Source of the DNA: a virus
DNA length: 64,000 nucleotides
Reading direction: 5' to 3' (one strand)
IMG/VR virus record: IMGVR_UViG_3300045988_108509
Coordinates: 1-64,000 of that record
In this document: piece by piece, positions 1 to 64,000 of the stretch
How the letters are laid out: the number at the start of each line of letters is the position of its first letter
How positions within the stretch are numbered: position 1 is the stretch's first letter
Position numbers and translations under genes: made by a program
The notes under the pieces: model-generated
Databases searched by the model: none
What the model was told of the DNA's origin: nothing
Seen by the model: only the letters and a program-made list of their open reading frames with translations

Positions 1-20
1 GAGAGGGAGGGCACTCCCTA

Positions 21-200
21 CCAACAAAATTCAACTCCCTACCAACAAAATTCAATAGATAAGCGTTTTAAAACAGTGTTCTGTAGATCATTTCCACAAA
101 ATTCAATAGATAAGCGTTTTAAAACAGTGTTCTGTAGATCATTTCCACAAAATTCAATATGATAAGGGTTTAAAACAGCATTATATAGGTTCCTTCCAAC
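21..200. repeat. Tandem direct repeats: ~51-bp unit CAAAATTCAATAGATAAGCGTTTTAAAACAGTGTTCTGTAGATCATTTCCA at 46-96 and 97-147 (identical), degenerate third copy 148-~198, partial copy 21-45; candidate iteron/origin or terminal-repeat region
   Basis: Read directly: CAAAATTCAATAG motif recurs at 46, 97 and 148 with a 51-bp period. Non-coding, located upstream of the first gene. Confidence 0.8.
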
Positions 201-268
201 AGATTAAGGGTTGAGGACTGCATTATGTGAGTATTTTTTTTTTAAGCGGGATGTTTAACAATTAAAAT

Positions 269-538
269 ATGGATGGTATGAACGTATATGACTTTGCGCC
301 TGACTTAGATTTGAGTAAGGAGGTAGAAGGTTCTATTTTCGGGGTAAAAGGAATAGAAGGCAGTGATGGAATAGTATATGCTAAGGTAGTTAGCTGTGTA
401 GACGTTAAGGATTACAGTTGTGATAGGTGTATTTTTTATGATTGTTATAAGGATAAATGTTTATTATCGCGTAGTGATAGTTGTATAGATGGAGATTGGA
501 TTTGTAGGTACGAACAGGCTGCCATAGAGGGGGAGTAG
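269..538 (+). CDS. small Cys-rich protein (paralog of 1689..1937 and 28712..28909)
   Basis: ORF track; shared pattern F-P-DL(S)-KE-G-F...VKVV...C-D-C-F...C-LS-S-DW-C with ORF 1689. Confidence 0.55.
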   Translation: MDGMNVYDFAPDLDLSKEVEGSIFGVKGIEGSDGIVYAKVVSCVDVKDYSCDRCIFYDCYKDKCLLSRSDSCIDGDWICRYEQAAIEGE

Positions 539-640
539 GCGGCGCCTTGGGCTAAGGCCTGCGGTTGTAGGTGGAACGTAGGTCGGAGCAGAGCCTGGAC
601 AGTTTATTGTGGAACGTAAAAAAGAAGGAGGAGATAGCGA

Positions 641-789
641 ATGTTTGTCATAGAAATAGTGCTGATAGCTATTTTAGATGCTATGGCGCAAGTGAGAAAA
701 ATTTCTTCATTAATTTTCTTATGCTTTAGACAGAATGCTCCCGTCTGCGAAGATCGGAGCATTTGCTTTATGGGATTCATGGTGCAGTA
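641..789 (+). CDS. 49-aa small ORF with strong SD (AAGAAGGAGGAG-N8-ATG); overlaps the conserved hairpin, so it is doubtful
   Basis: Hand translation gives MFVIEIVLIAILDAMAQVRKISSLIFLCFRQNAPVCEDRSICFMGFMVQ. It is below the ORF-track size cutoff. Confidence 0.2.
733..770 (+). terminator. conserved-loop hairpin family member D: stem GAATGCTCC/GGAGCATTT, loop CGTCTGCGAAGATC, then TTGCTTTA
   Basis: Inverted repeat read directly. The loop matches the family consensus YGGYCTGTGAAGRTAK. Confidence 0.45.
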
Positions 790-815
790 GGTCGGTTCGA
801 TTCCGGCGATCTCAC
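771..815 (+). other. tRNA-like T-arm/acceptor minihelix element 1 (TGGGATT...GTCGG-TTCGATT-CCGGC-GATCTCA-C); not a complete tRNA
   Basis: Canonical T-loop GGTTCGATTCC with a 5-bp T-stem. The 3' acceptor-like 7-mer pairs with TGGGATT at 771-777. No D-arm or anticodon arm could be placed. Confidence 0.4.
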
Positions 816-844
816 ACAATATTAAAAACAAAGGAGGAAAGAAA

Positions 845-1186
845 ATGAAAGATGGTATTACATTACATCCAGAACACGGATTGAATCCGTCTATAGAAGT
901 CTGCATGATATGTGGCGAAGAGATGGGGATTGTTTTATTAGGGAATAACATCAAAGGGCAGGCGCCGCATCATATATGCACGGGAGAAATATGTGACAAT
1001 TGCAAAAAGATAATAGATGACGGAGGTTGTTTTATTATCGAAGTCGAGGATGGATCAGATCAAAAGAATCCGTATCGTACAGGGAGATATTGCGCGATAA
1101 AGAAAGAAGCAGCAAAGAAAATACTTGGACAGGAGCATAATATTGTGTACATGGAAAAGTCTGCATACAGTCAAATAATACCATAA
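845..1186 (+). CDS. zinc-ribbon protein (CxxC...CxxC), hypothetical
   Basis: ORF track; strong SD AAAGGAGGAAAGAAA before the ATG. Confidence 0.6.
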   Translation: MKDGITLHPEHGLNPSIEVCMICGEEMGIVLLGNNIKGQAPHHICTGEICDNCKKIIDDGGCFIIEVEDGSDQKNPYRTGRYCAIKKEAAKKILGQEHNIVYMEKSAYSQIIP

Positions 1187-1200
1187 AAATAAAGAAGGAT

Positions 1201-1515
1201 ATGTTTACAAAAGAAGAGCGATTATTCATATGGAAAAAGGTATATGAGATGATTGATAGGTTAGAGAATGGGGAATACATATGTGTTGCGTTAAGAAATG
1301 TAGTGTTTATGTATCTCAAAACACATAAAAATATATATAAGTTTCGTTCAGACGAAATGGTGAGAATATATTTCCCGGAATTGGAGGAGAAGATAAGTAT
1401 GGCCACAGAACCAGAGGGAACAAGAGCGTTTTATGGGTGGTTTGGTTGTCTTAGTCCAGAAACGAAGGAGGTAAGGCTGAGTATTGTGAAAGATATTATA
1501 AAAGAATTAGAATAG
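1201..1515 (+). CDS. hypothetical protein
   Basis: ORF track; compact spacing after the previous gene. Confidence 0.5.
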   Translation: MFTKEERLFIWKKVYEMIDRLENGEYICVALRNVVFMYLKTHKNIYKFRSDEMVRIYFPELEEKISMATEPEGTRAFYGWFGCLSPETKEVRLSIVKDIIKELE

Positions 1516-1561
1516 TATTTTTGTTAATCTATTTTATTCATCAAATTAAGTTTTGGGCTTT

Positions 1562-1603
1562 GGCATGTCGGTTCGTGAGGATAGACATGCCTATTTCTGT
1601 ATC
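1562..1603 (+). terminator. conserved-loop hairpin family member E: stem GGCATGT/ACATGCC, loop CGGTTCGTGAGGATAG, then TATTTCTGTATC
   Basis: Inverted repeat read directly. The loop matches the family consensus. Confidence 0.45.
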
Positions 1604-1606
1604 ATA

Positions 1607-1668
1607 GAGGGATGACGCGGCGTGCCGGTGCGTATGTGCCGGTCCTGGTTCGATTCTGGGCATCTCAC
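1607..1668 (+). other. tRNA-like T-arm/acceptor element 2 (AGGGATG...CCTGG-TTCGATT-CTGGG-CATCTCA-C); downstream 25 nt nearly identical to element 1
   Basis: The GGTTCGATTC T-loop and the ATCTCACA(A/C)AATA(T)TAAAAAC tail are shared with 791-835. The 30-nt internal spacer is too short for D and anticodon arms. Confidence 0.4.
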
Positions 1669-1688
1669 AAATAATAAAACATAATTAT

Positions 1689-1937
1689 ATGGAAGTAATA
1701 ACATTCGGTCCGAACATGGATTTGTCTTCTAAAGAAGCAGGGGATGTATTTAGATTAAAATTGTATGGCATAGAGTATGAGGTCAAAGTAGTTGGTGACG
1801 ACGAAGATCCTCTTATGTTCTGCAAAGATTGTATATTTTTTAACAACTCCGAACGGTGTTCACTCTCAGAATCGCAAGACTGGTGCTTAAAAAAGCAAGT
1901 TGTTTACTGTAAAATAAGACATGATGGGGGAATTTAA
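1689..1937 (+). CDS. small Cys-rich protein (paralog of 269..538)
   Basis: ORF track; motif sharing with ORF 269. Confidence 0.55.
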   Translation: MEVITFGPNMDLSSKEAGDVFRLKLYGIEYEVKVVGDDEDPLMFCKDCIFFNNSERCSLSESQDWCLKKQVVYCKIRHDGGI

Positions 1938-2118
1938 TGCGAAAGACGCCAATTTCTTATGGCGTCAAATTGGTAGGATTGATGGGGTGATAGAAACTCT
2001 GAACCGTACCGAAGGAGAGATGCCGGAAATTATAGCCGGAGTGCTAAAAAGAATAAGAGACGATATAGATAAGTTTGTAGATAATAAAACGAAAGATTAT
2101 GAGAATATACAAGAATGA
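1921..2118 (+). CDS. hypothetical protein
   Basis: ORF track; 17-nt overlap with the previous ORF. Confidence 0.4.
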   Translation: MMGEFNAKDANFLWRQIGRIDGVIETLNRTEGEMPEIIAGVLKRIRDDIDKFVDNKTKDYENIQE

Positions 2119-2332
2119 TATTATAAAGGCGTCAGTAATAAGCACCGGAGCCGACAGAGGTGTGTTGCTGTGTTCAATAACAGATTCAGGCTTTACGTCT
2201 ATAGCGGGCGTAATATCGGCTGTTAAGGATAAGTTACCAAACGAAGATCACAAGAAGATGGTTTTTGAAATCTTGAATGATACGAAAAAAGAGTACGGAA
2301 GATATAATAATTGCGGAACAAAAGTATTGTAA
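2099..2332 (+). CDS. hypothetical protein
   Basis: ORF track. Confidence 0.4.
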   Translation: MRIYKNDIIKASVISTGADRGVLLCSITDSGFTSIAGVISAVKDKLPNEDHKKMVFEILNDTKKEYGRYNNCGTKVL

Positions 2333-2389
2333 TAAAGAGTAGAAAACAATATGTTTATATAATATTAGTTTTTTCATTTTTATTGAAAG

Positions 2390-2427
2390 GAGCGCCGGCC
2401 TGTGAAGGTATGCGCTCTTTGTATTTG
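2390..2427 (+). terminator. conserved-loop hairpin family member A: stem GAGCGC/GCGCTC, loop CGGCCTGTGAAGGTAT, then TTTGTATTTG
   Basis: Read directly. It sits in the intergenic gap after the stop at 2332. Confidence 0.5.
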
Positions 2428-2451
2428 TATAATACATAAAACAATAATAAT

Positions 2452-2706
2452 ATGACAGATAATAACATAGATGTGAATATCGTACCTTTAAGGAATGGTG
2501 CGAAACGAGTTGTGGTATCATATTATCATTATTCACGCAAGGACAAAAATCACATGAGTTCTCAAACGGATTACGTGTGGGAAACAAAGAATGAAGAAAT
2601 GTTTAAATACTTTGAGGCCAGGAGGACAAAAGTATTTTATAGTCAGATTCGTGCCATGTGTAGATTCTATGGCAAGAAAAATGTACGTAAATACAAAAAG
2701 CTATGA
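2452..2706 (+). CDS. hypothetical basic protein
   Basis: ORF track. Confidence 0.45.
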   Translation: MTDNNIDVNIVPLRNGAKRVVVSYYHYSRKDKNHMSSQTDYVWETKNEEMFKYFEARRTKVFYSQIRAMCRFYGKKNVRKYKKL

Positions 2707-3512
2707 TATTAAAAACGACAACCAACGAGTTTTGTTTCATCAGCGTAAGTTTCTATGAAACAATAGCAGATCCTCGATATTTCTTTGAACAAGATTATGA
2801 AGAGATGCCGGAATATGAGGAAGAATCGGATTTTGATTTTGATTCTTATTGCAATAAGTTTATTCCTTTTGTACAGGAATGGGCGAATGAGGTAAGTGAA
2901 CGCCTTTACGGATATGGCGTGAATAACATAAAGGCAACATCGGTCGGACATCCGAGAGAATATAATTATGGTACTGATTGGATGAACGTAGAGGTAGAGT
3001 TTTGTGATGAATGGAGGCAAAAGATGTTATCTAACATTGGTAAGATTGTCAATGATGATAAATGCAAGAAGTATGCGGAGGCTAATTACCGGTCGGTACC
3101 AGGATACATCTTTTTAGGGCCTGAAGATTTAAAGGAATTTGAAAAGGAAATAATAGAAAGAAAGTCAGATTCGGGATATGATGTAACAATATTATTAAAT
3201 ATGTATCTAACTTTGGCTTTTGTAAAAGAATTTGGATTTAAAGCCGGAGAAGCGTGGAGTGATATAACAGGACATGCTTACGAATGTTTGTCGTATTCTG
3301 ATTTTGCAACAATAGAAACACTTATACAAGAAGGTTCGGAATATTTATTCAAAGACGTTTACACAGCGAAGGCCGACGAATTGTATCATCATGTCCTGGA
3401 TAAATTCGGATGGGCGTGGCGTGATCCGAAATATAAATCGGAAACAGAATTATGCGCGATGTTAAAGTGGGCAAAAGAGAAAGGCTTAACCATTGAAGAG
3501 TTAAGTATTTAA
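2703..3512 (+). CDS. hypothetical protein (269 aa)
   Basis: ORF track; no recognisable motifs. Confidence 0.55.
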   Translation: MILKTTTNEFCFISVSFYETIADPRYFFEQDYEEMPEYEEESDFDFDSYCNKFIPFVQEWANEVSERLYGYGVNNIKATSVGHPREYNYGTDWMNVEVEFCDEWRQKMLSNIGKIVNDDKCKKYAEANYRSVPGYIFLGPEDLKEFEKEIIERKSDSGYDVTILLNMYLTLAFVKEFGFKAGEAWSDITGHAYECLSYSDFATIETLIQEGSEYLFKDVYTAKADELYHHVLDKFGWAWRDPKYKSETELCAMLKWAKEKGLTIEELSI

Positions 3513-3525
3513 TTGTTAAACATAA

Positions 3526-3570
3526 GGCAGTAGTGGTGCGTGAGTATAGGTGCTGCCGTTAAAATATTTT
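3526..3570 (+). terminator. conserved-loop hairpin family member B: stem GGCAG/CTGCC, loop containing GTGCGTGAGTATAG, then GTTAAAATATTTT
   Basis: Read directly. It lies 14 nt after the stop at 3512. This copy is the most divergent. Confidence 0.35.
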
Positions 3571-3575
3571 ATAAG

Positions 3576-3824
3576 ATGAAAAAAGAAGAGATTCAAACTA
3601 TTTTATACACAATCAAAGAAGGAGACAGTATTAAGATCAAAGTACAAGACAAAAGTGAAGAGATAAGACTGCGGGATCATGTAAGAAGAACGCAGAAATA
3701 CGGATACAGGTTTTGTTTGTCTCATTTGTATGATGGAATTTTCTATCTGGAGAAGTTGGAAGAAGGGGATAAGGATAAATACTATAGAGTAATAAACAGA
3801 GGAAATGGAAAGACCGGAGTATAA
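3576..3824 (+). CDS. hypothetical protein (start moved to the first ATG, MKKEEIQ...)
   Basis: ORF track 3540..3824 has a GTG start that overlaps the hairpin. ATG at 3576 is preferred. Confidence 0.45.
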   Translation: MKKEEIQTILYTIKEGDSIKIKVQDKSEEIRLRDHVRRTQKYGYRFCLSHLYDGIFYLEKLEEGDKDKYYRVINRGNGKTGV

Positions 3825-4098
3825 TAAGCTACGCAAAATGGTTAAGACTACTCCAGGTCTGATAGTGGACGAGGTGCAAAACATGATGCGTGTATCGCTA
3901 TACGATAATGGGGAACTTAAGAAGGTGGTAGTAGTAATGAAATGCGATTCTTTTTTACAGTCAAAAAGTAACATAGAAAAGATAATGTTATTATCATCTT
4001 CTATAGAAGATAGAAAAAAAAAAGAAAAAAATAAAACAAAATCAGAAAATGAACAGAATAACAAAAATAAGAGAAGAAATAGGAGGAAAACAGGTTGA
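3805..4098 (+). CDS. hypothetical protein with Lys/Arg-rich C-terminus
   Basis: ORF track. Confidence 0.4.
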   Translation: MERPEYNKLRKMVKTTPGLIVDEVQNMMRVSLYDNGELKKVVVVMKCDSFLQSKSNIEKIMLLSSSIEDRKKKEKNKTKSENEQNNKNKRRNRRKTG

Positions 4099-4432
4099 TT
4101 TGACCTTTTACGGGCGCTTTTACAGCCTTATCGAAGGTGATAGAAAGATAATACTAAGGGCGATAAAAAACGGTCGTAAAAAAGGCGTAATCGGAGCCAT
4201 TCAGCCTGGGAGACATGATAGAATTTGGACCACATGGTCTATTGCTTTTGATGATCTGAAGGTAGGGGATACGGTAGAGTTCAGTACATCTGGAAAATAC
4301 AATCCCGGATTTCATGCTACGGAAAAGTATGTAGGGTGTGTAGAATGGATAAAAGGATCGGAATGTGCGATAAAAACCGGCAATGGAATGGCGGTAGTAT
4401 TAATTAAACACGTAGAAAGGGTAGTAAAATGA
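4049..4432 (+). CDS. hypothetical protein
   Basis: ORF track. Confidence 0.5.
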   Translation: MNRITKIREEIGGKQVDLTFYGRFYSLIEGDRKIILRAIKNGRKKGVIGAIQPGRHDRIWTTWSIAFDDLKVGDTVEFSTSGKYNPGFHATEKYVGCVEWIKGSECAIKTGNGMAVVLIKHVERVVK

Positions 4433-4713
4433 TGGGGTTGAGAGAATTTGTAGAACTTTTTGACAAGAATGAAGTAAAGAATTTGTTTAATGCATTGTCT
4501 TCATGTATAGAATACGTAAGGATAGATTTGCATGTATTTAATATAGGTGCTCATGTTGCGTGTCTGTACAGTAATAATCCTGAATTGCTTTCACAGGCAG
4601 AAGGTTGTAATGTGAATATGATAATAGAGGTGCCCTACTTGTTTGAAGCATTTATGGAATACGCTTCACCGGAACTGAAAGCTTATTATGATGAACTAAC
4701 AAGAGAAGTATGA
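4429..4713 (+). CDS. hypothetical protein
   Basis: ORF track; ATGA start/stop overlap with neighbours. Confidence 0.5.
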   Translation: MMGLREFVELFDKNEVKNLFNALSSCIEYVRIDLHVFNIGAHVACLYSNNPELLSQAEGCNVNMIIEVPYLFEAFMEYASPELKAYYDELTREV

Positions 4714-5183
4714 AAGAGGAAGTAGAACGGATAAAGAAGTTGGTAGGCATAGATCATAACAGATGGGAGCAACCTTGTACATGTGATAAATGCAAGAATA
4801 TGTGTAAGGTTCCTTGTATTGGTACGCCAAAAGACATAGAGGCTATCATAGATGCCGGATACGCTGACAGGTTAAAAGAAACAATGTGGATGGTCGGGTA
4901 TCTTGCAGTGAAAGAAAAACCAATAGCGATGATCCAGCCAACAGAAAAAGACGGGTGGTGCGCATTCCGCCAGCCGGACGGTCTCTGCGAGCTGCATGAC
5001 CGAGGACTAAAGCCGACTGAAGGAGTTCTGGCTTCTTGTAAGGTGATTGAAGAAGACGATATTCCGACATACGAAACATCCGTACTTAGAGCAGTAGCTC
5101 ATGAGTGGGTTAAGGTGGAGAACTTCGTAACTATAATGAGGGTCGTTTTTAAATTTTTGCATGAAAATGAACGTGGAAAATAA
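4710..5183 (+). CDS. Cys-rich hypothetical protein
   Basis: ORF track; CxC...CxxC...C cluster. Contains a short GC-rich island near 4960-5030. Confidence 0.5.
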   Translation: MKEEVERIKKLVGIDHNRWEQPCTCDKCKNMCKVPCIGTPKDIEAIIDAGYADRLKETMWMVGYLAVKEKPIAMIQPTEKDGWCAFRQPDGLCELHDRGLKPTEGVLASCKVIEEDDIPTYETSVLRAVAHEWVKVENFVTIMRVVFKFLHENERGK

Positions 5184-5571
5184 ATTAGACAAAGTGGTTA
5201 ATATCCTAAAAGAAAAAGGATTTGTAGTATATAGAAAGGGCGGGAAGGAGCCAGGTGTGTTTTACGCTAAAGAAGGTGACAGCCGGATAGGATTCGTTTA
5301 TCCCAACAACGGATATATATACGACAGGATAAAAATGTGGTCTTTCTCAAGGGTGTATAAACCGCATAAGAAAACAGGGTCTTCGTGCTTAATGTTTGTC
5401 AGCGACGAATTTACTATAGAGAATGCGATTAAGAACATAGAGGATAGACTGTGGGTGAATTATATAAAAGATGGTAACAGAAAACGACCAGAAGAATATA
5501 AAAATATAAGAGAATTTGTTGGTAGCTTCACTAAATTCTACAACTCTGTAGAATTAGTTGAGGTTAAGTAG
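5161..5571 (+). CDS. hypothetical protein
   Basis: ORF track. Confidence 0.5.
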   Translation: MKMNVENKLDKVVNILKEKGFVVYRKGGKEPGVFYAKEGDSRIGFVYPNNGYIYDRIKMWSFSRVYKPHKKTGSSCLMFVSDEFTIENAIKNIEDRLWVNYIKDGNRKRPEEYKNIREFVGSFTKFYNSVELVEVK

Positions 5572-5592
5572 TTTTCCATGCGAGTTAGTTGC

Positions 5593-5630
5593 CGGCACTG
5601 GTCTGTGAAGATAGGTGCCGTTTTTTTATT
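5593..5630 (+). terminator. conserved-loop hairpin family member C: stem CGGCAC/GTGCCG, loop TGGTCTGTGAAGATAG, then TTTTTTTATT (the best intrinsic-terminator-like copy)
   Basis: Read directly. It lies 22 nt after the stop at 5571 and has a strong T-tract. Confidence 0.6.
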
Positions 5631-5648
5631 CAAGAAAGGAGGACAAAG

Positions 5649-5900
5649 ATGGAGAAAAGAGACAAGAAGATGCCTTACGAGGTAGTCATACAGGAAAGAA
5701 AAAGAGTGGATTTGTACGGTAACGTAGTGTATTATATCCATTGGTTTGATAAATATGGGTACAATATCACAAAAGAATGGAAATTCTGGAGCAAGGGCCC
5801 GAAAAAGAAATATGATAGAGTTAATCGTTATCTAACGGATAGTTGGCTGAAGGAATACTGTGGGAATAACAATTTAAAGATAAGTAGAATTAAGGAATGA
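5649..5900 (+). CDS. hypothetical protein (start moved to the ATG after SD AAAGGAGGA)
   Basis: ORF track 5589..5900. The internal Met MEKRDKK is preceded by a strong SD, and upstream of it lies the terminator. Confidence 0.5.
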   Translation: MEKRDKKMPYEVVIQERKRVDLYGNVVYYIHWFDKYGYNITKEWKFWSKGPKKKYDRVNRYLTDSWLKEYCGNNNLKISRIKE

Positions 5901-6418
5901 AAACGATAAAAGTAGACAAAGTGATATTATATTACATGGATCGGGTAGACCCTGACGGGAACTTATACCGGTTCTATGTGTATAAAGGAATGGCATCTGA
6001 AATAGAATACTTTTGCACGGAAGAGGCAGGTAATATGACTATACCAATCGGAGAAGGAAAGTATATTGAAATCATGCCAAAAGAAATAGAGAAAATACCA
6101 GTAAGGGGATACAGGAGGCTTGCTGGAATATGGAATCGTGAAACATGTAACGGGAAGGGATGGTATAGGCTTTTTAATTATTTCAAATACAAGCCAGACA
6201 TATGTTATATTAAAAACATAGGGCGTGATAAAAATGGAAACACAAGATATGAAATATCATTATTTAATGCCACTATGAATGTGACAAGGTATTTTAATCT
6301 GTGGAGAATGAAGCCAGGGAAGCATGTTATGATAACAAACGAGTACGGAGTCTTGGATATTATAAAAGAAAAATTCGATAACATAAATATAGTGGAATAT
6401 AGTGGAATATGGTTCTAA
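5897..6418 (+). CDS. hypothetical protein
   Basis: ORF track; 10-bp tandem duplication ATAGTGGAAT x2 at its 3' end. Confidence 0.5.
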   Translation: MKTIKVDKVILYYMDRVDPDGNLYRFYVYKGMASEIEYFCTEEAGNMTIPIGEGKYIEIMPKEIEKIPVRGYRRLAGIWNRETCNGKGWYRLFNYFKYKPDICYIKNIGRDKNGNTRYEISLFNATMNVTRYFNLWRMKPGKHVMITNEYGVLDIIKEKFDNINIVEYSGIWF

Positions 6419-6681
6419 ATAAATTGTATAAAGAAATAGAAGAAGCAGAGGCCAGTCTGAATGCAAAAAGATTAAAGTACATCAAAGAAGCATTAGCAGA
6501 AAACAATGGAATTATAAAGCTAAAATTTAAAGAGTTTAAAGAATTTAAAGAAACTAATGATGTATTTGACTTTGACGATCAGTTTCCGGTGGTAATAGAA
6601 ATTGATGAAAATCCTATGTATTTAACGGAAGTGTATGCCAAAAAAAAACGATTTTCGTGTAGTCATGCTGGATTATACTGA
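6409..6681 (+). CDS. hypothetical protein (KEFKEFKE repeat)
   Basis: ORF track. Confidence 0.45.
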   Translation: MVLNKLYKEIEEAEASLNAKRLKYIKEALAENNGIIKLKFKEFKEFKETNDVFDFDDQFPVVIEIDENPMYLTEVYAKKKRFSCSHAGLY

Positions 6682-6764
6682 TATGACTTTTTATGATTAT
6701 AGCAATCCAGGGGAAAATGAACAGGTTGCTTATTTTATTAACTATTGCTTAAATCAAGACAAAG

Positions 6765-6953
6765 ATGGGAAAGAGTAGAAAAGATTATGAGAAGTATCTT
6801 AACTCAATATCTCCAGATAGAGACGATGAGGCATGGATCATTGGAGGAAAGAACAGGTATTGCGGTAGAGAGAATTATGGCACTATGATCAAAAGGTATG
6901 ATCCTATTGGTTTTAATGTAGGATACAGAGAGTGGGCAGAACAGCCAGATTGA
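6765..6953 (+). CDS. hypothetical protein
   Basis: ORF track. Confidence 0.35.
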   Translation: MGKSRKDYEKYLNSISPDRDDEAWIIGGKNRYCGRENYGTMIKRYDPIGFNVGYREWAEQPD

Positions 6954-7100
6954 CATACTCCCATAGCTAAAGCAAATGGGATTCTTGGATGTAAACGGAT
7001 GGAACCCCTGCATTTCTGCAACCGGAATTACCCATACTCTCCAATAACAACTTTAAGGGAGAGGAACTTGATTATTATTATAAAATAACAGATTAATATT

Positions 7101-7385
7101 ATGACAGCAGCAGAAAAATTGCGTATGGAAATAGCGTAAGAAGCACCATTTAGTAAGGACGAATTTATTAGTAAAATCTCTCGTCTAATTAAGGCGTATG
7201 GATATGCAAGTTTTATTTGCGACAAGCATATTAGAGAAACCGATGTATCGCCTAACGGTAACACGATCCGTATGGCACATGAACAAGTGGCAATTGATTT
7301 TGCTCGTTCTGAGGGTTTCTCGGTATCATATAAACATAACAGTTATGGTGTTAGATACATAGTATTCACTTTGTGTAAAATATAA
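7101..7385 (+). pseudogene. 95-codon reading frame interrupted by a single in-frame TAA at 7137-7139 (MTAAEKLRMEIA-stop-EAPFSKDEF...FTLCKI); pseudogene or readthrough candidate
   Basis: Hand translation. The 81-codon downstream part has no ATG, GTG or TTG start of its own. The 430-bp region otherwise has no ORF. Confidence 0.3.
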
Positions 7386-7389
7386 AGAC

Positions 7390-8190
7390 ATGGAAGACAG
7401 ACTTATTACAACAAAAGAAGTAGGGAATTATCGTATAAAAATATACTATGATACTGACATGGAATGTCCTTGTAAAAGTTGGGATATGGCAGCATGTTTC
7501 TTATGGGAATATAGCGATTCATACCAACTGCAAGATGTGTGCGATTGGAGAGAAGTATTTGGTAAATACGGAGATGGTCGACACTCGCTTATAGATGCAC
7601 TACATAAACTTATTAGTGAATATGTTAAATGGAAAGACTTGCTGAATTATTTTAAGAAAGGCAAGATTGACGGTTATCGACTGAGATATGATAACCATGA
7701 TAAAATGTGGTATTATAAAGAAATTTTTAGCATTTCTCCATCAGATCTTTACACGTATGATTATACGTATGAATTTATAGAAGACTTAGGATGTGAAGAA
7801 TTGATTCAGATTCTTTCAGACTTAGGCAAGGATATATTTGTCAAAGAATGGTCCACAATAGGATACAGTCAAGGGGATTATGTTAAAGGTATAGCTTTAT
7901 GTACAAAGGAGAGGTACACAAAAATGGTTAGTAATAATACTTCCGATTGGAAAACCCAAATTGACAAATTGATTGATGATGAAGTGAAATACATAGGTAT
8001 GTGGATGTGGGGAGATGTAAAGGGGTATGTGCTTGAAAAGAAAGTGAAATTTGTCAAGAAATACAAAGATGAATCCAGGGAGGATGAAGAGGGAGAAGAA
8101 TGGGAAGAGGTTAATTCCTGTTGGGGTTATTATATGGAAACAGACGAATTGATAGAAGAAATAATGAAAGAACATAATCTGAAAGAATAA
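7390..8190 (+). CDS. hypothetical protein (266 aa)
   Basis: ORF track. Confidence 0.55.
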   Translation: MEDRLITTKEVGNYRIKIYYDTDMECPCKSWDMAACFLWEYSDSYQLQDVCDWREVFGKYGDGRHSLIDALHKLISEYVKWKDLLNYFKKGKIDGYRLRYDNHDKMWYYKEIFSISPSDLYTYDYTYEFIEDLGCEELIQILSDLGKDIFVKEWSTIGYSQGDYVKGIALCTKERYTKMVSNNTSDWKTQIDKLIDDEVKYIGMWMWGDVKGYVLEKKVKFVKKYKDESREDEEGEEWEEVNSCWGYYMETDELIEEIMKEHNLKE

Positions 8191-8211
8191 GGAGATGGAG
8201 AGATCACGGGG

Positions 8212-8400
8212 GTGTATTATCAGAAAGAACACCAAAGAATTACAAATAATACTGACTTAGGTCAATGGCTGATAGTGACGGACGCCACAGGAGACAGGTG
8301 GGTAAAGTGCGAAGAGCTCCGGTTCAGGGGAGACGGGGCCTGCTTTGCGTGGCGTAAGGCTACAGTAGATGAAATTGTTGAACATTTTAAAAGAAGATAA
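8212..8400 (+). CDS. hypothetical 62-aa ORF, GTG start; in frame with 7390..8190 across a single TAA
   Basis: ORF track; contains a GC-rich island; no ATG. Confidence 0.25.
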   Translation: MYYQKEHQRITNNTDLGQWLIVTDATGDRWVKCEELRFRGDGACFAWRKATVDEIVEHFKRR

Positions 8401-8402
8401 TT

Positions 8403-8816
8403 ATGGGATATATATGTACAAGATGTGGTGGAACAAAGGTTGTTTGTGAAGCCATAGTAAATCCGAATACCAGAGAAATAATAGATTATTTTGATGGATC
8501 TTTCGCGCATGCTATTTGCGGGGATTGTGAAAACGAGGTAATAATATCTAACGTTGAAGCAGTCAAACATGAAATTGATTTAAGATTTCATGAATTTGTA
8601 GAAAGAACAGGTAAGGAGCCTGAATATGTAGAATGTCAGATTGTGTGGAAAGAGACAGGAGATGAACAAAGAAAGACAATAAGACTATCGTTGAGCATCA
8701 ACGATGATGACAATGATGATGTTTTTTATTATTGCAATGGGATAGAATCGTTTAAGCAACTTGCTGAATACGGAATGGGAGAATTTATCGTAACATTTTG
8801 TTGGAGTTTCTTTTAA
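8403..8816 (+). CDS. zinc-ribbon hypothetical protein
   Basis: ORF track; CxxC...CxxC. Confidence 0.5.
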   Translation: MGYICTRCGGTKVVCEAIVNPNTREIIDYFDGSFAHAICGDCENEVIISNVEAVKHEIDLRFHEFVERTGKEPEYVECQIVWKETGDEQRKTIRLSLSINDDDNDDVFYYCNGIESFKQLAEYGMGEFIVTFCWSFF

Positions 8817-8829
8817 AACCTATATAGAT

Positions 8830-9195
8830 ATGAAAATAATAAAAATTCCTATTACAGAGCAAACTAAAAAAGTCTATTGTTCTAGAAACAAAGATAAGAA
8901 GGCTTGGGAGAAGTTAATGAGTGAGTGCCCATCCATGACATCAAAAGAGTTTTGGAATAATGAATGGGAAGAATTTGATAAAGAAGAGATTTCGACGCAT
9001 TGGTATTTCATTGTTGGCAAACCGGAATCGATAATAGATGAGTTGATTAATTTGAAGATAGGGGACACAAACGTATTCTATCCAAGTATAAAGGAGAATA
9101 GACCTTGGGATATTGAAGAAATGGACTGGTATGATCTTAGAGCACATGCCAATACCATGAGTGATTTTATTCAGAAGTTATATAACTACATTTAA
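8830..9195 (+). CDS. hypothetical protein
   Basis: ORF track. Confidence 0.5.
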   Translation: MKIIKIPITEQTKKVYCSRNKDKKAWEKLMSECPSMTSKEFWNNEWEEFDKEEISTHWYFIVGKPESIIDELINLKIGDTNVFYPSIKENRPWDIEEMDWYDLRAHANTMSDFIQKLYNYI

Positions 9196-9353
9196 AAAAT
9201 GCTTTATGAATGGAATAATATTTGAATTAGAAGAAAAGTCGAAATATACAGGGAGATACATGGATAGGGAAATCTCCTATAATAACACATCTATAGATTA
9301 CACGAAAGAAATACGAGAATGTGACAGAAAGAGTGAGATCAAGGATTTATTAA

Positions 9354-9680
9354 ATGACCCTTGTCTTGGTAAAATATTTGAAAGGGGGGGAAGTTGATGA
9401 TGAAATTATATATAATGGTAATATAGAAGATGTAAAAGAGGAATGGATGCGTGCTATACAAAATGGGGTAGATAAAATGAATGTTAACAAAGATATGAAT
9501 GGACATAATCTTATTTATGTAATAAAATATGGGATTTGCAGATACGCGTATCGTATTTACATTGATTCATATCCGGGATATGTTGTAAAAGATCCAATAA
9601 CACTAATAGAATGGGTTCAAGGTTTAAAGCCTGGAACCGTCATTAAAATAAGAGGAATATTTATTTATCATTTTTTATAA
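9354..9680 (+). CDS. hypothetical protein
   Basis: ORF track. Confidence 0.45.
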   Translation: MTLVLVKYLKGGEVDDEIIYNGNIEDVKEEWMRAIQNGVDKMNVNKDMNGHNLIYVIKYGICRYAYRIYIDSYPGYVVKDPITLIEWVQGLKPGTVIKIRGIFIYHFL

Positions 9681-9688
9681 CATATTTT

Positions 9689-10081
9689 ATGAAAACACAA
9701 GAAGAATACGCATTTGAAATTGACGAAATTGTCCGCCGGGATGTAGAGAGTTGCCAGGGCGACTGGTTTAGTATTGACAAGGAAATATTTATGCAGCCAG
9801 AGAATAAGAACAAGACATTCATCTTAGGGACCCGGAAGACCGGATGTGATCTAATTATACTTGGTGGCACTAATTGTAACGAAAGCACTATGAATTGGGT
9901 TTTCGGATGTCTTGGTAATGAAAACTTCTATGTATGCCAGCCGGTAACTTTCTATAAATACCAGCAAGAAATTAAGAAAGTGAATCCGTTGTATGCTTTT
10001 AAGGTGGCCACTGCTTATTTCAGAGATAAGGGGATGATCCCGGTGCTTGAAGGTGCCTACTGTAAATTAATGAAATTATAA
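9689..10081 (+). CDS. hypothetical protein
   Basis: ORF track. Confidence 0.5.
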   Translation: MKTQEEYAFEIDEIVRRDVESCQGDWFSIDKEIFMQPENKNKTFILGTRKTGCDLIILGGTNCNESTMNWVFGCLGNENFYVCQPVTFYKYQQEIKKVNPLYAFKVATAYFRDKGMIPVLEGAYCKLMKL

Positions 10082-10105
10082 GTATAACGATTAAACTAAA
10101 ATGAT

Positions 10106-10900
10106 ATGGAAACTGCAAACAAACTAACTTATTTAAGTACAAAATTCTTTACAGAAAACAAAGAAGAATACAGAATAACAGTCACAATATCTTTAGATGA
10201 TGATTGTCATAACAATATGTGTGACTGGAGCGTAACGGCCGATATTAGACAGAAAAATCAATATGGAACGTATGGGGAGTATATGGGAGGCTGCTGCCAC
10301 GATGAAGTTGCAAAACATTTTCCAGAATTGGCGAAATTCATATCGTTGCATCTTTGTAACCATTATGGTGCTCCTATGTATCCGGTGGAAAATGGCATAT
10401 ATCACGTTAGAAGAAGTGGTATGTCTGTGGCAATGGAGTATTTGCGTATATCAGAACAAGAATGCGTAGAATTATATAAAGCCTCTGAGGATAAGATGTA
10501 TTTCAAGTATCTGCTTTTCAATCTGGGGATTGTGGATAGATGGAAACGTGAATCAGACGAGCTTCTTGTTGAACTTGAAGACCTGTGTGGCAAGAAATGG
10601 GTAAATCCGTACACACCGGAAAAGGAAAGGTTTACTTTGATATTAACGGACGAGGAACGTTTGCTTGTTGAAGAGCGCATTAAAGCCGGGTATTATTCCG
10701 CAGAAAATATCAAAAAACGTAGGGAGGAGGTTCATAAGGCAAAGATGTTGAAAAAGCGTGCTGAAATTTGTGAGCGATACGATAAGAAAATCAGACAAGA
10801 AGAAGTTGAAAAGAAGATAATGCTCTGTGTGTTTGATTATGGGTTATCTACCGATAATGTTATATATTATTCTCACACGAACACTTTGTCTTTCAACTAG
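10106..10900 (+). CDS. hypothetical protein (264 aa)
   Basis: ORF track; preceded by a TAAACTAAAATG motif. Confidence 0.55.
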   Translation: METANKLTYLSTKFFTENKEEYRITVTISLDDDCHNNMCDWSVTADIRQKNQYGTYGEYMGGCCHDEVAKHFPELAKFISLHLCNHYGAPMYPVENGIYHVRRSGMSVAMEYLRISEQECVELYKASEDKMYFKYLLFNLGIVDRWKRESDELLVELEDLCGKKWVNPYTPEKERFTLILTDEERLLVEERIKAGYYSAENIKKRREEVHKAKMLKKRAEICERYDKKIRQEEVEKKIMLCVFDYGLSTDNVIYYSHTNTLSFN

Positions 10901-11012
10901 GACAGTTATGAAGAAAAAATCACACAGGAAGAGTTTGATGATTTTGTGAATAAGGTAGACCGCTCTCAGTTGCCAGAAGGCATCAAGTTTGAACTTAAAT
11001 AAAATACAAGAT

Positions 11013-11303
11013 ATGGTAAGATTGAATTTTGAAACATTGTTTCGTATCGTAAGATGGGATTACAACCGTTGCTTTAAGGATGAATCACTGGACAAGGATT
11101 TGTTCGTAGAAAAATACGGACGGGTAATGGGTGAACATTATTATAACAAGTTTGTCCATGAATTTGACGGAAATATCCTGAAGATGGTTGGTTACTTCAG
11201 AGGTTCCGAAAAAGATGGGCAAGTCTTCTGCGATATGATAACCGAACGTATTGAAAAATACGAAAAGAGAATGCCATATGATAAAGGTAAGTTAAACAAT
11301 TAA
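11013..11303 (+). CDS. hypothetical protein (start at the second Met)
   Basis: ORF track 10989..11303. Confidence 0.45.
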   Translation: MVRLNFETLFRIVRWDYNRCFKDESLDKDLFVEKYGRVMGEHYYNKFVHEFDGNILKMVGYFRGSEKDGQVFCDMITERIEKYEKRMPYDKGKLNN

Positions 11304-11315
11304 AAAGATATTTAT

Positions 11316-12389
11316 ATGAACAATTCAATGGTCGCTTCAATGGTCGCTCACTTGTGGGCTCATGAACAAGAAGAATCAGCATCAGGGAGCAATTTCTTCT
11401 TTGAAGGTACAAGTATTTATTCTTACGGGCATCACTTTGAAGTCGGGAGAATAGTAAAAAACAAACAAGGGAAGAAGGCATACCTGATAAATGAAGATTA
11501 TTATTCTGTTACCACGAGCAAATATCAACGCTATGTTCGTAATGCGATACCAACTCAGGCAATGGTTTTCAGTGTAGGGGATAATATATCGGATACTGGT
11601 AATATGAGGTTTGTTGTCAGCAAACTGGAATCAATTAAGAAGTCTATTGAAAAATACAAAAGAGCTAAAACAGAATTATCTTATACAGATATTTGGGGCG
11701 CTTTTGGGAATATGATGGATTACATTCAGTTCTTTAACATGGGAACTCCCCAGCGTCTTCTTAAAAAGAGTGCAAACGAATGGCTTGGAACTAACCATAA
11801 ATTATCATGGAAATCAGATAATATTAAACGTGAATATGTCCGTGAGTTGAAACGTGTTTTCCAGATCTTGTTGAATCATCAAGTACTGGAAGTTCTTGGA
11901 ACCGTTAATGTGATTGTTGATGAAGTTTGCGGGGAAGGTACATGGATTAAGTATTCAGAAAGATCTGAAAGATGGAGAAAGGGTGAGGAAGAAAGAGAAA
12001 GAATAAAATTAGAGAGATTAAGAAAGGAAGAAGAAGCCCATTACAAGGATTTTGATGAAAAACTGGAAGAGTGGAAGTCAGGAGAAATCAATTTCTTGAA
12101 TACACCTTTCTATATTCCTGATGAAAAACCTAACGCCTGGATTCGTATAAAAGGAAATATTATTGAGACAAGTAAACAGATAAAGATTGGAATAGCAGAA
12201 GCCAGAAAACTGTGGCGGGCTGTGTCGGCAATGCACCGGGGCGCCGAGTTTCGGCACGGTCTGGTGGAGGACGTCACCGGTCACCAGTGGAGTCTAAATC
12301 GGTACGAAAACGATTTGTTAACCGCTGGATGTCATCGGATAGCATATAACGAAATGGAGAGAATAGCAAAACAACTGGGATGGGTTTAA
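11316..12389 (+). CDS. hypothetical protein (357 aa)
   Basis: ORF track; GC-rich island at 12228-12300 in its C-terminus. Confidence 0.55.
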   Translation: MNNSMVASMVAHLWAHEQEESASGSNFFFEGTSIYSYGHHFEVGRIVKNKQGKKAYLINEDYYSVTTSKYQRYVRNAIPTQAMVFSVGDNISDTGNMRFVVSKLESIKKSIEKYKRAKTELSYTDIWGAFGNMMDYIQFFNMGTPQRLLKKSANEWLGTNHKLSWKSDNIKREYVRELKRVFQILLNHQVLEVLGTVNVIVDEVCGEGTWIKYSERSERWRKGEEERERIKLERLRKEEEAHYKDFDEKLEEWKSGEINFLNTPFYIPDEKPNAWIRIKGNIIETSKQIKIGIAEARKLWRAVSAMHRGAEFRHGLVEDVTGHQWSLNRYENDLLTAGCHRIAYNEMERIAKQLGWV

Positions 12390-12430
12390 GTAACCCATCT
12401 TATTTTATAACAACTAAAAACAAGAAAAAT

Positions 12431-13168
12431 ATGGAAAATCCAATTATTGTTCCGTTTGATTTAAATACGGCGAGAAAAATTAAAAGCGGAGAAATAGAAG
12501 GTTCGGTATTAATTGATAATATTGAGATAGAATTTGTATATGAGTCGAAAGACTGCGCCGGTCCTTATAATTCACTTTTTGTAAGAAAAGATGGATATGG
12601 AATAAGTTCTATATATGCCAACACGGAAGGTTGTACTATTGGCGGCACCACTCTGGAATTGAAAGTAGAGGCTGGGGCGTATTTCAAGAAAGGAGATGTA
12701 TTAACAAGCACTAATGGATATCAATTCATATATGATGGAATTATTACCAAAGGGATAATGGGATGTATATGCGGAATGGCAACATTTGGAGATATTGGGT
12801 TTGATTACAAATTATGGACTCATGTGTATGACGAAGATAAAAAACGGCATGTAAGAAAGGCTATAGAAGAAGAGAAGAAATTTTTAGCAGAAAAGATTAT
12901 AAAAGTCGAAGACAGTAGAAAAATAGATATAATAAAACGATATTTAAGTGAATATGAGTATCTATTAGATGAGATGCCGAAACATGACTTCAAACCATTT
13001 GAACGAGTATTGGTAAGAAGAACTAACCAAGAGAGGTGGAAATTGCATTTATTTTCCAGAGAATCAGGAGAAGATAATAAATACGAATGCTTAGGAGGGG
13101 TAGGATTTAGTCAGTGTATCCCATACGAAGGAAACGAACATCTTTTAGGAACCAATAAAAACAAATAA
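12431..13168 (+). CDS. hypothetical protein, tandem paralog 1 (start MENPIIVPFDL)
   Basis: ORF track 12380..13168. N- and C-termini are similar to the next gene (KPFERVLVRR.../...FEGNEHLLGT). Confidence 0.55.
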   Translation: MENPIIVPFDLNTARKIKSGEIEGSVLIDNIEIEFVYESKDCAGPYNSLFVRKDGYGISSIYANTEGCTIGGTTLELKVEAGAYFKKGDVLTSTNGYQFIYDGIITKGIMGCICGMATFGDIGFDYKLWTHVYDEDKKRHVRKAIEEEKKFLAEKIIKVEDSRKIDIIKRYLSEYEYLLDEMPKHDFKPFERVLVRRTNQERWKLHLFSRESGEDNKYECLGGVGFSQCIPYEGNEHLLGTNKNK

Positions 13169-13172
13169 GATT

Positions 13173-13904
13173 ATGGAATATAAAATGGTAACAATCCCGT
13201 TTGATTTAGAAACGGCGAAAAAAATAAACATAGGGGAAAGAGTAGGTCAGATTGTGACAGAGAAAGGACGAAATAGAGCAGAAATAGTATATGAAGACAA
13301 TTCGTCAATTTGTCCGTTATTGGTTGTAATTCATTCTATTTCTGTATCGGCAGATTGGTTTTCTGCTACAGGAAAAGCATTTAGCAGCGAAAATCGCCTC
13401 CTTCTTGAAGTCCCGGAATATACTACATTTAAAGATGGAGATGTGTTAAGCAACAAAGATGGAAGTTATATTTTTATTTTAAATATGCATGGGAAATATT
13501 TAACATCTTTGTATGCGAGTCTTACAATAAGAAGAGGTCTTACTATATCGGATAATTTGGCTGCACACGAAAACCACATAGAATGTTATAGACTTGCAAC
13601 AGATTCGGAAAAACAGAAGATGATTAAAGCGTTAAAGAAAAGCGAAAATCCTAAAGCAAAAGAATATCTGAAACGCTTCTTCGGGATTAAAGAAGAGCCG
13701 AAATATGAGTTTAAGCCGTTTGACAAAGTGCTGGTAAGAAAAGAAGGAAATAAAAAATGGAATATCAGTTTGTTTGCAAGGGAAATTGTGGACGATTATA
13801 ATGGATTGCCTTATAAGTACGAATGTTCTAATGGAACATTATGGGATTATTGTATTCATTTTGAGGGAAACGAGCATCTTTTAGGAACTGCTGAGGCGCT
13901 TTAA
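13173..13904 (+). CDS. hypothetical protein, tandem paralog 2
   Basis: ORF track; shares IPFDLETAKKI... and ...EGNEHLLGT with the previous gene. Confidence 0.55.
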   Translation: MEYKMVTIPFDLETAKKINIGERVGQIVTEKGRNRAEIVYEDNSSICPLLVVIHSISVSADWFSATGKAFSSENRLLLEVPEYTTFKDGDVLSNKDGSYIFILNMHGKYLTSLYASLTIRRGLTISDNLAAHENHIECYRLATDSEKQKMIKALKKSENPKAKEYLKRFFGIKEEPKYEFKPFDKVLVRKEGNKKWNISLFAREIVDDYNGLPYKYECSNGTLWDYCIHFEGNEHLLGTAEAL

Positions 13905-13964
13905 TGTACGCAAATTAGAGTTGCAAGAATATCTGTCCCCAGATATTTTGAAAATGGAACATAT

Positions 13965-14309
13965 ATGAAAATAGAATACATACAAAAAGGAAGGATAAAA
14001 TTCCACAGAGAAGATGGAACAATAGGTGAAAGTCCAGGATGTGGGTCTATTCTGGTTGCATTCGGCGAAGAGAATGCGGAAACATTAAGATCTTCTAATA
14101 TTGAAGGAAGATATATACAGGTCAATCAAGAACCGTGTAACACCCATGTAGATTGGGAACAACGTAGATACGAGATGGCAAAAACCATGCTTCCGATCAC
14201 ATCCGTATCAGGACGTGGACCTCACGGTGAATTAATATTGGAAGCGTGTGATAAGGCGGCTGAATTAGCTGTAATATATGCGGATGCTTTAATTAAAGAA
14301 CTGAAATGA
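13965..14309 (+). CDS. hypothetical protein
   Basis: ORF track. Confidence 0.5.
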   Translation: MKIEYIQKGRIKFHREDGTIGESPGCGSILVAFGEENAETLRSSNIEGRYIQVNQEPCNTHVDWEQRRYEMAKTMLPITSVSGRGPHGELILEACDKAAELAVIYADALIKELK

Positions 14310-14463
14310 AATCAACAGTATATGCTCATCCTGAGAATGATTATAGATTTTATGGACTTCCTCTATTTAAAGCTATGGCTGTAAAATACGGATGGAATAA
14401 TCCTATAGGGGAAGACAGTGGGAGAGAGAAAAAATATAATTCACAGTATTAAGTAGATATATT

Positions 14464-15303
14464 ATGAGCACAAGTAAAGAATACAAGGCGGTAAGAAACT
14501 GCATACTAAATGAACTTCACCTTACCAAAGAAGATATAATCAAAAACATAGAACCATTATTGGAAAAGCTTGTAAAAAGGTGCATGCATAATACATACGG
14601 AGGAAACAATCAGATAGAAAATTGGATCAGATGTATGGTAAACGATGAACTTAAACAAAAAGAAGGCTATGGTTTTGTAAGGAAAATATGTGGGGAGGTT
14701 ATAAAAGATCATGTGTTGAATGAGTTAAATATAATTGTAAGTCCCAAAAATGAAAGATGCGTATGTGAAAATAGAGTACCATCAAGAAAAGATGGTTTGT
14801 ATCTAATCTACGGAAACGGACACGTTGAGCCGTTTACTGGAGAGAATTTCAAAAAGAATGTGCGTTATATCGGATTAAAGCACAAAGACGTATCGTTTGC
14901 TATCTCACTGACGGAGCATGATAGCGTACAATTGCTTGACGATGATAGCCGTGAAAAATCCGGAAGTGAGACATATTACGAACGTAAATGTGATGCGCTG
15001 TTTGACATTGACGGACGCGGCAATACGGAACGCCTTGTGGCCAGAAATCCAAAGTTGAAAAATTTGCTGAAAGATGGCGAGTATATACCATCTCTTGGTC
15101 AATTAAATTTAATGGCCCATTATATGGACGAACTAAACAAAGCATTCGCTTATGTTTCGGCATCTCCCCTCTCCTCGACGTGGTATAGGTCCAGTACCGA
15201 GAGCAGCCCGAGCGTCGCGTGGTACGTGGACTTCTCCATTGGTAGCGCGTACTACAGTGACAAGTACAACAGTAGCAGGGTTCGGGCGGTAATTGATTTT
15301 TAA
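14464..15303 (+). CDS. hypothetical protein with possible TOPRIM-like DxDxxG (LFDIDGRG); partner of the downstream ATPase
   Basis: ORF track. The motif is only weak. The C-terminal 130 nt are GC-rich and encode a Ser/Tyr-rich tail. Confidence 0.5.
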   Translation: MSTSKEYKAVRNCILNELHLTKEDIIKNIEPLLEKLVKRCMHNTYGGNNQIENWIRCMVNDELKQKEGYGFVRKICGEVIKDHVLNELNIIVSPKNERCVCENRVPSRKDGLYLIYGNGHVEPFTGENFKKNVRYIGLKHKDVSFAISLTEHDSVQLLDDDSREKSGSETYYERKCDALFDIDGRGNTERLVARNPKLKNLLKDGEYIPSLGQLNLMAHYMDELNKAFAYVSASPLSSTWYRSSTESSPSVAWYVDFSIGSAYYSDKYNSSRVRAVIDF

Positions 15304-15314
15304 AAAGGATTACA

Positions 15315-16127
15315 ATGATAACATCAGTAAAAATAAAAGACAATACGAAAACTCCATTTGAATATGCTTCTGACATAGAAGCATTTGAAAATGGCAGAGA
15401 ATTTATTTTCAAGCCAGGAGTGAATGTGATTATAGGGAAAAACGGTAGTGGAAAATCAACTTTGCTTAACATCATATCAATGTATGCGTTATGTGAGAAA
15501 TCCATGTGCTCTGAAATACCGATCGAGGCACTGGATTTTCCACCTATATTTGATGATGATGATGATGACAAGGTTCTTGATGGGATTGACATATCATCCG
15601 ATTATGCAGGGAAAGTATTCCGTTTATTGCCATCGGCGGAGATGAATCGAGATAGTGTATTAAAAAACATCAGCAACTTAGATTTGTATGTGAATAATAT
15701 TCGAAGATCTTATGGAGAGAAAGTGGTGTTATCATTGGAATCACTTTTCAATTTAATGTTCGGTCAAAAGGATTATACATTTCCAATACAAGATCTTGTA
15801 GAATACAAGAAAAAATCAAATGCGTTTTGGATTAAAAGAATTGATAACCTGTTGAAGTATTATAAAAGAAACCGCATAACATTAACAGAAAGCAGTTTTG
15901 AATACACGGTTCTCATGGATGAGCCAGACAGGAATCTTGATATTGACAACATAATGCAGATTTACAATGTATTGTCATTTCATAAACCACAAACACAAAT
16001 TATAGCCATAATACACAATCCGGCATTGATTTACAAATTAAGCAAATTAGATTGTGTTAATTTCATAGAGATGACAGAAGGGTATCTAAAGAATGTTGTT
16101 AATTTTATAAGCGAAACAAATGAATGA
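15315..16127 (+). CDS. small ABC-type ATPase (Walker A GKNGSGKST, Walker B VLMDEPDRNLD, H-loop IIHN)
   Basis: Motifs read in the translation. This is RecF/SMC/AAA_21-like minimal ATPase architecture. Confidence 0.7.
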   Translation: MITSVKIKDNTKTPFEYASDIEAFENGREFIFKPGVNVIIGKNGSGKSTLLNIISMYALCEKSMCSEIPIEALDFPPIFDDDDDDKVLDGIDISSDYAGKVFRLLPSAEMNRDSVLKNISNLDLYVNNIRRSYGEKVVLSLESLFNLMFGQKDYTFPIQDLVEYKKKSNAFWIKRIDNLLKYYKRNRITLTESSFEYTVLMDEPDRNLDIDNIMQIYNVLSFHKPQTQIIAIIHNPALIYKLSKLDCVNFIEMTEGYLKNVVNFISETNE

Positions 16128-16133
16128 AAGAAC

Positions 16134-16478
16134 ATGAGAAAGGAATTGAAAATAATAGGCTCAAAAGAGCGACACGTATTTACAGCGACATTCATTCGTT
16201 TTGGATTCAGGGATGGGTATAAAGGACCTGTAAAGACAATACTTTTACAAGACGTGTTACTAGATGGTAAAGTAGTAACAGACCATTTGTGGTTTGATTT
16301 GACAAAAGGATTCAAAAACGCTGATTTATTACCGGGCGATGTGGTTGAGTTCTGCGCAAGGGTTAGCGTTTACGAGAAAGGATATAAAGGATATAGGAAT
16401 AACGTATTCGGTAGACCGATAGAAAAGGATTATCGATTGTCAAGACCAACAAAGATTAAAAAGATTGGGGATAAATAA
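16134..16478 (+). CDS. hypothetical protein
   Basis: ORF track. Confidence 0.5.
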   Translation: MRKELKIIGSKERHVFTATFIRFGFRDGYKGPVKTILLQDVLLDGKVVTDHLWFDLTKGFKNADLLPGDVVEFCARVSVYEKGYKGYRNNVFGRPIEKDYRLSRPTKIKKIGDK

Positions 16479-16521
16479 ATATAATTTAATACAATTTAGG
16501 CGTGATAACATGTTAAACTTT

Positions 16522-16529
16522 TATATTTG
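16522..16529 (+). promoter_or_regulatory. candidate Bacteroidota-type -7 element TATATTTG, 22 nt before the ATG of 16552
   Basis: Matches TAnnTTTG; intergenic. Confidence 0.25.
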
Positions 16530-16551
16530 TACTTAATTAATTAAAGAAAAA

Positions 16552-16845
16552 ATGAACTGGAAGAAATTTAAAGAGGAAAAACCTCCAGAGGGAGAAGAAG
16601 TGTTGGCTTACCATCCAAGTTGGATAGATGAAGATTTCAACCCAAGAGGCATAAGAATAGGGTTTTGGAATGGAGGGGACGATTTTAAATCAGCCCATTG
16701 GTGGGATTATCAAGATTGTTATATCACAATCTCTCATTGTGATTGTGATGATAATTCTCTTTTCAGTGATAGAATAAAAAACAGCATAGAGCCGGAGTTA
16801 TGGATATCACTTGATGTTATTACAAATTACTTACCTAACAGGTGA
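16552..16845 (+). CDS. hypothetical protein
   Basis: ORF track. Confidence 0.5.
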   Translation: MNWKKFKEEKPPEGEEVLAYHPSWIDEDFNPRGIRIGFWNGGDDFKSAHWWDYQDCYITISHCDCDDNSLFSDRIKNSIEPELWISLDVITNYLPNR

Positions 16846-17125
16846 CTATATACCTAATCATATTTTAGAAATCATGACCTGGAAAGAATTAAAAGACAAA
16901 ATATCCCTTATGGCAGAAGAAGAGCAACGACAAGAAGTTGCAGTATGGGGAGAAAATATGAATTTGATGAAAGATTGCTCCTTGGAGAAAACAAATGAGG
17001 ATATGTACTACAACTCTGAATGGGATTATACTCGCGAAGAGAGTGAATTGGAACCGGAAGACAAGAATGACCCTGATGTACATAGGGTATATGAAGCAGG
17101 AATGTATTATATTTATTCGAATTGA
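16811..17125 (+). CDS. hypothetical acidic protein
   Basis: ORF track. Confidence 0.45.
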   Translation: MMLLQITYLTGDYIPNHILEIMTWKELKDKISLMAEEEQRQEVAVWGENMNLMKDCSLEKTNEDMYYNSEWDYTREESELEPEDKNDPDVHRVYEAGMYYIYSN

Positions 17126-17889
17126 TTTTAAAAGATCTGATTATGGCAGCATTAACAACACTAAATATAACGGAAAAGAATGCTAACAACAGTTTGTCCG
17201 TAACTGTTAAAGTGAATGTCACCAAAGAAGGAGTGTTTACCACTACCTTGTCAAAAGAAGATGTGGATAAGATTCATTCTTATGGGATCAAATTACCTAC
17301 AAACAGATTAGGCAACGAAGGATATTTCAATAGTATAGCACTTTCTGATTTGGAAAGTCAAATCAGGGAAGTTCTGAAGAGATGTTTGAGTTATAAAATA
17401 GTAGAAGAAGTGCCTGTTATTAAGTATCAACTGGAAACGAATTGCATGTTTTCATATGACAAAAACGGAAATATTGTCCCTAACCCCTCTAAGGAATGGA
17501 CAGGAGGCGATGAAAATGGAGAATGGAGGGATGGAACTTCCCGTTTAGATGCCTTAAACGCCCAACCTTTCGGTTTTAGTGTTTATGCAAAACCATTTCT
17601 AAAAAGAGTAATTGAATATGGAAATGGAGAGACAAAAGTAGAATACAGCAGGTTAAATACAGAAGAAGGAACCTATGCGCACTGGCTGAATTGTGTAACG
17701 AGCATATCATACAATAGATATAAACAGGTAATGGAAGTGGAGTGTAACGAATGTACCTCGAAATTATTCGTTGATATGATCAAGTCCATTTGTAATATAA
17801 GCGAACAAGTTAAGAGTTTTATCAATCCAGAACAAATAAAAGCAATTGCGGAGTCAAATGAACCGATTTTGCTTTTATCTAACAACTAA
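17122..17889 (+). CDS. hypothetical protein (255 aa)
   Basis: ORF track. Confidence 0.55.
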   Translation: MILKDLIMAALTTLNITEKNANNSLSVTVKVNVTKEGVFTTTLSKEDVDKIHSYGIKLPTNRLGNEGYFNSIALSDLESQIREVLKRCLSYKIVEEVPVIKYQLETNCMFSYDKNGNIVPNPSKEWTGGDENGEWRDGTSRLDALNAQPFGFSVYAKPFLKRVIEYGNGETKVEYSRLNTEEGTYAHWLNCVTSISYNRYKQVMEVECNECTSKLFVDMIKSICNISEQVKSFINPEQIKAIAESNEPILLLSNN

Positions 17890-18048
17890 AAAATCATGAG
17901 GTATGTATGTGTTTTTATCTGCTTTCTGTTATGACTTATTTTTACGTTGTTATTATCATTCACTGTCATAGGATTGGTTATAAACGTGAGTGATGAATGG
18001 CAGGAAATGGGTGACAAAATAATAGATAAACTTTAAAAATAATTGAGC

Positions 18049-18327
18049 ATGAGTAAATATACAGCAAAACAAATTGCCGAGTCCGATGATCTGTTTGATA
18101 AGCAAATACATAAAGTCAGAAAGTTTTATTTGAGTCGTAATCCTGATAAAATGATGATGCTCGAAGAAAGAAAAGCTGTTATCAAAGAACGAAATAAAGG
18201 TCTTTCCCCAGAATATGATAAGGAATATTATTGCGGAACCTGCGGAGCTAAAGACGGTGCGGAGCATCCTAAAACCGGATATTGCTTTCACTGTGATACG
18301 GATAACTGGATTCCAAAAAATGACTAA
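18049..18327 (+). CDS. hypothetical protein (start at ATG MSKYTAK)
   Basis: ORF track 18043..18327. Confidence 0.5.
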   Translation: MSKYTAKQIAESDDLFDKQIHKVRKFYLSRNPDKMMMLEERKAVIKERNKGLSPEYDKEYYCGTCGAKDGAEHPKTGYCFHCDTDNWIPKND

Positions 18328-18346
18328 CAACTAAAATAATCGAATT

Positions 18347-18598
18347 ATGACAGCCGAGAAGTTTAAATCTATTTGTGAATATAAAGGAATAACTTGGAAT
18401 GATCTTATCCGTATTAGGATTATCAGGCCAAAGAAATTTTTAGGATTATTTAGGCAATTAACGGGTATAACAATCGAAGGTGCATTCAATAGATGTTCTA
18501 CTTGTGTTGAAATAATGGCTAATGATGACAACGGTGTTTTAATGATGCACTATATTGATTACGAAGATATTATAGGAGTTGAATTAATTAAAAATTAA
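18347..18598 (+). CDS. hypothetical protein
   Basis: ORF track. Confidence 0.5.
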   Translation: MTAEKFKSICEYKGITWNDLIRIRIIRPKKFLGLFRQLTGITIEGAFNRCSTCVEIMANDDNGVLMMHYIDYEDIIGVELIKN

Positions 18599-18784
18599 AA
18601 ATAATTGAGTGAACAGTTTGCAAAAATCAGTACGAATGCGTTGTTAGGATTATCAACATCCGCCACATAAGAACCATATAATCCCGTAAATATCGTGATG
18701 CGTTGGTAGTACGTGTACAGATAACAAACAGGCGTTGGGATAAAGCATTTGGCAAACATTCACTCTAAATAAGAAATAGTAGAT

Positions 18785-19240
18785 ATGAATACAAAATTTG
18801 AAAACATGGCTTTGCTGAATATAGAAGACTACAATGAGCTTAAAGCTAAAGCCGAAGCAACAGATGAGCAGATAAAGAAACAAGCCGAAGAAATGGCTAA
18901 GCCTGAAGTTGTCACATTGAAAGTGTGCTTTGATACATACGGATTATTATACAGGCCAAATACTTGTGTTGATGTTGAAATACCATTCTATGATGATGAA
19001 AAAATCAGAGATATGCTTAACAAAGCAAGTGCTGATATAATGAAATGGTGTGACAAAAATATGATAAAATACAACAAAGAACTCAAAGAATCCAGGTCTA
19101 CAAAAAAACATTGCGAAAGACTAAGAAAGCATATCGCAAATCTCGAAAGACGCCTTTTAAGGCATACATTGGCAAATGTTATTTTATCTATTATATCAGT
19201 TGCGACTATAATTGCCCTTTTCACATTAATTCAAAACTAA
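18785..19240 (+). CDS. coiled-coil protein with C-terminal transmembrane anchor
   Basis: ORF track; hydrophobic stretch ANVILSIISVATIIALFTLI at the C-terminus. Confidence 0.5.
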   Translation: MNTKFENMALLNIEDYNELKAKAEATDEQIKKQAEEMAKPEVVTLKVCFDTYGLLYRPNTCVDVEIPFYDDEKIRDMLNKASADIMKWCDKNMIKYNKELKESRSTKKHCERLRKHIANLERRLLRHTLANVILSIISVATIIALFTLIQN

Positions 19241-19537
19241 AAAAATATGAATAAGAATATAATCAACAACGCTCAACTTTTAGAGATTAAAACTAAGATT
19301 AGACAACTTGGAGCAATGATGAATGCATATCAATGCAGGTTTGTGGTTTCTTCGGGTCAATTGTTTTTTTGTGGATGATGAATATGCTGGAACGGTTAAA
19401 CTGACTAATCTTGATAATGGAGAATCTAACATATCATTCCCTTCATGTGACGATGGATTGATAATCAATCCAGCCGATAAGCATATTAAATAATTTCAAA
19501 ACTAAAAATATTTAAATTAATTAAACAACAATAAGAC

Positions 19538-19804
19538 ATGAAACAAGATATAGAATTTGCTGTTCCTCTTTTTAAAGCTGGTGCAGAATGGCGCATTAAC
19601 AGCGTGTGGCATTCTATAACAGTAATTCCAGATTGCCACCGTTTTATTGTGTTTCTCCCTAAGAAATCAACAATAGGATCAAAGAATCCAATTATGGGTA
19701 TATTGGAAGAGAACAGAACTTTTATATCCAGCCGTCCAGGATGTATTTTATGCAGATTAGATGAAATGGAATCATGGGCTTATTTGGATGATCTATTACC
19801 TTAG
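19538..19804 (+). CDS. hypothetical protein
   Basis: ORF track. Confidence 0.45.
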   Translation: MKQDIEFAVPLFKAGAEWRINSVWHSITVIPDCHRFIVFLPKKSTIGSKNPIMGILEENRTFISSRPGCILCRLDEMESWAYLDDLLP

Positions 19805-19837
19805 GTAATTATATACTCAATTTTAAAAGTTAGAATT

Positions 19838-20086
19838 ATGAAAAAAGATTTAACAGACAAAGAAAAAGAGGAAAGAATGAATTACCTTACCATTCATAAA
19901 TGTAAAAACGAGGATGAACGTAAAGAGTTAAAAGAATTATGTGATTGGTATTTTAAGGATACTCCTACATTAACTATGTCTTTTTCTTTAACAGAAGAAG
20001 ATTTTCGGGTAACAATGGAAAGGGACGTGGAGTTGTCGGAGGTAGCCAGAGCGGTAAAGAATCAACACCATAAGAAGAAAATTTGA
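19838..20086 (+). CDS. hypothetical protein
   Basis: ORF track. Confidence 0.45.
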   Translation: MKKDLTDKEKEERMNYLTIHKCKNEDERKELKELCDWYFKDTPTLTMSFSLTEEDFRVTMERDVELSEVARAVKNQHHKKKI

Positions 20087-20092
20087 AAGGTT

Positions 20093-20296
20093 ATGACCGA
20101 CAGAGAACTTCTTGAAGAAAACAATAAGATGTTAAAGGAAATCCTAAGTTTTGTGAGAAAAGTCGATTCTGTTGAATATAGGGATCATCATGACTTTATG
20201 GAATTTCTTAGAAATGTGGCAGCCGATATATGGGTAGAATATACGGAGCCTGAACAAAGAGGTAGATTGTTTAATTTAATAAATAAAAAGAAATGA
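20093..20296 (+). CDS. hypothetical protein
   Basis: ORF track. Confidence 0.45.
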   Translation: MTDRELLEENNKMLKEILSFVRKVDSVEYRDHHDFMEFLRNVAADIWVEYTEPEQRGRLFNLINKKK

Positions 20297-20961
20297 AAAC
20301 AGTTTTTGATTTAAGCAGAGATGAGATTGTGGCATTGACAGACGAAGAGATAAGTCTGTATATAGACAAAGAGCTTGTTGGTAAGGGTATTCCAATTGAA
20401 GCTAAAAATTGGAATATAAAGAACGAAAAAGAAGTCGTGTATCCAAGAACTGGAGTTCCAGTATTTATGTTAAAAGATGTCGGCATCGGTTTTAGAACCA
20501 TAGAAGGTGCAACTGAGGTGGCTAATTTGCTTGTTAAATATAATGCATTTAAAACAGAATCAAGGTTTCTGACAGGAGCGTATGAACAGTTTTGGATCAT
20601 AAAAGAAAGTGTTTGCCCGGCTATTAAAGGGGAAGCGGGGTATAGCAAAGAAGAGTTTGATAAGGTAAACAAGGAAAACCAAGATCCAGAATTGGAAAGT
20701 ATAAATTCCTTCAATAACACTTTGAAAAATGCCAATGAAATTAAAGACAGGGTGTTGAAATACGTGTACAACATAAAACAAGAGCGTTCATATAACAATG
20801 ACCTGGTTGGCATCTTTGAAAGGTATAAAGATATAGCAGATGGTGATATGGAGGTAGCTATGAATTTTATTAAGGAGGCCTATCCATTCAATGAAGAAAC
20901 AGAGTCGTTTATCAGAAAAAAGTTTGACATGCCTATACCGGACGAATCAAAAGAGCAGTAA
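20293..20961 (+). CDS. hypothetical protein (222 aa)
   Basis: ORF track. Confidence 0.55.
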   Translation: MKTVFDLSRDEIVALTDEEISLYIDKELVGKGIPIEAKNWNIKNEKEVVYPRTGVPVFMLKDVGIGFRTIEGATEVANLLVKYNAFKTESRFLTGAYEQFWIIKESVCPAIKGEAGYSKEEFDKVNKENQDPELESINSFNNTLKNANEIKDRVLKYVYNIKQERSYNNDLVGIFERYKDIADGDMEVAMNFIKEAYPFNEETESFIRKKFDMPIPDESKEQ

Positions 20962-21008
20962 TTAAGCTAAATTAAATCATTTTGAATCTTTTTTATTATC
21001 AAAAGACA

Positions 21009-21016
21009 TATCTTTG
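21009..21016 (+). promoter_or_regulatory. candidate -7 element TATCTTTG, with TTTG 24 nt upstream; 20 nt before the ATG of 21037
   Basis: Matches the Bacteroidota TAnnTTTG -7 consensus, and TTTG lies at 20981. Confidence 0.3.
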
Positions 21017-21036
21017 TCCAAAAAAAAACAAACAGA

Positions 21037-21291
21037 ATGGAAGAAAAAGAGATAAAAGAAGCTATGATTGAAGCCCTGACGCACTTAGAGGGGTGTAAGT
21101 ATTTCGTGGCTACGATAGTAAATGAAGAGGAAAGAAGATTTGATATGAGCCTAAGAATGTCACAGCATCAATTGGCGTTAATTATAAAAGGCATCTTATC
21201 TAATAATGAGATGATGATGATGGATGTTTTGCAGTGGTGTTCTGAAAGATTTAAAAATAGTATAGAGAAAGGAAAGAAATCAACTAATTAA
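21037..21291 (+). CDS. hypothetical protein
   Basis: ORF track. Confidence 0.5.
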   Translation: MEEKEIKEAMIEALTHLEGCKYFVATIVNEEERRFDMSLRMSQHQLALIIKGILSNNEMMMMDVLQWCSERFKNSIEKGKKSTN

Positions 21292-21302
21292 ATATTAATA
21301 CA

Positions 21303-21773
21303 ATGAATCGCTGGTTTGAAATTACGGTAAAAGCCGAGATTGATAATATCGAGAACGGCAAAAAAAAGAAAGTAACTGAAAAGTATTTAGTGGATGCCTT
21401 GTCTTACACAGAGGCAGAATCAAGATCGTTGGAGATCTTCAAGGATTTGTACAATTCTTTCGAGGTTGTAAAAATTAATCCTATTAAAGTGTCGGAAATC
21501 TTCTTCAACGGAGAAGCTGAGTACTGGTATAAGTGTAAGGTGAATTACATTACACTGGATGAAAAGAAAGGTAAAGAAAAGAAAACTCCATGCTATATGT
21601 ATATCCAGGCCGGCAATCCTAAGGATGCCGAAGCTGTGTTGACTAAAGGTATGCAGGGTACGTTAGGAGACTGGAATTGCGAGTCTATTGTGGAAACGAA
21701 AATCATTGAAGTGTTTAAATACGATCTTCAGAAGGGAGCTGAAAAATTAGGCGAGAAGAAGAGTGAAGAGTAA
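21303..21773 (+). CDS. hypothetical protein
   Basis: ORF track. Confidence 0.5.
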   Translation: MNRWFEITVKAEIDNIENGKKKKVTEKYLVDALSYTEAESRSLEIFKDLYNSFEVVKINPIKVSEIFFNGEAEYWYKCKVNYITLDEKKGKEKKTPCYMYIQAGNPKDAEAVLTKGMQGTLGDWNCESIVETKIIEVFKYDLQKGAEKLGEKKSEE

Positions 21774-22002
21774 GGCTGATGTAGTTTCCAACATAGCGCT
21801 TGTTGTGGCGATAATATCATTGCTTTCAGCAGGCGCTTTCCTTCTGATAGTGATTAAGACAGACGAGGTATCTAAATTATTAATGAACGTACCTTATCTA
21901 CTGGCTTCAGCGGGATTATTCTTTTCAATAATATCATTATTATTCGAATGGAAAGCAAGGAAAAGAAGCTATACGTCTGCGAAAAATGCGGACGAAAAGT
22001 GA
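21763..22002 (+). CDS. small two-TM membrane protein (holin-like topology)
   Basis: ORF track; two hydrophobic helices. Confidence 0.45.
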   Translation: MKSKADVVSNIALVVAIISLLSAGAFLLIVIKTDEVSKLLMNVPYLLASAGLFFSIISLLFEWKARKRSYTSAKNADEK

Positions 22003-22472
22003 TGATAAGAAGTCATGGCTTATGCCAGGCTTGCAGGAGCAAAGAGTTGACTCCGAAGAAAAAAAACAGAATTACATCCATTAAAAACAGCAGCAAGAAG
22101 AAAAAGTTAGAGAACCCGGATTTATCCGGGTTTTTTCGTCTTATGTTGGAGGAGTTGAGTACTATTCGAATGTCTATGACTGGTAAAGCTATTCATTTTC
22201 CTACAGTATGTAACGTCTGTCACATACTTCCGAAAAGGTTATATAAGTCGGTTGCCACTTGCAGGGATAATATAGTTTTCCTTCATGAATCAGAGCATAC
22301 GGTATTCGACATGTATCTTGACCGGATGGAATTTGATAAACTTGAAACAGAATTTCCTTTTGTGTGGAAGTATGCGGTAAAGAAGGTGCTGGATATGGAA
22401 AGCAGGGGAATGATTAAAGAAAGAGGTAGATTAATTATTGAAATAATTGACAGATATGAGAAAACTTTATAA
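21948..22472 (+). CDS. zinc-ribbon protein with possible HNH-like motif (CNVCH...N...H)
   Basis: ORF track; N-terminal CxxC...CxxC; C-terminal His/Asn pattern. Confidence 0.35.
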   Translation: MESKEKKLYVCEKCGRKVMIRSHGLCQACRSKELTPKKKNRITSIKNSSKKKKLENPDLSGFFRLMLEELSTIRMSMTGKAIHFPTVCNVCHILPKRLYKSVATCRDNIVFLHESEHTVFDMYLDRMEFDKLETEFPFVWKYAVKKVLDMESRGMIKERGRLIIEIIDRYEKTL

Positions 22473-22632
22473 AATAAGAATAGAAGCTGACGATGAAACT
22501 ATCTTTTATGCTCACATACAGAGAGAAAGTTATGGTAAGGATATAGCTATCGCAGTGAAAGATAGAGATAAAGATGAAGTGGAAACAGTGTTACATTGTA
22601 TTAAAGAAGAATTGATTAGAGGAAGATCATGA
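22447..22632 (+). CDS. hypothetical protein
   Basis: ORF track. Confidence 0.4.
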   Translation: MTDMRKLYKIRIEADDETIFYAHIQRESYGKDIAIAVKDRDKDEVETVLHCIKEELIRGRS

Positions 22633-23945
22633 AAGAGAAAATAAAAATATTGACAGATTTAGGATTTGTCCCTATGGTGGAAGGAGAAGGAAATACGTTG
22701 TTTAGAATGAACGATGTTGTGATGTCGGTGTCAGATCCTAACCAAACACCAGAGCAGTTGAAGAAGGAGGTTATGTCTTTAATAAAGAACAGAGACATAG
22801 CAGAAAGAGGCGGACAGGTTCCAGTAGTTGAAGAGCCGGCGCCTGAGACAGAGCAGGCCCAGAAGGAGGAACCGGAAGCTCCGGCGGAGGAAGCCGCTCC
22901 TAACCCTGGAGAAGAAGATTCGAATCCGTTTACAGAAAATCAGGAAACGTTAGAGCCGTTTTATATCTGTGATGAGTTAAAGAAGATCGAGACTCCCAAA
23001 TTCGTAAGATTGACATTAGACGGTAATCGTTTTTATGTAAGAAAGATGGACGATGGGACAGCCAAGATATACGCCTCGGTAACAACCATGATCAGAGACG
23101 GATTCGTAGATGACAAAACGGCTCTTCAAGAATGGAGACAGGAGATGAGGATGATTGGTCGCAATCCGGAAGAAGTATCAGAATATGATGCAGATAAAGG
23201 AACGATCATGCACTACCTATACGGATTATACTTGACAGGTAGAGATATGGTCTTAAATCGAAGTTTTATAGTTAAGACAGTGCAAGAAGGCAAGCTTAAG
23301 ATATCGAAAAAGAATCTTGACAAATTCTTTGGTAGCATAGATGATCTTGACGATATGATTGTTAGGGTTATGAAGTTTGCTAAATTTTGTTCGGAGTATA
23401 AGGTTAAGCCGATGATGATTGAAAGAATATTGTCATTAGAAGATTATTTGGTAGCTACTCCAATAGATGCGATGGTTAAAATGACATTCAAATACAAAGA
23501 AGAAGGTTATTTTGGAGCCGTGTATCAAAGGGCTACGGGGCAGTTCAAAAAAGGCGATCCAAAGAAGGAGGTGAGAGAAGTGGAGAAAGAAGAGATTGTT
23601 ATCTTAGATTTTAAATCGGGTGACATACGAAATGAACATGCTTTTCAGTTGGAGGCTGAAAGGAGAATGGTTAAAAACTGGTACGGAATTGATGCACGTA
23701 TTATGAATTTTTCTCCAAAAAGCACGAACAGTAAAGGTTATACGCTAAAAGAATGGTCTGATAAAAATGCTGCTATGGAGAAAGCGGACTGTGTGTTCCA
23801 ACAAGGGATGTTGAATCACCTTAGAAAAGATAAGAGGTTTAAGGTAAGAAAAGGAGTGTTGAATATCAATAAGCCATACAATGAAGAGGATCATATTGTT
23901 GTATATGATATTGCTGAGGAAATGTCTAAAAGATTCGTAATATGA
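22629..23945 (+). CDS. PD-(D/E)xK family exonuclease-like protein (RecB/YqaJ-type motif VILDFKSG) with Pro/Glu-rich linker
   Basis: The hhhD-x-K-(S/T)-G motif and downstream E-x-QL were read in the translation. Confidence 0.5.
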   Translation: MKEKIKILTDLGFVPMVEGEGNTLFRMNDVVMSVSDPNQTPEQLKKEVMSLIKNRDIAERGGQVPVVEEPAPETEQAQKEEPEAPAEEAAPNPGEEDSNPFTENQETLEPFYICDELKKIETPKFVRLTLDGNRFYVRKMDDGTAKIYASVTTMIRDGFVDDKTALQEWRQEMRMIGRNPEEVSEYDADKGTIMHYLYGLYLTGRDMVLNRSFIVKTVQEGKLKISKKNLDKFFGSIDDLDDMIVRVMKFAKFCSEYKVKPMMIERILSLEDYLVATPIDAMVKMTFKYKEEGYFGAVYQRATGQFKKGDPKKEVREVEKEEIVILDFKSGDIRNEHAFQLEAERRMVKNWYGIDARIMNFSPKSTNSKGYTLKEWSDKNAAMEKADCVFQQGMLNHLRKDKRFKVRKGVLNINKPYNEEDHIVVYDIAEEMSKRFVI

Positions 23946-24175
23946 GTGATATTGTTATTCCTGAAGGAGATTATGTAGAAATCGTAAAACCGATATGTAT
24001 AAATCCTTTTGGTGATTATTTTATTAACATCAAAGGGGGGTCAAGATTAAGATTATCGAAAGATTTGAAAATAGGGGATAAGTATGCAATATGCATACTC
24101 ACATCTTACGAGAAATATGGCAAGACTGTTAATGTGACAATGCCTATACTGGTTAGAAACACAAGAAGAGTATGA
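23942..24175 (+). CDS. hypothetical protein
   Basis: ORF track; ATGA overlap. Confidence 0.45.
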   Translation: MSDIVIPEGDYVEIVKPICINPFGDYFINIKGGSRLRLSKDLKIGDKYAICILTSYEKYGKTVNVTMPILVRNTRRV

Positions 24176-24522
24176 AAAGAAAAATTAGAAGAACCGGGGA
24201 GATAATAGACGTAATCACCTTCAATGGTTCAACTATAAGAAGAGACTATGACAAAATACAATTCTATGACAGCAACGGAAGTGTGATAAATGGGAGTTTA
24301 AATTATTATCTCGATACCCTTCCTGTGGATGATGAGAACAAAGATGTAGACTGGGAACAACGTAGATTCGATCTTGTTAAGGCTTATTCTATTGAGTTCA
24401 TTAAAATGCAAGATAGAAAAGGAGAAATAGATTGCGGAGTATATGTACCGGATGTGGTGTCATGGTCTATAGATATAGCGGATAGAATCATAGAAGCAAT
24501 GAGAGGAGTCAAAAATGCTTGA
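24172..24522 (+). CDS. hypothetical protein
   Basis: ORF track. Confidence 0.45.
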   Translation: MKRKIRRTGEIIDVITFNGSTIRRDYDKIQFYDSNGSVINGSLNYYLDTLPVDDENKDVDWEQRRFDLVKAYSIEFIKMQDRKGEIDCGVYVPDVVSWSIDIADRIIEAMRGVKNA

Positions 24523-25528
24523 TTTTAGAAGATACGAAAACGTACCCCGGTTTCAACTTGACCGCAGGCCTGGCAGGAGCCGACTAAAGCTACCCTGCCC
24601 GGCTTGCGGGAAAAGCCGGTGCCTCACTCCTTATATTGATGTGGCAACAGGTCAGGTTGTTGGAAACGAGTTCGGAAGATGCGATCACGAACGGACTTGC
24701 GGTTACGATAAACGACCCACTGGTAAGGATGTAGGTGACAAAGATCTTTGGATTTCGGGAAATAAGTGTATAAGAGCTTATCGTCCTCCTATAAATCCTG
24801 ACGTTGTAAATTACATACCTTTTAGCGAGTTTGAGAGGACTGTAGTCCCAGACGATAGAAACACCGTATTTAGATTTTTATCGTCTCTATGGGGAAAAGA
24901 AAGGGTATCTGATGTATTCAGAAGGTATCATGTCGGAACAATGGACTTATGGGGATGGAAAGGGTGTTGTATATTCTGGCAGATAGACAAAGATTTTGTA
25001 TGCAGAACCGGCAAGATCATGGACTTTTGTATAAAGACCGACAGCCAGGGGAATGAGATTGATGTAAAAAGAGTGAAGGAAAAAGACGGTGACAATGAGC
25101 GGCCTCATGTTATGTTTTATCACTCGTTGCATGCAAGAGACTTCTTGTTTAGACAATGCCTGTTTGGAGAACATCTTCTAAGCCAGTATCCGGATAAGGT
25201 GGTTAATCTGGTGGAATCAGAAAAGACGGCTATTATATGCGCTGTGAATAAACCAGATGAGTTATTTGTAGCTACAGGTGGGTTGCAGAATCTAAGGCCG
25301 GAAGTGATAGATGTTTTAAAAGATAGAAAGACCGTAGCTTTTCCGGACAAAGGACAAGCATTTGAGACATGGAGTAAAAAGATAGATGGGATGATGATGA
25401 AGTCAAGGATAAAAGTATCGGACTATCTTCAAAATGTTGAAAATGTAGGAGACGGAGATGATGTGGCAGATTTGATAATTAGTAACAAGGTAAAAGAAAA
25501 ATATTATGAGCCTGGATGTTTATATTAA
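24515..25528 (+). CDS. DNA primase-like protein: T7-type zinc ribbon (CPACG...CDHERTCGY) + TOPRIM-like core (LVESEKTA ... VAFPDKG)
   Basis: Motifs read in the translation. GC-rich island at its 5' end (24540-24630). Confidence 0.55.
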   Translation: MLDFRRYENVPRFQLDRRPGRSRLKLPCPACGKSRCLTPYIDVATGQVVGNEFGRCDHERTCGYDKRPTGKDVGDKDLWISGNKCIRAYRPPINPDVVNYIPFSEFERTVVPDDRNTVFRFLSSLWGKERVSDVFRRYHVGTMDLWGWKGCCIFWQIDKDFVCRTGKIMDFCIKTDSQGNEIDVKRVKEKDGDNERPHVMFYHSLHARDFLFRQCLFGEHLLSQYPDKVVNLVESEKTAIICAVNKPDELFVATGGLQNLRPEVIDVLKDRKTVAFPDKGQAFETWSKKIDGMMMKSRIKVSDYLQNVENVGDGDDVADLIISNKVKEKYYEPGCLY

Positions 25529-25856
25529 GAACAAAAAGAAAGAAGATCGTGAATGGGTTGCAAACATTACCCACAACATGAACAAGATGGCACAAAGAAT
25601 ATTCGTATCAGAAAATAAAGAAACGCTGTACGATTATGTTTGGAGACCAGAAGAATTGGGTAGGGAAATAGATACCGATGAGATGAAGAATATACTTACA
25701 AAAGGTATATGTATTATGATCTCTAAGAGAAAAAGTCTTTTAAGATACGAGCCGGAAAATGGATGGGGGTCTTATGATTCATTTCTTAAGTTTCTTATCG
25801 AATATAAAGAGGCGTGTGAAGATCATCCTGGTTATATAATTGAAGCAAGCAGATAA
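25506..25856 (+). CDS. hypothetical protein
   Basis: ORF track. Confidence 0.45.
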   Translation: MSLDVYIKNKKKEDREWVANITHNMNKMAQRIFVSENKETLYDYVWRPEELGREIDTDEMKNILTKGICIMISKRKSLLRYEPENGWGSYDSFLKFLIEYKEACEDHPGYIIEASR

Positions 25857-26115
25857 TATGGAAAATTACAAAAACACTTTAAATGAGGTAGTGGTGATTG
25901 AATCATCACCAGAAACGTATTTTGTTTACGCTATTCGTAATGCTATTCGTATCTCTAAATGTGCGTATCCTACTGCCAAGAAAGTAATATTAAAAAGAGA
26001 AGGGGTGGAGATTGAGATTTCCGAAGTGGAAACCGAAAAAAGCCTATATGATAAGTTTAAAGAAGCTCAAAAAGATAAAGTATGGAACTCTCTGAAAAGC
26101 AACAACGGGTTTTAG
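25840..26115 (+). CDS. hypothetical protein
   Basis: ORF track. Confidence 0.45.
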   Translation: MKQADNMENYKNTLNEVVVIESSPETYFVYAIRNAIRISKCAYPTAKKVILKREGVEIEISEVETEKSLYDKFKEAQKDKVWNSLKSNNGF

Positions 26116-26648
26116 CCGGAGAAATATGCCCTTATTGTGGTAGGGAAACGAAGCTGGTTAATGCCGACGAAATATATAAAAGAAAAGGATTAGGCATGGT
26201 AATGATGTGTAAGCCGTGCAATGCTTATGTAGGTGTACATGGTACCGGTCCTAATAAAGGTAAGGCGCTGGGCAGGTTGGCAGATGCTTCGCTCCGATCT
26301 CTTAAGATGAGGGTTCATGCTAAATTAGATAGGTTATGGGTTACACCGGAAGAAAGGAAGAAGATGTACGAAGACCTATCTGAGTTTCTAAATTTACCTC
26401 CTGAATATACACACATCGGTATGTTCGGAGAAAAGACGATGGGGAAAGTATTTCAGTTCTGTCATGTAAATAAAAGCCGGTCCGGTTCTAACATTGAATG
26501 GCATAAGCCGGGTGATGAATGTCAGAACAAAAACAGTAAGATCGTATGTGGAAGTAGTGCCTGTCATGGCTGCCCATCGTACTTACATCATGACAAAGAT
26601 GGGTATGTTTGGTGTGACCCAGATATGAGTTACGGCTTTTTAAAGTAG
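26082..26648 (+). CDS. zinc-finger-containing protein (CPYCG...MCKPCNAYVGVHG; DUF3268-like pattern)
   Basis: Cys pattern read in the translation; the family assignment is from memory. Confidence 0.4.
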   Translation: MELSEKQQRVLAGEICPYCGRETKLVNADEIYKRKGLGMVMMCKPCNAYVGVHGTGPNKGKALGRLADASLRSLKMRVHAKLDRLWVTPEERKKMYEDLSEFLNLPPEYTHIGMFGEKTMGKVFQFCHVNKSRSGSNIEWHKPGDECQNKNSKIVCGSSACHGCPSYLHHDKDGYVWCDPDMSYGFLK

Positions 26649-26698
26649 GAATCTGTTAATACTTATCTTTGTATCATTAACTTTTAAAATACAAAGAA

Positions 26699-26977
26699 AT
26701 GGGACGTTCAACAGAGTACTACAGGACTCATCCTGAAGCCAGGAAAAAAAAGGCTAAAAAAGATAAGGAGATAAATGCCAGACCAGAACAGAAAGCCAAA
26801 CGCCGGGAGCTTGGTCGTAAAAACTACGAAACGGACAAAAAGAAAGGCAAGGGCTGGAGGAAAGGTAAAGATTGTTCTCATACCAAGAACGGTCTTAGGT
26901 ATAAATCAGTAAAAGCTAATAGGGGGTCCAAATCGGATACAAAAGGTGACAAAAATGCAAGAGGAGATAGCAAATAG
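26699..26977 (+). CDS. highly basic (Lys/Arg-rich) small protein
   Basis: ORF track; about 40% K/R. Confidence 0.45.
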   Translation: MGRSTEYYRTHPEARKKKAKKDKEINARPEQKAKRRELGRKNYETDKKKGKGWRKGKDCSHTKNGLRYKSVKANRGSKSDTKGDKNARGDSK

Positions 26978-28079
26978 GATAGATATAAGAAGGATATTCA
27001 AGACCTCTAAACAGGTTATGGAAGAGGCGTATGAGAATATCTTAAAATACAGGCGGGGAGAGCTTATCCCCGCTAAAACCGGATACGATTATATTGATGA
27101 GGCTTTGCTTGGAGGTATTTTTCCTCAGCATGCTATTGCCATAGGAGCCCGGCCATCTGTGGGTAAATCGTATGTGGCCCAAAAGATATTGGAAAATGTG
27201 ATGAATCCGATGATCAACCCGCAAGCAGAAGATTATTTTCTTGTCAATTGTGAGTTCGAAATGAATCCTCAAGATCTTCTTCTTCGTAGAATGAGCCAGG
27301 ATATGAAAAAGAGGGCTCCTGAAATATTAAGAAGGCAAGATTCTAATACAGTAGAAGAGATGAGGATGTTTGAAATCCTTCAAGGTGAAATCAGGAATAA
27401 TATAATATACATAGATGCTCCGTGTACGGTAAAAGAGTTTGAGGCGGCTGTGTATCATATAGCTACCAAGCACAAAGACAAACGTCTTATAATATTTAAA
27501 GTCGATCATATTGCTTTGATAAAAAGAATGGGGTTAGATCCTAAGTCGGCTATAGATGATTTGGTGGCGGTTATGAATGAGGCTAAATTAGTATATAAAA
27601 ACATATTTTTCCTCATCATATCCCAATTCAACAGAGAAATAGAAGGAAGGATAAAAAGCCCACAAGAGCAGCCTCCGCGTCTTTCTGATTTTTACCAGTC
27701 TGATACGCTGGGTCAGTTATGTACGTTAATGATAGGCTTGCACAATCCTCGTAGGTACGGGCTGGATAAGTATATGATATTTGGGAAAGATTGGTATCAG
27801 ACTCTTGATAGGTTTAAAACTGAAAACAAAACATCATTCAGGACAGCCGGACTGGTGTTTCATCATATACTGAAGGTAAGGCAAGTTAGTATGGAAGAGC
27901 TTACTAATACAATCCACCCAGAGATCCTGCCGGGGCATGGATGGATGTACGGGGAGGGCGGGACGAAGTTCGTGAACCCCAACCAGCCGCCGACGCCGCC
28001 CAAGCTCTATACTGTGGAAGACGTTACGGACAATCAGGAACAAGAACAAGAGACAAAAGAAGAACAGTCATTGTATTAA
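26946..28079 (+). CDS. dnaB: replicative DNA helicase, DnaB-like (motif TGYDYIDEALLGGIFPQHAIAIGARPSVGKS)
   Basis: Classic DnaB C-terminal Walker A context GARPS(M/V)GK(T/S) preceded by a TG..D.D...GG motif. GC-rich island in the C-terminal tail (27930-28020). Confidence 0.8.
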   Translation: MTKMQEEIANRIDIRRIFKTSKQVMEEAYENILKYRRGELIPAKTGYDYIDEALLGGIFPQHAIAIGARPSVGKSYVAQKILENVMNPMINPQAEDYFLVNCEFEMNPQDLLLRRMSQDMKKRAPEILRRQDSNTVEEMRMFEILQGEIRNNIIYIDAPCTVKEFEAAVYHIATKHKDKRLIIFKVDHIALIKRMGLDPKSAIDDLVAVMNEAKLVYKNIFFLIISQFNREIEGRIKSPQEQPPRLSDFYQSDTLGQLCTLMIGLHNPRRYGLDKYMIFGKDWYQTLDRFKTENKTSFRTAGLVFHHILKVRQVSMEELTNTIHPEILPGHGWMYGEGGTKFVNPNQPPTPPKLYTVEDVTDNQEQEQETKEEQSLY

Positions 28080-28093
28080 AAAAAATAAGAACC

Positions 28094-28696
28094 ATGAGAC
28101 TAACAGTAGAAGAAAACGAATACCTGATAAGTAAGTTCCTTTTGGTTCTTACTGAGTTTGCAGGGGATGAAAGAGAGATGTTTTTAATCAACTCCATACA
28201 TGATAAGGCGGTGGCGGATATGAATTATCGTCTTCCGTCTTTAATAAGCAGAGAACGTAAAAGACGAGTCATTGAACTCCTTAAAGAAGGAACCAGAATA
28301 ATCAAGGACTTTTCCGGCTATGCAGGTGATATGGGTATGATTAACGAATACGATCGTTTAAAGAAAGAAATAGGAACCGTCCAAGACCAGCTTGGTGACG
28401 TAGAAGGTCAACTTCGGGCAGCAGGAGAAGTTATTAAAAAAGAACTTGATATGATTGCTGACCGAATCAAAGAAGACCTCCTCGACCGAGAACTGGCTAA
28501 AAGTAATGCCGAGGCCGAAAGAAAAGCCAAAGTAGATCCGAGATACGAAGTAGCTTTAGGTGATTACAAGGAGATGCTGGAAGTGATTTTTACAACCAGA
28601 AACAAGTATTCTACGGTAGATTCTGTACATGACGATCTTCGACAGTCGGTATCTACCGGTAGAAATTCGATTATTAAAGAAGGGTACAACAGTTAA
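28094..28696 (+). CDS. coiled-coil hypothetical protein (start at ATG MRLTVEEN)
   Basis: ORF track 27941..28696. The upstream part overlaps dnaB in another frame through the GC island, so the start was moved. Confidence 0.45.
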   Translation: MRLTVEENEYLISKFLLVLTEFAGDEREMFLINSIHDKAVADMNYRLPSLISRERKRRVIELLKEGTRIIKDFSGYAGDMGMINEYDRLKKEIGTVQDQLGDVEGQLRAAGEVIKKELDMIADRIKEDLLDRELAKSNAEAERKAKVDPRYEVALGDYKEMLEVIFTTRNKYSTVDSVHDDLRQSVSTGRNSIIKEGYNS

Positions 28697-28711
28697 AAAC
28701 AAGGAGGGAAT

Positions 28712-28909
28712 ATGGAAAAGAAGGAATTTAAAGTAGGAGAAGTATTTACTGCCGGACTTGTAAGATTAAAATGTGTGGAAGGTGATACATGCGATGGGTG
28801 TATATTCGAAGATTACGATTCTTGTTCATGTACAGACATAATTATTGGTCCATGTGGACATGTTGATAGACAAGATAACAAGAATGTTATTTTTATTAAA
28901 GCTGATTAA
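28712..28909 (+). CDS. small Cys-rich protein (third member of the 269/1689 family); SD AAGGAGGG
   Basis: ORF track; C-x-G-C-x-F...C-x-C pattern. Confidence 0.5.
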   Translation: MEKKEFKVGEVFTAGLVRLKCVEGDTCDGCIFEDYDSCSCTDIIIGPCGHVDRQDNKNVIFIKAD

Positions 28910-28911
28910 GA

Positions 28912-29625
28912 ATGTACATCAATTTCAGACAACTTGCAGCATCAGACATGACTCCTAATGATCTTGCCAATCTTCTTGCCATAAGACAGAAGGATTCGGT
29001 TATGATCGAAGCCATGCCGGAAGAAGATGCTGGGAGGTATATAGAGCTTGGCCTGGTTGAGAAATTAAAATCAGGCGTGATGAGATTGACCAACAAGGGA
29101 ACGTCTTTTGTAAATTATATAGAGACACCGGAAATGACAGACGAGGTTCTGGAAACGTTGAAGATTATGATAGGAATGTACGAATCATATTCAAAAGACA
29201 TAGGTGTCAGTAGAAAAGAAGCGGAATCCAGATTGTGTTGGTTTATGGGTAACACCTCATTCAAGAAAGAGGTCATACTTCAGGTAACGGAATCTTATAT
29301 AGCAGAGTCAGGAGATTATACAATGAGCTTATGTAACTTCATATGGAAACCGCCTTCTCAGGCTTTTTCAGTCCATATGAACCTTAAAAACTCAAAGCTC
29401 TTCGACTTAATAGCTGAAAAATTCAAGATCGCTACCAAGCCTTATTTGGAGTCTAAGAAGAATAAGGAAATGGATTGGTTGTTTGCCGTATCTAAATTGC
29501 CTACGCCGCCGGCTAAAGGCAATCCGGATTATTTGTTTACCGGAAGTTCTGAAACAGACAAAGAGAGATTGAAAAACATAAAAACGTATTTATTTAACAA
29601 AATTAGAAAGCAATGGAAAAAGTAG
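28912..29625 (+). CDS. hypothetical protein (237 aa)
   Basis: ORF track. Confidence 0.55.
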   Translation: MYINFRQLAASDMTPNDLANLLAIRQKDSVMIEAMPEEDAGRYIELGLVEKLKSGVMRLTNKGTSFVNYIETPEMTDEVLETLKIMIGMYESYSKDIGVSRKEAESRLCWFMGNTSFKKEVILQVTESYIAESGDYTMSLCNFIWKPPSQAFSVHMNLKNSKLFDLIAEKFKIATKPYLESKKNKEMDWLFAVSKLPTPPAKGNPDYLFTGSSETDKERLKNIKTYLFNKIRKQWKK

Positions 29626-29864
29626 AAATCAGAAAGATTATAGAGGATATAATTATTACTCAGTTTCTTAATTCGTAAATGGATATAGTTCATGAAGAAG
29701 ATGTGACGTTTAAAGAACTTGGATTAGATTCTCTTGATCAAATTGAACTGGAAATGATGGTGGAACAAAAATTAAATATTGTTATTATTGATTATGATAT
29801 GGAGACCATCAAAGATATGACTGATCTTGTTTACAAAATAATAACAGAAGGGTATGGGAAGTGA
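29613..29864 (+). pseudogene. acpP: acyl carrier protein homolog interrupted by an in-frame TAA (29676-29678) directly followed by ATG; DSL phosphopantetheine-site motif intact (ELGLDSLDQIELEMMVEQ)
   Basis: Hand translation 29613 onward gives MEKVEIRKIIEDIIITQFLNS-stop-MDIVHEEDVTFKELGLDSLDQIELEMM...EGYGK. It aligns end-to-end with a bacterial AcpP-like sequence. The ORF track shows only the 61-aa distal part. Confidence 0.6.
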
Positions 29865-30348
29865 CATAATTTTATGCATGGCTTTAATAGCGTCATTTGC
29901 TTTTGTTATACAGTTTTTGTTATCGATATTAGGATCTGATCTGGATACGGATATTGACATTGACAGTGCTTCTGATTTAAGCATGTCTTTGTCGGACATC
30001 ATATCATTCAAGGGCATAACACATTTTATTCTTGGATATAGCTGGACTACCTACTTTTCGGGTTCCCATTTAGTAGGGGTTGTGATAGGGTCGTTTTTCT
30101 TTATCGTTTTGTTTTACGTATATAAGTTACTTCTTAAGTTAAAGCAAGAAATGGTGTACGAATGTCCGGAAGATTTAAATGGAAGAGAAGTGGAGATAGT
30201 GTTTAGATCAGGGAAGAATCATTATATGGTAAATATTTCGAAAAATGGAAGACAGGAGCAAATGAGAGTAAGATGCTTGTCTGGAAAAACCTACAAAAAC
30301 GGTGACAAGGTGAATATAAAATATGAAGAAGGAGAATTAAGTATCTAA
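29854..30348 (+). CDS. NfeD-like membrane protein (3 TM helices + C-terminal OB/beta-barrel domain)
   Basis: Topology and C-terminal G..V.V..G....V.V.G pattern are typical of NfeD/YuaF. It sits immediately upstream of a flotillin gene, as in yuaF-floT operons. Confidence 0.6.
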   Translation: MGSDIILCMALIASFAFVIQFLLSILGSDLDTDIDIDSASDLSMSLSDIISFKGITHFILGYSWTTYFSGSHLVGVVIGSFFFIVLFYVYKLLLKLKQEMVYECPEDLNGREVEIVFRSGKNHYMVNISKNGRQEQMRVRCLSGKTYKNGDKVNIKYEEGELSI

Positions 30349-30379
30349 TTTTTTTATCAACAATTAAATTTTAAAAGTT

Positions 30380-32080
30380 ATGACAACAATCATGTACGTG
30401 TCAGCTATCTTAGCTGTAGTGATTATTTTGACAATCATCGGAGTCTTATCAAGGTATCGTAGATGTAAGCCTAATCAGGTCTTGGTCGTTTACGGTAAGA
30501 CAGGTGGGGAAAAGAAATCGGCGAAATTATATCATGGTGGAGCGGCATTTGTCTTGCCTATTATTCAAAGCTATGATGTTTTGTCAATGGAGCCTATGCA
30601 AATAGATTGCAAGCTTACCGGTGCTTTGTCATCTCAGAATATTAGAGTAGATGTACCTACGACCATTACAGTAGCTATCAGTACAAATCCCGAAATCATG
30701 CAAAATGCGGCAGAAAGACTTTTGGGGATGGATACCGAATCTACTGAAAATCTTATTACGGACATCGTTTACGGTCAGATGCGTTTGATTATTGCTGAAA
30801 TGACAATCGAAAAACTTAATTCTGACAGGGATGAGTTTTTGGATAAGGCGAGAAAGAACATTGATAACGAGCTTAACAAGTTAGGTCTTTACCTCCTGAA
30901 CATCAACATCAGTGACATCAGAGATGAAGCCGGTTATATTATGAACCTTGGTAAGGAAGCTGAAAGTAGGGCTCTGAACGAGGCACAGGCTAATATCGAA
31001 GAACAGGAGAAGCTGGGTGCTATTAAAATTGCTGTACAGCAGAAGGAAAAAGAAACGGCTGTGGCTAATACCAAAAAAGAACAAGAGATTCAAATTGCTT
31101 GTACTGAAAAAGAAAAGGAGACAATAGTAGCTGAAACGAAGAAAGAAAAAGAAATAGCTTTAGCTTTAACCGATAAAGAGAAACAGATCGGTGTAGCCCA
31201 AGCAGATAGAGACAGGGCTGCGGTTATCGCAAAAACTTTAACCGACAAGGAATCGGCGATCGTAAGATCTAAGGCAGAACTTGAAGTAAATAAAGCCGAG
31301 GCTGAAAGAATGGAAGAAGTCGGAAAGAATAAGGCTGAAGCTGACAAGGAAGCAGCTATAGCAATACAAGACTCTGAAGCTCAGATTAAGAAGGCTGAGG
31401 CTGAGAAAAATGCGTCTATAGGATACAACAATGCCCAGAAGGAGGTTGCTGTGTCAGTATCAGAACTACAGATCATCAAAGCTCAATCAGAGAAGAAGGC
31501 CGGAGAAGAAAAAGTTAAATCGGAAGCGGCTGTAAAAACAGCAAAAGAGCTTGCCGAAAAAGAAGTGGAAGAAGCTAAAGCTAAGAAAGTTCAGGCTGCG
31601 CTTAAGGCTGAAAAGATTGTGCCGGCTGAAATTCAGAAACAGGAGGCTATGTTGCAAGCTGATGCTGAAGCTGAGAAGATCAAACGCCGGGCTGAGGCTG
31701 AGGCATCAGCACATTTGGCAAAAGCTGAGGCAGAGGCAAAAGCTATTCAGATGAAGCTGGAGGCAGAAGCCGAAGGTAAGAAAAAGTCGTTAATGGCAGA
31801 AGCCGACGGATTTAAGGCTATGGTGGAAGCAGCAGAATCCAATCCTCAGATCGCCATCCAGTACAAGATGGTTAATCAGTGGAAAGAAATTGCTGGAGAA
31901 CAGGTTAAAGCATTTGAGCACATTAATCTCGGAAATATCACGGTATTTGACGGCGGTCAGAACAGTACCGGTAATTTCCTTAACAATGTTGTCAAGACCG
32001 TCGCTCCGGCATTGGGAGTCATTGATCAGCTTCCGATTGCAGATACTTTAAAGAAATTAAAAGGAGATGACAAAAAATAA
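30380..32080 (+). CDS. floT: flotillin-like SPFH/Band-7 protein with N-terminal membrane anchor and AEAEA (EA-repeat) coiled-coil region
   Basis: N-terminal TM, SPFH-type core, long Ala/Glu heptad region with repeated AEAEA motifs, C-terminal flotillin-type tail; 566 aa. Confidence 0.8.
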   Translation: MTTIMYVSAILAVVIILTIIGVLSRYRRCKPNQVLVVYGKTGGEKKSAKLYHGGAAFVLPIIQSYDVLSMEPMQIDCKLTGALSSQNIRVDVPTTITVAISTNPEIMQNAAERLLGMDTESTENLITDIVYGQMRLIIAEMTIEKLNSDRDEFLDKARKNIDNELNKLGLYLLNINISDIRDEAGYIMNLGKEAESRALNEAQANIEEQEKLGAIKIAVQQKEKETAVANTKKEQEIQIACTEKEKETIVAETKKEKEIALALTDKEKQIGVAQADRDRAAVIAKTLTDKESAIVRSKAELEVNKAEAERMEEVGKNKAEADKEAAIAIQDSEAQIKKAEAEKNASIGYNNAQKEVAVSVSELQIIKAQSEKKAGEEKVKSEAAVKTAKELAEKEVEEAKAKKVQAALKAEKIVPAEIQKQEAMLQADAEAEKIKRRAEAEASAHLAKAEAEAKAIQMKLEAEAEGKKKSLMAEADGFKAMVEAAESNPQIAIQYKMVNQWKEIAGEQVKAFEHINLGNITVFDGGQNSTGNFLNNVVKTVAPALGVIDQLPIADTLKKLKGDDKK

Positions 32081-32243
32081 ATACAATGGCCCAAGGTTAC
32101 ACTTGGGCCTAATTGAAGAAATAAAAGCAGCATTCATAGATTTCCTGCCTGCGGGAACAGTGATTTTAAGTGCTTTACTAATTACGATATTTTTAACATG
32201 GATTTTGGACAAGATTTAGAACCAGAAGAACTGACCGGGCATT

Positions 32244-32603
32244 ATGATCAGTGTTATGGAATTGATTTTGAAACAGAAGAAGAGGAGGATGAAGAATATG
32301 ACGGATGAGGAATTTGCATTAGATAATAAGAAAAAAGTTGTTGTAAGAAAAAGAATATCCTATTTAAGCAAAGGGGATAAAGTGTGGATCGTGTCTTCCG
32401 ACGGCTACCTGCTACACACGGACGTCGTTCGGCGGGACCGGGGCCGATCTTATGTGGATATAGACGGGATACTGTATTGGAAGCGAGGATTAGATGGCAA
32501 GCATCGTAATCGTAATAACTACATGCAGTTTGCCATGACGCCGGAGGACGGTAAGAAGTATGTCGTATATTACCCGGAAGGATTTAAAGACAATGACTTA
32601 TGA
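32244..32603 (+). CDS. hypothetical protein
   Basis: ORF track; GC island at 32395-32460. Confidence 0.45.
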   Translation: MISVMELILKQKKRRMKNMTDEEFALDNKKKVVVRKRISYLSKGDKVWIVSSDGYLLHTDVVRRDRGRSYVDIDGILYWKRGLDGKHRNRNNYMQFAMTPEDGKKYVVYYPEGFKDNDL

Positions 32604-33619
32604 TGATCCCGGAAACGCATTTGCTATATAAGGAGTTTAATGGCGTGAAACGTCTTGCCATTTCCTATTCCCAGATAGATACGTTTCTTACTTGTCCAAT
32701 GAAATGGTATAAGACTTATGTGGAAGGTAAAAGATCTACGGAAAAACAAGAAGCTACGTCTTATGGTACGGTTATTCATAAGACACTGGAATACTTCTTC
32801 AAGAACGGAAGACAGCCTTCTGGTAAAGACCTTGGAGAAGCGATAAGTTACTATGCTTACCAAGAAGACATACCTTGGCAATCACCGGAAAATATGATGA
32901 TAGCCATGAAGCAATCCGGGGAGCTTCTTGCTTGGATTGTGGATCTATTTAAAAAAGACGGCAATAGGTTTATGATAGCTGATAGTGATCTTAATCCCTG
33001 CGAGAAACTTATCAGACACGGCGCTATAGTTGGAGTCGAAGAAGATTTTGTGCTGCCGTATCGTCTTCCTAAGCCTGTTGATATAAATGGTGACGTTCAT
33101 ACACATGTGTACATAGTAGGATCAGTAGACCTTCATCTGGCTATAAAAAGCAAGAACGTAGTTCACCATTATGTCATAGATTGGAAATCAGGGAATAAGG
33201 TTTTTGATTCTAAGAAGTTGGAAACGAATTTACAGCATCCTATATATTCATTTTACATCTATAGAAAATATGGTGGGGTTCTGCCGGATATGAACATCTA
33301 TTTCTTTACCAGGACCAGACAATACCAAAAGGTTAAAGTTGATGAGGAACGTAAAACAAAATCTATAGAAATGCTAAATGACACTTTATCCAAAATGTAT
33401 GATTTTGAAGATAATAGTGTAAAAACATTTCAAGCGTACATCCAGGGGGCAGAAGGAGCCAGGTATAGCAGGCGGCGCGCCACCCTAAGCCAGCCTGTTC
33501 CGCAAAACAAGCTGCCCTGCCCGTCAGCACTGTGTTATTATTGTGACTTTGGATTACATAACAAAAACGAATGCCCTTTCTCTTCGGATTGGGATCCGTC
33601 TAAAAAGATAAAACGATGA
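32600..33619 (+). CDS. Cas4/RecB-like PD-(D/E)xK nuclease with Fe-S Cys cluster (N-terminal TCP; VIDWKSG; C-terminal CPSALCYYC...ECP)
   Basis: D-x-K-S-G motif plus 1+3 Cys arrangement read in the translation. Confidence 0.6.
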   Translation: MMIPETHLLYKEFNGVKRLAISYSQIDTFLTCPMKWYKTYVEGKRSTEKQEATSYGTVIHKTLEYFFKNGRQPSGKDLGEAISYYAYQEDIPWQSPENMMIAMKQSGELLAWIVDLFKKDGNRFMIADSDLNPCEKLIRHGAIVGVEEDFVLPYRLPKPVDINGDVHTHVYIVGSVDLHLAIKSKNVVHHYVIDWKSGNKVFDSKKLETNLQHPIYSFYIYRKYGGVLPDMNIYFFTRTRQYQKVKVDEERKTKSIEMLNDTLSKMYDFEDNSVKTFQAYIQGAEGARYSRRRATLSQPVPQNKLPCPSALCYYCDFGLHNKNECPFSSDWDPSKKIKR

Positions 33620-33758
33620 AATACGAGGATGTTCAAAAGTTAAGAACAAAATACCGGCAAGATCCGGAAGTTATAAACTTGACATACATGAGAGACGTTG
33701 CTGTAAGATGCGGGAATTTCAAGAAAGCGTTTGAGATTCAGGAGAAGCTGGAGGATAT

Positions 33759-34109
33759 ATGGTTCAACTATTTAAAAGGAGTCCAATGAAAGAAGATCTA
33801 ATATGTGGAGTAGCGATCCTTTTGTATTTAGTTTTATTATACTTACTCACGACAGCTTTCATAAAAACAGGTAGAGCAGTAGGTCGTTATAAGATGAAGA
33901 AGAAAACTGACAAAATCAAAGTAGGTCAAAGATACGAACATAAGGGCTACTTTGAGGATCCATTTGAAAGAGGCAAGCATGTGATTAAGATATTAGACAT
34001 AAAAGAAGGGTACGCTCTATATGAGTACGAAGAAAAACTATATATACGTTCTTCTGAGAGTCTTGAAGATATTGTTAAAAAATATATTTTAATTACTGAT
34101 ATAAAATAA
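33759..34109 (+). CDS. membrane protein (N-terminal TM)
   Basis: ORF track; hydrophobic LICGVAILLYLVLLYLL. Confidence 0.45.
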   Translation: MVQLFKRSPMKEDLICGVAILLYLVLLYLLTTAFIKTGRAVGRYKMKKKTDKIKVGQRYEHKGYFEDPFERGKHVIKILDIKEGYALYEYEEKLYIRSSESLEDIVKKYILITDIK

Positions 34110-34115
34110 GGGGTT

Positions 34116-34502
34116 ATGGAAAAGAAAGTCACAATCAAAGAAGGGATGGATATTTTTTACAAAAATGCAGGGAAAGATATATGGGTCTATATTGGACTTT
34201 TTGGAAATAAAGTGCTATCCATTTTAAAAAACAAAGGTGTTATTGCATGTGAAAACGATGCTGAATATTGCGTGTTGATGGATGGAGAAGATCATTTTAT
34301 AAGTATAGCAAAAGACATGAGTCACGACTATTGTTGTGAATACGTTGTAGAAAGAGCAGAAGCCTACAGAGACTACCCCTCCAAAGGTGCTACATGCAGT
34401 GTATGCCTGTTTGAAGATAATGAGAATAAGGCAAGGGAGATGTTGAAAGAGGCGATAATAGAACTTTCAAAAAATAATATAATAGATTGTGATGGGCTTT
34501 GA
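34116..34502 (+). CDS. hypothetical protein
   Basis: ORF track. Confidence 0.5.
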   Translation: MEKKVTIKEGMDIFYKNAGKDIWVYIGLFGNKVLSILKNKGVIACENDAEYCVLMDGEDHFISIAKDMSHDYCCEYVVERAEAYRDYPSKGATCSVCLFEDNENKAREMLKEAIIELSKNNIIDCDGL

Positions 34503-35913
34503 ACTTAGACCTTACCAGAAAGAGGCAGTAGATGCCGGGCTTAAGTTTCTTACAGGAAGATCTAAGAAGCCTGGCATAATCGTAGCTCCATGCGGATGTG
34601 GAAAGAGCCTTCTGATATCCAAGATAGCACATGAAATAAATAGACCGACATTAGTATTACAGCCCTCAAAAGAGATTCTGGAGCAGAATTATGCAAAGGC
34701 TGTATCGTTTGGCTCCAAACCTACTATATACTCTGCCTCATGTGGCGTAAAGGAATTATCGGCTATGACTTATGCTACACTTAAAAGCATAAAGAAAGAT
34801 GTAGCAAGGTTGAAAGATATAGGGATAGATACCTTATTGATAGACGAATGCCACTCGGGGTATTCCCCTGAGGAAGGTTCTGAATTTATGGAGTTTATGA
34901 ACGGGTTTCCAGAGGCGAAGGTGCTGGGCTTCACCGCCACGCCCTGCCGCCTCCGGACCTACAGCTCCATGCTGGAAGGGAACTATAGCAAGCTCAATAT
35001 GCTGACGAAAGACGAACATAACTTCTTCAAGAAAATAGTTCATGTGACTCAGATACAAGAACTAACTTCTCAAGGGTTTTGGTGTCCACTTAAGTACGAA
35101 CGATGGTCTTTTGATGAATCGGCTCTGATGTTAAACAGTACCGGAGCCGAATACACCAACGAATCTATTAAAGAAAGTATTGTACGAAACGGCTTAAACA
35201 ACTCTATCTACAAGCGCCTTCTTCAACTTATGAACGAGCGTAAGGCCATTTTAGTCTGTATGGATTCTATCGAATCATGTAATAGAATATCAGAGTTCAT
35301 GAATGCCAGGATGGGAGCCATAACCGGTGTCGTGACATCGCTAACAACCAAAAAGAAAAGAGAGCAAATTATATCCGATTTCAAAGAAGGTAAGTTAAAG
35401 GTCGTGTTTAATTATTCAACGCTTGCTACCGGATTTGATTTTCCTGAACTTGATTGCGTGATGTTTGGACGCCCAACATTCTCATATTCAACATATTACC
35501 AGGTTCTCGGCAGGTGCGTTCGTATTCATCCTGACAAGAAAGAGGCGCTGATTGTTGACTGCTGCGACAACATGAGGCGTTTCGGCCGGATAGAAGACTT
35601 GACAATCGAACAATTCCCTTCTAAGGGATGGTGTATGTTTGCCGGCGATCAACTTCTGTCCAATATAAGGATGGGTGATATTATTACCAAAGACGAGATC
35701 CTTCGCCGGGCAGCCTCGCTTAAATCTGTGAATGGAGATGGTAGGAGAGAAGACGATCTTGACAGTATAATAATGTGGTTTGGAAAATATGAAGGAATTA
35801 GATTCAAGGACATACCGGTGTCGTATTTTAGGTTCTTGGCTGAGAATATGGCAGTAAAACCAGGAGACAGGAAAGAAAAGATTATCGAATATTATAATAG
35901 GATAAAAGCATGA
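34489..35913 (+). CDS. superfamily-2 DNA helicase (RPYQ, GCGKS Walker A, DECH box, TATP motif III)
   Basis: Helicase motifs I, II and III and the Q-like motif were read in the translation. Confidence 0.75.
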   Translation: MMGFELRPYQKEAVDAGLKFLTGRSKKPGIIVAPCGCGKSLLISKIAHEINRPTLVLQPSKEILEQNYAKAVSFGSKPTIYSASCGVKELSAMTYATLKSIKKDVARLKDIGIDTLLIDECHSGYSPEEGSEFMEFMNGFPEAKVLGFTATPCRLRTYSSMLEGNYSKLNMLTKDEHNFFKKIVHVTQIQELTSQGFWCPLKYERWSFDESALMLNSTGAEYTNESIKESIVRNGLNNSIYKRLLQLMNERKAILVCMDSIESCNRISEFMNARMGAITGVVTSLTTKKKREQIISDFKEGKLKVVFNYSTLATGFDFPELDCVMFGRPTFSYSTYYQVLGRCVRIHPDKKEALIVDCCDNMRRFGRIEDLTIEQFPSKGWCMFAGDQLLSNIRMGDIITKDEILRRAASLKSVNGDGRREDDLDSIIMWFGKYEGIRFKDIPVSYFRFLAENMAVKPGDRKEKIIEYYNRIKA

Positions 35914-36266
35914 ACAACAAGAGAAGAAAAAAAATATCGGATGTTATTAACAGCGTAAATAAGTATAAAACAGATTTTGAATACATCAAATCAAAGTTAT
36001 CGGAGTTGAAGTGCAACATAAATTCAGCCAAAGATGATGTTGATATGATTTTAGACGAAGAGACTGAGGCGAGAGATAATATACCGGAATCGTTACAAGA
36101 CTCAGAAAGATATTGGGAATCAGATCAGGCTGTAACTGATATGGAGGAGGTGGTTGATGACATGGAAGGTATTATAAATGATATAGATGATGTGATTTCA
36201 ACCATAGATGGGAGCATTAAAACCATAAATGGTTCTATAAAAGTAAATTTGGTAGGAATAATGTGA
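35910..36266 (+). CDS. acidic hypothetical protein
   Basis: ORF track. Confidence 0.45.
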   Translation: MNNKRRKKISDVINSVNKYKTDFEYIKSKLSELKCNINSAKDDVDMILDEETEARDNIPESLQDSERYWESDQAVTDMEEVVDDMEGIINDIDDVISTIDGSIKTINGSIKVNLVGIM

Positions 36267-36335
36267 GTCCATAAAAAACACTATGGTAATTATATACCAC
36301 TTTACACTTTTCCTTAGTATTATTCCCATATAATT

Positions 36336-36375
36336 GAGATTGTGTCAAAATGCTGGCACAATCTCTTTTCGTTTA
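36336..36375 (+). terminator. Rho-independent terminator: perfect 9-bp stem GAGATTGTG/CACAATCTC, 12-nt loop, then TTTTCGTTT
   Basis: Read directly. It lies 70 nt after the stop at 36266. Confidence 0.7.
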
Positions 36376-36398
36376 CTAAAAAATCAATATAACAAGTT

Positions 36399-36743
36399 AT
36401 GAAAAAGAATAGACATAAAAAAGAATCGCTTTTAAACAAGCGGGTATTAGTTAAGTGGATAGATTCCAACCTATCAGAAAGAACATGGGTAGATCTGGAG
36501 GATTACGAAACAGATATATCAGAAATAGAGAGCTATGGTATTGTTGTACATGAAAATGAGAGATCTATATCTGTAGCTGGTCATTATGCTGTTGGTAATT
36601 CCAATACATTAGAACAAGCTTCTGGTATAATGACCATACCAAAAGCTTGTATTAAAGAACTTATTTTCCTTTCTTTTGGCAACCACTCTTACTTTTTCCA
36701 CGACGGGAAGCGGCTTGTAAAGTGTAACCAACACTATAAGTAA
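36399..36743 (+). CDS. hypothetical protein
   Basis: ORF track. Confidence 0.5.
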   Translation: MKKNRHKKESLLNKRVLVKWIDSNLSERTWVDLEDYETDISEIESYGIVVHENERSISVAGHYAVGNSNTLEQASGIMTIPKACIKELIFLSFGNHSYFFHDGKRLVKCNQHYK

Positions 36744-36754
36744 AATTTAACACA

Positions 36755-36819
36755 ATACGCTTGTATTAAAGTTACACAATCTATATTTTTACGTCGTGTA
36801 ATTTTAATACAAGCGTATT
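36755..36819. promoter_or_regulatory. 24-bp imperfect inverted repeat AATACGCTTGTATTAAAGTTACAC / GTGTAATTTTAATACAAGCGTATT, 17-bp spacer; operator or hairpin
   Basis: Read directly (1 mismatch). Half-site core GCTTGTATTAAAG also occurs at about 36646 inside the upstream gene. Confidence 0.5.
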
Positions 36820-36840
36820 TTATTAGATAATTTAAAAGGT

Positions 36841-37557
36841 ATGATTTCTAAAGACAGGTTATTGTATGGAGTGGTAATCAGACAAGACATTAAAACTTCC
36901 TTTATGTCATTAACTGGATTACAAGAGGCATATACAAGAAAAAGAGTAGAGATGGGGTGGAATGATAAGAGAATAGAAAATATTCTTTCGAACAAGGAGA
37001 GTGCAGAAAGGATATTTTATATTCTTAAAAAACAGAAATACATAAAAAGTGAAAACTTGAAAGAGTTTATGGATATAGTGGAAAACAACTCTTTGATAAA
37101 AGTAATGAAGTGGTATAATGCCTATAAGACTACAGGAAGAGGAACAAACAGGAATGTTATGTGTGATCCCTACATATGGGTATTAGTCGCTATAGAATTA
37201 AATCCTATGCTGTATGCAGAAGTTACTGGATGGTTAAATGATAAACTTATTTTGGATAGAATAGAGATAGGGGATAAATACAATACTCTTTCAAGGTCTG
37301 TATCAAAATTTGAAGATGTTGATTATATAGAAATGGCTGATAAGTTAAACTGGATTGTATTCAATAAACATAAATATGTTTTAGATAACAGAGCAACTCA
37401 AGAGCAGTTGAAAGAACTTGAAACCCTACAGTCTAATCTTGCATTCTGCATAGAGATGGGAACCATCTCTTCTTTCTCTAATTTAATGAACATGATGAGA
37501 TCTATATATGTAAAGAAATGGGGAGAAGAGGCTGTAACTTCTAAAAACGTAAAATAA
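36841..37557 (+). CDS. KilA-N / Bro-like DNA-binding (antirepressor-family) protein, tentative
   Basis: The N-terminal region and the CDPYIWVLVAIELNPMLYAEVTGWL segment resemble KilA-N and Bro-C/KilAC domains. The assignment is by eye. Confidence 0.4.
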   Translation: MISKDRLLYGVVIRQDIKTSFMSLTGLQEAYTRKRVEMGWNDKRIENILSNKESAERIFYILKKQKYIKSENLKEFMDIVENNSLIKVMKWYNAYKTTGRGTNRNVMCDPYIWVLVAIELNPMLYAEVTGWLNDKLILDRIEIGDKYNTLSRSVSKFEDVDYIEMADKLNWIVFNKHKYVLDNRATQEQLKELETLQSNLAFCIEMGTISSFSNLMNMMRSIYVKKWGEEAVTSKNVK

Positions 37558-37558
37558 T

Positions 37559-37846
37559 ATGGGAGTAAAAGAAATAAGAGAACTACTTAGACTCTACAAT
37601 CTCGAACATAGTGTCGTCCAGAACAAAAACTCTGGGCGGTATTCTATTATTCTCCATAACAACATCATAGGAACGAACGTAGATGGAGAGAAGGTAGTTG
37701 TGTTCAGAACCATTCCGGATGGAAGCAATACGTTCTCTATGGAGCGAAATAGATTCTATGAGGGGTTTGTAGAGGCTTTTGATGACGATAAGGCGATTGA
37801 AGCCGTAAAACAGTATTTTGAGAAAAACAGAAATGATAGGGTATAA
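37559..37846 (+). CDS. hypothetical protein
   Basis: ORF track. Confidence 0.45.
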   Translation: MGVKEIRELLRLYNLEHSVVQNKNSGRYSIILHNNIIGTNVDGEKVVVFRTIPDGSNTFSMERNRFYEGFVEAFDDDKAIEAVKQYFEKNRNDRV

Positions 37847-37898
37847 GACGAAGATGGATTATATTACTATCGAAATGAGGTAAAACAACGATAAAGCA

Positions 37899-38456
37899 AT
37901 GGAAAAGATGGATGATAATACTAAAAATATCCTTTATCCAAAAGGATCTATTTTTCGCATATTAAAAGATGATATAATCAGTGCCGAATTTAAAATCGTC
38001 AAAGGAGCTATAGCGGAGGCAGTATCAGACATAGAAGTAAATGATAAATATGCTGAGGTTTGTTGCAATGGGGAGACGTTCGTCATAGAAACGGATATTA
38101 TGGATATTATTCTTACCAAAGACCCCATAGAAAACAAATCGGTGAAAAATGACATCATTGACGACAAACTACGATGGGATTTGCTTCCAATGGAAGAGAT
38201 TGAGGATATTGTAAGAGTCTATCATGCTGGTGCAAAGAAGTACGGACCCAATAAATGGCAGAACCTTGACAACGGGTTTGAACGGTATCGTGCTGCGGCT
38301 GCCAGACACCTAATGGAATACATGAAAGGGGAAAGAGTGGATTCCGATACAGGATGTTTTCATCTTGCACAATGTGCATGGAACTGTATAGCTATGCTGT
38401 GGTATGACAAGCATGGAAAAGGGTTGATACCATTAAACAAGGAGGAAAAGAAATGA
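37899..38456 (+). CDS. dATP/dGTP diphosphohydrolase N-terminal-like (DUF5664-like) domain protein, tentative
   Basis: Motifs KLRWDLLP ... RHL ... D-SDTGCFHLAQCAWN resemble that phage nucleotide-pyrophosphohydrolase domain. The match is from memory. Confidence 0.4.
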   Translation: MEKMDDNTKNILYPKGSIFRILKDDIISAEFKIVKGAIAEAVSDIEVNDKYAEVCCNGETFVIETDIMDIILTKDPIENKSVKNDIIDDKLRWDLLPMEEIEDIVRVYHAGAKKYGPNKWQNLDNGFERYRAAAARHLMEYMKGERVDSDTGCFHLAQCAWNCIAMLWYDKHGKGLIPLNKEEKK

Positions 38457-38764
38457 CAATAGAACAACTAAATTATTTATTAAGAAAAGAGCTTTATGCT
38501 ATAAAAAACCATAAAGACAATATTGATAGAATCAAAAAAGAATACTTTGATTCCAATTATGGGTTAAAAGAAGGAGATAAGATCCGTATTTTACACGAAA
38601 CAGGAGATGAAATGATAGGCTTCTTGAAAAAAGTTGAAGTATGTGAAGACGGAGATCTGTACTTGACAATCCAAAAACAAAACGAAAAAGGTGACAGAGG
38701 CAGAGGAAAATGGAATATGTATCTATCATCAAAATTAATTAAAATAGAAAAATTATTAGATTAG
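38453..38764 (+). CDS. hypothetical protein
   Basis: ORF track. Confidence 0.45.
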   Translation: MTIEQLNYLLRKELYAIKNHKDNIDRIKKEYFDSNYGLKEGDKIRILHETGDEMIGFLKKVEVCEDGDLYLTIQKQNEKGDRGRGKWNMYLSSKLIKIEKLLD

Positions 38765-38771
38765 CAACGAT

Positions 38772-39302
38772 ATGATTAGAGCAAGATTTTACATTAAAAA
38801 ATCCGACTGCGACAACGACTACCGTCCAGTCAAATGGCCTATAAAATATCCATATTGGTGTAGTGCAGAATCCGATAATTCATTTGTATTGGTAGCGTAT
38901 GCTGAAGATGAAGACAGCATAAAAGAATTGTGGCCGGAGGCGTATGATATTAATGTCTTAGAGAAAGATACCGAAATTAGATTCACATTAAGATTTCCTA
39001 AGCCGGAATGGTATGAATTGTACGAAAAGGAATTAGAAAAATATAATAGATTCATATGGATTACAGATGCGTGCATGAGAGACGGTATAATAAGAAAAGT
39101 AAAAGCTAAGATAGAAGAGTATGATGGTCTTTTGTTAGCCGACATTCCTGATAGGTTTACTCCTTATGAAATAGGAAGGGATGCTTTTGAGAGCAAAGAA
39201 GAAGCTTTAAAACATGCAGAGAAACGGAGAACGTACCTGATCGAGTCTACTAAGAAACAATTGAATGAACTTGAAAATCTAAAATTTAAATGCGATGATT
39301 AA
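38772..39302 (+). CDS. hypothetical protein
   Basis: ORF track. Confidence 0.5.
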   Translation: MIRARFYIKKSDCDNDYRPVKWPIKYPYWCSAESDNSFVLVAYAEDEDSIKELWPEAYDINVLEKDTEIRFTLRFPKPEWYELYEKELEKYNRFIWITDACMRDGIIRKVKAKIEEYDGLLLADIPDRFTPYEIGRDAFESKEEALKHAEKRRTYLIESTKKQLNELENLKFKCDD

Positions 39303-40008
39303 TTACGCAGCAAAAGCCAGAAAAGTTTATTTGATAAACAATTTCGATAAGATTCTTAACAGCCTCAACACGCTTCATTCAACGGTTGAGACCATGACGT
39401 TGTTCGTAAACGACCAGGCTTATAATTACATTCTTAAGCTAAAGGAGGTAATTAAAACCAGTCCTATGTATAAGCACAATATCAAGCGTCTTTTAAATGA
39501 CATGGACAAAGAGATAAAGAAGTACAATGCTTCTATCTACTACATAAATAAAGAGCGTAGTGAGGTTATGGCTGATATAACACAAGCGATGGAGGATTGC
39601 CTCATGCCATACATAGACGACCTGGCCGGCGCTATAAGGGCAGTCGTGTGGTCGAGGGGTGTGTCCGAGGAGCGGACGGAAGCGGCGGTACTGTCCCTAA
39701 TCGTATCCTCCTTGGCCATGACATCAGGCAGACTTATTTCAGGTGGATATCAGATCATGAAAGAAATGGGTGGTGGCTGGGGTGGTAATCCATTTACGTT
39801 TATGAGCATTGATAAGATAAGACACTTATCTACATCATTATCTGATGCTATTACCGGTGGGGAAATAGCTCTTGAAGAAAAAGAAGCCAATGACATAACT
39901 AAGGCAATGGATATTTTTATTGAGAAAATGTCTGATTCGGATATTGTTGATAAGGTGATCAGCATACTTGAAGAGGCTGAATCTAAAAATAAGGAGGAGC
40001 GATCGTGA
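39295..40008 (+). CDS. hypothetical protein (GC-rich island 39590-39720)
   Basis: ORF track. Confidence 0.5.
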   Translation: MINYAAKARKVYLINNFDKILNSLNTLHSTVETMTLFVNDQAYNYILKLKEVIKTSPMYKHNIKRLLNDMDKEIKKYNASIYYINKERSEVMADITQAMEDCLMPYIDDLAGAIRAVVWSRGVSEERTEAAVLSLIVSSLAMTSGRLISGGYQIMKEMGGGWGGNPFTFMSIDKIRHLSTSLSDAITGGEIALEEKEANDITKAMDIFIEKMSDSDIVDKVISILEEAESKNKEERS

Positions 40009-40196
40009 ATTATTTGGATGGGTATGTAGAAGAAGTTCTTTCTGAGCCGTACTATGATGATTACGGATCTGGGATTTTTAGGTGGTGGGTGAAAGTATCT
40101 TACGTTTGCGAAGGCATAGGAGCTGTCACTACCTTAATGTTTGATACGAGAGAAGAAGCGGAGACAGTAAAACCAGGTTACAAATTTTTATGCTGA
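40005..40196 (+). CDS. hypothetical protein
   Basis: ORF track. Confidence 0.4.
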   Translation: MNYLDGYVEEVLSEPYYDDYGSGIFRWWVKVSYVCEGIGAVTTLMFDTREEAETVKPGYKFLC

Positions 40197-40203
40197 AAAT
40201 AAT

Positions 40204-40440
40204 ATGAAGTATTTTATTTTATTGATGGCACTTGTGTTATCATCATGTTCGCATGATGATAGTCAGGTTAATAACGGATGGGTTATATATGATCTACGTC
40301 CTTTAGAAGATGGATGTATAATGTATTATGGTGAAGACGAAAGAATTTCAATATTTTATAATAATAGGCTTATAAAATTCGTTGGATACCAAGGGGAATA
40401 CAATATAGGAGATTCTATTAAAATCGTAAAAGTGAAATAA
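40204..40440 (+). CDS. small lipoprotein (signal peptide MKYFILLMALVLSSC with lipobox)
   Basis: N-terminal hydrophobic region ending L-S-S-C. Confidence 0.5.
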   Translation: MKYFILLMALVLSSCSHDDSQVNNGWVIYDLRPLEDGCIMYYGEDERISIFYNNRLIKFVGYQGEYNIGDSIKIVKVK

Positions 40441-40441
40441 T

Positions 40442-40930
40442 ATGAAAAATAATTTAAAACTCGTATGTCCAAAATGTGGCACCCCTCACCAGCCTCATTC
40501 TCCGCACACGATGGATGCAGATGGATTTGAAAGGTGTGAGATAAGAACTGTCATGGAAGACAGGGGATGGTGCTACGAATGCTCTTTTTGGCAAAATATG
40601 TACGACAAGCACAAAGACGATCCTGGATGGGTTAGGATAGACGGTGAAAGCTGGGTACTTAAGCCTATGGTGGAAAACGTACCGAGCGGATGGAACAGCC
40701 TTGGATGTGGTGGAAGAAAAATGTATATCAATATCGAAGGGAAAGGCATTGTTACATCAAATAACTGCTGGTGTCAAGGTGATGTTTCGGACGCATTCAA
40801 GGATCTGATGCCTGATAATGCTACTTGGGCTACGAAGGAGGAATTTGACAAAGCTCCTGTAGTAGGATATATTGTAGAAGGTATTGGTTTAGTTTTCACA
40901 GATAGGGAAGGTCATGAAGTTAATGCTTAG
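40442..40930 (+). CDS. Cys-rich zinc-binding hypothetical protein
   Basis: ORF track; CPKCG...C..C. Confidence 0.5.
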   Translation: MKNNLKLVCPKCGTPHQPHSPHTMDADGFERCEIRTVMEDRGWCYECSFWQNMYDKHKDDPGWVRIDGESWVLKPMVENVPSGWNSLGCGGRKMYINIEGKGIVTSNNCWCQGDVSDAFKDLMPDNATWATKEEFDKAPVVGYIVEGIGLVFTDREGHEVNA

Positions 40931-40973
40931 AAACTTATTTCATGTTCTGCTTATACAAGAAAAGATGGTAACT

Positions 40974-41020
40974 ACAACAGTCCCCAACCATACAATAGGC
41001 GTACGGTTGGGGACTGTTGT
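40974..41020. terminator. bidirectional Rho-independent terminator between convergent gene blocks: perfect 16-bp stem ACAACAGTCCCCAACC/GGTTGGGGACTGTTGT, 15-nt loop
   Basis: Read directly. It lies between the + stop (40930) and the - stop (41020-41022). Confidence 0.75.
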
Positions 41021-41757
41021 CATATCGTAAAATTAAGTGTTTTTTTTAATATCAGATATTCAGTATGAACTTTACTTCCTCCATCATCTATCAAGTCCAA
41101 ATTAATATAAGCTGTATATGATACATGATGATCACCAGGAGCAAGACGTTTCATTTCTGATAAGAACATAGAATTTAAACCTTGGCCAGACCATGATTCT
41201 GGATATGGCAAAGGTGTAAAGTCGGCGTCTGTACATCTCACAATCCAAGTAAGATTAGGATCTGCCCTAACTATTCTATCATGAGGTCCATCAATTACAA
41301 GGTCTGGCATCTCATATTGGTAACTATCATAATTAAGGACAATAGGATCACCAAAGTTTACACCGTATATAGCAGCAGGTGGAGTAAAGCTTGTTATTAA
41401 AAAGGTTCTATTAATCCTATTGGTTGTTCTTAGCGTAAACCCATCAGGTGCTATCACACTTACTCTAAATCCATAATAAGGAGAGGTTGTTAAAGCAATA
41501 GCAAGAGCCACCGAATCCTGTTCAAGCAATTCCTCTGTCGTATCAACCCTATTATCGATCTCTTGCCTATCTTCCATTGGAACACCGCCTTGGACACTTA
41601 TGGAATCCAACCGTTCTTTTTTAGACAGAAAGATAAATTGCCCGCCCTGTGGAATGGTGCCTACTTTCTTTCCTTCTACGATTACCCCACCCCCTATACA
41701 GTTACTAACTATTTTATACTCATATAGTTTAGCGTTATTTTCAAATCTTCTTCTCAT
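41020..41757 (-). CDS. hypothetical virion/tail-associated protein; N-terminus MRRRFENN shared with the next gene
   Basis: ORF track. Confidence 0.5.
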   Translation of the reverse strand: MRRRFENNAKLYEYKIVSNCIGGGVIVEGKKVGTIPQGGQFIFLSKKERLDSISVQGGVPMEDRQEIDNRVDTTEELLEQDSVALAIALTTSPYYGFRVSVIAPDGFTLRTTNRINRTFLITSFTPPAAIYGVNFGDPIVLNYDSYQYEMPDLVIDGPHDRIVRADPNLTWIVRCTDADFTPLPYPESWSGQGLNSMFLSEMKRLAPGDHHVSYTAYINLDLIDDGGSKVHTEYLILKKTLNFTI

Positions 41758-41761
41758 AATT

Positions 41762-42379
41762 TCATAAAATTAATTCAGTAAAAGGACGGACATAATGTGA
41801 ACTACCCCTTGAACCTGTATCCAAATGATCTCCTTGGATGTTTATATCATAATACCACGAATAGGAAAATTTTGTATTTTGAGTGGATGTCCACATTCTA
41901 TTACTCATTATCGTACCTCCTACCATTAAAAGGCATTCGTTTATTTCATTAGCATACAATGATATCAAAAAAAACTCTCCGGCGCCACCTACATATCCAT
42001 TTTGACCATTTTTAAATAAATAGCTATTAGCTTTATTAAAAGCGTAATCTGTATTACTGGTATCATATTCAAGATACGCATTCTGATTTTCACGCCCCCA
42101 ATAATCCTTTTTAATAGTTCCAATATGAGAACTATCTTGTGTAAATATATTGTCTATTTCTCCATCCTTACCCCAACGAAATGTGCCAATATATTCGGTG
42201 GCTATAACAAAACACACTTTATCTACAAGAGCTATTCCATTGCATAGATCATTGGAATATCCTTTATTAGACCAATTTTCTTTTGTATATAATCCTCCAT
42301 CTACATGTTGGATGTATATGCCTTTATTGATTATAAGCGAGGGATTTACCCCCATCCCTATTTGAAATCTTCGTCTCAT
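41762..42379 (-). CDS. putative receptor-binding protein with DUF1566/Lcl-C-like lectin-type domain (MWTSTQ...SWYYDI..G...SRGSSHYVRPF); start moved to MRRRFQIG
   Basis: Motif similarity is by eye. ORF track 41762..42466. Confidence 0.4.
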   Translation of the reverse strand: MRRRFQIGMGVNPSLIINKGIYIQHVDGGLYTKENWSNKGYSNDLCNGIALVDKVCFVIATEYIGTFRWGKDGEIDNIFTQDSSHIGTIKKDYWGRENQNAYLEYDTSNTDYAFNKANSYLFKNGQNGYVGGAGEFFLISLYANEINECLLMVGGTIMSNRMWTSTQNTKFSYSWYYDINIQGDHLDTGSRGSSHYVRPFTELIL

Positions 42380-42422
42380 GATTTTTGTTTGCAAGATAGC
42401 AATAATTGACAACATAAAAGAA

Positions 42423-42456
42423 ACCGGTTCCCTATCATCTCTGACTGAGAACCGGT
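42423..42456 (-). terminator. hairpin ACCGGTTC-N18-GAACCGGT, followed on the minus strand by TTTCTTTTATGTT; terminator after the 2140-aa gene
   Basis: Read directly. Confidence 0.45.
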
Positions 42457-42592
42457 AAGAAAACAATTTCAGAAAAAATTTAACCTACATAATCTTTCAA
42501 GTAAGAACAAAAAACGTACAATCTACTCTTTGACGATGCTAATATAGCATATTGGAATCATACAAAAACAATGCAAGTCCGATATTCTTCGT

Positions 42593-45500
42593 CTATTTGT
42601 AGCTTGTATCCTCATCACCTTCCGAATCAGGAGTGGCGCCGATGAAGAACATCATTGACTTGTTGTTCGTCTGCTGCCACCAATTATAAGCGCGCGCTAC
42701 GTCTTCCGGCGTCTTGATATTATACCATTGTTTGATAAACGTCTGTTTGGCGAGTTGCCTAAATAACTTAGACTCTCCTTTGTATGTGCCGGATGTTACT
42801 TTATCAAGTGAATAATTCCTAAGATCGGTAAGATCCTTCAGTTTCCGCCCCATAACAAACGGATCATTAATGATATCTACTACGTTAAGCTCCATAATAA
42901 ACGGCATCTGTGAAGCTATTTCGTTTATGGTTCTGAATCCGACATAGGATCCGAATTGAGTAAGCCAACTTTCTTCGTTTTCATCATCATCACGCCATCC
43001 GGCAAGAAGCATAGATACGGCCTGCATGATAAGGAACGTGCCGGCATAGACACTGAGACGTTTGAGATTGGTTTTTTCTACCTCATTCATATTGTCTTTA
43101 TTTTCATTCCAGGCATCTATGATGTTTTTCATACCAGACTCGGAAGCTAAGCTAAATGTTTTGGCTATCATATTCTTTAACGTAATTGACAGTCCTTCCT
43201 CTTCTTGCATTGTCTGGAAATTGAAGCCACGTCTTTTCCACAGACGTTGAGCCGCCAGCACCAACCATCCTCGGTGGGCGGTCATGAACCTGGCTATCCA
43301 GTTGCGCGATGCGGCAGTTCGGTTTTCTTCATTCAAAGATCCGTTACATATCTGCGACAAGCTACGGACTTGATTCCTGGTTATAGCCATCTGGGTTTCT
43401 ACTTCCTCAACAGTAACACCCGATCCGGGCTTTACAACCACCTTCCCATCCACGACGTCTACCATACTCCATAAAGTACGATCTTTTAATGCATTCCATT
43501 CTCTTTTTATGGTACTCTGTTCTTTATTGCGTTCTTTTTCCATCTTGAAATCTTGGAACGTGTAGAACCGGCCTTTGTAATAACGAACATTGTCCATAGT
43601 AGCAATCATAACCTGCGGATCAAGAGGGTAGTTCAGGATTTCCATAAAAGCATACATAGGCGAACGCATTAAGGTCCTGGCCGCTCTATTGTATCCGGCA
43701 CCATACATACGATTTCGGATATTGAATATCCCCATTCTCTCACCTATGACATATAATTTGCTTTTCCTATCTATGTCTCCGGTTTCTGCTATACAAGATG
43801 ACGCAAGACGTGAAAACTCAGCCGATGCGTATTTAAGGGAGTCTTTGCTTATATACTGTCCTACGGCAGATTCCATGATGAGGTTGATATGACCTGTCAG
43901 GGCGCCGGTAGCTGCCACAAACGGAGACAGTGCCAAGTTCATAACCGACATAAATCTTTCAACAGCCATCATAATTCTTGTAAGGTCTACCGTATATCCT
44001 CCGATGTTCACCGTAAGTTTTTTGGTGTTCATCCTAATGCCATAATAATGATCGTTGAAGAAGTCCCTGAACATCTGATATGCTTGGGTTGCTTCAGCCT
44101 TTTTACCGCCTTCAAATTGTTTGTTCAGCAACATCTGCTCCAGTCCTTGAGCGAGCTCTATAGACTTCTGCTTTTCGTTGTATAACGATGACTGCATCAT
44201 AAGCATCGAATAAGAGTAGCCAAAATCGTGAGATACATCATCTTGGTTCTCCAACTCATATATGTAGTATTTAGGTATAGACCTAAGTCTGTCTTCCGGA
44301 TCATATACTTCCCCTTGCCTGGTCTTACCATATAGAGAATCGTCTACTCTGTCCAGGCACAGATCTGATACAAAATTACGAACCGTATTTTTGAAGTTAA
44401 TACCCAATCCTTCCATACGTTCTATGTCTTGTTTTGATATCTGTGGAATAGCATACAAATTGGGACTCTGCTCTTTGTATAGATCAAGGGATTGTCTTTT
44501 TATTTCCTTGAGTTTTTGAATCATATTCCACTGCTCTACGTTTTTAGTAGCAACTTCATTACCGTCAGCATCATACTTGATACCAAAGTCATTGAAATAC
44601 GATTCATCACGATACAGGCTTTTCTTAGGCATGCGATGACCATACCCATGATCTTTTACATAATCAGGATTACGGCCGCTATTTTCGGCTTCAGATTCAG
44701 CCACCCATGCCCTTGCAGGATCGAAAGACAGGTACGATATGTCCATGCCATAATCTTGGGTGGATGTACCGTTTTGTACGTCCTTAACCATCTGCGCCAC
44801 ATCTATCTCACCTCGACCTATTTTGTCGATCATGGCCGCATATCCGGTAGGCGCCATGCGTTTATAGTACGAAAAGACCTGGCTCCTGGCAAATTCATTA
44901 ACAATAGCATTGGTCTCTTCTATGCCCTCTTCTCTTGTATTATTTAAAAACAAGCTGGCCATCTTAGCATTAACAGCATTCCTGAAATCTCTACCGTCTA
45001 ATTCTTTGCTTATACCAAGCTTTTCTGACAGGTAGTTGGTTTCAGATACGGTAAACAGATATCGGTTATCAGCAGCCTTAAACAGCTTATCCCTTAAAGC
45101 CTGAATCCTTTTTGCTTTCTTCGCCGTAGTATGACGTTGTACGAACTTCCATTCCACTTCCTTGGAGTCAGCAAGAGCATTTAAATAAGACTGATTTACT
45201 TCGTTTTCGGCCTTACTGCTTTTAGTAAGGTACTTATCAATATCTTCAAGACCCACCATCTTAGCATAATCTATTAAGATAGCGTAATCAGCTTCAATAG
45301 CTTCAGATGCGGCCCTAAAAGCATCTCTTTCAGATGAGGTAAATGTCGCTTCGTTAATTTCTCCGATATCAGCCACATCTCGGTTGTTTCCGATTATTTC
45401 CTTGATAATGGCCTTATTTTTTTCTATATCTTTCACAATCGAATCCACGTCAGTCGCATCTCTATCACTTGTCGTAGAACTAATGATATCATGCGCCATT

Positions 45501-48500
45501 TTAAGATACGAAGCCTTGTTATTTGATTCGGTACGCGCCGACTGTTCCGATTCTACGTCATTCCAAAACCGATCGTTGAATGACAGGTGACCCCCCAACA
45601 TAAGCGTCTTCAGCGCAGCTTCTCCTCCTGACTCGTTCTGAATCGTTCTTAATTTTTGCAAAAACGATTCTGATACGGCATTAGTGGCATTATTTGATTC
45701 TTTTCTCCAAACTTCATTTATGGCTTGTATTTCTTTGGCCATCTTAAGTTGGTCGCCGGTTTTTTCCACTCTCCTGGTTCCTACATATATGTATTCTGAA
45801 GCTGCTTCCTTACGTTGTTTACGAAGCAGTCCTTCTTCTTCGTAATTGCTGCTTTTAAAATAGGCAACCTCATCAAAATTACCACCGCTATCAATAAAAG
45901 GCTGCCTCAATATCCGTTTTTGCCTGGATAGAGCATTAAGGTATTCTTTGGTTGTTTGAGAAACCGGATGCCCTAATTCTTCTTCAGCCTTTTTGTATAT
46001 GGATTCCATTCTTGTGGCATAACTTTCGCTAAATTCCAGTTCCGAATTTTCAGCATCCCACTTTTCCATCTGCTCTGTATAGATCTTTTCCTGCTCGATG
46101 GTAAAAATATCGGTATTAACTCTATCAGACGATGGTTTGAATTTAGCGTTTTCAGTAACCGTATTTCCATCCTTGTCAACTACTTCTCTTTTAAATACGT
46201 AATTACGGTTATTGTCAACCACATCACCAATTTCTTCTTCTGATATCTCTATGTTCATGGCAGTCGCAAACGCTCGCATCTGCGCCAGCTTCTTATTACG
46301 ATCGTATTTAGCCATATCAAGAGCACTACGAAGGTAATTAGAAGTTTTGCCGTCTACTTTCTGAAGCAGTTTTTCAAATTCAGATTTGTTAAAACCATGC
46401 TTTTTAGCATATGCCAGGAAGTCGGATATGGCGGGCTGGGCATTCACCATCGCATTGTAATTGTCTTTGGCAATCATAGCTCCAAGAGCGTTATTGAACG
46501 GGCTGGAGGAATGTTCTAATATACCGAACCACCTACTTATCCAAGAAACATCGTGTTGAACCTTGTCAAAAAATTCTTTTACTCTCTTTACCTTATCTGC
46601 CGGCACATGAAGTTCGTTCATTAACTTATCAAGCAACGTACTTTCATCAAGGTCTTGTACTGATTTAATATCAGAATGAATACCATTGATGTCGGCAATG
46701 ACGGTATTGATCCTATTTGTATAATCCTGCTTTTCACGTTCATCAAATTCGGTACTTCTGTTACGGATATATCCTCGAAGATCGTTCATGATCGGAAGAA
46801 CCTGATTGTTGATAATATCTACGTTCTTTCGATCATTGGTATTGAAGTGAAGCTTACCGTCTTTGGTATCACCATGAAGGATGGTGTTTACCACATTACT
46901 TAAGTATCTGACCTGAGCTTCGGCTGTGGAGATCATGCTGTTCATGGCAGCCGCCATCTCATTCTTGTCTATTTCGGTCTCTACCTTATTTATCTTATCT
47001 TCTATGGTCTTAAGCTGCGCAAGGGTCATAGACGTAGTTACAGCCCTATCAGAGCTTATCTGACGTAAGTCTCTTAAGGTTTTTCTTAATGCCAGGATCT
47101 TAGACTCAAGAAACTTGTTCTTGTTCATAGAAGAAAGGGAGTATAATGTAAAGTCATTATCCTTTAACAGAGAGGTGTCAAATCCTTTATCTATGTCAGT
47201 AATGGCAAGATCACGAATGTTTTTAATAACGTTATTCAAATCTTGTCTTTGGGTTGATAAAGCTGATTTAAGCCAGCTTACGATTCCAGATAGAAACTGC
47301 CGGACGCGCCCCAGGAAGGAGGTGGGCTCTACCGGCGCCTGCGCTGTGCCGGTCTGCATCTCCCTGGCGAGGATCTTTCCAAGAATTTCTCTCCTAACGG
47401 CATTATCAAGCTCAGCTCCTTCATATACCTTACCGTATGTATTATAATACTGACCTGCATACTGGTTCCACTCTTCCGTACCTTCTACATCTTGCAGAAC
47501 AGCCTCAACAGCATTCTGATCTCTGTATGCCTCTACAAGGAAGTGGGCTGTTTCTTCTACTAAATCGGATAAAGTAGCATCTTCACCAACTGCTATTACG
47601 TTATTGGCAATATCCGCCAATGCCTTAGCAGAAGGTTCATGCCCGTATTTGGTTTGGTACTTCTCTATATAGTCGGTCATACCTATGACACTAACGCCAA
47701 GAGTTTTCAGTATCTCGACAATAGAATTTCGTTGGTCACGTTCCTGCCTGCTATAATCTGATACGATCTTAGCTTTAGTATCAGCATAAAGATCGTTGTC
47801 TTCTAATATGAATGAAACTACAAGCGCATCAAAATGATCGTACTTGGCGTCCAATTCATTGTATCTTCCTGACTTAAGATCGTTCTTTATCTGCTCTTTG
47901 CTAACCCTTTCCGTTCCTCCGGTGGCGAGTCTCATCGTTACCTTACTGTTATCCAACGAGCTTATGGTTATCATACCTTGATCGTTCATGGAAACATCGG
48001 AACCAAAATGATTACGGAGCTCAGTGTAGGATAAGGCTGAATTGAAAAGTCTAATTTGTCCTGTATGACCTTCTCCTGTAAGATAATAGCTTCTTGTTTC
48101 AGGATCGAATATCTTAGATCCGGACAAAAGACCTTTCTTTATAAGGTAGTTAATTATACCACCTTTTGTTGATAAAGAAGTGGAAGCAGAAGCGGTCATG
48201 ACCGGTATAAAAGATTTTGGATTATTAAGAACATACTTTCCAGCTTTGTAAGTAATGTCTGCCACGCCATCCACGGTAGATTCTTGAACAGTGCCTGATA
48301 AGAATCCTATTCTAATATCATTCCCGCCAGAGCGAAGAGCTTCTCCGTAATCTTCAAATAATTGACTACGATCGTTCATGAAAAACAAACGAGGCTCTCC
48401 GGTCTGATACGTTACACCCACAGGATTAGAATCTGTCTGTGGTAACTCTTCTGGGCTAAATATCTTAAGACCGTCTTTTATAACCATATAATTAACACCC

Positions 48501-49015
48501 TTATCCTGTACCATAGATACGGGAGTGAAGTCCGAAGATATAGCATCTTGTAGATACTGCCCGGCGTCTATTCCTGGTTCTTCCGGTACGGAAATACTTG
48601 ACGGAACCATAGCATCCACCAACATAATATTATCACCCAGATCTTGGCTGTAGAATCCAAAGCCCGATTCTCGGATTTCATAAGGTGCATCTGATTTTGA
48701 TACAAGAACAGGGTTACTCATCTTAGAAGCCTTATCCAGCACCCTTTCTCTATAGGCTTCCGGAATAAGATCGATGTTGGATTTTACCTTATTATAAGCC
48801 GGTTTGTTGATAGGCACTCTCTTTATCCAGTCGCCAAAAGCCTTTAAGAACTTATTAGAAAATACGGTTTTAAAAACAGCAGTAGCCCGCTCCCTGTTCT
48901 CCATAAGAGGAATAGATGCTATCTTATCAAACAACATAGACCTGTCCCCTGATCTGGTAGAGACAGAAACAACTTTCTTTTTATTATCTCTTTTAATAAT
49001 ACACGTTGATACCAT
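42593..49015 (-). CDS. giant 2140-aa protein (probable virion-associated/structural or ejection protein; function unknown)
   Basis: Uninterrupted 6.4-kb ORF. No Walker motif or RNAP DxDGD motif was seen. Confidence 0.7.
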   Translation of the reverse strand: MVSTCIIKRDNKKKVVSVSTRSGDRSMLFDKIASIPLMENRERATAVFKTVFSNKFLKAFGDWIKRVPINKPAYNKVKSNIDLIPEAYRERVLDKASKMSNPVLVSKSDAPYEIRESGFGFYSQDLGDNIMLVDAMVPSSISVPEEPGIDAGQYLQDAISSDFTPVSMVQDKGVNYMVIKDGLKIFSPEELPQTDSNPVGVTYQTGEPRLFFMNDRSQLFEDYGEALRSGGNDIRIGFLSGTVQESTVDGVADITYKAGKYVLNNPKSFIPVMTASASTSLSTKGGIINYLIKKGLLSGSKIFDPETRSYYLTGEGHTGQIRLFNSALSYTELRNHFGSDVSMNDQGMITISSLDNSKVTMRLATGGTERVSKEQIKNDLKSGRYNELDAKYDHFDALVVSFILEDNDLYADTKAKIVSDYSRQERDQRNSIVEILKTLGVSVIGMTDYIEKYQTKYGHEPSAKALADIANNVIAVGEDATLSDLVEETAHFLVEAYRDQNAVEAVLQDVEGTEEWNQYAGQYYNTYGKVYEGAELDNAVRREILGKILAREMQTGTAQAPVEPTSFLGRVRQFLSGIVSWLKSALSTQRQDLNNVIKNIRDLAITDIDKGFDTSLLKDNDFTLYSLSSMNKNKFLESKILALRKTLRDLRQISSDRAVTTSMTLAQLKTIEDKINKVETEIDKNEMAAAMNSMISTAEAQVRYLSNVVNTILHGDTKDGKLHFNTNDRKNVDIINNQVLPIMNDLRGYIRNRSTEFDEREKQDYTNRINTVIADINGIHSDIKSVQDLDESTLLDKLMNELHVPADKVKRVKEFFDKVQHDVSWISRWFGILEHSSSPFNNALGAMIAKDNYNAMVNAQPAISDFLAYAKKHGFNKSEFEKLLQKVDGKTSNYLRSALDMAKYDRNKKLAQMRAFATAMNIEISEEEIGDVVDNNRNYVFKREVVDKDGNTVTENAKFKPSSDRVNTDIFTIEQEKIYTEQMEKWDAENSELEFSESYATRMESIYKKAEEELGHPVSQTTKEYLNALSRQKRILRQPFIDSGGNFDEVAYFKSSNYEEEGLLRKQRKEAASEYIYVGTRRVEKTGDQLKMAKEIQAINEVWRKESNNATNAVSESFLQKLRTIQNESGGEAALKTLMLGGHLSFNDRFWNDVESEQSARTESNNKASYLKMAHDIISSTTSDRDATDVDSIVKDIEKNKAIIKEIIGNNRDVADIGEINEATFTSSERDAFRAASEAIEADYAILIDYAKMVGLEDIDKYLTKSSKAENEVNQSYLNALADSKEVEWKFVQRHTTAKKAKRIQALRDKLFKAADNRYLFTVSETNYLSEKLGISKELDGRDFRNAVNAKMASLFLNNTREEGIEETNAIVNEFARSQVFSYYKRMAPTGYAAMIDKIGRGEIDVAQMVKDVQNGTSTQDYGMDISYLSFDPARAWVAESEAENSGRNPDYVKDHGYGHRMPKKSLYRDESYFNDFGIKYDADGNEVATKNVEQWNMIQKLKEIKRQSLDLYKEQSPNLYAIPQISKQDIERMEGLGINFKNTVRNFVSDLCLDRVDDSLYGKTRQGEVYDPEDRLRSIPKYYIYELENQDDVSHDFGYSYSMLMMQSSLYNEKQKSIELAQGLEQMLLNKQFEGGKKAEATQAYQMFRDFFNDHYYGIRMNTKKLTVNIGGYTVDLTRIMMAVERFMSVMNLALSPFVAATGALTGHINLIMESAVGQYISKDSLKYASAEFSRLASSCIAETGDIDRKSKLYVIGERMGIFNIRNRMYGAGYNRAARTLMRSPMYAFMEILNYPLDPQVMIATMDNVRYYKGRFYTFQDFKMEKERNKEQSTIKREWNALKDRTLWSMVDVVDGKVVVKPGSGVTVEEVETQMAITRNQVRSLSQICNGSLNEENRTAASRNWIARFMTAHRGWLVLAAQRLWKRRGFNFQTMQEEEGLSITLKNMIAKTFSLASESGMKNIIDAWNENKDNMNEVEKTNLKRLSVYAGTFLIMQAVSMLLAGWRDDDENEESWLTQFGSYVGFRTINEIASQMPFIMELNVVDIINDPFVMGRKLKDLTDLRNYSLDKVTSGTYKGESKLFRQLAKQTFIKQWYNIKTPEDVARAYNWWQQTNNKSMMFFIGATPDSEGDEDTSYK

Positions 49016-49038
49016 GATAAAACATTTTTGTTATGAGA

Positions 49039-49046
49039 CAAAGGTA
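49039..49046 (-). promoter_or_regulatory. candidate -7 element TACCTTTG (minus strand), 23 nt upstream of the ATG of the 2140-aa gene
   Basis: Reverse complement of CAAAGGTA; matches TAnnTTTG. Confidence 0.3.
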
Positions 49047-49075
49047 GTTAAAAATCAAGCATATCATAAAAAATA

Positions 49076-49105
49076 AAGCCATCTAACTTCTCAGTCTGAT
49101 GGCTT
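49076..49105. terminator. hairpin AAGCCATC-N14-GATGGCTT flanked by A-runs on + (T-runs on -); terminator separating the upstream small-gene block from the 2140-aa gene
   Basis: Read directly. Confidence 0.55.
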
Positions 49106-49157
49106 AAAAATAATATGAAAAAAAATTATAATCTGACGAAAAATCGTCAAGTTCAGC

Positions 49158-49481
49158 TTATATGTAATGCATGTACCCATCTCGGTGTATAAACCTTCCC
49201 GATTCAAAGCGCTCAATATCTTCAGGGCAAATAGGGCCCGAATCCTCTCTCCTGGCTTCAAACCAAAGCCCCGGCTTACGAAGTCGGCAAGTTATAATAT
49301 AATTGAAGCAATTGTGCGTAAAATGGAAAACAGATCCTACAGGGAAATACCTATCAGCTTGAAATACGATTCTTTTTCGTTTAGTATCAAACGTGATATC
49401 TCCTACTATCTTAGCCACGTAATAGCTTCTGCCATTTAACGTTTCATCTGTTTGTGGTATCCAATAATAACCTCTTGCCAT
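49158..49481 (-). CDS. hypothetical protein (start moved to MARGYYW)
   Basis: ORF track 49158..49550. The N-terminal 23 codons overlap the next small ORF and a hairpin. Confidence 0.45.
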   Translation of the reverse strand: MARGYYWIPQTDETLNGRSYYVAKIVGDITFDTKRKRIVFQADRYFPVGSVFHFTHNCFNYIITCRLRKPGLWFEARREDSGPICPEDIERFESGRFIHRDGYMHYI

Positions 49482-49500
49482 GCCACAAATATATAAAAAA

Positions 49501-49525
49501 AGTCGGACAAGACACATGTCCGACT
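49501..49525 (-). terminator. hairpin AGTCGGACA-N7-TGTCCGACT, followed on the minus strand by TTTTTTATATATTTG, 8 nt before the ATG at 49481
   Basis: Read directly. Confidence 0.45.
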
Positions 49526-49530
49526 TTATA

Positions 49531-49701
49531 TTACTTTGATTCATTTTCAAACCGCTTTATAAGAGAAGCAATATCATCACCACAAACAAACATCATTCGA
49601 CGTTCTTCTTTTGGTTTATGAGACACTGGGATGGTTTTGTTTATCTTAATCTGATTCGCCAGACCTCTGCCTAAACGAATATCAACTTTTTTACCTTTCA
49701 T
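49531..49701 (-). CDS. 56-aa small basic ORF (MKGKKVDIRLGRGLANQIK...)
   Basis: Hand translation; below the track cutoff. Confidence 0.25.
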   Translation of the reverse strand: MKGKKVDIRLGRGLANQIKINKTIPVSHKPKEERRMMFVCGDDIASLIKRFENESK

Positions 49702-50008
49702 GAATTATTTGTTTAAACAGACCAATTCCATCTATTATAATATGACCGCTTTGCATACGACCATTATTAGGATTATGTAGAAAATTGAAACCACTTTCTT
49801 TTTCCTGTCTTTCAAAAGAACTGATATCCTTTCCTCTACGGGCTCTTTCAAAAGCTTTCTTGAACAACTTACCTCTAAAGGTCTTGACGAGGATCTTGGT
49901 AGCGTTATTGCCGGCTTTTACCATTGTTTTCCTTGTCTGGTCCTCCGAGACAAAACTGCTTCGGAAAACATACGATGCTGCTGCTTGTATATCTTGTTTA
50001 GTAATCAT
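49691..50008 (-). CDS. hypothetical protein
   Basis: ORF track. Confidence 0.5.
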   Translation of the reverse strand: MITKQDIQAAASYVFRSSFVSEDQTRKTMVKAGNNATKILVKTFRGKLFKKAFERARRGKDISSFERQEKESGFNFLHNPNNGRMQSGHIIIDGIGLFKQIIHER

Positions 50009-50057
50009 ATGCCAAACATTCCTTTCAAGATACTATTTTTTATACTATATATCAATT

Positions 50058-50357
50058 TCATCTCATCTCTATCATATACGCCAAAAAGGATTCACTGGGA
50101 TCCTTTGGATTTACGCTCAGTTGAATTATGCAATTGTAAAGATAGACCTTAAGTTCATAATTATCAGAGTATCTATCCCGTATGGTTTCAAATGTCTTAA
50201 TCAATTTTTCAACAAGTACTCTGCTAAATGAAAAAGGTTCTCTACAATTACCTTTAAATATGATATGATTTAAATCATTGGTATTATCAAATTCGTACTC
50301 TACCCGACTGTCGTTCATCATATTATAAATGATTGACTTTTTGATTTTAAACCCCAT
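50058..50357 (-). CDS. hypothetical protein
   Basis: ORF track. Confidence 0.5.
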   Translation of the reverse strand: MGFKIKKSIIYNMMNDSRVEYEFDNTNDLNHIIFKGNCREPFSFSRVLVEKLIKTFETIRDRYSDNYELKVYLYNCIIQLSVNPKDPSESFLAYMIEMR

Positions 50358-50376
50358 GTTGTTTTGTTTTTTTTAG

Positions 50377-50682
50377 TTAATATAGATCTTCTGAATACAA
50401 TTGTTCTCTAATGGCACTCCTATCTACTACCATTTCCTGATTATTGCTCTTAACAAGTTCAGATGCCTCCTCTCTTGTTAGAAACCGATTCTTGCTTGTC
50501 AAAAATCCTTGCACACTGCGGTTTTTATGGGCTATTCCGTATGCCGCAAGTTGCGATATTATGGAACAGTGTCTCAATCCACAAAATACGGTTCCAGATG
50601 GTATATTTACTGGACCGTGAGGCTTGTTCTTGTGATCTTGAACCCATATAGCTGCACATACAACAATTTCCTTATCACACAT
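50377..50682 (-). CDS. hypothetical protein
   Basis: ORF track. Confidence 0.5.
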   Translation of the reverse strand: MCDKEIVVCAAIWVQDHKNKPHGPVNIPSGTVFCGLRHCSIISQLAAYGIAHKNRSVQGFLTSKNRFLTREEASELVKSNNQEMVVDRSAIREQLYSEDLY

Positions 50683-50685
50683 AAT

Positions 50686-50964
50686 TTACATATTTAAAAT
50701 ACCGTTTTTACCAATATGCTTCTTTTCTTCTTCAGTAGGCCATTCTTTCTTGAACCTACCATGCCACGTTCCAGGAACCACCACCACCAGTTTATCATCC
50801 TTATCATATTCAATAGCGGCGCATTCAGAACAAAGAGGCTTGCCTTCATATCCCTTTAGCGACTTATCGTAAATACGATTCTTACAAGGTCTTATAAGAG
50901 CCCAGTAATATGATGTGGCTGTATTATCTATACAGCCACACTTTGAACATACAAACAAACTCAT
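50686..50964 (-). CDS. zinc-ribbon hypothetical protein
   Basis: ORF track; CSKCGC...CSEC. Confidence 0.5.
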   Translation of the reverse strand: MSLFVCSKCGCIDNTATSYYWALIRPCKNRIYDKSLKGYEGKPLCSECAAIEYDKDDKLVVVVPGTWHGRFKKEWPTEEEKKHIGKNGILNM

Positions 50965-51824
50965 CCCGCAATCTCCCAGTCATTAGACATAATATCATGT
51001 TCGGTTGGATTCCAATTTGATGCTACTTTTTGACCTGTATCTATCATCAATATATTTACGTCAAACATACAGATATACTTTTTACCCCAATCGATTCTTT
51101 TTATCTTACGACCTAATTTAAGCCGTTCTAAAGCCTGTTCGAATGTCATGCCATGACGAGGCAGTTTGAGATACTTTTCAAGTCTGTCGGCGGCTTCATT
51201 TGGTGTATGGCCATCGTATTCGAAAGCAGTTTCTCTTTCAGGAACATCAAACAAATCCCAGTATTTGCTTTCATAGTGATTAGATACCTGACCGGTAGGT
51301 AGGATCGCCATCACAATAAACCAATCATCAGAACCGAAGCATTTTTCTCCGTCGCTGTGTCTCCTTGATTTGCAAACTTCAACCTGTCCGTTTCTGGCTA
51401 ATAGATTAAAGAAGGCAGCGTTATACAACATGCGATACCGATACAATTCATTGAAAGTGTGGTATCCGTCAGAGACTTCTCCCACGTCTACAGGCTTCTT
51501 GTTTTGAATACTACCCAAAATATTCTCTATATAGAGCTGTATTTTATACATACCCATTTTGGTGTGGCCGTATTTGTTCAAGATATTATTGACATCGTAT
51601 TGTATATTAAAATCTTTTTCAAATTCTACTTCAGGATGATTAGGATAGTAGTAATCTACTGATGCTTCTAACACAGACTTGATATGCTCTACTATTCTCG
51701 TGGCATCATCATGTTTTAAGAAATTCTTGAATCCCTCAACGAATTTAATATCTTCTTCGATTGTTGATTCGAACTCTTCTTTTGTCATTACTCTAGCCAC
51801 ATCTTTAAAATCTTTTAATTCCAT
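50961..51824 (-). CDS. hypothetical protein (287 aa)
   Basis: ORF track. Confidence 0.55.
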   Translation of the reverse strand: MELKDFKDVARVMTKEEFESTIEEDIKFVEGFKNFLKHDDATRIVEHIKSVLEASVDYYYPNHPEVEFEKDFNIQYDVNNILNKYGHTKMGMYKIQLYIENILGSIQNKKPVDVGEVSDGYHTFNELYRYRMLYNAAFFNLLARNGQVEVCKSRRHSDGEKCFGSDDWFIVMAILPTGQVSNHYESKYWDLFDVPERETAFEYDGHTPNEAADRLEKYLKLPRHGMTFEQALERLKLGRKIKRIDWGKKYICMFDVNILMIDTGQKVASNWNPTEHDIMSNDWEIAG

Positions 51825-51847
51825 GATTTGTTTTTAATTAATTGTTA

Positions 51848-52516
51848 CTATACTTTCTTTATCCTACAATACAAACCCCATAAGAACTCAGCAGAAAAAC
51901 CATCCCATACATTATTCTTCTGCCAAAGTTCTACTTTGTTAATAAACCAAGACCATGTGGGACCCTCATATGAAGAATCAGATGATTTTCCCAATCCGAT
52001 TTTCTCTATTTCATTCGCTACATCAGAATAAGGATCTAAATCGACTCCCCTAATCATATTAATAATATCATCCTTGTCTAACGTAAATTGAAACCGCTCC
52101 TTGTTAGTAGGCTGATCTTGATTCAATTTACCAGTCGCAAGCCATTCTCCATCATGATACAATTCGGCAAGTTTCTTTACCTTATTTTTAAGAAAATAAT
52201 ACTCTTGTATGACTTCTATAAAATCAGCTTCGTTAGCTTTACCCTCTATGAAGATAACGGTTTTGCTTCCAGGTCTATGATCGTCTAAGCTTGCCGGGAT
52301 TCCCAATATCGTCCATCCTTTAAACTCAGCTATCTTAAAACGCATGACATCAAACACCTTATAGAAATCATCACAATCTATAGATTCTATTACCTTAATA
52401 TCCTCTTCCGTAAATTTACCTCGTATTGGAATAACGTGATGACCAGGACATCCATCGGTTCCGAAATATGCAATTCTAACCATATCATCTACAATTTTAC
52501 GATTTTTGCAAAACAT
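51848..52516 (-). CDS. hypothetical protein (222 aa)
   Basis: ORF track. Confidence 0.55.
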   Translation of the reverse strand: MFCKNRKIVDDMVRIAYFGTDGCPGHHVIPIRGKFTEEDIKVIESIDCDDFYKVFDVMRFKIAEFKGWTILGIPASLDDHRPGSKTVIFIEGKANEADFIEVIQEYYFLKNKVKKLAELYHDGEWLATGKLNQDQPTNKERFQFTLDKDDIINMIRGVDLDPYSDVANEIEKIGLGKSSDSSYEGPTWSWFINKVELWQKNNVWDGFSAEFLWGLYCRIKKV

Positions 52517-52712
52517 TCATATAACACGGTACATCTACCACATCTCTTCTATGAAGTCCCTTATCAAAATAGGAAACCATATAAGTATTTTTACCTTCGT
52601 GATCAGGTCTGGGATCAAAACATTCAAAAAACGAATCTTGTTATACCTTCCAAATGACCAAGCATGAAAACAAATTCGCCACTGTATCTTTTATTAGCCA
52701 ATTCTTCTACAG

Positions 52713-52940
52713 TCATAATCTGTCCCCTCCTAATCCTGAATTGATGCTAACGTACTTAACACGGACATCATTTCCACGTCCAAGCTGACCCCAGCCGGGC
52801 GATGGCGTTCCCTTAGCCAGAGCAGAGACAGCCCTAAGCCGAGACCAGTCCTGCTTTTGCCTCATGGCTTCAGCCTCTTTGTAATACCGGTTACACAGTT
52901 CTTGATCTTCGTAACCAACGTAATCTTCCTTATTTTCCAT
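52713..52940 (-). CDS. hypothetical protein
   Basis: ORF track. Confidence 0.45.
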   Translation of the reverse strand: MENKEDYVGYEDQELCNRYYKEAEAMRQKQDWSRLRAVSALAKGTPSPGWGQLGRGNDVRVKYVSINSGLGGDRL

Positions 52941-53408
52941 ATAGAATACTTTTTCAACAAAAGTACGACATTCATGAATTAATTAGATTTAAAATAAAAC
53001 AATATGAATTAAAATAAAAACCCGATACGTTAAAATCGCATCGGGCCTGGTATTGAAAAAAAATAGGTTCAGATCTTGGGTAAAGATTCGAGCCAATTTT
53101 TAACATCTTTATATTTAGGGTCTTTGTCTATTCTATCTTTCAGTTCATGCAATGCTGAGTCCATAACCGTATTCGGTACGCCAATCAACTCTCCTATTAA
53201 ATACAATGGGGTTTTATTCGATTTAGATTCGTGTGCTATATTCATGTCAAAAAAAAGTTATGTGAAACAAACCGGCCACGGGTATTCTATTGCCCGCCGA
53301 CCGGTATAATATTTTTATTCTTTTTTTTCCAAACGGGAAAAACGGGAATGCGGGAATCATATTTTTTACTATGGCTCCCGCACCACCGGAAGGACCTGGA
53401 TCTGGATC

Positions 53409-53702
53409 TCAGGTCAGATCCTTCCAGTTTATTTTTTCGCCGAGGTAATCTTGCACGGCAAGCCATCTTATAAAGGCTACTCCTTCGGGAGCATCCGGAT
53501 CATCCAAATACATTAACGTAGCTTTCACCAACTCGTTCTCACATTTGAAGACCTTCGGAAAACCATCCGAATAGTACATTGCAAAGACATATTGGACATC
53601 GCCCCATGTCGCTTTATCCGGCTTCTTCGCTCCGCACTTTTCAAAAATATCTTTTATTTCCGGCTGCTTCCAGATCCTCTTGGATCCATCGACGTTGACC
53701 AT
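53409..53702 (-). CDS. hypothetical protein
   Basis: ORF track; followed on the minus strand by a GC-rich imperfect hairpin (about 53270-53305) and a T-run. Confidence 0.5.
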   Translation of the reverse strand: MVNVDGSKRIWKQPEIKDIFEKCGAKKPDKATWGDVQYVFAMYYSDGFPKVFKCENELVKATLMYLDDPDAPEGVAFIRWLAVQDYLGEKINWKDLT

Positions 53703-53795
53703 CTTCTTTACCGCCTCATCAGCGAGAGCATTAGAAAAATGGTAGCCGTAAGTATCTACATATTTCTGATAAGCTGGATCCTCTGCGTCTGCTCC

Positions 53796-54164
53796 TCAAT
53801 AAGAACGACCTCTGCCACGTCCGCGACCTCTACGCATCTGAGGTCCGTCACCGTAGTATCTGTCGTCTCCATAGTAATCGGTCGGGTAGGATTCGTAACC
53901 CATCCTCCGGTATTCCCGGTCCTCCATTTCATGACGACGTTCGCGCTCTTCAAGCCTTCTTTCCCTTTCTTCCAGCTCGTTTTCTCGCTCTTCCATTTCC
54001 TTCATCTTCTCATGCATACCGTAATGGTCGTAAATACCACCACCGTACCCCATGTACGTCCCATCAGAACGCCGGCTTCTGCCTCTGCCTCCACCTCGTC
54101 TGTCTTCTATCTCGTCATATCCAGGATATTCTCTGTGTCCTGAATTTAAATCATATACTATCAT
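53796..54164 (-). CDS. low-complexity RG/RGG- and Glu/Arg-rich protein (RGRGRGRGRSY, ERERRLEERERR)
   Basis: ORF track; composition read directly. Confidence 0.45.
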   Translation of the reverse strand: MIVYDLNSGHREYPGYDEIEDRRGGGRGRSRRSDGTYMGYGGGIYDHYGMHEKMKEMEERENELEERERRLEERERRHEMEDREYRRMGYESYPTDYYGDDRYYGDGPQMRRGRGRGRGRSY

Positions 54165-54171
54165 ATTATAC

Positions 54172-54666
54172 TTATTTCAAACGTTCTACAATTAACTTCT
54201 TTAAATCTTCGAATGAATCAGTAAGGTCATTCACCTTATTTTCTATACCAGCTATTTTACGATCCTGCTCTCTCGTTTGTTTGAATGCCGGATTGATGTC
54301 CTCTAATATAGATTCACAAGCCTCTATCTTGGCACGATGGGCATCTACGCTGTTTATTATGTCTTGACTGGTGTTTTTTATAGCATTCAGTTCGTTCATA
54401 ATCGGATCTATGCTGGTAGATAATGTTATGCCCATAGCCTTAGCCACATTCTGGGATTCCGGGACCGTATAGGTCTTGGTTTCGCCAGTGAGCTCTACCG
54501 TCAGATCCACCACGCGGGTCTGCATCGCCTGATACTGACCTGGCTGAGGAGGAAGATACCTGGGTTCGGATACGGCTACTACCTTTCCCAATTCGTATTT
54601 AGGTACTGTATTAGTATCAAGGGTATGTACCTGAAACCCTTTCTTCAAATCTGAAAACATGATCAA
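54172..54666 (-). CDS. hypothetical protein (possible structural or scaffold protein)
   Basis: ORF track. Confidence 0.5.
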   Translation of the reverse strand: MIMFSDLKKGFQVHTLDTNTVPKYELGKVVAVSEPRYLPPQPGQYQAMQTRVVDLTVELTGETKTYTVPESQNVAKAMGITLSTSIDPIMNELNAIKNTSQDIINSVDAHRAKIEACESILEDINPAFKQTREQDRKIAGIENKVNDLTDSFEDLKKLIVERLK

Positions 54667-54716
54667 AATATTAGTTAGGTGAAAATAGGGTGATGATCTT
54701 CATCACCCTACTGAAA

Positions 54717-55130
54717 TCATTTACCTGCTTTAACTTCAGACGCCTGGGCTGCCGCTACTGGAACACAGCAATCCATTAATCTTAACACGCCACGAACTTT
54801 ATTGAAGTACAGAAGGCGTTCTGTGCCATTTACCATAGCAGCACCCGTGACAGCTACGTTAATAGGGTTCACGACATTCACTCCCGTAACCGGGCAACAG
54901 GTGTCGGATCCTACTGTTGAAACTGTGCTGTTTGCCGGGACCGCAATCTGTACCGGTAGAGCACTTCCGGCTGTGGGGACTACTTGCCTTATTTTAAGAA
55001 GGATAAGACCCTCACACGGAAGGGCGATCCAAGCCCGTGGGTTAATACCGAAGACTGTATTTGTCGTACTGACAATAACATTCTTCGTAACCATCTCATA
55101 CAACGATCCTATTTTAGAAACACAAGCCAT
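54717..55130 (-). CDS. Val/Thr/Asn-rich beta-type hypothetical structural protein
   Basis: ORF track. Confidence 0.45.
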   Translation of the reverse strand: MACVSKIGSLYEMVTKNVIVSTTNTVFGINPRAWIALPCEGLILLKIRQVVPTAGSALPVQIAVPANSTVSTVGSDTCCPVTGVNVVNPINVAVTGAAMVNGTERLLYFNKVRGVLRLMDCCVPVAAAQASEVKAGK

Positions 55131-55318
55131 ATTAGCCTCCTCTCTTAATAAAATCAGACAGCAGCGTTATTATTGCAACATCCGTTGTTACATCCACATC
55201 CGTTATTGCAGCAACCTCCTCCGAATACCTGTCCCCAAGTATAAGCCTGGTAAGGAGAACAAGAGGGGTAGGCCGGGACGGCCGTCGGGCGTAATTGACC
55301 AACGATATTCTGGGTTTG

Positions 55319-56161
55319 TTACTGAGATAATGCCGAAGCTGTCAAAGCCGCTTTTTCTTCACGAAGTTGAGCAATAGTGTTCTGCATCTCCCTCATTTCC
55401 AACTGACAGAATTTGTCGTTGATCATAACGGTTTGGGCGTCAAGTTTCGCAGACAAGATATTGAATTGGCTTGTAGCTTGCTCACGATTGTTAGCCAGAC
55501 CTTGGTTGAGACCGTTCTGCAAGATATTGGTTTGTTCCAACGTGCGAAGCTGGTTATCAAAACCTTGCTGAGTAATCATTCCCTGAGTCTGGCAAGTGCT
55601 TTGATTGATCAACGAACTCAGATTGCAGCAGCAAGAGCTGATTTGATTTCCTATTTCACAACCTTGTTGTTGAACTGCGTTGATAACAGCCTGAGAAGTC
55701 ATACCTACCTGACCAGCTACTTTATCAATAGCACCCTGTACGTTGTAGATAGCGTTCTGAAGTTGAGTAGTAGAACAGTTCAAAGCAGAAGCAATCTGAT
55801 CTATGGCGCTACGATTACCTTGAATTGCCTGCATCAAAAGTTCACGACCGTAATCGTTATTCAACTGAGCCGGCAAACCATTGGCGCAACAATCACCGCC
55901 ATTTCCAAAACCGTTACCGAAGCCGCGTCCACCCCACAGCCAGAACAAAACAATTATCCAGAGCCACCAACCGTTAGCCCCACCGAAACCGTCCTGGTTG
56001 TTACGACCGTTCATCAAAGCCGCCACCAGATTCGGATCCATTTTATTACCACCTATCAAATTAGCAAACATGCCGGGAATCATTGAAAGAAGACCGTTAG
56101 TGGCTGCACCACCACCGTTAGCCCCGGCTCCATCTAAAAGGACGATTTTATCACCACCCAT
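55319..56161 (-). CDS. Gly/Asn/Gln-rich protein with one hydrophobic segment (GWWLWIIVLFWLWGG) and Q-rich coiled-coil tail; start moved to MGGDKIVLL
   Basis: ORF track 55319..56218. The upstream 57 nt are AT-rich and promoter-like. Confidence 0.5.
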   Translation of the reverse strand: MGGDKIVLLDGAGANGGGAATNGLLSMIPGMFANLIGGNKMDPNLVAALMNGRNNQDGFGGANGWWLWIIVLFWLWGGRGFGNGFGNGGDCCANGLPAQLNNDYGRELLMQAIQGNRSAIDQIASALNCSTTQLQNAIYNVQGAIDKVAGQVGMTSQAVINAVQQQGCEIGNQISSCCCNLSSLINQSTCQTQGMITQQGFDNQLRTLEQTNILQNGLNQGLANNREQATSQFNILSAKLDAQTVMINDKFCQLEMREMQNTIAQLREEKAALTASALSQ

Positions 56162-56343
56162 AATTTTATAGTATTTAATTGTTAAACATATGTGCATGAA
56201 GCACGTAACAAAGATCATGATTGCAGGGTGGAATATGGGTGTGTTTATTTCCTATAGAAGAGAAGTATTTTCAGAAAAATAAGAAGAGATGAGTAAATAT
56301 CACCATAGACTCATCTCTTAATCACTTTTTATTGTAATAAAAT

Positions 56344-56994
56344 TCAAGCCATGTCACACAACTTGAATTTATATTTATCAATTATATCATTCAAATCGCA
56401 ATCTGATAAGTTGAACCATTCTCTGTATATCCCTTTGATATCAAATCTTGCATGAAGCTCGCTCTCTATATCTTTATTCACATAAGCTATTAATGTTAAG
56501 TTATCTTCTACAATAGACAACCCAGATAGCCTTCTTTTTACATCAGAGCTTTTACCTATTTTATAAAAACCATTATTATTTCTTATTATATATGTAAAAT
56601 ATTTTATACATTTTTTATTATACCTATCGATAGATCTATGTATTATATCTAATACCCGATCGTCATTTTTAATATTACAACAATCAAATATATCATAAAT
56701 AAAATCTTTAAATAAAGATCTATCACACTTCATATAGATGATACACAGAATCGATTTGGGGAATAAATAATAGTCATGCCTAAATACATGACTATTATTA
56801 TCTATTATTTGTTCTCCATTATTATCATATCTATATGATATATAATCTATTCCATCCTTAAAATTAAAAGATGATATTACATCCTTAATCCAATGTTTAA
56901 AATCATACTTACATTCTAACAATTTATGAACATGTTTTGCGTCAATCATTTTTCTGTCGTTTATTAACACAAAAGGAATACAAGTATTATCCAT
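56344..56994 (-). CDS. KilA-N/Bro-N-like + T5orf172 (GIY-YIG-superfamily) domain protein; selfish/homing-endonuclease-like gene in an AT-rich island
   Basis: The motif FYKIGKSSDVKRRLSGL...ELH..F...REWF is typical of T5orf172/MUG113. The gene is markedly more AT-rich than its flanks. Confidence 0.5.
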   Translation of the reverse strand: MDNTCIPFVLINDRKMIDAKHVHKLLECKYDFKHWIKDVISSFNFKDGIDYISYRYDNNGEQIIDNNSHVFRHDYYLFPKSILCIIYMKCDRSLFKDFIYDIFDCCNIKNDDRVLDIIHRSIDRYNKKCIKYFTYIIRNNNGFYKIGKSSDVKRRLSGLSIVEDNLTLIAYVNKDIESELHARFDIKGIYREWFNLSDCDLNDIIDKYKFKLCDMA

Positions 56995-57281
56995 AATAAA
57001 AAAAATAGGCCCAAAAGAGAATGTCAGATCCCACTATGACAAACCCTAATGAGCCAAAAATATCTTTCAACATCAAACAACCAGAGGTGGGATCTCGTTG
57101 TTCATTGTTTCTGGAACAAAGATAGGAACAGGATTTTAAATAACAAATATTTTAATACTTTTTAAAACAAACCAGGGCCCGCATCACTGCGAACCCTGAT
57201 CTACACTAATCTAAACTAATACCATGAAAAACTTAAATCTAAAAACTAAAGAACAAACAAATGTATGAAAATGTATGGTTT

Positions 57282-57479
57282 TCACAAAGAATCTGTATCC
57301 TGTTCTTTTGTGTGATTCAAGACATGGGATATAGTTCTGATACTTAATCCGGTTTGATTTTGTATCAGATTATAAATATAGGATTTTGAAACTACAGTTC
57401 TTAATTGACCTAAATCATTCATAATGTTTTTATACATAAGATGAATGCTGTTGTTACGTTTGATGGTACTGATTCTCAT
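57282..57479 (-). CDS. small HTH DNA-binding protein (QTGLSIRTISHVLN)
   Basis: HTH-like segment read in the translation. Confidence 0.35.
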   Translation of the reverse strand: MRISTIKRNNSIHLMYKNIMNDLGQLRTVVSKSYIYNLIQNQTGLSIRTISHVLNHTKEQDTDSL

Positions 57480-57702
57480 TTCCTACTGTTATTAGTTACG
57501 TCCGGTTCTTACTTTTTCCTATTTCTATAATCCCTTCCTGAAACTAATATTGCAAACTTAATAAAAATAATTCATAAACAATGAAAATCTAACTTTTCTT
57601 GTATGTTATTGATATACGTGCATATATGAGAAAAGTGAGACTTTCACAAGCCTCACTTCCCAAATTATAACTATGAAAAAACTATATATATGTACACAAA
57701 AA

Positions 57703-59961
57703 TTACCTACATTCCAATTTATTAAGATCATCCAATTCAGGCTTGCTTACGGTCATGTCTTGCGTCAAGCCAGATCTGTTTTGGTATGGAGCGTAATCGG
57801 TTTCTACCGTCTTAGCCTTCTGAGTAGAATCGTATTTCACCTCTGATTCGGTTCCTGTCAGATTTTGGTAGATAGAGCCGGAACTACTCTCGCTTACTTT
57901 AGACCATATCTTATTACCTACTCTTATAAAATTATCATAAATACCTTCGGCTGTTATAACACCATCTTGCTCTACGATATTAGGGCCCGATTTTTCTTTT
58001 AACAAATACGGGTGCCTGGTGTAAAAATAGTGTTCAAAATCATTCCCGGCATACGAAGGGTCATACTTCTCCAAATAAAACAATTCTGATAAAGAAGGGT
58101 CGGTACTGGTCATGCTATAATCAAACAACATCAACCTGTCTTTTCCAGATAAAGATAATTCTATTGATTTCAAAATATCAGGATCATCAGAAATAAGGCC
58201 CAAAGATGGACCAGGTTTGAAGTCAAGATACTTATAGGCATTATCATATAATTTTGTTTTATGGAGTTTGTTGTCAAGGTAAGATTGGTATAAATCGAAT
58301 AAGGATAATGGGTTTTCGCTATCTTGTTTTTTGTTCATGTATCGACTATACTCCCGATCCACATCCACGTAAGGAACGTCAAGTACCGCCGGGTGTCCAA
58401 ACGCCATCCTGGTCATTATCATGTCCTCCGTGTTCTGAGAATCCATGAACGATCTGACGTATTTTTTAATGGAATCCATGAGCGTATTATTATCTACGTT
58501 CCGTACTTTCTCTTTATCCAAAACGCCGTTCTTAAAACAAGATTCAGGATATATTTTAGTAGAAAAATGAGTTAGGTTGTGCTTGGCTAATACTGTTGAT
58601 ATTTGATACATCTCGTTAAGATCATCTTTGCTGATCCTTTGATATAGATTATCTCCTACCTTAAGCAATGAATGTTTCTCAAATGCCTCTACTGGGTCTA
58701 TATCGGATTCAGAATAAACGATATTCAAATTATCCATATACTCCGGCAATAATCCAAAATAATAGTCTGTACTATCACCAAGAACATCATCTATAGAAGA
58801 TGCCAGCGTTGGAGCATAATTTACATCATTATGCCTGGCCACATAAATATCAAGATCCAGCATCAAATTATCTATCTTATTCAAAGATTCTTCTGTGCCA
58901 TCATAAGTTTCCGATGTCCCTATTATATCTATGCCAAACCACGTACAAGCCTCTTCTATATCCCATATCATGCTTCTTAAATCAGATTCGGTGTCGGCAT
59001 TAGCCCTATGTAAATAAGCTGATATACGAGCTCTTAGGAACTCTATTTTGCCAGGATTGTAATAAGACAGATCTTGTAGCTTAGATAAGGATCTTCTCTT
59101 GCCTTCCACCACATCATCCCCTTCTATGTTTATTACCGGAATCTTATTCGTAGATGAGAACTCATCAAACATAGATTCGGCAAATTCTTTATCAGAAACG
59201 AATTTCTCAACCAGTTCAGGATATGAATTTCTCAACAATTCAAAAGCAGATGAAAATTCAGAAAAGTTTTTTATGCCGGCTACTGTTTTACGCATAGCAT
59301 AATAAAGCTCAGAAGGATTATATGGTACCTTTTTACCAAATTGGTTAAACACTCCCTCCTTGTAAACAATAGGACCATACTGATAGTCAATAGACATAAA
59401 ATAATTATCTTTTTCCCTATCATGTTCGTTAATAGAAGAATCTATTAACTTTCTCATGGAAGTCGAAACCTCATTTAAAACAGAAGGATCGGATAAAATA
59501 CGACTTATCTCTGTTTCATTATACAAACCGGATCTCCTTAATTTCTGCTCATTCAGTATCAAACTGCCATCTACATAAAAATCGAAGAGAATAGCATTAG
59601 ACAATGAAGACGCATTGAAAAAATAATGAGTAGACAAAAGGAAATCCCTTACATCCTTAATGTCCTGAGCCGTTAAAGGATCAGCAAAATAAGTCTGACG
59701 CTTCATATACGACAGCACGTCTTCTAAAAGAGGTTCACCATTGGGATCAGTATTAAACATCTCCCCTGGAGCCGGGTTATTCCAATGACCATAATACGAC
59801 AAAAAACCAGGAGTGTAAGCCTTAGCCCATACCTGAAGAGCCCGCTCGCTGTTTCCTAATACTTTTAAAGCACTTTCGTAAAGAACGGAAGGCTCCCCGT
59901 TAGGAGCCTTAACCCGTTTTATTTCATTTTCCTTTTTTTCTATCTGACATTTGACACCCAT
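57703..59961 (-). CDS. 752-aa hypothetical virion-associated protein
   Basis: ORF track; no diagnostic motif. Confidence 0.65.
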   Translation of the reverse strand: MGVKCQIEKKENEIKRVKAPNGEPSVLYESALKVLGNSERALQVWAKAYTPGFLSYYGHWNNPAPGEMFNTDPNGEPLLEDVLSYMKRQTYFADPLTAQDIKDVRDFLLSTHYFFNASSLSNAILFDFYVDGSLILNEQKLRRSGLYNETEISRILSDPSVLNEVSTSMRKLIDSSINEHDREKDNYFMSIDYQYGPIVYKEGVFNQFGKKVPYNPSELYYAMRKTVAGIKNFSEFSSAFELLRNSYPELVEKFVSDKEFAESMFDEFSSTNKIPVINIEGDDVVEGKRRSLSKLQDLSYYNPGKIEFLRARISAYLHRANADTESDLRSMIWDIEEACTWFGIDIIGTSETYDGTEESLNKIDNLMLDLDIYVARHNDVNYAPTLASSIDDVLGDSTDYYFGLLPEYMDNLNIVYSESDIDPVEAFEKHSLLKVGDNLYQRISKDDLNEMYQISTVLAKHNLTHFSTKIYPESCFKNGVLDKEKVRNVDNNTLMDSIKKYVRSFMDSQNTEDMIMTRMAFGHPAVLDVPYVDVDREYSRYMNKKQDSENPLSLFDLYQSYLDNKLHKTKLYDNAYKYLDFKPGPSLGLISDDPDILKSIELSLSGKDRLMLFDYSMTSTDPSLSELFYLEKYDPSYAGNDFEHYFYTRHPYLLKEKSGPNIVEQDGVITAEGIYDNFIRVGNKIWSKVSESSSGSIYQNLTGTESEVKYDSTQKAKTVETDYAPYQNRSGLTQDMTVSKPELDDLNKLECR

Positions 59962-59978
59962 TGTAATTAACTTTTTTG

Positions 59979-59986
59979 CAAAGTTA
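59979..59986 (-). promoter_or_regulatory. candidate -7 element TAACTTTG (minus strand), 17 nt upstream of the ATG of the 752-aa gene
   Basis: Reverse complement of CAAAGTTA. Confidence 0.3.
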
Positions 59987-59987
59987 A

Positions 59988-60320
59988 TTATAAAACCGAC
60001 TTATACAATGACGGATCCCAAATTCCTTCTATATAAATCTCCGGAAAACTCAAACTGCCATCACGAAGAGTGGTGACTTCCAAGCTGGGAATGTTGAAAA
60101 CAGTACTGGTATCACCAAACTCACCATTCAACTTGATAGCATTTCCGCTGTTATTAGCCTCATAATAAAAATAACAATAATTTTCATTAATGCTTGGATC
60201 ATATTCGTACCAATATGTTAGATCTTGTATATGATCTTCTATGTTACCAATTTTGTTTTCACCTAATATAAAAAATACCATTATTGCTATGATTATAAAC
60301 CATAGATTCATAACCACCAT
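59988..60320 (-). CDS. hypothetical protein with N-terminal TM helix
   Basis: ORF track; overlaps the next ORF by 62 nt. Confidence 0.4.
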   Translation of the reverse strand: MVVMNLWFIIIAIMVFFILGENKIGNIEDHIQDLTYWYEYDPSINENYCYFYYEANNSGNAIKLNGEFGDTSTVFNIPSLEVTTLRDGSLSFPEIYIEGIWDPSLYKSVL

Positions 60321-60528
60321 AATTCCAATTACTATTAAACATTATGTAACTAACATCAGAATCATGATCTTTTAATACAGGTCCTATATGTATATGAATT
60401 TTATTAAACTGACATACATAAGGTCTTTTTCCTCCAAGCCTTTTTATATCTTCATTGGATAACTTATTATAACATCCTCCCACGAAATTATCCGCAGCAT
60501 TAAAAAATCTCCTTCTCATACTCAACAC
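60259..60528 (-). CDS. hypothetical protein
   Basis: ORF track. Confidence 0.4.
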   Translation of the reverse strand: MLSMRRRFFNAADNFVGGCYNKLSNEDIKRLGGKRPYVCQFNKIHIHIGPVLKDHDSDVSYIMFNSNWNYGGYESMVYNHSNNGIFYIR

Positions 60529-63500
60529 TCCTTATTTAACTCATTTATCGAATCCGAATTATCAGAACCTTCTACGAGATTCTTATTCCTATCTATCTCT
60601 TCCTGGCTCATATTACTCATCATATTTTGTATTTTTCTACCAGATTGAGATAAAGAGCGGATGAATGCACTGGAACTTATCTTAACTCCAAGATCCGGTT
60701 TTGCCCTAAACGCTTCACCGGTACTGATATTATACAAATCATACACACCTGAGTTCATATAGAATTTATATATCCAGTTTCCACCAGCTTTTTTGTACCC
60801 TAATTTGGTTAACTCGACTACACTCATACCAAATTTAATGCCATTACGACCCATTATCTTCTCTGGTATAGGTTCTACCTTAGCCGGAACAGATGTATAT
60901 GCTTCATCACCGCCGTACAGGAAATAAGGAGATGTTACCCTTGATATGTGAGTAAGCGGTTCTTCGGATATACGAGGTTCGTCTTTTTCTATTTCTCCTT
61001 TTGTAGATCCAGGTAATTCGACATTTCCTTCAACTTCGACATTTGTTCTGGATTGTCCTTTGCCTTCTCCATCTCCCTTTTTATCGCCATCTTCCTCAGT
61101 GCGTACTGCACCGCCTTCTGCACTTCCTTCTTTTCCATCATTTAAAATATTATCTGATTCTGACTCTATAGACTCCACAACAGCGGCATACTCTGGTATG
61201 CCGCTAAGGAAATCTGCTACATTATTCAAAAACTCTATTTTTTCCTCGTTTGTCATATCAAGGCTTTCCACGGGCCTCCATATGGCAGGCAAGTTGCTTG
61301 ATTTTATTGCAGTAGAAACATCTTCTACAGTTTTATTATCCACCGTAGGCAAAACTTTAGAAACCAAACTATTGATATCAGATTCCATTTTTTCTACTTC
61401 CTCTTTTGTGCCATATTCTTTTAGGGTATCCATACCATTGACTCTAAGAGAATAATTTAAAGCCTTACTTGGAACAAAATTAATATATTTCAAAAAGTTT
61501 TTCAACTCTGATATAATTTGTTCATCAGATCTTGGCCCAACATAATCAACCACCACCTGATCTGTTTGAGAACGAAGCCAAGAAACGTATTCTTCTAAGG
61601 TCTTACCACCTTTACTGGAAGGAGTGGATATTTTATCACCTACTGTTCCTTTAGGTTCTAATCCCATTTCTTCCTTAAGGCTTTTAGGATTACCTCTCTC
61701 ACGAAGAAACCTCAAATCACCTCCTACAATCTTCCTTGCTATAAAATCAAAAATATTAGCATAAGACGGCAATCCTTCTTTTTCTATATGAGATTCTATT
61801 TCGTTTAACATAAGAGAGAAGTTTTTCCTGGAGGTACGCTTCTTGCCAGGTAAAGACTGCGTAGCTTGTGCCGCAGGAGCCGGCTGAGCTAATGGCGCCG
61901 GCTGAGTCTCCCGGGCAGCCCCTTCCTCTGGCATTTCCTCTTCATAAACTTCCACATCTTCTACCTTAGAAGTAACGGTCTTACCCTCATCAGAGAAAGG
62001 AAGATCATCCTCTATAAGCGATTTAGGTCTGGAAGATGATTTGCCAAACTGAATCCTGATCTTAGGAGCGACAAACATCTCACCTTCGAAATCTATTCCA
62101 GATTCTACTTCAGACGTCACAATGTCTTTCACATTCCTGCTTTCATCTTCTACCCACTTAACAACATCAGGAACCGTAGATAATTTTTCTATAGCCTCAC
62201 GAGCTTTTCTAAGCCCTGAAATAGGATTCAAATACGATACTTGATACGAAGCCGGATCAAGACCTAACTTGGTTAGATACGCATTAAGATCTTGTATGTC
62301 ATCTTGACCCATCTGTAGCAATTCAGAATCACCAGATTCAAGCAGCATATCTATAAAAGACATCCATTTCTGCCCTTCCTCTGATTCTACAGAACGTAGG
62401 CTAACTGGGAAAAGATAATTAAGACCGTTTTTACCTTTGATGACGACTACCGGAACTCTTACATTTTTGTAATTATTCCCCTTGTCATTTAATATAGAAT
62501 AAGCAAATGGGAAGCCTGTGTATTTAGATCCGTTCTTAAGCACGACTTTGCCATTTAATACATATCCAACATCAGATACTTTTTCAGCACCTTTTTCGGT
62601 AATAGGGAGATTTTCTATCTGGCCATATCCTTGACCGTTCACCTTCATGTTAAACACCGGTCTTCCGGGAAGGGTCTGGGCAACAACATGCGTGCCGACG
62701 CCGATGGTAGCCGACCGGCCGGCGTCCTTCTTCCACTTGTTAAAAGCCGTTCTTCTTATTTTACTTATACCATCTATGCCTCCTGTATCAGCTTTTACAA
62801 CAGAAACGAATCTGTTCCCACTCATGACCTTGATAACCATATTGGACACCAGTTTATTCTCAGCAGATTCTATTCTTTTTTTATCGCCGGACTGAACAGC
62901 ATCATTGTATTCGGCAAAAAGAGACTGATTATAAGTATCATTTACATCTATTTCGAGATTAACCTTATCTCCTTTTTTCAAAGAAGATAATGCTTCCTGA
63001 TCTATTTTATCTACCTCATTCTCTCCGAATCCGACACCCGTTCTGTACGGAACCAATTCATCTGAATCAAGACGCTTATAAACCAAAGAATAGGAATTAC
63101 CCACGTCCTGAATAGACACGTCTGTGTAACGGTTAAGAACACGAGCCGATTCTTTGTCTATAGACCATCTCGCATGATAAGGCAGTTCAATTATAGTAGC
63201 CGTTTCTCCACCTATGTTAAGAGAATACCTTTTAGTACCATTAGCGTTCGTTTCAGAGCTTATTTGAATAGGAACCAATGATTTTATAGAAGATATAAAT
63301 TTATCGGCTCTAAGACCCGCAATTTCATACCTTTCGTTGCCATCGTTGGATATTCTTCTAACCATCAACGTCTCTGGATTTTGGGCACTATCTATGTTAG
63401 CTCCAGGCGTATTATCGGATTCATCTAACTCATTTACAAGAGAATCTATATTGGTATCATCCTCCCCAAAATTACTTAACGTAGATTCGGAAATACGACC

Positions 63501-64000
63501 TTTATCAATAATCCTGTTTTGTTCGATATAAGGAAGGAGATCTGTGATGTTTCCAACCTGGCCAAGATCTTCTATGGTAAATACAGAATCGGCAAGCTTA
63601 TCTTCGTCAACCTTCTCCCCTTTATCCCGTCTGTTCATTATATCAACATACGAAGAAATAGCATCATCAAGTTCCTTCCTTTGATCTGGTTCCAAATTGG
63701 ATTTAGCCATATCAATAATAGCTTTATTATCCTCATACACAGATCGATGTTCAGTAAGTCTCCTAACTTTATCTGATAAATCTTTTATCATCTTAGCCGG
63801 ACTATCACCAAGATTTGATATATAATCATCAATATCCTGTTTATACTTTTCATATATCTCCTTCTCCCTTGGAGATAAAAGATCTTGATTACCTGTATAT
63901 ATCTTATCTACGATACGTTCTTTAACCTCTATAGGTGCAGACAAAAGATCTTCCATTGCCGACTCATAATCAAAATCAGACAATATATCTTCTTTCGGCT
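60522..64000 (-). CDS. large (>1153 aa) hypothetical virion-associated protein, N-terminus beyond the window edge; contains Pro/Ala/Glu-rich linker
   Basis: The ORF remains open to position 64000 (no stop in frame at the edge). Confidence 0.65.
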   Translation of the reverse strand, partial: PKEDILSDFDYESAMEDLLSAPIEVKERIVDKIYTGNQDLLSPREKEIYEKYKQDIDDYISNLGDSPAKMIKDLSDKVRRLTEHRSVYEDNKAIIDMAKSNLEPDQRKELDDAISSYVDIMNRRDKGEKVDEDKLADSVFTIEDLGQVGNITDLLPYIEQNRIIDKGRISESTLSNFGEDDTNIDSLVNELDESDNTPGANIDSAQNPETLMVRRISNDGNERYEIAGLRADKFISSIKSLVPIQISSETNANGTKRYSLNIGGETATIIELPYHARWSIDKESARVLNRYTDVSIQDVGNSYSLVYKRLDSDELVPYRTGVGFGENEVDKIDQEALSSLKKGDKVNLEIDVNDTYNQSLFAEYNDAVQSGDKKRIESAENKLVSNMVIKVMSGNRFVSVVKADTGGIDGISKIRRTAFNKWKKDAGRSATIGVGTHVVAQTLPGRPVFNMKVNGQGYGQIENLPITEKGAEKVSDVGYVLNGKVVLKNGSKYTGFPFAYSILNDKGNNYKNVRVPVVVIKGKNGLNYLFPVSLRSVESEEGQKWMSFIDMLLESGDSELLQMGQDDIQDLNAYLTKLGLDPASYQVSYLNPISGLRKAREAIEKLSTVPDVVKWVEDESRNVKDIVTSEVESGIDFEGEMFVAPKIRIQFGKSSSRPKSLIEDDLPFSDEGKTVTSKVEDVEVYEEEMPEEGAARETQPAPLAQPAPAAQATQSLPGKKRTSRKNFSLMLNEIESHIEKEGLPSYANIFDFIARKIVGGDLRFLRERGNPKSLKEEMGLEPKGTVGDKISTPSSKGGKTLEEYVSWLRSQTDQVVVDYVGPRSDEQIISELKNFLKYINFVPSKALNYSLRVNGMDTLKEYGTKEEVEKMESDINSLVSKVLPTVDNKTVEDVSTAIKSSNLPAIWRPVESLDMTNEEKIEFLNNVADFLSGIPEYAAVVESIESESDNILNDGKEGSAEGGAVRTEEDGDKKGDGEGKGQSRTNVEVEGNVELPGSTKGEIEKDEPRISEEPLTHISRVTSPYFLYGGDEAYTSVPAKVEPIPEKIMGRNGIKFGMSVVELTKLGYKKAGGNWIYKFYMNSGVYDLYNISTGEAFRAKPDLGVKISSSAFIRSLSQSGRKIQNMMSNMSQEEIDRNKNLVEGSDNSDSINELNKEC

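What the first reader, a model, noticed from the sequence alone, without database searches (positions are those of the whole stretch)
733..5630. Family of five stem-loops with a conserved 16-nt loop (YGGYCTGTGAAGRTAK) and co-varying stems
Hairpins at 733-770, 1562-1603, 2390-2427, 3526-3570 and 5593-5630 have unrelated stem sequences that stay complementary. Their loops are nearly identical: CGTCTGCGAAGATC, CGGTTCGTGAGGATAG, CGGCCTGTGAAGGTAT, ...GTGCGTGAGTATAG, TGGTCTGTGAAGATAG. Each is followed by a T-rich run, and three sit just downstream of stop codons. Conservation of loop sequence with stem covariation points to a structured RNA or DNA element recognised by a protein. Candidates are an antiterminator, an RNase or a regulator. 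It looks more specific than a generic intrinsic terminator. All copies lie in the first 5.7 kb of the window.
Basis: seen in the sequence. Interest (0 to 1): 0.7.

Follow-up and report, generated by a model that had tools for sequence, protein, structure and literature searches.

The report
Conserved-apex RNA hairpins of Bacteroidales phages
The five stem-loops are real and belong to a widespread, apparently undescribed family of RNA hairpins in phages of gut Bacteroidales, which sit at gene ends as terminator-like structures or directly in front of tRNA and tRNA-like genes and share a fixed 16-base tip.

Summary
All five hairpins exist at the stated places. The "16-nt loop" is not a loop. It is a first pair Y-G, a 1x1 purine·A (or C·C) mismatch, a G·U pair, usually U-A, two covarying pairs and a GNRA (mostly GUGA) tetraloop, on a freely varying 7-9 bp stem.

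A covariance model built only from unrelated contigs recovers all five, plus two more on the minus strand at 42.4 and 49.1 kb. So the family is not confined to the first 5.7 kb.

The window is a crAss-related gut phage, 94% identical to csAssE-Sib. The exact tip GGTCTGTGAAGATAGG occurs in at least 120 viral contigs, against 15 for a reversed control. It also occurs in Bacteroides phage crAss001 and in Bacteroidales genomes, always with different complementary flanks. A marine relative, phi17:2, has none.

About half the public copies are followed by a U-tract, as intrinsic terminators are. Many others lie 3-6 nt upstream of a tRNA or a tRNA-like RNA. In the window, hp1 and hp2 precede tRNA-like minihelices.

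Best reading: sense-strand RNA hairpins that mark transcript boundaries. The fixed tip implies an unidentified recognition partner. No Rfam family or paper matches. Function is inferred, not shown.

The parts
733..764 (+). hp1: 9-bp stem, C·C mismatch, GUCU/AGAU apical helix, GCGA tetraloop. Followed after 6 nt (GCUUUA, 765-770) by the tRNA-like element TLS-A.
   Evidence: R2 gives 24.2 bits, E 1e-3. Compensatory stem variants occur in relatives: gaaugcucc/ggagcauuu, gagugcucc/ggagcacuu and gaacgcucc/ggagcguuu.
1562..1591 (+). hp2: 8-bp stem, G·A mismatch, GUUC/GGAU apical helix, GUGA loop. Lies 47 nt after the stop at 1515. Followed by a U-rich stretch, then TLS-B.
   Evidence: R2 gives 35.4 bits, E 1.3e-6. 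The ortholog in L089 keeps the hairpin, has AUUUUUUU after it and a TTTG-N23-TAAGTTTG promoter-like box before it.
2387..2420 (+). hp3: 9-bp stem, 2x2 internal loop (CG/AU), GCCU/AGGU apical helix, GUGA loop. Lies 55 nt after the stop at 2332 and 31 nt before the ATG at 2452.
   Evidence: R2 E 2.8e-3.
3526..3557 (+). hp4: 7-bp stem, 3x3 region (G·G, U·G, G·A), GUGC/GUAU apical helix, GUGA loop. Lies 14 nt after the stop at 3512 and 18 nt before the ATG at 3576.
   Evidence: R2 E 1.8e-3. In relatives the third pair G·U changes to G-C (gcat).
5593..5620 (+). hp5: 7-bp stem, G·A mismatch, GUCU/AGAU apical helix, GUGA loop, then UUUUUUU. This is a canonical intrinsic-terminator layout. Lies 22 nt after the stop at 5571. 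Its tip, GGTCTGTGAAGATAGG, is identical to the widespread 16-mer.
   Evidence: R2 gives 40.6 bits, E 5.5e-8. Searches show the same 16-mer elsewhere.
42423..42456 (-). Family member on the - strand: 10-bp stem, A·A mismatch, GUCA/UGAU apical helix, GAGA loop, then UUCUUUUAU. Lies 140 nt after the stop of the 2140-aa ORF.
   Evidence: R2 E 6e-4.
49076..49105 (-). Family member on the - strand: 8-bp stem, A·A mismatch, GACU/AGUU apical helix, GAGA loop, then UAUUUUUUAU. Lies 61 nt before the ATG of the 2140-aa ORF.
   Evidence: R2 E 2.4e-3.
57630..57661 (-). Marginal member: continuous 14-bp helix with the G·U in place and a GUGA loop, but no mismatch and no U-tract. Lies 42 nt after the stop of the 752-aa ORF.
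   Evidence: R1 gives 22.8 bits. R2 gives only E 0.22. Fold.
771..814 (+). TLS-A: tRNA-like minihelix directly after hp1. It has an acceptor-like stem UGGGAUU/GAUCUCA and a T arm GUCGG-UUCGAUU-CCGGC.
   Evidence: Read from the sequence. Variants in relatives keep the pairs. ARAGORN does not call it and Rfam has no match.
1609..1666 (+). TLS-B: tRNA-like element after hp2. It has an acceptor-like stem GGGAUG/CAUCUC, an 8-bp hairpin with a 4-nt loop, and a T arm CCUGG-UUCGAUU-CUGGG.
   Evidence: 98.4% of cells pair in 13 variants, mostly through one-sided changes, and this is not significant against shuffles. Conserved in L089.

Best explanation
The five elements are sense-strand RNA stem-loops of one modular family used by phages of gut Bacteroidales. 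A few host genes use it too.

**Anatomy.** The basal stem is free to vary as long as it pairs. The tip is fixed: 5'-Y R G U N N G U G A N N A U A G-3'. That reads as a Y-G pair, a purine·A mismatch, G·U, U-A, two covarying pairs and a GNRA tetraloop.

**Proposed function: marking transcript boundaries.**
1. With a U-tract behind them they act as intrinsic terminators or leaky attenuators for the host RNA polymerase. They then remain as a nuclease-resistant 3' cap. This fits hp5 and the copies at 42.4 and 49.1 kb well, and hp2-hp4 more weakly.
2. Without a U-tract they form the leader 3-6 nt upstream of a tRNA or tRNA-like RNA. In the window hp1 fits this, 6 nt before TLS-A; hp2 also precedes a tRNA-like element (TLS-B), but 17 nt upstream and across a U-rich stretch. 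RNase P cleavage there would leave the hairpin as the 3' end of the upstream RNA.

**The fixed tip** is most simply explained by recognition by a still unidentified Bacteroidales or phage factor, or by a tertiary contact.

**Shown:** the structure, the strand, family membership, the distribution and the two sequence contexts. **Inferred:** termination, processing and any binding partner.
For: **Structure and strand**
- RNAfold gives the same fold for all copies.
- Orthologs in 80 relatives show compensatory stem changes. The apical G·U changes to A-U or G-C, and the loops stay GNRA.
- In 47 diverse copies 94.6% of cells pair, with many G·U pairs.

**Membership, tested independently**
- R2, built from outside sequences only, finds all five plus two copies on the - strand.

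**Placement**
- All copies are intergenic and point the same way as the genes.

**Terminator signature**
- hp5 is followed by U7.
- Orthologs and paralogs in L089 are followed by AUUUUUUU.
- 30 of 66 unique public copies have at least 5 T in the next 10 nt (26 of them at least 6).
- Some copies lie between convergent genes, including a chromosomal Bacteroidaceae locus.

**tRNA link**
- In crAss001 the hairpin ends 5 nt before tRNA-Glu.
- In csAssE-Sib copies lie just 5' of tRNA-Arg and tRNA-Met.
- In 8 of the 80 scanned IMG/VR loci a called tRNA starts 3-11 nt downstream. Many others have tRNA-like RNAs there.

**Specificity**
- The exact 16-mer occurs in at least 120 viral stretches, against 15 for the reversed control.
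- 109 of 120 real matches have at least 6 of 8 flanking pairs, and 97 have at least 7. No control match reaches 7.
- In 596 Gb of genomes, copies with complementary flanks are almost all in Bacteroidales.
- There are none in the marine relative phi17:2 or in 15 control loci.
Against: - No transcript ends were available, so termination and processing are not shown.
- hp1 and hp4 have poor U-tracts, and hp2 and hp3 have interrupted ones.
- An intrinsic terminator needs no particular hairpin sequence, so termination alone does not explain the fixed tip.
- In several contigs a Bacteroides-type -7 box (TAnnTTTG) lies 3-6 nt upstream of the hairpin. That would put the hairpin at the 5' end of a transcript, not the 3' end.
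- The window also has ordinary terminators without this tip, so the tip is not required for termination in this phage.
Confidence: 0.55

Rival explanations
1. The hairpin is above all a binding site for a specific RNA-binding protein or endoribonuclease, from phage or host. That partner would regulate or process the flanking RNAs, as an antiterminator, a processing nuclease or a translational regulator. The terminator-like context would be secondary.
For: - Sequence is fixed in the tip while the stem varies. This resembles protein-bound hairpins such as the IRE or boxB.
- The mismatch, G·U, U-A and GUGA keep a fixed spacing.
- Among hairpins not selected for the 16-mer, 34 of 45 have G·U at pair 4, and 25 have a 1x1 mismatch exactly at position 5.
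- The same tip is used in two different contexts.
Against: - No candidate partner was identified.
- Phage lineages as different as crAss001, the csAssE group and 30-60 kb contigs share the tip, and so does at least one chromosomal host terminator. That argues against a factor encoded by one phage lineage.
- The copy number and the placement after late genes do not fit nut-like sites.
Confidence: 0.25
2. The hairpin is the 5'-terminal stem-loop of primary transcripts that start at a promoter immediately upstream. It would protect the downstream mRNA, tRNA or tRNA-like RNA from 5'-end-dependent decay.
For: - Exact Bacteroides -7 boxes lie 2-8 nt upstream in several families: TAACTTTG, TACGTTTG, TATGTTTG and TAAGTTTG.
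- The hairpins are tightly coupled to the 5' end of the downstream tRNA (3-11 nt), not to the upstream tRNA (43-81 nt).
- In the window the hairpins lie 18-31 nt before the next start codon.
Against: - The promoter box is present in only a minority of copies, mostly the families linked to tRNA-like RNAs.
- A U-tract right after a 5'-terminal hairpin would abort the transcript.
- Copies between convergent genes have nothing downstream to protect.
Confidence: 0.12
3. These are ordinary, independent intrinsic terminators. Their similar tips would reflect only the general preference for GNRA tetraloops or recent duplication.
For: GNRA and UUCG tetraloops are common in terminator hairpins (established knowledge). 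hp5 looks fully canonical.
Against: - The mismatch at position 5 and the G·U at pair 4 are not needed for stability, yet they are conserved across unrelated stems and phage families.
- The 16-mer is at least 8-fold enriched over a same-composition control.
- Many copies lack U-tracts and precede tRNAs.
Confidence: 0.05
4. This is a DNA-level element: a single-stranded DNA hairpin promoter of the N4 type, a replication or nicking site, or a transposase-recognised palindrome like REP.
For: - The hairpins lie upstream of genes and near a genome end.
- The phage family carries large virion proteins, and csAssE-Sib carries TnpB genes.
Against: - The invariant G·U and many other G·U pairs would be A·C mismatches on the other strand.
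- The orientation always follows the genes on both arms.
- GNRA loops stabilise RNA, not DNA.
- The stems are not conserved, unlike REP.
- Copies occur in small phages and in host chromosomes.
Confidence: 0.03

Closest known systems
Intrinsic (Rho-independent) terminators capped by stable tetraloops
   Same: A G+C-rich hairpin with a GNRA tetraloop lies downstream of ORFs, points the same way as transcription, and is often followed by a U-tract. This holds for hp5, the 42.4 and 49.1 kb copies, and about half of the public copies.
   Different: - A 16-nt tip, including a mismatch and a G·U, is conserved across unrelated stems and phage families.
- Many copies have no U-tract and sit directly 5' of tRNA or tRNA-like genes.
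Intercistronic C(UUCG)G hairpins of phage T4 (Tuerk et al. 1988; recalled from memory, not re-read here)
   Same: A phage genome is peppered with intergenic hairpins that share an unusually stable tetraloop and closing pair on variable stems. They are thought to stabilise or end transcripts.
   Different: - The loop here is GUGA, not UUCG.
- The conserved part extends 6 positions down each strand and includes non-Watson-Crick pairs.
- The motif is shared between phage families of one host order.
Lambda/P22 boxB (nut) hairpins bound by N protein
   Same: A small phage RNA hairpin with a GNRA-type loop and a conserved tip.
   Different: - boxB is a 5-bp stem with a pentaloop, next to boxA, with one or two copies per genome downstream of early promoters.
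- Here there are at least 7 copies per 64 kb, including after late genes, with U-tracts or tRNAs behind them.
REP/BIME elements
   Same: Imperfect palindromes in intergenic regions after genes, with many copies and a set orientation, able to stabilise mRNA 3' ends.
   Different: REP copies share their whole sequence. Here only the tip is shared and the stems are unrelated.
GibS sRNA internal hairpin (Rfam RF04182, Bacteroides)
   Same: Similar layout: a stem, an internal loop, G...U, three pairs and a GUGA(U) loop, in the same host genus.
   Different: The match is weak, at 22.8 bits against a gathering score of 115, E 7.6. The mismatch is in a different register. This is a resemblance only.

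Membership tests
Intrinsic terminator | Stable G+C-rich RNA hairpin | tested here: met
   Energies of -16 to -21 kcal/mol and z-scores of -2.3 to -4.2 for hp1-hp5. Energies of -14.6 to -19.6 for the - strand copies.
Intrinsic terminator | Run of U directly after the stem | tested here: inconclusive
   - Met by hp5 (U7) and by the copies at 42.4 and 49.1 kb.
- Interrupted in hp2 and hp3, poor in hp1 and hp4.
- 30 of 66 public copies have at least 5 T in the next 10 nt.
Intrinsic terminator | Lies downstream of a gene on the same strand | tested here: met
   hp2-hp5 lie 14-55 nt after stop codons. The - strand copies follow - strand ORFs.
Intrinsic terminator | RNA 3' ends map to the U-tract | not testable with these tools
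   No transcript data were available.
Any Rfam 15 family | Covariance-model score at or above the gathering threshold | tested here: not met
   No matches in the whole window. At E up to 10 in 1-6000, only chance-level GibS and SNORD98 matches appear.
boxB/nut antitermination site | Short 5-bp stem with a GNRA-like pentaloop, next to boxA, one or two sites after early promoters | tested here: not met
   Helices of 13-15 bp with a tetraloop. At least 7 copies on both gene arms. boxA was not searched for.
REP-like repeated palindrome | The whole element is conserved in sequence among copies | tested here: not met
   Outer stems are unrelated. 12 of 13 pairs show changes on both sides.
N4-type single-stranded DNA hairpin promoter | DNA hairpin with a 5-7 bp stem and a 3-nt loop, functional on the template strand | tested here: not met
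   A tetraloop and stems of 13 bp or more. G·U pairs make the complementary strand unable to form the same helix.
Group II intron domain 5 | AGC triad at the base, 2-nt bulge on the 3' strand, GNRA loop, intron context | tested here: not met
   No conserved AGC. The mismatch is a symmetric 1x1, not a bulge. There is no intron context.
tRNA (for the elements after hp1 and hp2) | Cloverleaf with a 7-nt anticodon loop, detected by ARAGORN or the Rfam tRNA model | tested here: not met
   ARAGORN finds no genes in the window and Rfam has no tRNA match. Only the acceptor-like stem and the T arm are present.
Conserved-apex hairpin family defined here (YRGU-NN-GNGA-NN-AUAG on a variable stem) | Match to a model built from members outside this phage group | tested here: met
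   R2 gives E 5.5e-8 to 2.8e-3 for hp1-hp5 and 6e-4 and 2.4e-3 for the two - strand copies.

The most novel reading that the evidence does not exclude
The fixed tip is the recognition site of a dedicated RNA-binding protein or nuclease that is common to Bacteroidales, or widely shared by their phages. The cassettes of promoter, hairpin and tRNA-like RNA, in the window and in many gut phage contigs, are a new class of phage non-coding RNA genes. Their tRNA-like product would be released by RNase P and could, for example, be a substrate or decoy for tRNA-directed enzymes.
Probability: 0.25. Interest if true: 0.8.

Novelty: new variant of a known kind. Interest (0 to 1): 0.58.

Why it matters
- crAss-like and other Bacteroidales phages are among the most abundant viruses of the human gut, and their RNA biology is almost unmapped.
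- A hairpin with a fixed 16-nt tip, shared across phage families of one host order, gives a ready marker for transcript boundaries. It also marks unannotated tRNA-like RNA genes in these genomes.
- The fixed tip points to an unknown recognition partner, which could be fished out with the hairpin as bait.
- The hairpin offers compact terminator or insulator parts for Bacteroides engineering.
- If it turns out to be only a favoured terminator design, the finding is modest.

Tried and rejected
- **Known RNA families.** The Rfam gathering and E-value scans gave nothing. The GibS match is at chance level.
- **tRNA detection.** ARAGORN found none in the window.
- **Simple terminator scan.** It missed the family because of the internal mismatch.
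- **Virion RNA polymerase.** I looked for evidence that the 2140-aa ORF is a crAss-type virion RNA polymerase. It matches only a PHROG "virion structural protein", with no PDB sequence match. Early-gene-specific polymerase termination therefore stays untested. It is also unnecessary, since copies occur after late genes.
- **Ro60/Y-RNA binding site.** Rejected. The Y-RNA-like genes next to Ro60 in csAssE-Sib have their own, different conserved stem.
- **Other structural motifs.** I considered the sarcin-ricin loop, the k-turn, SRP helix 8, group II domain 5 and 16S helix 12. They share only the GNRA cap and do not fit the mismatch register. This rests on reasoning from the sequence, not on a tool.
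- **Literature.** Searches for the phage name, for the 16-mer, and for crAss or Bacteroides terminator hairpins found nothing relevant. The theta-ribozyme paper does not mention such hairpins.
- **Lineage inheritance.** Rejected. Cellulophaga phage phi17:2, the nearest cultured relative by capsid protein, has no copy.
- **Gene-orientation census.** It gave 46 tandem, 11 convergent and 3 divergent contexts. It rests on crude ORF calls and is only indicative.

Full report
**What the window is**

The first 6 kb match phage csAssE-Sib at 94% identity (OR575929, 151 kb, human gut). Its annotation shows crAss-type ring and muzzle proteins, a Ro60 homologue, tRNAs, a CCA-adding or poly(A) polymerase, Pnkp, a DGR and TnpB genes. 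By capsid protein, the nearest cultured relatives are Cellulophaga phages phi17:2 and phi4:1, at 34% identity. In the window, genes run on the + strand to about 41 kb and on the - strand after that.

**Checking the observation**

All five hairpins are present, at 733-764, 1562-1591, 2387-2420, 3526-3557 and 5593-5620. RNAfold gives each the same architecture at -16 to -21 kcal/mol:
- a 7-9 bp outer stem;
- an internal mismatch: C·C in hp1, G·A in hp2 and hp5, and a 2x2 or 3x3 loop containing G·A in hp3 and hp4;
- a 4-bp apical helix that starts with G·U;
- a GNRA tetraloop (GCGA or GUGA).

In a gapless alignment of seven window copies, 94.5% of cells pair and 11 of 13 pairs change on both sides.

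Within 80 closely related contigs the orthologous hairpins behave as a helix should:
- hp1 shows compensatory stem changes in three versions.
- The apical G·U changes to A-U or G-C.
- The loops change only within GNRA.

**The family extends beyond the finding**

Model R1, built from the five copies, also finds copies on the - strand at 49075-49106, 57630-57661 and 42424-42455. All lie between - strand genes.

Model R2 is the cleaner test. It was built from 34 hairpins taken only from unrelated contigs and genomes. It recovers all five with E from 5.5e-8 to 2.8e-3, plus 42424-42455 and 49075-49106. The copy at 57630 is marginal, with E 0.22.

In the complete csAssE-Sib genome, further copies lie right after the Ro60 gene (followed by U7), between tRNA-Gln and tRNA-Arg, and by eye just before tRNA-Met. 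The claim that all copies lie in the first 5.7 kb therefore does not hold.

**Wider distribution**

- More distant gut relatives keep the family and add new copies. Their neighbouring protein is 59-78% identical. Most of their copies are followed by A plus five to eight U.
- Bacteroides phage crAss001 belongs to a different order-level lineage. It has one strong hit whose 16-nt tip is identical to hp5. That hit ends 5 nt before tRNA-Glu.
- The exact 16-mer GGTCTGTGAAGATAGG was searched in viral contigs with hp5 orthologs excluded. A reversed control of the same composition occurs in 15.
- Of the real matches, 109 of 120 have at least 6 of 8 complementary flanking positions, and 97 have at least 7. 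No control match reaches 7.
- In 596 Gb of bacterial and archaeal genomes there are 64 matches. Those with complementary flanks are almost all in Bacteroidales. Several sit in prophage-like regions. At least one lies between convergent chromosomal genes.
- phi17:2 has none, and neither do 15 control loci.

The motif therefore follows the host order or habitat, not the phage lineage.

**Consensus**

I examined GNRA-capped long hairpins in the flanks of those contigs that were not selected for the 16-mer. Of 45 such hairpins:
- 34 have G·U at the fourth pair;
- 30 have U-A at the third pair;
- 31 have a GUGA loop;
- 25 have a 1x1 mismatch exactly at position 5 (17 G·A, 7 A·A).

The two pairs next to the loop covary freely. 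The first outer pair is C-G or U·G. The conserved core is 5'-Y R G U N N G U G A N N A U A G-3'.

The invariant G·U, and the many other G·U pairs, would be A·C on the opposite strand. Orientation always follows the genes. The element therefore acts on the sense strand, most probably as RNA.

**Two contexts**

Sixty-six unique public copies carry the exact tip.
- 30 have at least 5 T in the next 10 nt, which is the intrinsic-terminator signature.
- Many of the rest are followed after 3-6 nt, usually ending in U, by a tRNA that ARAGORN calls (Glu, Ser, Arg or Asp). In the 8 loci with a tRNA close downstream, it starts 3-11 nt after the hairpin. Where an upstream tRNA was also called, it ends 43-80 nt before the hairpin.
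- Others are followed by tRNA-like RNAs that have an acceptor-like stem and a T arm but an aberrant middle. ARAGORN does not call these, and Rfam gives no match for the one example scanned (L120).
- One contig shows both uses in a single unit: hairpin, tRNA-like RNA, then hairpin plus U-tract.

The window mirrors this.
- hp1 is followed after 6 nt by a tRNA-like minihelix (771-814).
- hp2 is followed by another (1609-1666). Its pairs are kept in relatives, but mostly through one-sided changes, so statistical support is weak.
- hp5 and the two - strand copies have the canonical terminator layout.
- hp3 and hp4 have weak tails.

Some families have an exact Bacteroides -7 promoter box, TAnnTTTG, a few nt upstream of the hairpin. 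These are mostly the ones linked to tRNA-like RNAs, and they include the hp2 ortholog in L089.

**Interpretation**

The best-supported reading is a modular RNA hairpin that marks transcript boundaries.
- With a U-tract it acts as a terminator or attenuator and as a 3' cap.
- Before tRNA or tRNA-like RNAs it acts as a leader. RNase P cleavage would turn it into a 3' cap on the upstream fragment.

Neither role needs the fixed tip. The tip therefore points to an unidentified recognition partner or tertiary contact. Phage families that share only their host order all have the tip, at least one host terminator uses it, and the marine relative lacks it. A host-order-level factor is thus more likely than a protein of one phage lineage. 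All functional steps are inferred, because no transcript data were available.

I weighed several rivals and score them in the report sections:
- a purely protein-binding regulatory site;
- a 5'-terminal stabiliser;
- generic terminators;
- a DNA-level element.

**Novelty**

No Rfam family matches. No paper in the library contains the 16-mer or describes such hairpins. The closest precedents are tetraloop-capped intrinsic terminators and the intercistronic CUUCGG hairpins of T4, which I recall from memory. I rate this a new variant of a known kind. There is a moderate chance that it marks a new RNA-protein recognition system and a new class of phage tRNA-like RNA genes.

Noticed in passing
window 771-814 and 1609-1666 (+): Two tRNA-like elements lie directly after hp1 and hp2. 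Each has an acceptor-like stem and a T arm with the loop UUCGAUU, but no D arm or anticodon arm. ARAGORN does not call them and Rfam does not match them. Similar cassettes of module hairpin plus tRNA-like RNA occur in unrelated gut phage contigs, for example L120 about 1133-1245 and L109 6600-6380 on the - strand.
   Followed up: partly
window 13-197 (+): The left end carries direct repeats: three 51-nt units (45-95, 96-146, 147-197) and 21-nt units (13-33, 34-54). This could be a genome terminus or an array of early promoters or binding sites.
   Followed up: partly
window 40975-41019: A very strong hairpin with a 16-bp outer helix (19 pairs in the + strand fold; -32 kcal/mol, z -8) lies exactly where + strand genes meet - strand genes. 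It is stable on both strands and is probably a bidirectional terminator.
   Followed up: partly
window 626-631, 832-837, 5637-5642 (+): Strong AGGAGG Shine-Dalgarno-like boxes precede early-gene start codons. This is unexpected for a phage whose relatives and motif distribution point to Bacteroidales hosts, which generally make little use of Shine-Dalgarno pairing (established knowledge).
   Followed up: no
L083 22560-23000 (csAssE-Sib record 72.5-73.0 kb): The genes annotated tRNA-Tyr and tRNA-Lys, just upstream of the Ro60 gene, share a conserved 5' box (UGGUGAnGG...UUACUUCGAA). They look like Y-RNA-like (YrlA-type) RNAs with a tRNA-like domain, not true tRNAs. A third similar unit lies further upstream.
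   Followed up: no
window 12376-12402, 22110-22135, 36336-36365 (+); 49493-49534, 53018-53048 (-): These are ordinary terminator-like hairpins with 5-7 nt loops and U-tracts and without the conserved tip. The phage therefore uses both designs.
   Followed up: no
window 42593-49015 (-): A 2140-aa ORF matches only PHROG 37651, "virion structural protein", and has no PDB sequence relative. Its size and position recall the giant virion proteins or RNA polymerase of crAss-like phages, but this was not established.
   Followed up: partly
window 538-600 (+): A G+C-rich stretch in an A+T-rich intergenic region between ORF 269-538 and hp1. The predicted fold is no better than shuffles (z +1.05), so there is no evidence of structure.
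   Followed up: partly

What the first reader, a model, noticed from the sequence alone, without database searches (positions are those of the whole stretch)
733..1668. Two duplicated tRNA-like T-arm/acceptor elements fused to conserved-loop hairpins
At 771-815 and 1607-1668 there is a canonical tRNA T-loop GGTTCGATTC with a 5-bp T-stem and a 7-nt acceptor-like 3' strand, (G/C)ATCTCA. A complementary 5' 7-mer (TGGGATT or AGGGATG) lies 13 and 30 nt upstream. Neither copy has room for D or anticodon arms. The two copies also share 25 nt of non-tRNA sequence downstream (ATCTCACA-AATA-TAAAAAC), and each is preceded by a family hairpin. They look like acceptor/T-arm minihelices. These are substrates for CCA-adding enzyme, RNase P and EF-Tu mimicry. 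Alternatively they are duplicated tRNA 3'-end remnants such as att-like sequences.
Basis: seen in the sequence. Interest (0 to 1): 0.6.

Follow-up and report, generated by a model that had tools for sequence, protein, structure and literature searches.

The report
Anticodon-less tRNA mimics punctuating phage genes
A common human-gut phage carries short tRNA look-alikes (acceptor stem plus T arm, no anticodon arm) between its early genes, which most likely serve as cutting signals for the host's tRNA-processing enzymes, much like the 't-elements' of plant mitochondria.

Summary
Window 771-815 and 1608-1668 each hold a canonical T arm (5 bp, loop UUCGAUU) stacked on a 6-7 bp acceptor stem. Copy 1 has a 13-nt linker. 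Copy 2 has a 29-nt linker that contains an 8-bp hairpin. A structure scan finds exactly these two in 64 kb, against 0.08 in shuffles. ARAGORN and Rfam call no tRNA, tmRNA or Y RNA.

The window is a csAssE-Sib-like gut phage, a distant crAss relative. About 75 of 80 related genomes sampled independently of the motif keep both copies. Many also carry a third copy upstream of the window. Two unrelated phages have the same architecture.

Copy 1's acceptor strands and T loop are invariant in 79 genomes, while its linker varies like third codon positions. Seven of the 12 stacked pairs covary across element types.

No bacterial genome holds a tRNA with this 3' end, and no integrase is annotated, so an att origin is rejected.

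The "family hairpins" are a genome-wide terminator-like family. One of them precedes a genuine tRNA-Met at the same 6-nt spacing.

Best reading (about 0.45): in-line RNase P/RNase Z processing signals, like t-elements. This is inferred, not shown. Rivals are a trans-acting tRNA mimic, or decayed tRNAs kept as recombination linkers.

The parts
733..764 (+). Hairpin 1: a 9-bp outer stem, a 1x1 C.C internal loop, a 4-bp inner stem that opens with a G.U pair, a GCGA tetraloop, then a U-rich run. It belongs to a genome-wide terminator-like hairpin family.
   Evidence: The population shows compensatory changes in the stem (G-C<->A-U, U-A<->C-G, C-G<->A-U).
765..770 (+). 6-nt spacer (GCTTTA) between hairpin 1 and the tRNA-like element. 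A family hairpin and the genuine tRNA-Met of a related genome are separated by the same 6 nt.
   Evidence: in L002 the hairpin is at 545-576 and tRNA-Met starts at 583.
771..815 (+). tRNA-like element copy 1. Acceptor 5' strand 771-777, 13-nt linker 778-790, T arm 791-807 (loop UUCGAUU), acceptor 3' strand 808-814, discriminator-position C815. No CCA is encoded.
   Evidence: The acceptor strands, T loop and C815 (22 nt) are invariant in 79 genomes sampled independently of the motif, while the linker has pi 0.115.
816..844 (+). A-rich leader with AAAGGAGG, running up to the ATG of ORF 845-1186. A gene presence/absence junction lies inside this tail.
   Evidence: In 50 of 79 related genomes an extra gene follows copy 1 here.
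1562..1591 (+). Hairpin 2 of the same family: 8-bp outer stem, G.A internal loop, 4-bp inner stem starting with G.U, GUGA loop, then a U-rich run.
   Evidence: helix 1, 99.1% of cells paired.
1608..1668 (+). tRNA-like element copy 2. Acceptor 5' strand 1608-1614 (A1.A72 mismatch, then 6 bp), linker 1615-1623, central 8-bp hairpin with GUAU loop 1624-1643, T arm 1644-1660, acceptor 3' strand 1661-1667, C1668.
   Evidence: The central hairpin is deleted in a few genomes (15-nt linker). The T loop is deleted in one genome and the copy is absent in two of 80.
1669..1688 (+). A-rich leader up to the ATG of ORF 1689-1937. This is a second presence/absence junction.
   Evidence: In 64 of 77 related genomes copy 2 is followed directly by the ORF 2099 homologue.

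Best explanation
The two elements, plus a third just upstream of the window in related genomes, are tRNA-derived 't-element'-like RNA structures. They sit on the coding strand of the phage's early gene block.

Each folds into the 12-bp acceptor/T-arm coaxial stack with a canonical T loop. That is the part of a tRNA which RNase P, RNase Z and CCA-adding enzyme recognise. The D and anticodon arms are replaced by a freely evolving linker.

Proposed mechanism (inferred):
1. The early genes are transcribed through these elements.
2. Host RNase P cuts at the 5' end of the mimic. This leaves the upstream message ending a few nucleotides after a stable GNRA hairpin, which protects it from 3' exonucleases.
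3. RNase Z cuts after the discriminator-position C, since no CCA is encoded. This releases the downstream message with a short, unstructured, A-rich leader in front of its start codon.
4. The excised 45-61-nt mimic is a by-product that may receive CCA.

Shown: the structure, its conservation, its position and its distribution.
Inferred: transcription through the element, the cleavages, and their effect on expression.
For: 1. Anatomy. Both copies have a 5-bp T stem, the loop UUCGAUU and an abutting 6-7 bp acceptor stem. There are exactly two such sites in the window, against 0.08 in shuffles.

2. They are not tRNA, tmRNA or Y RNA by ARAGORN or Rfam.

3. Constraint falls where this model predicts. 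In 79 genomes chosen through a neighbouring protein, copy 1's acceptor strands, T loop and position 73 have pi = 0 at 22 of 22 sites. The linker has pi 0.115, equal to third codon positions of the adjacent ORF (0.115; 32% of those sites are polymorphic). By my arithmetic, 0 of 22 polymorphic sites has a probability of roughly 2e-4 at that rate, if sites are treated as independent.

4. Covariation. Across the 12 variants and types compared, 92.4% of cells in the 12-bp stack are paired, against 72.7% in shuffles (0 of 500 reach the observed value). Seven of 12 pairs change on both sides.

5. Linker length and content are free: 13, 15, 20, 29, 32 and 33 nt, against 39-55 nt in real tRNAs.

6. Recurrent context. 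All three csAssE elements, and the independent ones in L004 and L016, lie on the coding strand. Each sits 0-17 nt after a stable hairpin and about 20-65 nt before the next start codon.

7. A genuine tRNA-Met in the same phage lineage sits 6 nt after a family hairpin, and tRNA-Cys ends 17 nt before the next ATG. Co-transcription of tRNAs with mRNAs, and the hairpin-to-tRNA arrangement, are therefore normal in this phage. The mimics occupy tRNA positions.

8. The phage's own tRNAs also lack an encoded CCA.

9. Precedent. Plant mitochondrial t-elements share the GGTTCRANYCC motif, define mRNA ends through RNase P and RNase Z, and are CCA-tailed but not aminoacylated (PMC1920247, PMC11658184). That acceptor/T-arm model substrates are cleaved by bacterial RNase P is established knowledge recalled from memory (McClain, Guerrier-Takada and Altman 1987), not checked here.
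Against: - There are no expression or end-mapping data, so transcription through the elements is assumed.
- The preceding hairpins carry U-rich tails and may terminate most transcripts before the element.
- Position 1:72 is unpaired in 9 of 12 variants, and the -1 nucleotides are not uniformly the preferred U.
- Copy 2 is dispensable in nature. It is absent in 2, has lost its T loop in 1 and is diverged in 2 of 80 genomes, and its central hairpin is deleted in a few others.
- Within copy 2, the population substitution pattern (98.6% paired, mostly through G.U intermediates) does not exceed the shuffles.
- The whole sample is one roughly 95%-identical species-level cluster, so deep conservation could not be tested. 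Apparently diverged anchors turned out to be a locally hypervariable gene with conserved flanks.
- The nearest deposited relative, Cellulophaga phage phi17:2, has no such elements.
Confidence: 0.45

Rival explanations
1. Trans-acting small tRNA mimics. The excised, CCA-tailed 45-61-nt RNAs are the functional product. They might be decoys or sponges for host enzymes or defence toxins that act on tRNA acceptor ends, or partners of the phage's own RNA machinery (Ro60/Y RNA, polynucleotide kinase-phosphatase, a CCA-adding-like nucleotidyltransferase).
For: - The reference genome csAssE-Sib encodes a Ro60-related protein next to a YrlA-like RNA (28.5 bits, E 0.007) and two odd tRNAs. It also encodes a PNK/3'-phosphatase, an NrnA-like phosphodiesterase and a 220-aa 'polyA polymerase/CCA-adding' nucleotidyltransferase. 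This lineage therefore invests in tRNA-like RNA biology.
- The strict invariance of copy 1's acceptor strands, T loop and C73 fits this reading as well as it fits a cis signal.
- The part of the copy 1 linker nearest the acceptor (CAUGGUG, containing GG) is invariant, while the rest of the linker varies. That is consistent with a D-loop-like contact to the T loop.
Against: - The nucleotidyltransferase gene is absent from this window's phage. There is no tblastn hit, and its 2.5-kb block is replaced.
- The Ro60 locus has its own YrlA-like RNA about 75 kb away.
- The elements always lie in line immediately upstream of a gene. No promoter or terminator of their own is evident.
- Copy 2 is lost in some genomes.
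Confidence: 0.15
2. Decayed tRNA genes with no RNA function. On this view they are internally deleted remnants of a once larger phage tRNA array. They persist as conserved intergenic 'linkers' at which homologous recombination swaps or deletes small gene cassettes, comparable to the promoter/stem-loop cassettes of T4-type phages.
For: - Gene content changes exactly at the 3' tail of each element. An extra gene follows copy 1 in 50 of 79 genomes. ORF 1689 and its neighbour are missing after copy 2 in 64 of 77.
- Recombinants between copy 1 and copy 2 exist, including one joined inside the T loop.
- The mimics lie downstream of a genuine four-tRNA cluster, on the same strand.
- Overall diversity of the elements (3.7-4.6%) is close to that of their neighbours.
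- Copy 2 can be lost.
Against: - Neutral decay would not leave 22 of 22 acceptor and T-loop sites invariant next to a linker that evolves like synonymous sites.
- It would not produce both-sided compensatory changes in 7 of 12 stacked pairs across types, nor pair-preserving swaps such as UC<->CU in the T stem.
- Five independent elements in three unrelated phages have all lost the anticodon arm while keeping a perfect T loop and acceptor pairing.
- A role as recombination substrate is compatible with, and probably a by-product of, a conserved functional sequence.
Confidence: 0.2
3. Minimal tmRNA-like or alanine-accepting minihelices. On this view they are tRNA-like-domain-only ribosome-rescue RNAs, as in jakobid mitochondria, or AlaRS/EF-Tu ligands.
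For: - G2-C71 and G3.U70 are present in copies 1 and 2 of the window.
- There is a weak Rfam match of 1644-1750 to permuted tmRNA (12.8 bits, E 5.5).
- ARAGORN at an 80% threshold proposes a permuted tmRNA over 727-1277.
Against: - Both matches are far below threshold. The proposed partner strand and 'tag' lie inside ordinary ORFs (1689-1937 and the end of 845-1186). ORF 1689 is absent from most relatives.
- G3.U70 is replaced by A3-U70 in several copy 2 variants, by G3-C70 in the third element, and by A3-U70 in L004 and L016.
- The discriminator is C, not A, and pair 1:72 is usually unpaired.
- Rfam mt-tmRNA and tmRNA models give no hit.
Confidence: 0.04
4. att-site remnants: copies of a host tRNA 3' end left by integration or excision.
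For: Only the general fact that integrases often target the T arm and acceptor 3' end of tRNA or tmRNA genes.
Against: - A scan of one genome from each of 185,579 bacterial and archaeal species for GGTTCGATTCYGGSSATCTCA gave 5 hits. None is a tRNA. One is the phage itself, on a 3.9-kb contig binned as Veillonella.
- No integrase is annotated in the 151-kb reference genome.
- An att core would not need the complementary 5' strand, which is present and covaries.
Confidence: 0.02

Closest known systems
t-elements of plant mitochondria (Hanic-Joyce 1990; Forner et al. 2007, PMC1920247; PMC11658184)
   Same: - tRNA-derived, non-cloverleaf structures that keep a perfectly conserved GGTTCRANYCC T arm and acceptor pairing.
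- They lie in line next to protein genes.
- No CCA is encoded.
- They define mRNA 5' and 3' ends through RNase P and RNase Z.
- The excised element is CCA-tailed but not aminoacylated.
- They often work together with stem-loops at mRNA 3' ends.
   Different: - The setting is organellar, not a phage.
- t-elements are usually close to tRNA length with degenerate arms. Here copy 1 has no D or anticodon arm at all.
- Processing has been shown experimentally for t-elements. Here it is only inferred.
mascRNA / MALAT1-type tRNA-like 3'-end processing modules
   Same: A tRNA-like fold embedded in a longer transcript is cut by RNase P and RNase Z. The upstream RNA is then protected by a nearby stable structure.
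   Different: These are eukaryotic nuclear long non-coding RNAs. mascRNA is a near-complete cloverleaf, and the upstream protector is a triple helix rather than a GNRA hairpin.
tRNA-like domain of tmRNA, including the domain-only tmRNA of jakobid mitochondria
   Same: An acceptor stem plus T arm with a reduced D region and no anticodon arm. G3.U70 is present in the window's two copies.
   Different: There is no G1-C72 and no A73. G3.U70 is not conserved across variants and types. Rfam finds no tmRNA match, and nothing points to SmpB or a tag frame.
YrlA / bacterial Y RNAs (Chen et al. 2014, PMC4201824)
   Same: A tRNA mimic lacking an anticodon arm. YrlA RNAs are found in phages that encode Ro60, and this phage lineage encodes a Ro60-related protein.
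   Different: YrlA is circularly permuted relative to tRNA: its ends lie in a Ro60-binding stem and its acceptor stem is closed by a loop. It is encoded next to Ro60. The elements here have the normal tRNA topology, lie about 75 kb from the Ro60 gene, and give no Rfam YrlA hit. The real YrlA-like hit is at the Ro60 locus.
RNase III processing sites between T7 early genes
   Same: In function only: host-nuclease cutting signals between the genes of an early polycistronic transcript, which leave hairpin-ended stable mRNAs.
   Different: The nuclease and the structure are different. This comparison rests on memory, not on a test.
PeSL (promoter-early stem-loop) cassettes of T4-type phages
   Same: Repeated intergenic regulatory modules that flank small variable early ORFs and act as recombination points.
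   Different: PeSLs are a promoter plus a stem-loop, with no tRNA-like part. This comparison rests on memory, not on a test.

Membership tests
tRNA (Rfam RF00005 / ARAGORN) | A complete cloverleaf with D arm and anticodon arm (7-nt loop), scoring above threshold. | tested here: not met
   ARAGORN finds 0 genes in the window. Rfam has no hit at gathering thresholds and no RF00005 hit at E<=10. Linkers are 13 and 29 nt, against 39-55 nt in real tRNAs. Relaxed ARAGORN gives only a 4-nt anticodon or an intron model for copy 2.
tRNA (Rfam RF00005 / ARAGORN) | A T arm (5 bp, loop UUCRANY, G53-C61) stacked on a 7-bp acceptor stem. | tested here: met
   Covariation is shown.
t-element-like processing signal | A tRNA-like acceptor/T-arm structure with a conserved GGTTCRANYCC motif, in line on the coding strand next to a gene, with no encoded CCA. 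| tested here: met
   GGTTCGATTCC in copy 1 matches the motif. Copy 2 has GGTTCGATTCT, which fits the motif except for its last base (T where the motif has C).
t-element-like processing signal | Transcript ends coincide with the element's 5' end (RNase P) and with the discriminator (RNase Z). The excised element carries non-templated C/A. | not testable with these tools
   This needs RNA end mapping in infected cells or in vitro cleavage.
tmRNA / tRNA-like-domain-only tmRNA | G1-C72, G3.U70 and A73 (alanine identity), plus a match to tmRNA covariance models. | tested here: not met
   Pair 1:72 is U-A in copy 1 and unpaired in copy 2, and position 73 is C. G3.U70 is lost in some variants and in other types. 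The only match is tmRNA_permuted at 12.8 bits against a gathering score of 47, E 5.5.
YrlA (Y RNA-like) | A match to RF02553, permuted topology with a terminal Ro60-binding stem, and a location adjacent to the Ro60 gene. | tested here: not met
   There is no RF02553 hit in 500-1900 at E<=10. No extended terminal stem was seen on inspection. The Ro60 gene lies outside the window, about 75 kb away in the reference genome, and has its own YrlA-like RNA.
tRNA-derived att site | Identity to the 3' end of a host tRNA or tmRNA gene, and an integrase in the phage. | tested here: not met
   there are 5 hits in 596 Gb and none is a tRNA. No integrase is annotated.
Intrinsic-terminator-like hairpin family (the 'family hairpins') | A G+C-rich stem-loop followed by a U-rich tract, downstream of genes on their strand. 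| tested here: inconclusive
   Six or more members have T-rich tails on the strand of the flanking genes. The generic terminator scan did not list them, because of the internal loop. One member sits 6 nt before a genuine tRNA-Met, which implies read-through or a processing role.

The most novel reading that the evidence does not exclude
The excised minihelices are themselves the product. This would be a phage-encoded family of anticodon-less, CCA-tailed tRNA mimics that act in trans. They could soak up or misdirect host factors or defence toxins that recognise tRNA acceptor/T-arm ends. Alternatively they could work with the lineage's own Ro60/Y-RNA and RNA-repair genes.
Probability: 0.12. Interest if true: 0.8.

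Novelty: new variant of a known kind. Interest (0 to 1): 0.55.

Why it matters
If the elements are RNase P/RNase Z punctuation marks, a very common human-gut phage lineage (more than 170 contigs in IMG/VR) organises its early messages by the tRNA-punctuation principle known from mitochondria. I found no description of this for phages.

It would explain how tightly packed early genes with terminator-like hairpins between them are expressed and separated. It would also give annotators a class of 'tRNA-like, not tRNA' features that standard tRNA finders miss.

The same modules mark the breakpoints of gene-cassette gain and loss, so they also bear on how such phages shuffle accessory genes.

The elements are short, have natural knock-out variants and are easy to test, which makes the hypothesis directly checkable.

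Tried and rejected
1. Complete tRNA. Standard and relaxed ARAGORN and Rfam were run. Rejected.

2. Permuted or two-piece tmRNA. This was suggested by a weak Rfam hit and by ARAGORN at ps80. The partner strand and the tag lie in ordinary ORFs, and one of those ORFs is absent from most relatives. Rejected.

3. att origin. Tested with a genome-wide scan and the annotation. Rejected.

4. YrlA. No hit here; the real YrlA-like RNA sits at the Ro60 locus.

5. Partnership with the phage CCA-adding-like nucleotidyltransferase. The gene is missing from this window's phage, so it is not an obligate partner.

6. Deep conservation test. I fetched genomes whose ORF 1201 homologue is only 68-71% identical. 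The divergence is confined to that one gene, and its flanks are 92-100% identical. No deeper lineage was reached, so the test is uninformative.

7. Elements in the nearest deposited relative, Cellulophaga phage phi17:2. None were found; it has only genuine tRNAs.

8. Sigma-70-type promoter and terminator scan. Promoter-like sites are only marginally above the shuffled expectation (40 against 32.5), and none obviously serves the elements. A by-eye search for Bacteroidota-type -7/-33 motifs was inconclusive.

9. Covariation within copy 2 in the population. Nearly all changes preserve pairing, but through G.U intermediates, and the signal does not exceed shuffles. I do not use it as evidence.

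10. Pfam on the flanking small proteins gave no hits.

11. Literature search for csAssE found nothing relevant.
Full report
**What is there**

Copy 1 (771-815):
- Sequence: UGGGAUU, then a 13-nt linker, then GUCGG-UUCGAUU-CCGGC, then GAUCUCA, then C.
- That is a 7-bp acceptor stem (with G3.U70 and U7.G66) stacked on a 5-bp T stem with a canonical T loop.

Copy 2 (1608-1668):
- Sequence: AGGGAUG, ACGCGGCGU, an 8-bp hairpin with a GUAU loop (1624-1643), CCUGG-UUCGAUU-CUGGG, CAUCUCA, then C.
- It has six acceptor pairs plus an A.A mismatch at 1:72.
- So copy 2 does have a central arm, but its 4-nt loop cannot present an anticodon.

RNAfold recovers these helices. The fold energies are not better than shuffles, which is normal for short AT-rich pieces.

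GGTTCGATTC occurs exactly twice in the window. A purpose-built scan looked for a G53-C61-closed 5-bp T stem, a UUYRANY loop and an abutting 3' strand with a complementary 5' strand of at least 6 contiguous bp within 70 nt. It finds exactly these two sites in 64 kb on both strands, against a mean of 0.08 in 50 shuffles. On a 145-kb control phage with 23 annotated tRNAs, every site the scan returned was a genuine tRNA, with linkers of 40-55 nt.

**What it is not**

- ARAGORN finds no tRNA or tmRNA in the window.
- Rfam has no hit at gathering thresholds.
- With permissive thresholds on 500-1900, Rfam gives no tRNA, tmRNA or YrlA hit. The only related match is to permuted tmRNA, at 12.8 bits and E 5.5. 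Its supposed partner strand lies inside ORF 1689-1937.
- ARAGORN with thresholds lowered to 80% gives only contrived models for copy 2 and nothing for copy 1. It also proposes a 'permuted tmRNA' whose tag is simply the C-terminus of ORF 845-1186.

**Where the window comes from**

The window is 94% identical to phage csAssE-Sib (OR575929, 151 kb, human gut).

Its large terminase is 33% identical to those of Cellulophaga phages phi17:2 and phi4:1, and 22-25% identical to Crassvirales. The annotation uses crAss-type structural names. A Bacteroidota host is therefore likely, though this is an inference.

The reference genome has:
- six annotated tRNAs;
- a Ro60-related protein next to a YrlA-like RNA (28.5 bits, E 0.007);
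- a PNK/3'-phosphatase, an NrnA-like phosphodiesterase and a small CCA-adding-like nucleotidyltransferase;
- two TnpB genes and a diversity-generating retroelement;
- no annotated integrase.

The nucleotidyltransferase block is missing from this window's phage.

**Distribution**

A pattern scan of IMG/VR returned 119 or more stretches. Almost all are csAssE-like phages carrying both copies.

That set is biased by the pattern, so I drew a second sample through the protein encoded between the two copies. Results for those 80 genomes:
- 75 of 80 have both elements intact.
- Copy 1 is present in all 79 in which the region is covered.
- Copy 2 is absent in 2, has lost its T loop in 1 and is diverged in 2.

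Many genomes carry a third element about 1.9 kb upstream of copy 1, which is outside this window. Its sequence is UGGUUGU, a 32-nt linker with one arm, UCCGG-UUCGAUU-CCGGA, GCAACCU, then C. Its inner arm shows compensatory changes (AUCU/GGAU against AUUC/GAAU).

Two unrelated phages picked up by the sequence pattern alone have the same build. Both have a perfect T arm and 6 acceptor bp with a 1:72 mismatch, and RNAfold predicts a hairpin just upstream:
- L004 has a 20-nt linker with a D-arm-like hairpin.
- L016, L018 and L093 have a 33-nt linker, and an RBS and start codon follow closely. In L004 the next ATG lies about 65 nt downstream.

**Evidence for selection on the structure**

In the unbiased sample, copy 1 shows this pattern:

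| Region of copy 1 or neighbour | Nucleotide diversity |
|---|---|
| Acceptor 5' strand, T loop, acceptor 3' strand plus C73 (22 nt) | 0 |
| Linker | 0.115 |
| Third codon positions of the adjacent ORF 845 | 0.115 (32% of sites polymorphic) |
| T stem | 0.065 |

At the third-codon rate, finding 0 of 22 polymorphic sites has a probability of roughly 2e-4. This is my arithmetic and treats sites as independent. The T stem varies only by a UC<->CU swap that keeps both pairs.

Across 12 variants and types, the 12-bp acceptor/T stack is 92.4% paired, against 72.7% in column shuffles (0 of 500 reach the observed value). Seven of 12 pairs change on both sides. One caveat applies: the 5' strands were located by their complementarity.

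Within copy 2, the population changes are almost all pair-preserving (98.6% of cells). However, they run through G.U intermediates and do not exceed shuffles, so I do not count that as evidence.

An attempt to reach deeper lineages failed. Genomes with only 68-71% identity in the anchor protein turned out to have 92-100% identical flanks. That gene is locally hypervariable.

**The hairpins**

The two preceding hairpins belong to a family with at least six members in the window: + strand 733, 1562, 2387 and 5593; - strand 42423 and 49076.

The shared design is:
- an outer stem of 6-10 bp;
- a 1x1 internal loop;
- a 4-bp inner stem that always opens with a G.U pair;
- a GNRA loop;
- a T-rich tail.

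Hairpin 1 shows three fully compensatory pair changes in the population.

The hairpins look like intrinsic terminators or 3'-end stabilisers, and they are not specific to the tRNA-like elements. One family member sits 6 nt upstream of the genuine tRNA-Met that opens the phage's four-tRNA cluster (L002 545-576, tRNA at 583). That is the same spacing as between hairpin 1 and copy 1. The last tRNA of that cluster ends 17 nt before the next ATG.

So the arrangement hairpin, then tRNA, then gene is a normal layout in this phage, and the mimics occupy the tRNA position.

**att hypothesis**

A scan of one genome from each of 185,579 species for the 21-nt T-loop-to-acceptor consensus of both copies gave five hits:
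- Four lie in unrelated sequence with no tRNA call.
- The fifth is the phage itself, on a 3.9-kb contig binned as Veillonella.

With no integrase annotated, and with a covarying 5' strand that an att core would not need, this alternative is rejected.

**Recombination junctions**

Gene content changes exactly at the A-rich tail after each element:
- After copy 1, an extra 134-aa gene follows in 50 of 79 genomes. The window has the short form.
- After copy 2, the ORF 1689 and ORF 1921 pair is present in only 13 of 77 genomes. The window has it.

Recombinants between the copies exist, including one joined within the T loop. The elements therefore also act as homology linkers. This may be a by-product of their conservation, or, in the rival view, the reason they persist.

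**Mechanism proposed**

The parts under constraint are the acceptor/T stack, the T loop and position 73. These are the parts recognised by RNase P, RNase Z and CCA-adding enzyme. The parts needed for decoding or for most aminoacyl-tRNA synthetases are absent or free to vary.

Combined with the in-line position, the absence of an encoded CCA, the upstream hairpin and the short A-rich leader downstream, the best-supported model is a phage equivalent of plant-mitochondrial t-elements:
1. RNase P cuts at +1 and leaves a hairpin-protected upstream RNA.
2. RNase Z cuts after C73 and liberates the next message with an unstructured leader.

This is an inference. No expression data exist, and the hairpins may terminate most transcription before the elements.

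Alternatives kept open:
- a trans-acting mimic, given the lineage's Ro60, Y-RNA and RNA-repair genes;
- non-functional tRNA remnants retained as recombination linkers.

An alanine-accepting or tmRNA-like role is unlikely. G3.U70 is replaced in several variants and types, and the discriminator is C.

**Verdict**

The finding is a real, conserved and statistically supported family of anticodon-less tRNA mimics in a widespread gut phage. It is best classed as a new, phage-borne variant of tRNA-like processing elements.

The literature searches found no prior description in phages. Interest is moderate to good, and the hypothesis is easily testable.

Noticed in passing
window 733-764, 1562-1591, 2387-2420, 5593-5620 (+); 42423-42456, 49076-49105 (-); looser members 57167-57204 and 57630-57661 (-): A hairpin family with a strikingly fixed inner design: a 1x1 internal loop (usually N.A), a 4-bp inner stem that always begins with a G.U pair, a GNRA tetraloop, then a T-rich tail. 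It is probably the phage's intrinsic terminator or 3'-stabiliser. The invariant G.U/A motif could be a protein or RNase recognition site.
   Followed up: partly
window 13-197: Tandem direct repeats at the start of the window: 2 x 21 nt (13-54) and 3 x 51 nt (45-197, each containing TTTTAAAACAG...TCTGTAG). Diverged versions occur in csAssE-Sib (L001 640-800). They lie near the genome end, upstream of the first early gene, and may be early promoters, operators or terminal-repeat features.
   Followed up: no
L121 about 500-590 (- strand; csAssE-Sib record); L131 about 190-330; L209 and L210: A third tRNA-like element of the same kind lies about 1.9 kb upstream of copy 1, outside the window. It has a 32-nt linker forming one arm with a 5-nt loop, and G3-C70. 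It is followed 26 nt later by an ATG.
   Followed up: partly
L207 22590-23090 (csAssE-Sib record 72590-73090): Upstream of the phage's Ro60-related gene lie a YrlA-like RNA (28.5 bits) and the annotated 'tRNA-Tyr' and 'tRNA-Lys'. Each of the three is preceded by a repeated GGTGATGG...GTTACTTCGAA motif, and both tRNAs have mismatched first pairs. They may be a cluster of Y-RNA-like molecules rather than ordinary tRNAs.
   Followed up: partly
window 13894-14332, against L208 36725-39237: The window's phage lacks a roughly 2.5-kb block of csAssE-Sib that contains a 220-aa 'polyA polymerase/CCA-adding enzyme'-like nucleotidyltransferase. This block is an accessory cassette in the lineage.
   Followed up: partly
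window 1201-1515: ORF 1201 (104 aa, no Pfam hit) is locally hypervariable. Alleles of 68-71% amino-acid identity sit between flanks that are 92-100% identical in DNA. This suggests diversifying selection or allele swapping by recombination at the conserved intergenic modules.
   Followed up: partly
window 1516-1561: The 46 nt between the stop codon of ORF 1201 and hairpin 2 are almost invariant (pi 0.0006 in 78 genomes; 2.4% mismatch in the other sample, against 6.9% in the ORF). Part of this may be linkage to the anchor gene used for sampling, but a promoter or other signal is possible.
   Followed up: no
window 269-538 and 1689-1937: These two small Cys-rich ORFs are paralogues (36% identity over 67 aa, E 8e-7). 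ORF 1689 follows copy 2 directly and is absent from most related genomes.
   Followed up: partly
window 641-790: In most relatives the small hydrophobic ORF upstream of hairpin 1 ends at a TAA (ATGGCGTAAGTGAG). In the window that codon is CAA, so the mechanical ORF runs on through hairpin 1 into the tRNA-like element. The extension is probably not functional coding sequence.
   Followed up: no
L004 8360-8470 (- strand): An unrelated phage contig carries, besides a tRNA-Glu and a minihelix element, an odd tRNA-like sequence (ACACCCTATCGTCTAATGG ... TAGGGTGT). It has a normal-looking acceptor stem and D arm but a long insert. It may be an intron-containing or degenerate tRNA.
   Followed up: no
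L205 (NZ_DXLG01000138.1): A 3.9-kb contig of this phage is binned in a 'Veillonella sp.' MAG. This is either a binning artefact or a weak host hint that conflicts with the Bacteroidota affinities of the phage's proteins.
   Followed up: no

Follow-up and report, generated by a model that had tools for sequence, protein, structure and literature searches.

A host-derived flotillin operon in the replication-gene block of a crAss-like phage

The replication-gene block of a crAss-like phage holds a two-gene operon of Bacteroidales chromosomal origin, in which a 164-aa NfeD-like membrane protein precedes a 566-aa flotillin. The phage captured it before at least two phage species diverged, and the operon is accessory, of the 'moron' or auxiliary type, rather than essential. 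The acyl carrier protein (ACP) gene that precedes the pair is a separate phage gene, translationally linked to it and outside the bacterial operon; in the DNA analysed here it is a nonsense allele. The identity and origin of the operon are held with high confidence, its functional mechanism only tentatively.

The phage locus and its bacterial source

The window is a stretch of 64,000 nucleotides from an IMG/VR virus record (IMGVR_UViG_3300045988_108509, positions 1 to 64,000). Its source is a crAss-like phage of human-gut, putatively Bacteroidales hosts, and a close relative of csAssE-Sib, a GenBank phage from the human gut with a complete genome of 151 kb and about 97% identity to the window across the region. 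The csAssE-Sib genome encodes terminase, portal, capsid, muzzle and BACON-domain proteins. An ORF of 2140 aa has its match in a family of virion structural proteins. The three consecutive, co-oriented genes described in the earlier note are present as an adjacent trio on the + strand, in the interval between a DnaB-like helicase gene and a PD-(D/E)XK exonuclease gene. In csAssE-Sib they already carry the GenBank labels 'acyl carrier protein', 'transmembrane protein' and 'flotillin family protein'. The features of the locus are as follows.

29613..29864, + strand: ACP-like gene of 83 codons, interrupted here (PP-binding and PHROG 5934 matches)
29676..29678, + strand: in-frame TAA stop at ACP codon 22 (GAA in relatives)
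29679..29864, + strand: residual 61-aa ORF, beginning at an ATG right behind the TAA
29854..30348, + strand: 164-aa NfeD-like flotillin partner (C-terminal barrel, nt 30187-30342)
30380..32080, + strand: 566-aa flotillin (Band_7, Flot and PDB flotillin-2/-1 matches)
nt 30389-30445: flotillin membrane anchor
nt 30467-31012: flotillin SPFH/Band_7 domain
about nt 31013-31726: flotillin coiled coil, rich in A, E and K
nt 31727-32056: Flot C-terminal domain
30352..32191: segment missing at sequenced flotillin-less junctions (contains flotillin and the greater part of the 50-aa ORF)
32067..32219, + strand: small, tail-anchored membrane ORF of 50 aa that overlaps the stop of flotillin
32088..32109: GC-rich 8-bp hairpin right behind the flotillin stop codon (pattern scan only)

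The 50-aa ORF vanishes along with flotillin, and a 52-aa ORF occupies the same position in a sister phage species; a search for a bacterial counterpart found none. Scans for sigma-70 promoters and for terminators are uninformative in a Bacteroidales phage.

The phage lineage is found widely in metagenomes of the human gut, where the identical 164-aa protein occurs on at least 1000 contigs. The co-occurrence search of viral databases that had been proposed finds the same synteny in csAssE-Sib, on IMG/VR viral contigs (163 carry the flotillin, the longest being 154 kb) and in the sister species, whose trio consists of an ACP, a 166-aa protein and a 568-aa flotillin 82% identical to that of the window. 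Flotillin-like matches of any kind are found in only 11 of 50,697 phage records, in keeping with the view that this is not a standard phage module.

The source of the pair is apparent from 80 Bacteroidales loci, whose flotillins are 63-67% identical to the phage protein over its full length. In 79 of the 80 a partner homologue (30-41% identical to the phage partner) lies immediately upstream of flotillin, separated by a gap of 20-140 nt. The bacterial gene order suggested in the earlier note is thus reproduced by a complete pair in the phage. A neighbour-joining tree nests the phage flotillin clade among Bacteroidales flotillins, and E. coli YqiK is 24% identical to the phage protein. Identity to the host flotillin is unevenly distributed: the SPFH domain stands at 0.75-0.79, the C-terminal domain at 0.79-0.88 and the coiled coil at about 0.5.

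Flotillin, its partner and the interrupted ACP gene

Profile searches identify the 566-aa protein as a bona fide flotillin of the SPFH superfamily. Residues 30-211 match Pfam Band_7 (PF01145) at 7.6e-26 (91.7 bits against a cut-off of 23.6), and residues 450-559 match Pfam Flot (PF15975) at 1.3e-9 (38.7 bits against a cut-off of 27). A hydrophobic N-terminal anchor spans residues 4-22, and residues 201-450 contain 21% A, 18% E and 16% K. The two matches, the hydropathy and the composition all agree with the anchor, SPFH core and EA-rich coiled coil previously proposed. Tandem DNA repeats are ruled out as the origin of the coiled coil, there being just two trivial hexamer runs. The match to the NCBIfam FloT equivalog NF058507 falls below threshold (145.5 bits against a cut-off of 700); judged by these scores, the phage protein belongs to the flotillin family but is not a FloT orthologue. 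Its nearest solved relatives are human flotillin-2 and flotillin-1 (PDB 9bq2, 9l3g), by homology to which it may form a large, membrane-attached oligomeric cage.

The 164-aa partner is termed NfeD-like because of its fold, architecture and synteny, the Pfam test having failed. Its AlphaFold2 model (pLDDT 89.6) comprises helices at residues 2-25, 52-69 and 72-96, followed by a beta-barrel at residues 112-163. The barrel is predicted to be of OB type and to resemble the C-domains of solved NfeD proteins, and NfeD proteins are the top match in three structure searches. The protein also carries an acidic DxDxDxD loop, and an SPFH gene adjoins it downstream after a 31-nt gap. Three transmembrane segments had been claimed; the model has three N-terminal helices, but hydropathy yields only two strongly hydrophobic segments, the middle helix falling under the threshold.

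The NfeD-like helices and barrel therefore stand in the model, but the Pfam check does not place the protein in NfeD. The NfeD profile (PF01957) has no match to the window protein, P0019 or P0045 even at E ≤ 10, and none to eight bacterial partners at E ≤ 1. Likewise, no partner matches the YqiJ models of Pfam (YqiJ_N, PF21001; YqiJ_OB, PF07290), for the window protein again with the limit at E ≤ 10; both models are matched by E. coli YqiJ, the positive control. PHROG and NCBIfam searches of the partner and of its phage and bacterial homologues return no NfeD or YqiJ match, hhalign comparisons of partner profiles with E. coli YqiJ are not significant (probability 1-5%), and a seven-sequence partner profile matches none of the PDB sequences. 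A profile of the 78-sequence family finds only YuaF among PDB sequences, aligned in register at an E of 0.27, and two of the 78 members match PF01957 (best 6e-5), forming a weak sequence bridge to NfeD. One NCBI record labels the identical phage protein 'DUF1449', a label not reproduced by the YqiJ/DUF1449 model search.

The ACP gene was described in the earlier note as carrying an intact DSL motif. The motif is indeed there, with its serine, and LGLDSLD is conserved in both phage species; the frame that contains it is broken by the TAA at 29676-29678. Read through this stop, the translation matches Pfam PP-binding (PF00550) with 25.6 bits against a cut-off of 20.8. The match to PHROG 5934, 'acyl carrier protein' (3e-9), also extends across the stop, and NCBIfam ACP models reach 2e-9 on the gene, under their cut-offs. 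The longest clean ORF, the 61-aa one, keeps the DSL serine and loses the N-terminal 22 residues.

Codon 22 reads GAA in csAssE-Sib, and the frame is intact there and in 64 of 69 related loci, all of them exonuclease-anchored; the other five, like the window, are disrupted, with nonsense and frameshift alleles at several sites. Sequencing error is unlikely to account for the TAA because an independent viral contig (L034) has the same allele; the best identity of any fetched locus, L034 included, to the window is 97.1%. Recoding of the stop was considered and rejected: TAA ends both the 164-aa gene and the flotillin gene, so the codon does terminate translation in this genome, and at the ACP position relatives carry GAA.

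Constraint, loss and possible roles

Flotillin is under strong purifying selection. Its pN/pS is 0.041 (SPFH domain 0.02, coiled coil 0.06, C-terminal domain 0.02), and that of its partner 0.082, compared with 0.061 for the DnaB-like helicase and 0.044 for the exonuclease. Across the 69 loci it is nevertheless intact in 45, truncated in seven by six different lesions, and absent from 17, vs 69 of 69 intact for the partner. Loss in about 35% of genomes shows flotillin to be dispensable for basic propagation, and such dispensability argues against a scaffold that replication or assembly could not do without. All five flotillin-less loci checked by blastn share the junction 30351|32192 (window numbering), three of them aligned base by base. 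Flotillin-less genomes do not form one clade: the deletion is scattered over the flank phylogeny, where absence requires 10-13 parsimony changes and shuffled labels need 15.3 on average.

The best overall explanation, which on balance we find slightly probable, is an accessory, host-derived SPFH/NfeD-like operon that would act on the host membrane. We infer everything beyond the identity of the proteins from homology. The operon would probably be expressed alongside the replication genes, since it sits within their block. The N-terminal anchor would insert flotillin into the host inner membrane, and the coiled coil and C-terminal domain would let it oligomerise as a dome-shaped SPFH cage. The partner, in turn, would lie in the membrane with its OB domain on flotillin, by analogy with YbbJ and QmcA. 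The phage proteins could also supplement host flotillin assemblies or mix into them, given the 77-88% identity to the host protein that the SPFH and C-terminal domains retain. The likely effect would be that the membrane and its client proteins are stabilised or reorganised during infection. The small partner is retained in every locus and may therefore be the more important component. A point against the joint scheme is that it is equally constrained where the phage flotillin is missing (pN/pS 0.088 vs 0.082, a comparison weakened by recombination between backgrounds), and so need not act through that flotillin.

A rather unlikely alternative is that the operon serves superinfection exclusion or another conflict, with an inner-membrane assembly blocking DNA injection by rival phages or blunting a membrane-based defence. 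Its value would then vary with host strain and competitors and give rise to presence/absence polymorphism. The occurrence of one deletion allele at all five junctions, spread across genetic backgrounds, is consistent with this, as are the six independent truncating lesions found alongside strong constraint on intact alleles and the predicted inner-membrane location of every product. To our knowledge, however, no exclusion system employs flotillin, and the operon nearly copies a housekeeping operon of the host. Membership in a defence system was rejected, as PADLOC defence models have no match to the five block proteins at E ≤ 0.01.

A role in governing a host membrane protease, or in protein quality control, is unlikely. 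Here, the pair would shift the turnover of membrane proteins of host or phage, for instance to set the balance between persistence and lysis. SPFH cages that enclose or regulate membrane proteases are an established theme, and HflK/C cages act in this way on FtsH. One source calls the Bacteroides partner a 'membrane protein implicated in regulation of membrane protease activity', and in S. aureus FloA and its NfeD protein stabilise unfolded proteins under stress (PMC13086221). The phage partner is, however, a short form of 164 aa that lacks a protease domain, and neither in the phage nor in the bacterial loci examined does the pair have a protease gene next to it.

The constancy of the partner invites a further reading, again an unlikely one, in which this small protein is the core effector, docking on host flotillin cages and redirecting them during infection. 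The phage flotillin would then be an optional add-on, its value dependent on host strain and its presence/absence polymorphism maintained by balancing selection in a freely recombining population. If true, this would be a viral system that commandeers bacterial SPFH membrane microdomains.

That the operon is instead an inert passenger, a host fragment acquired by the phage and now decaying, is decidedly improbable. Decay could be read from the 24 of 69 genomes with flotillin absent or truncated, from the ACP lesions, that of the window included, and from in-frame partner::flotillin deletion fusions seen in other assemblies. The selection data disfavour it: the pN/pS values of flotillin and partner equal those of essential replication genes, the pair is kept in two phage species whose flotillins are 18% apart, and the partner is intact throughout the 69 genomes.

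More doubtful still is a lipid-linked module of all three genes, in which acylated ACP would feed or mark a microdomain. Overlaps of 13 nt with a 237-aa gene upstream and of 11 nt with the 164-aa gene place the ACP gene in the same transcription unit, and the trio is retained in the sister species with its conserved serine motif. The lipid or acyl link that the earlier note read from this adjacency nevertheless lacks support on several counts. An ACP homologue lies within 4 kb of flotillin in none of the 80 Bacteroidales loci, and the ACP gene, with a pN/pS of 0.418, is the least constrained of the block. Between the two phage species it is 40% identical, against 82% for flotillin, and its disruption and flotillin loss fall in different genomes. 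In addition, the 206 features annotated in csAssE-Sib include neither a phosphopantetheinyl transferase nor a lipid enzyme (annotations only, most of them 'hypothetical'; host enzymes could serve), and unrelated large phages have ACPs without flotillin.

A chimeric assembly or bacterial contamination, which the kinship of both genes with Bacteroidales chromosomal genes might suggest, is effectively refuted because the locus recurs in the same order across independent assemblies (the complete GenBank genome, the IMG/VR contigs and the sister species), with G+C content and strand skew running on unbroken through the region and no bacterial flotillin closer than the 63-67% given above.

Little is yet understood about bacterial flotillins and the NfeD proteins that partner them. 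The searchable literature yielded no functional study of the Bacteroidales flotillin operon, no paper on a phage flotillin (crAss-like phages, Crassvirales and phage-encoded SPFH proteins included) and nothing relevant on csAssE-Sib. The natural deletion, truncation and coiled-coil-length variants of this phage constitute a ready allelic series, with which one can ask what an SPFH cage is worth to a virus and, by extension, to a cell.

Relation to known systems

The kind of system is already known: its genes are recognisable and annotated in GenBank, and stand-alone flotillins occur sporadically in other large phages. Two of these, Vibrio phage KIT04 and the faecal phage scaffold MT835492.1, encode flotillins that likewise have the anchor, SPFH domain and EA coiled coil. 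They are only 26-30% identical to the flotillin of the window and are therefore independent acquisitions. No NfeD-like partner is evident upstream of either, the position being taken by an 82-aa hypothetical gene in KIT04 and by an unrelated 277-aa ORF in MT835492.1. Stand-alone small ACPs with a DSL serine, as in the window, are known from Yersinia phage fHe-Yen9-04 and Brevundimonas phage Bajun (PHROG 5934). ACPs of this type are 42-45% identical to that of the window over partial length only; unlike them, the window ACP is fast-evolving and interrupted by a stop.

Among cellular systems, the yuaF(nfeD2)-floT pair of B. subtilis and the yqiJ-yqiK pair of E. coli are remote from the phage pair by sequence. 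A structural precedent for an NfeD protein seated with an SPFH partner is provided by E. coli QmcA-YbbJ (PDB 8z5g). In a Foldseek search with the whole partner model YbbJ comes out best, aligned over 119 columns that span both the membrane helices and the OB domain, though weakly (E 0.012, TM-score about 0.3). QmcA itself belongs to the stomatin type of SPFH proteins, whereas the phage has a flotillin. SPFH-NfeD cages are also described in PMC13086221, which cites Tan et al. 2024.

The closest counterpart is the Bacteroidales operon itself, as found in Bacteroides xylanisolvens XB1A and Phocaeicola vulgatus ATCC 8482, where a membrane protein of 165-177 aa is followed by flotillin. The phage operon agrees with it in its two genes and their order, in the shortness of the gap between them and in domain layout, and its partner shares the DxDxD loop, the SFKGxxHF motif and the OB tail. 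It differs in its setting, lying in a replication block with an ACP gene before it and the phage-specific 50-aa ORF after it, and in its flotillin, whose coiled coil is about 50% identical to that of the host and variable in length, and whose presence is polymorphic.

Flotillin and its partner in the phage genome

Three consecutive, co-oriented ORFs, as described in the earlier note, lie in a plus-strand replication block, flanked by a DnaB-like helicase and a PD-(D/E)XK exonuclease, then a helicase.

29613-29864, + strand: ACP-like gene, interrupted; homologous to PHROG 5934 over residues 6-75
29854-30348, + strand: 164-aa NfeD-like partner, assigned on fold, architecture and synteny
30380-32080, + strand: flotillin, 566 aa; Pfam Band_7 and Flot
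42593-49015, - strand: 2140-aa ORF; virion structural protein family PHROG 37651 (6e-76)

The region is 97.4% identical to csAssE-Sib (GenBank OR575929.1), a complete 151-kb genome from the human gut, where the trio is labelled 'acyl carrier protein', 'transmembrane protein' and 'flotillin family protein'. Its other annotations include BACON-type carbohydrate-binding tail proteins as well as terminase, portal, capsid, ring and muzzle proteins. Among IMG/VR viral contigs, 163 carry this flotillin and 226 the neighbouring exonuclease. A chimeric assembly, the artefact that the earlier note had warned of, is excluded by the complete csAssE-Sib genome and by these 163 flotillin-bearing contigs.

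Several other features were observed. csAssE-Sib has an annotated diversity-generating retroelement (VR/TR and reverse transcriptase) at its tail-fibre gene, two TnpB genes and a Ro60-related protein adjoining tRNA genes (45.7-47.8 kb, 59-60 kb, 64-65 kb and 73-75 kb). By coordinate mapping, its counterpart of the 2140-aa ORF is annotated as 1885 aa. Near 41000, GC skew and AT skew both flip sign where the coding strand changes from plus to minus, which fits two gene blocks, divergent or convergent, of the kind present in crAss-like genomes. A 251-aa ORF (27941-28696) shares 139 nt, in a different frame, with the 3' end of the DnaB-like helicase gene. Because 45 of 69 related loci did not yield its first ~50 residues, its translation probably begins 3' of the helicase stop codon.

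The 566-aa product is indeed a flotillin, matching Pfam Band_7 at residues 30-211 (7.6e-26) and Flot at residues 450-559 (1.3e-9), with a single hydrophobic segment at the N-terminus and a middle third rich in A/E/K. The nearest solved structures are human flotillin-2 and flotillin-1; its score of 145 bits falls far short of the FloT equivalog cut-off of 700 bits. The coiled coil (~31013-31726) varies in length among near-identical alleles, giving proteins of ~460-660 aa, and one allele (P0148) lacks ~85 residues in frame. Such changes would alter the height of the dome in an SPFH cage.

The Pfam check proposed for the 164-aa protein fails: neither it nor any homologue tried singly matches NfeD or YqiJ, while E. 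coli YqiJ, the positive control, matches its own models. Its NfeD-like identity finds support elsewhere. A high-confidence AlphaFold2 model (pLDDT 89.6; alignment of 78 sequences) predicts three N-terminal helices followed by a six-stranded barrel at 112-163, and a Foldseek search of 350,542 chains ranks first YbbJ, which is the NfeD component of the SPFH-NfeD cage QmcA-YbbJ. At the sequence level, Pfam NfeD is hit by two of the 78 family members (6e-5), and a profile of the family gives an in-register alignment to YuaF (E 0.27). Since these scores are modest, with generic OB folds ranking close behind, it is fold, architecture and synteny taken together that support the assignment. Database names vary, with 'DUF1449' given to the identical protein in one NCBI record and the COG1585 (NfeD) phrase to the Bacteroides homologue in one source.

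Residues 29-58 (29938-30027) hold an acidic D-x-D-x-D-x-D loop and an SFKGxxHF motif, conserved from phage to Bacteroidales homologues and in the 78-member alignment. Their conservation suggests a putative metal-binding or interaction site, undescribed for NfeD. Four distinct in-frame deletions in other assemblies (proteins P0028, P0031, P0033 and P0047, one of them from a sister phage species) fuse the N-terminal part of the partner to the C-terminal part of flotillin; they represent genuine deletions or else artefacts of assembly.

Capture from a Bacteroidales operon

The database relatives that diverge most from the phage flotillin lie on bacterial contigs amid housekeeping genes, each preceded by a 165-aa gene whose product is 40-42% identical to the phage partner. 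A scan of GTDB species genomes yielded 80 Bacteroidales flotillin loci (Bacteroides, Parabacteroides, Phocaeicola, Prevotella, Leyella and Xylanibacter), with flotillins 63-67% identical to that of the phage. The proposed bacterial NfeD-flotillin order is borne out, the partner gene standing 20-140 nt upstream of flotillin in 79 of the 80; the remaining locus lacks upstream sequence. Neighbour-joining analysis places the phage clade on a long branch nested among Bacteroidales flotillins. From this nesting and the shared gene order it follows that flotillin and partner are a conserved Bacteroidales operon captured by the phage. The SPFH and C-terminal domains are 75-88% identical to host proteins, the coiled coil ~50%. 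The sister species carries ACP, 166-aa and 568-aa genes in the same arrangement, its flotillin 82% identical, so capture is older than the split of the two phage species.

Constraint and loss

Gene content was compared in 69 viral loci that were anchored on the exonuclease, had full flanks and were chosen independently of flotillin.

State of each gene in the 69 loci
DnaB-like helicase: 69 intact, 0 truncated or disrupted, 0 absent
237-aa gene: 69 intact, 0 truncated or disrupted, 0 absent
Exonuclease: 69 intact, 0 truncated or disrupted, 0 absent
164-aa partner: 69 intact, 0 truncated or disrupted, 0 absent
ACP: 64 intact, 5 truncated or disrupted, 0 absent
Flotillin: 45 intact, 7 truncated (six independent lesions), 17 absent

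Intact flotillin alleles are under strong constraint, with a pN/pS of 0.041 (exonuclease 0.044, DnaB-like helicase 0.061, partner 0.082). Constraint on the partner is unchanged in flotillin-less genomes. A single junction (window 30351|32192) is common to all five flotillin-less loci looked at in detail, and several such loci are on near-complete contigs of 140-153 kb. Presence is likely ancestral, given the flotillin of the sister species. On the flank phylogeny the deletion requires 10-13 parsimony changes (mean 15.3 with shuffled labels), a scatter that implies spread by recombination.

A 50-aa tail-anchored ORF (32067-32219) overlaps the flotillin stop codon and disappears with flotillin in flotillin-less genomes. 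It is truncated in ~39 viral loci, ending '...GTVLY', and a 52-aa ORF takes its place in the sister species; a search for a bacterial counterpart found none. Within it, 8 nt past the flotillin stop, a perfect 8-bp GC-rich hairpin (32088-32109; GGCCCAAG ... CTTGGGCC) is a candidate element for transcript end or stability. Four loci (L089, L091, L100 and L154; ~6300-6655) have ~355 extra bases inserted at window 32255-32257, between the 50-aa ORF region and a 119-aa gene; gene content 3' of the partner gene is thus variable.

The ACP-like gene, which overlaps both its neighbours, had been described as having an intact DSL motif. Its homology to PHROG 5934 stands, and the LGLDSLD motif is retained in both phage species, between which the ACPs are only 40% identical, but translation from 29613 meets an in-frame TAA at 29676-29678. 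The homology runs across this codon, which is GAA in the nearest relative. Because both neighbouring genes end in TAA, it is a real stop; the same allele occurs in an independent viral contig (L034), and a 61-aa ORF begins at the ATG immediately 3' of it. The ACP is not taken as evidence for the proposed lipid or acyl link: it is weakly constrained (pN/pS 0.418), its frame has been broken repeatedly, the bacterial operon lacks it (no homologue within 4 kb of flotillin in any of the 80 loci), and neither a phosphopantetheinyl transferase nor a lipid gene is among the csAssE-Sib annotations. It is treated as a separate phage gene.

Possible roles and relation to known systems

These comparisons establish what the genes are, how they are built, where they came from, how tightly they are constrained and that flotillin is dispensable. 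By analogy with published SPFH/NfeD biology (PMC13086221; PDB 8z5g and 9bq2), the phage flotillin would assemble into an oligomeric cage attached to the membrane, to which the partner would bind via its OB domain. Mixing with host flotillin is plausible, as the SPFH and C-terminal domains are still so host-like in sequence. Any benefit to the phage would be conditional, in the manner of auxiliary or 'moron' genes. That the pair serves superinfection exclusion is unlikely; none of five proteins of the block matches PADLOC defence models. Control of a membrane protease is an improbable role. Neutral cargo is very improbable, being disfavoured by the pN/pS of flotillin (0.041) and partner (0.082).

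No paper on csAssE-Sib-type phage or phage flotillins was found. Phages seldom carry flotillin-like genes, with matches in 11 of 50,697 phage records, most of them weak or partial. In Vibrio phage KIT04 and in a faecal scaffold, flotillin has no evident partner, and E. coli YqiK is 24% identical to the phage flotillin. The phage flotillin and partner belong recognisably to known families, carry GenBank annotations and were copied from an operon of the host; their main value is as a natural series of alleles with which to study SPFH/NfeD function.
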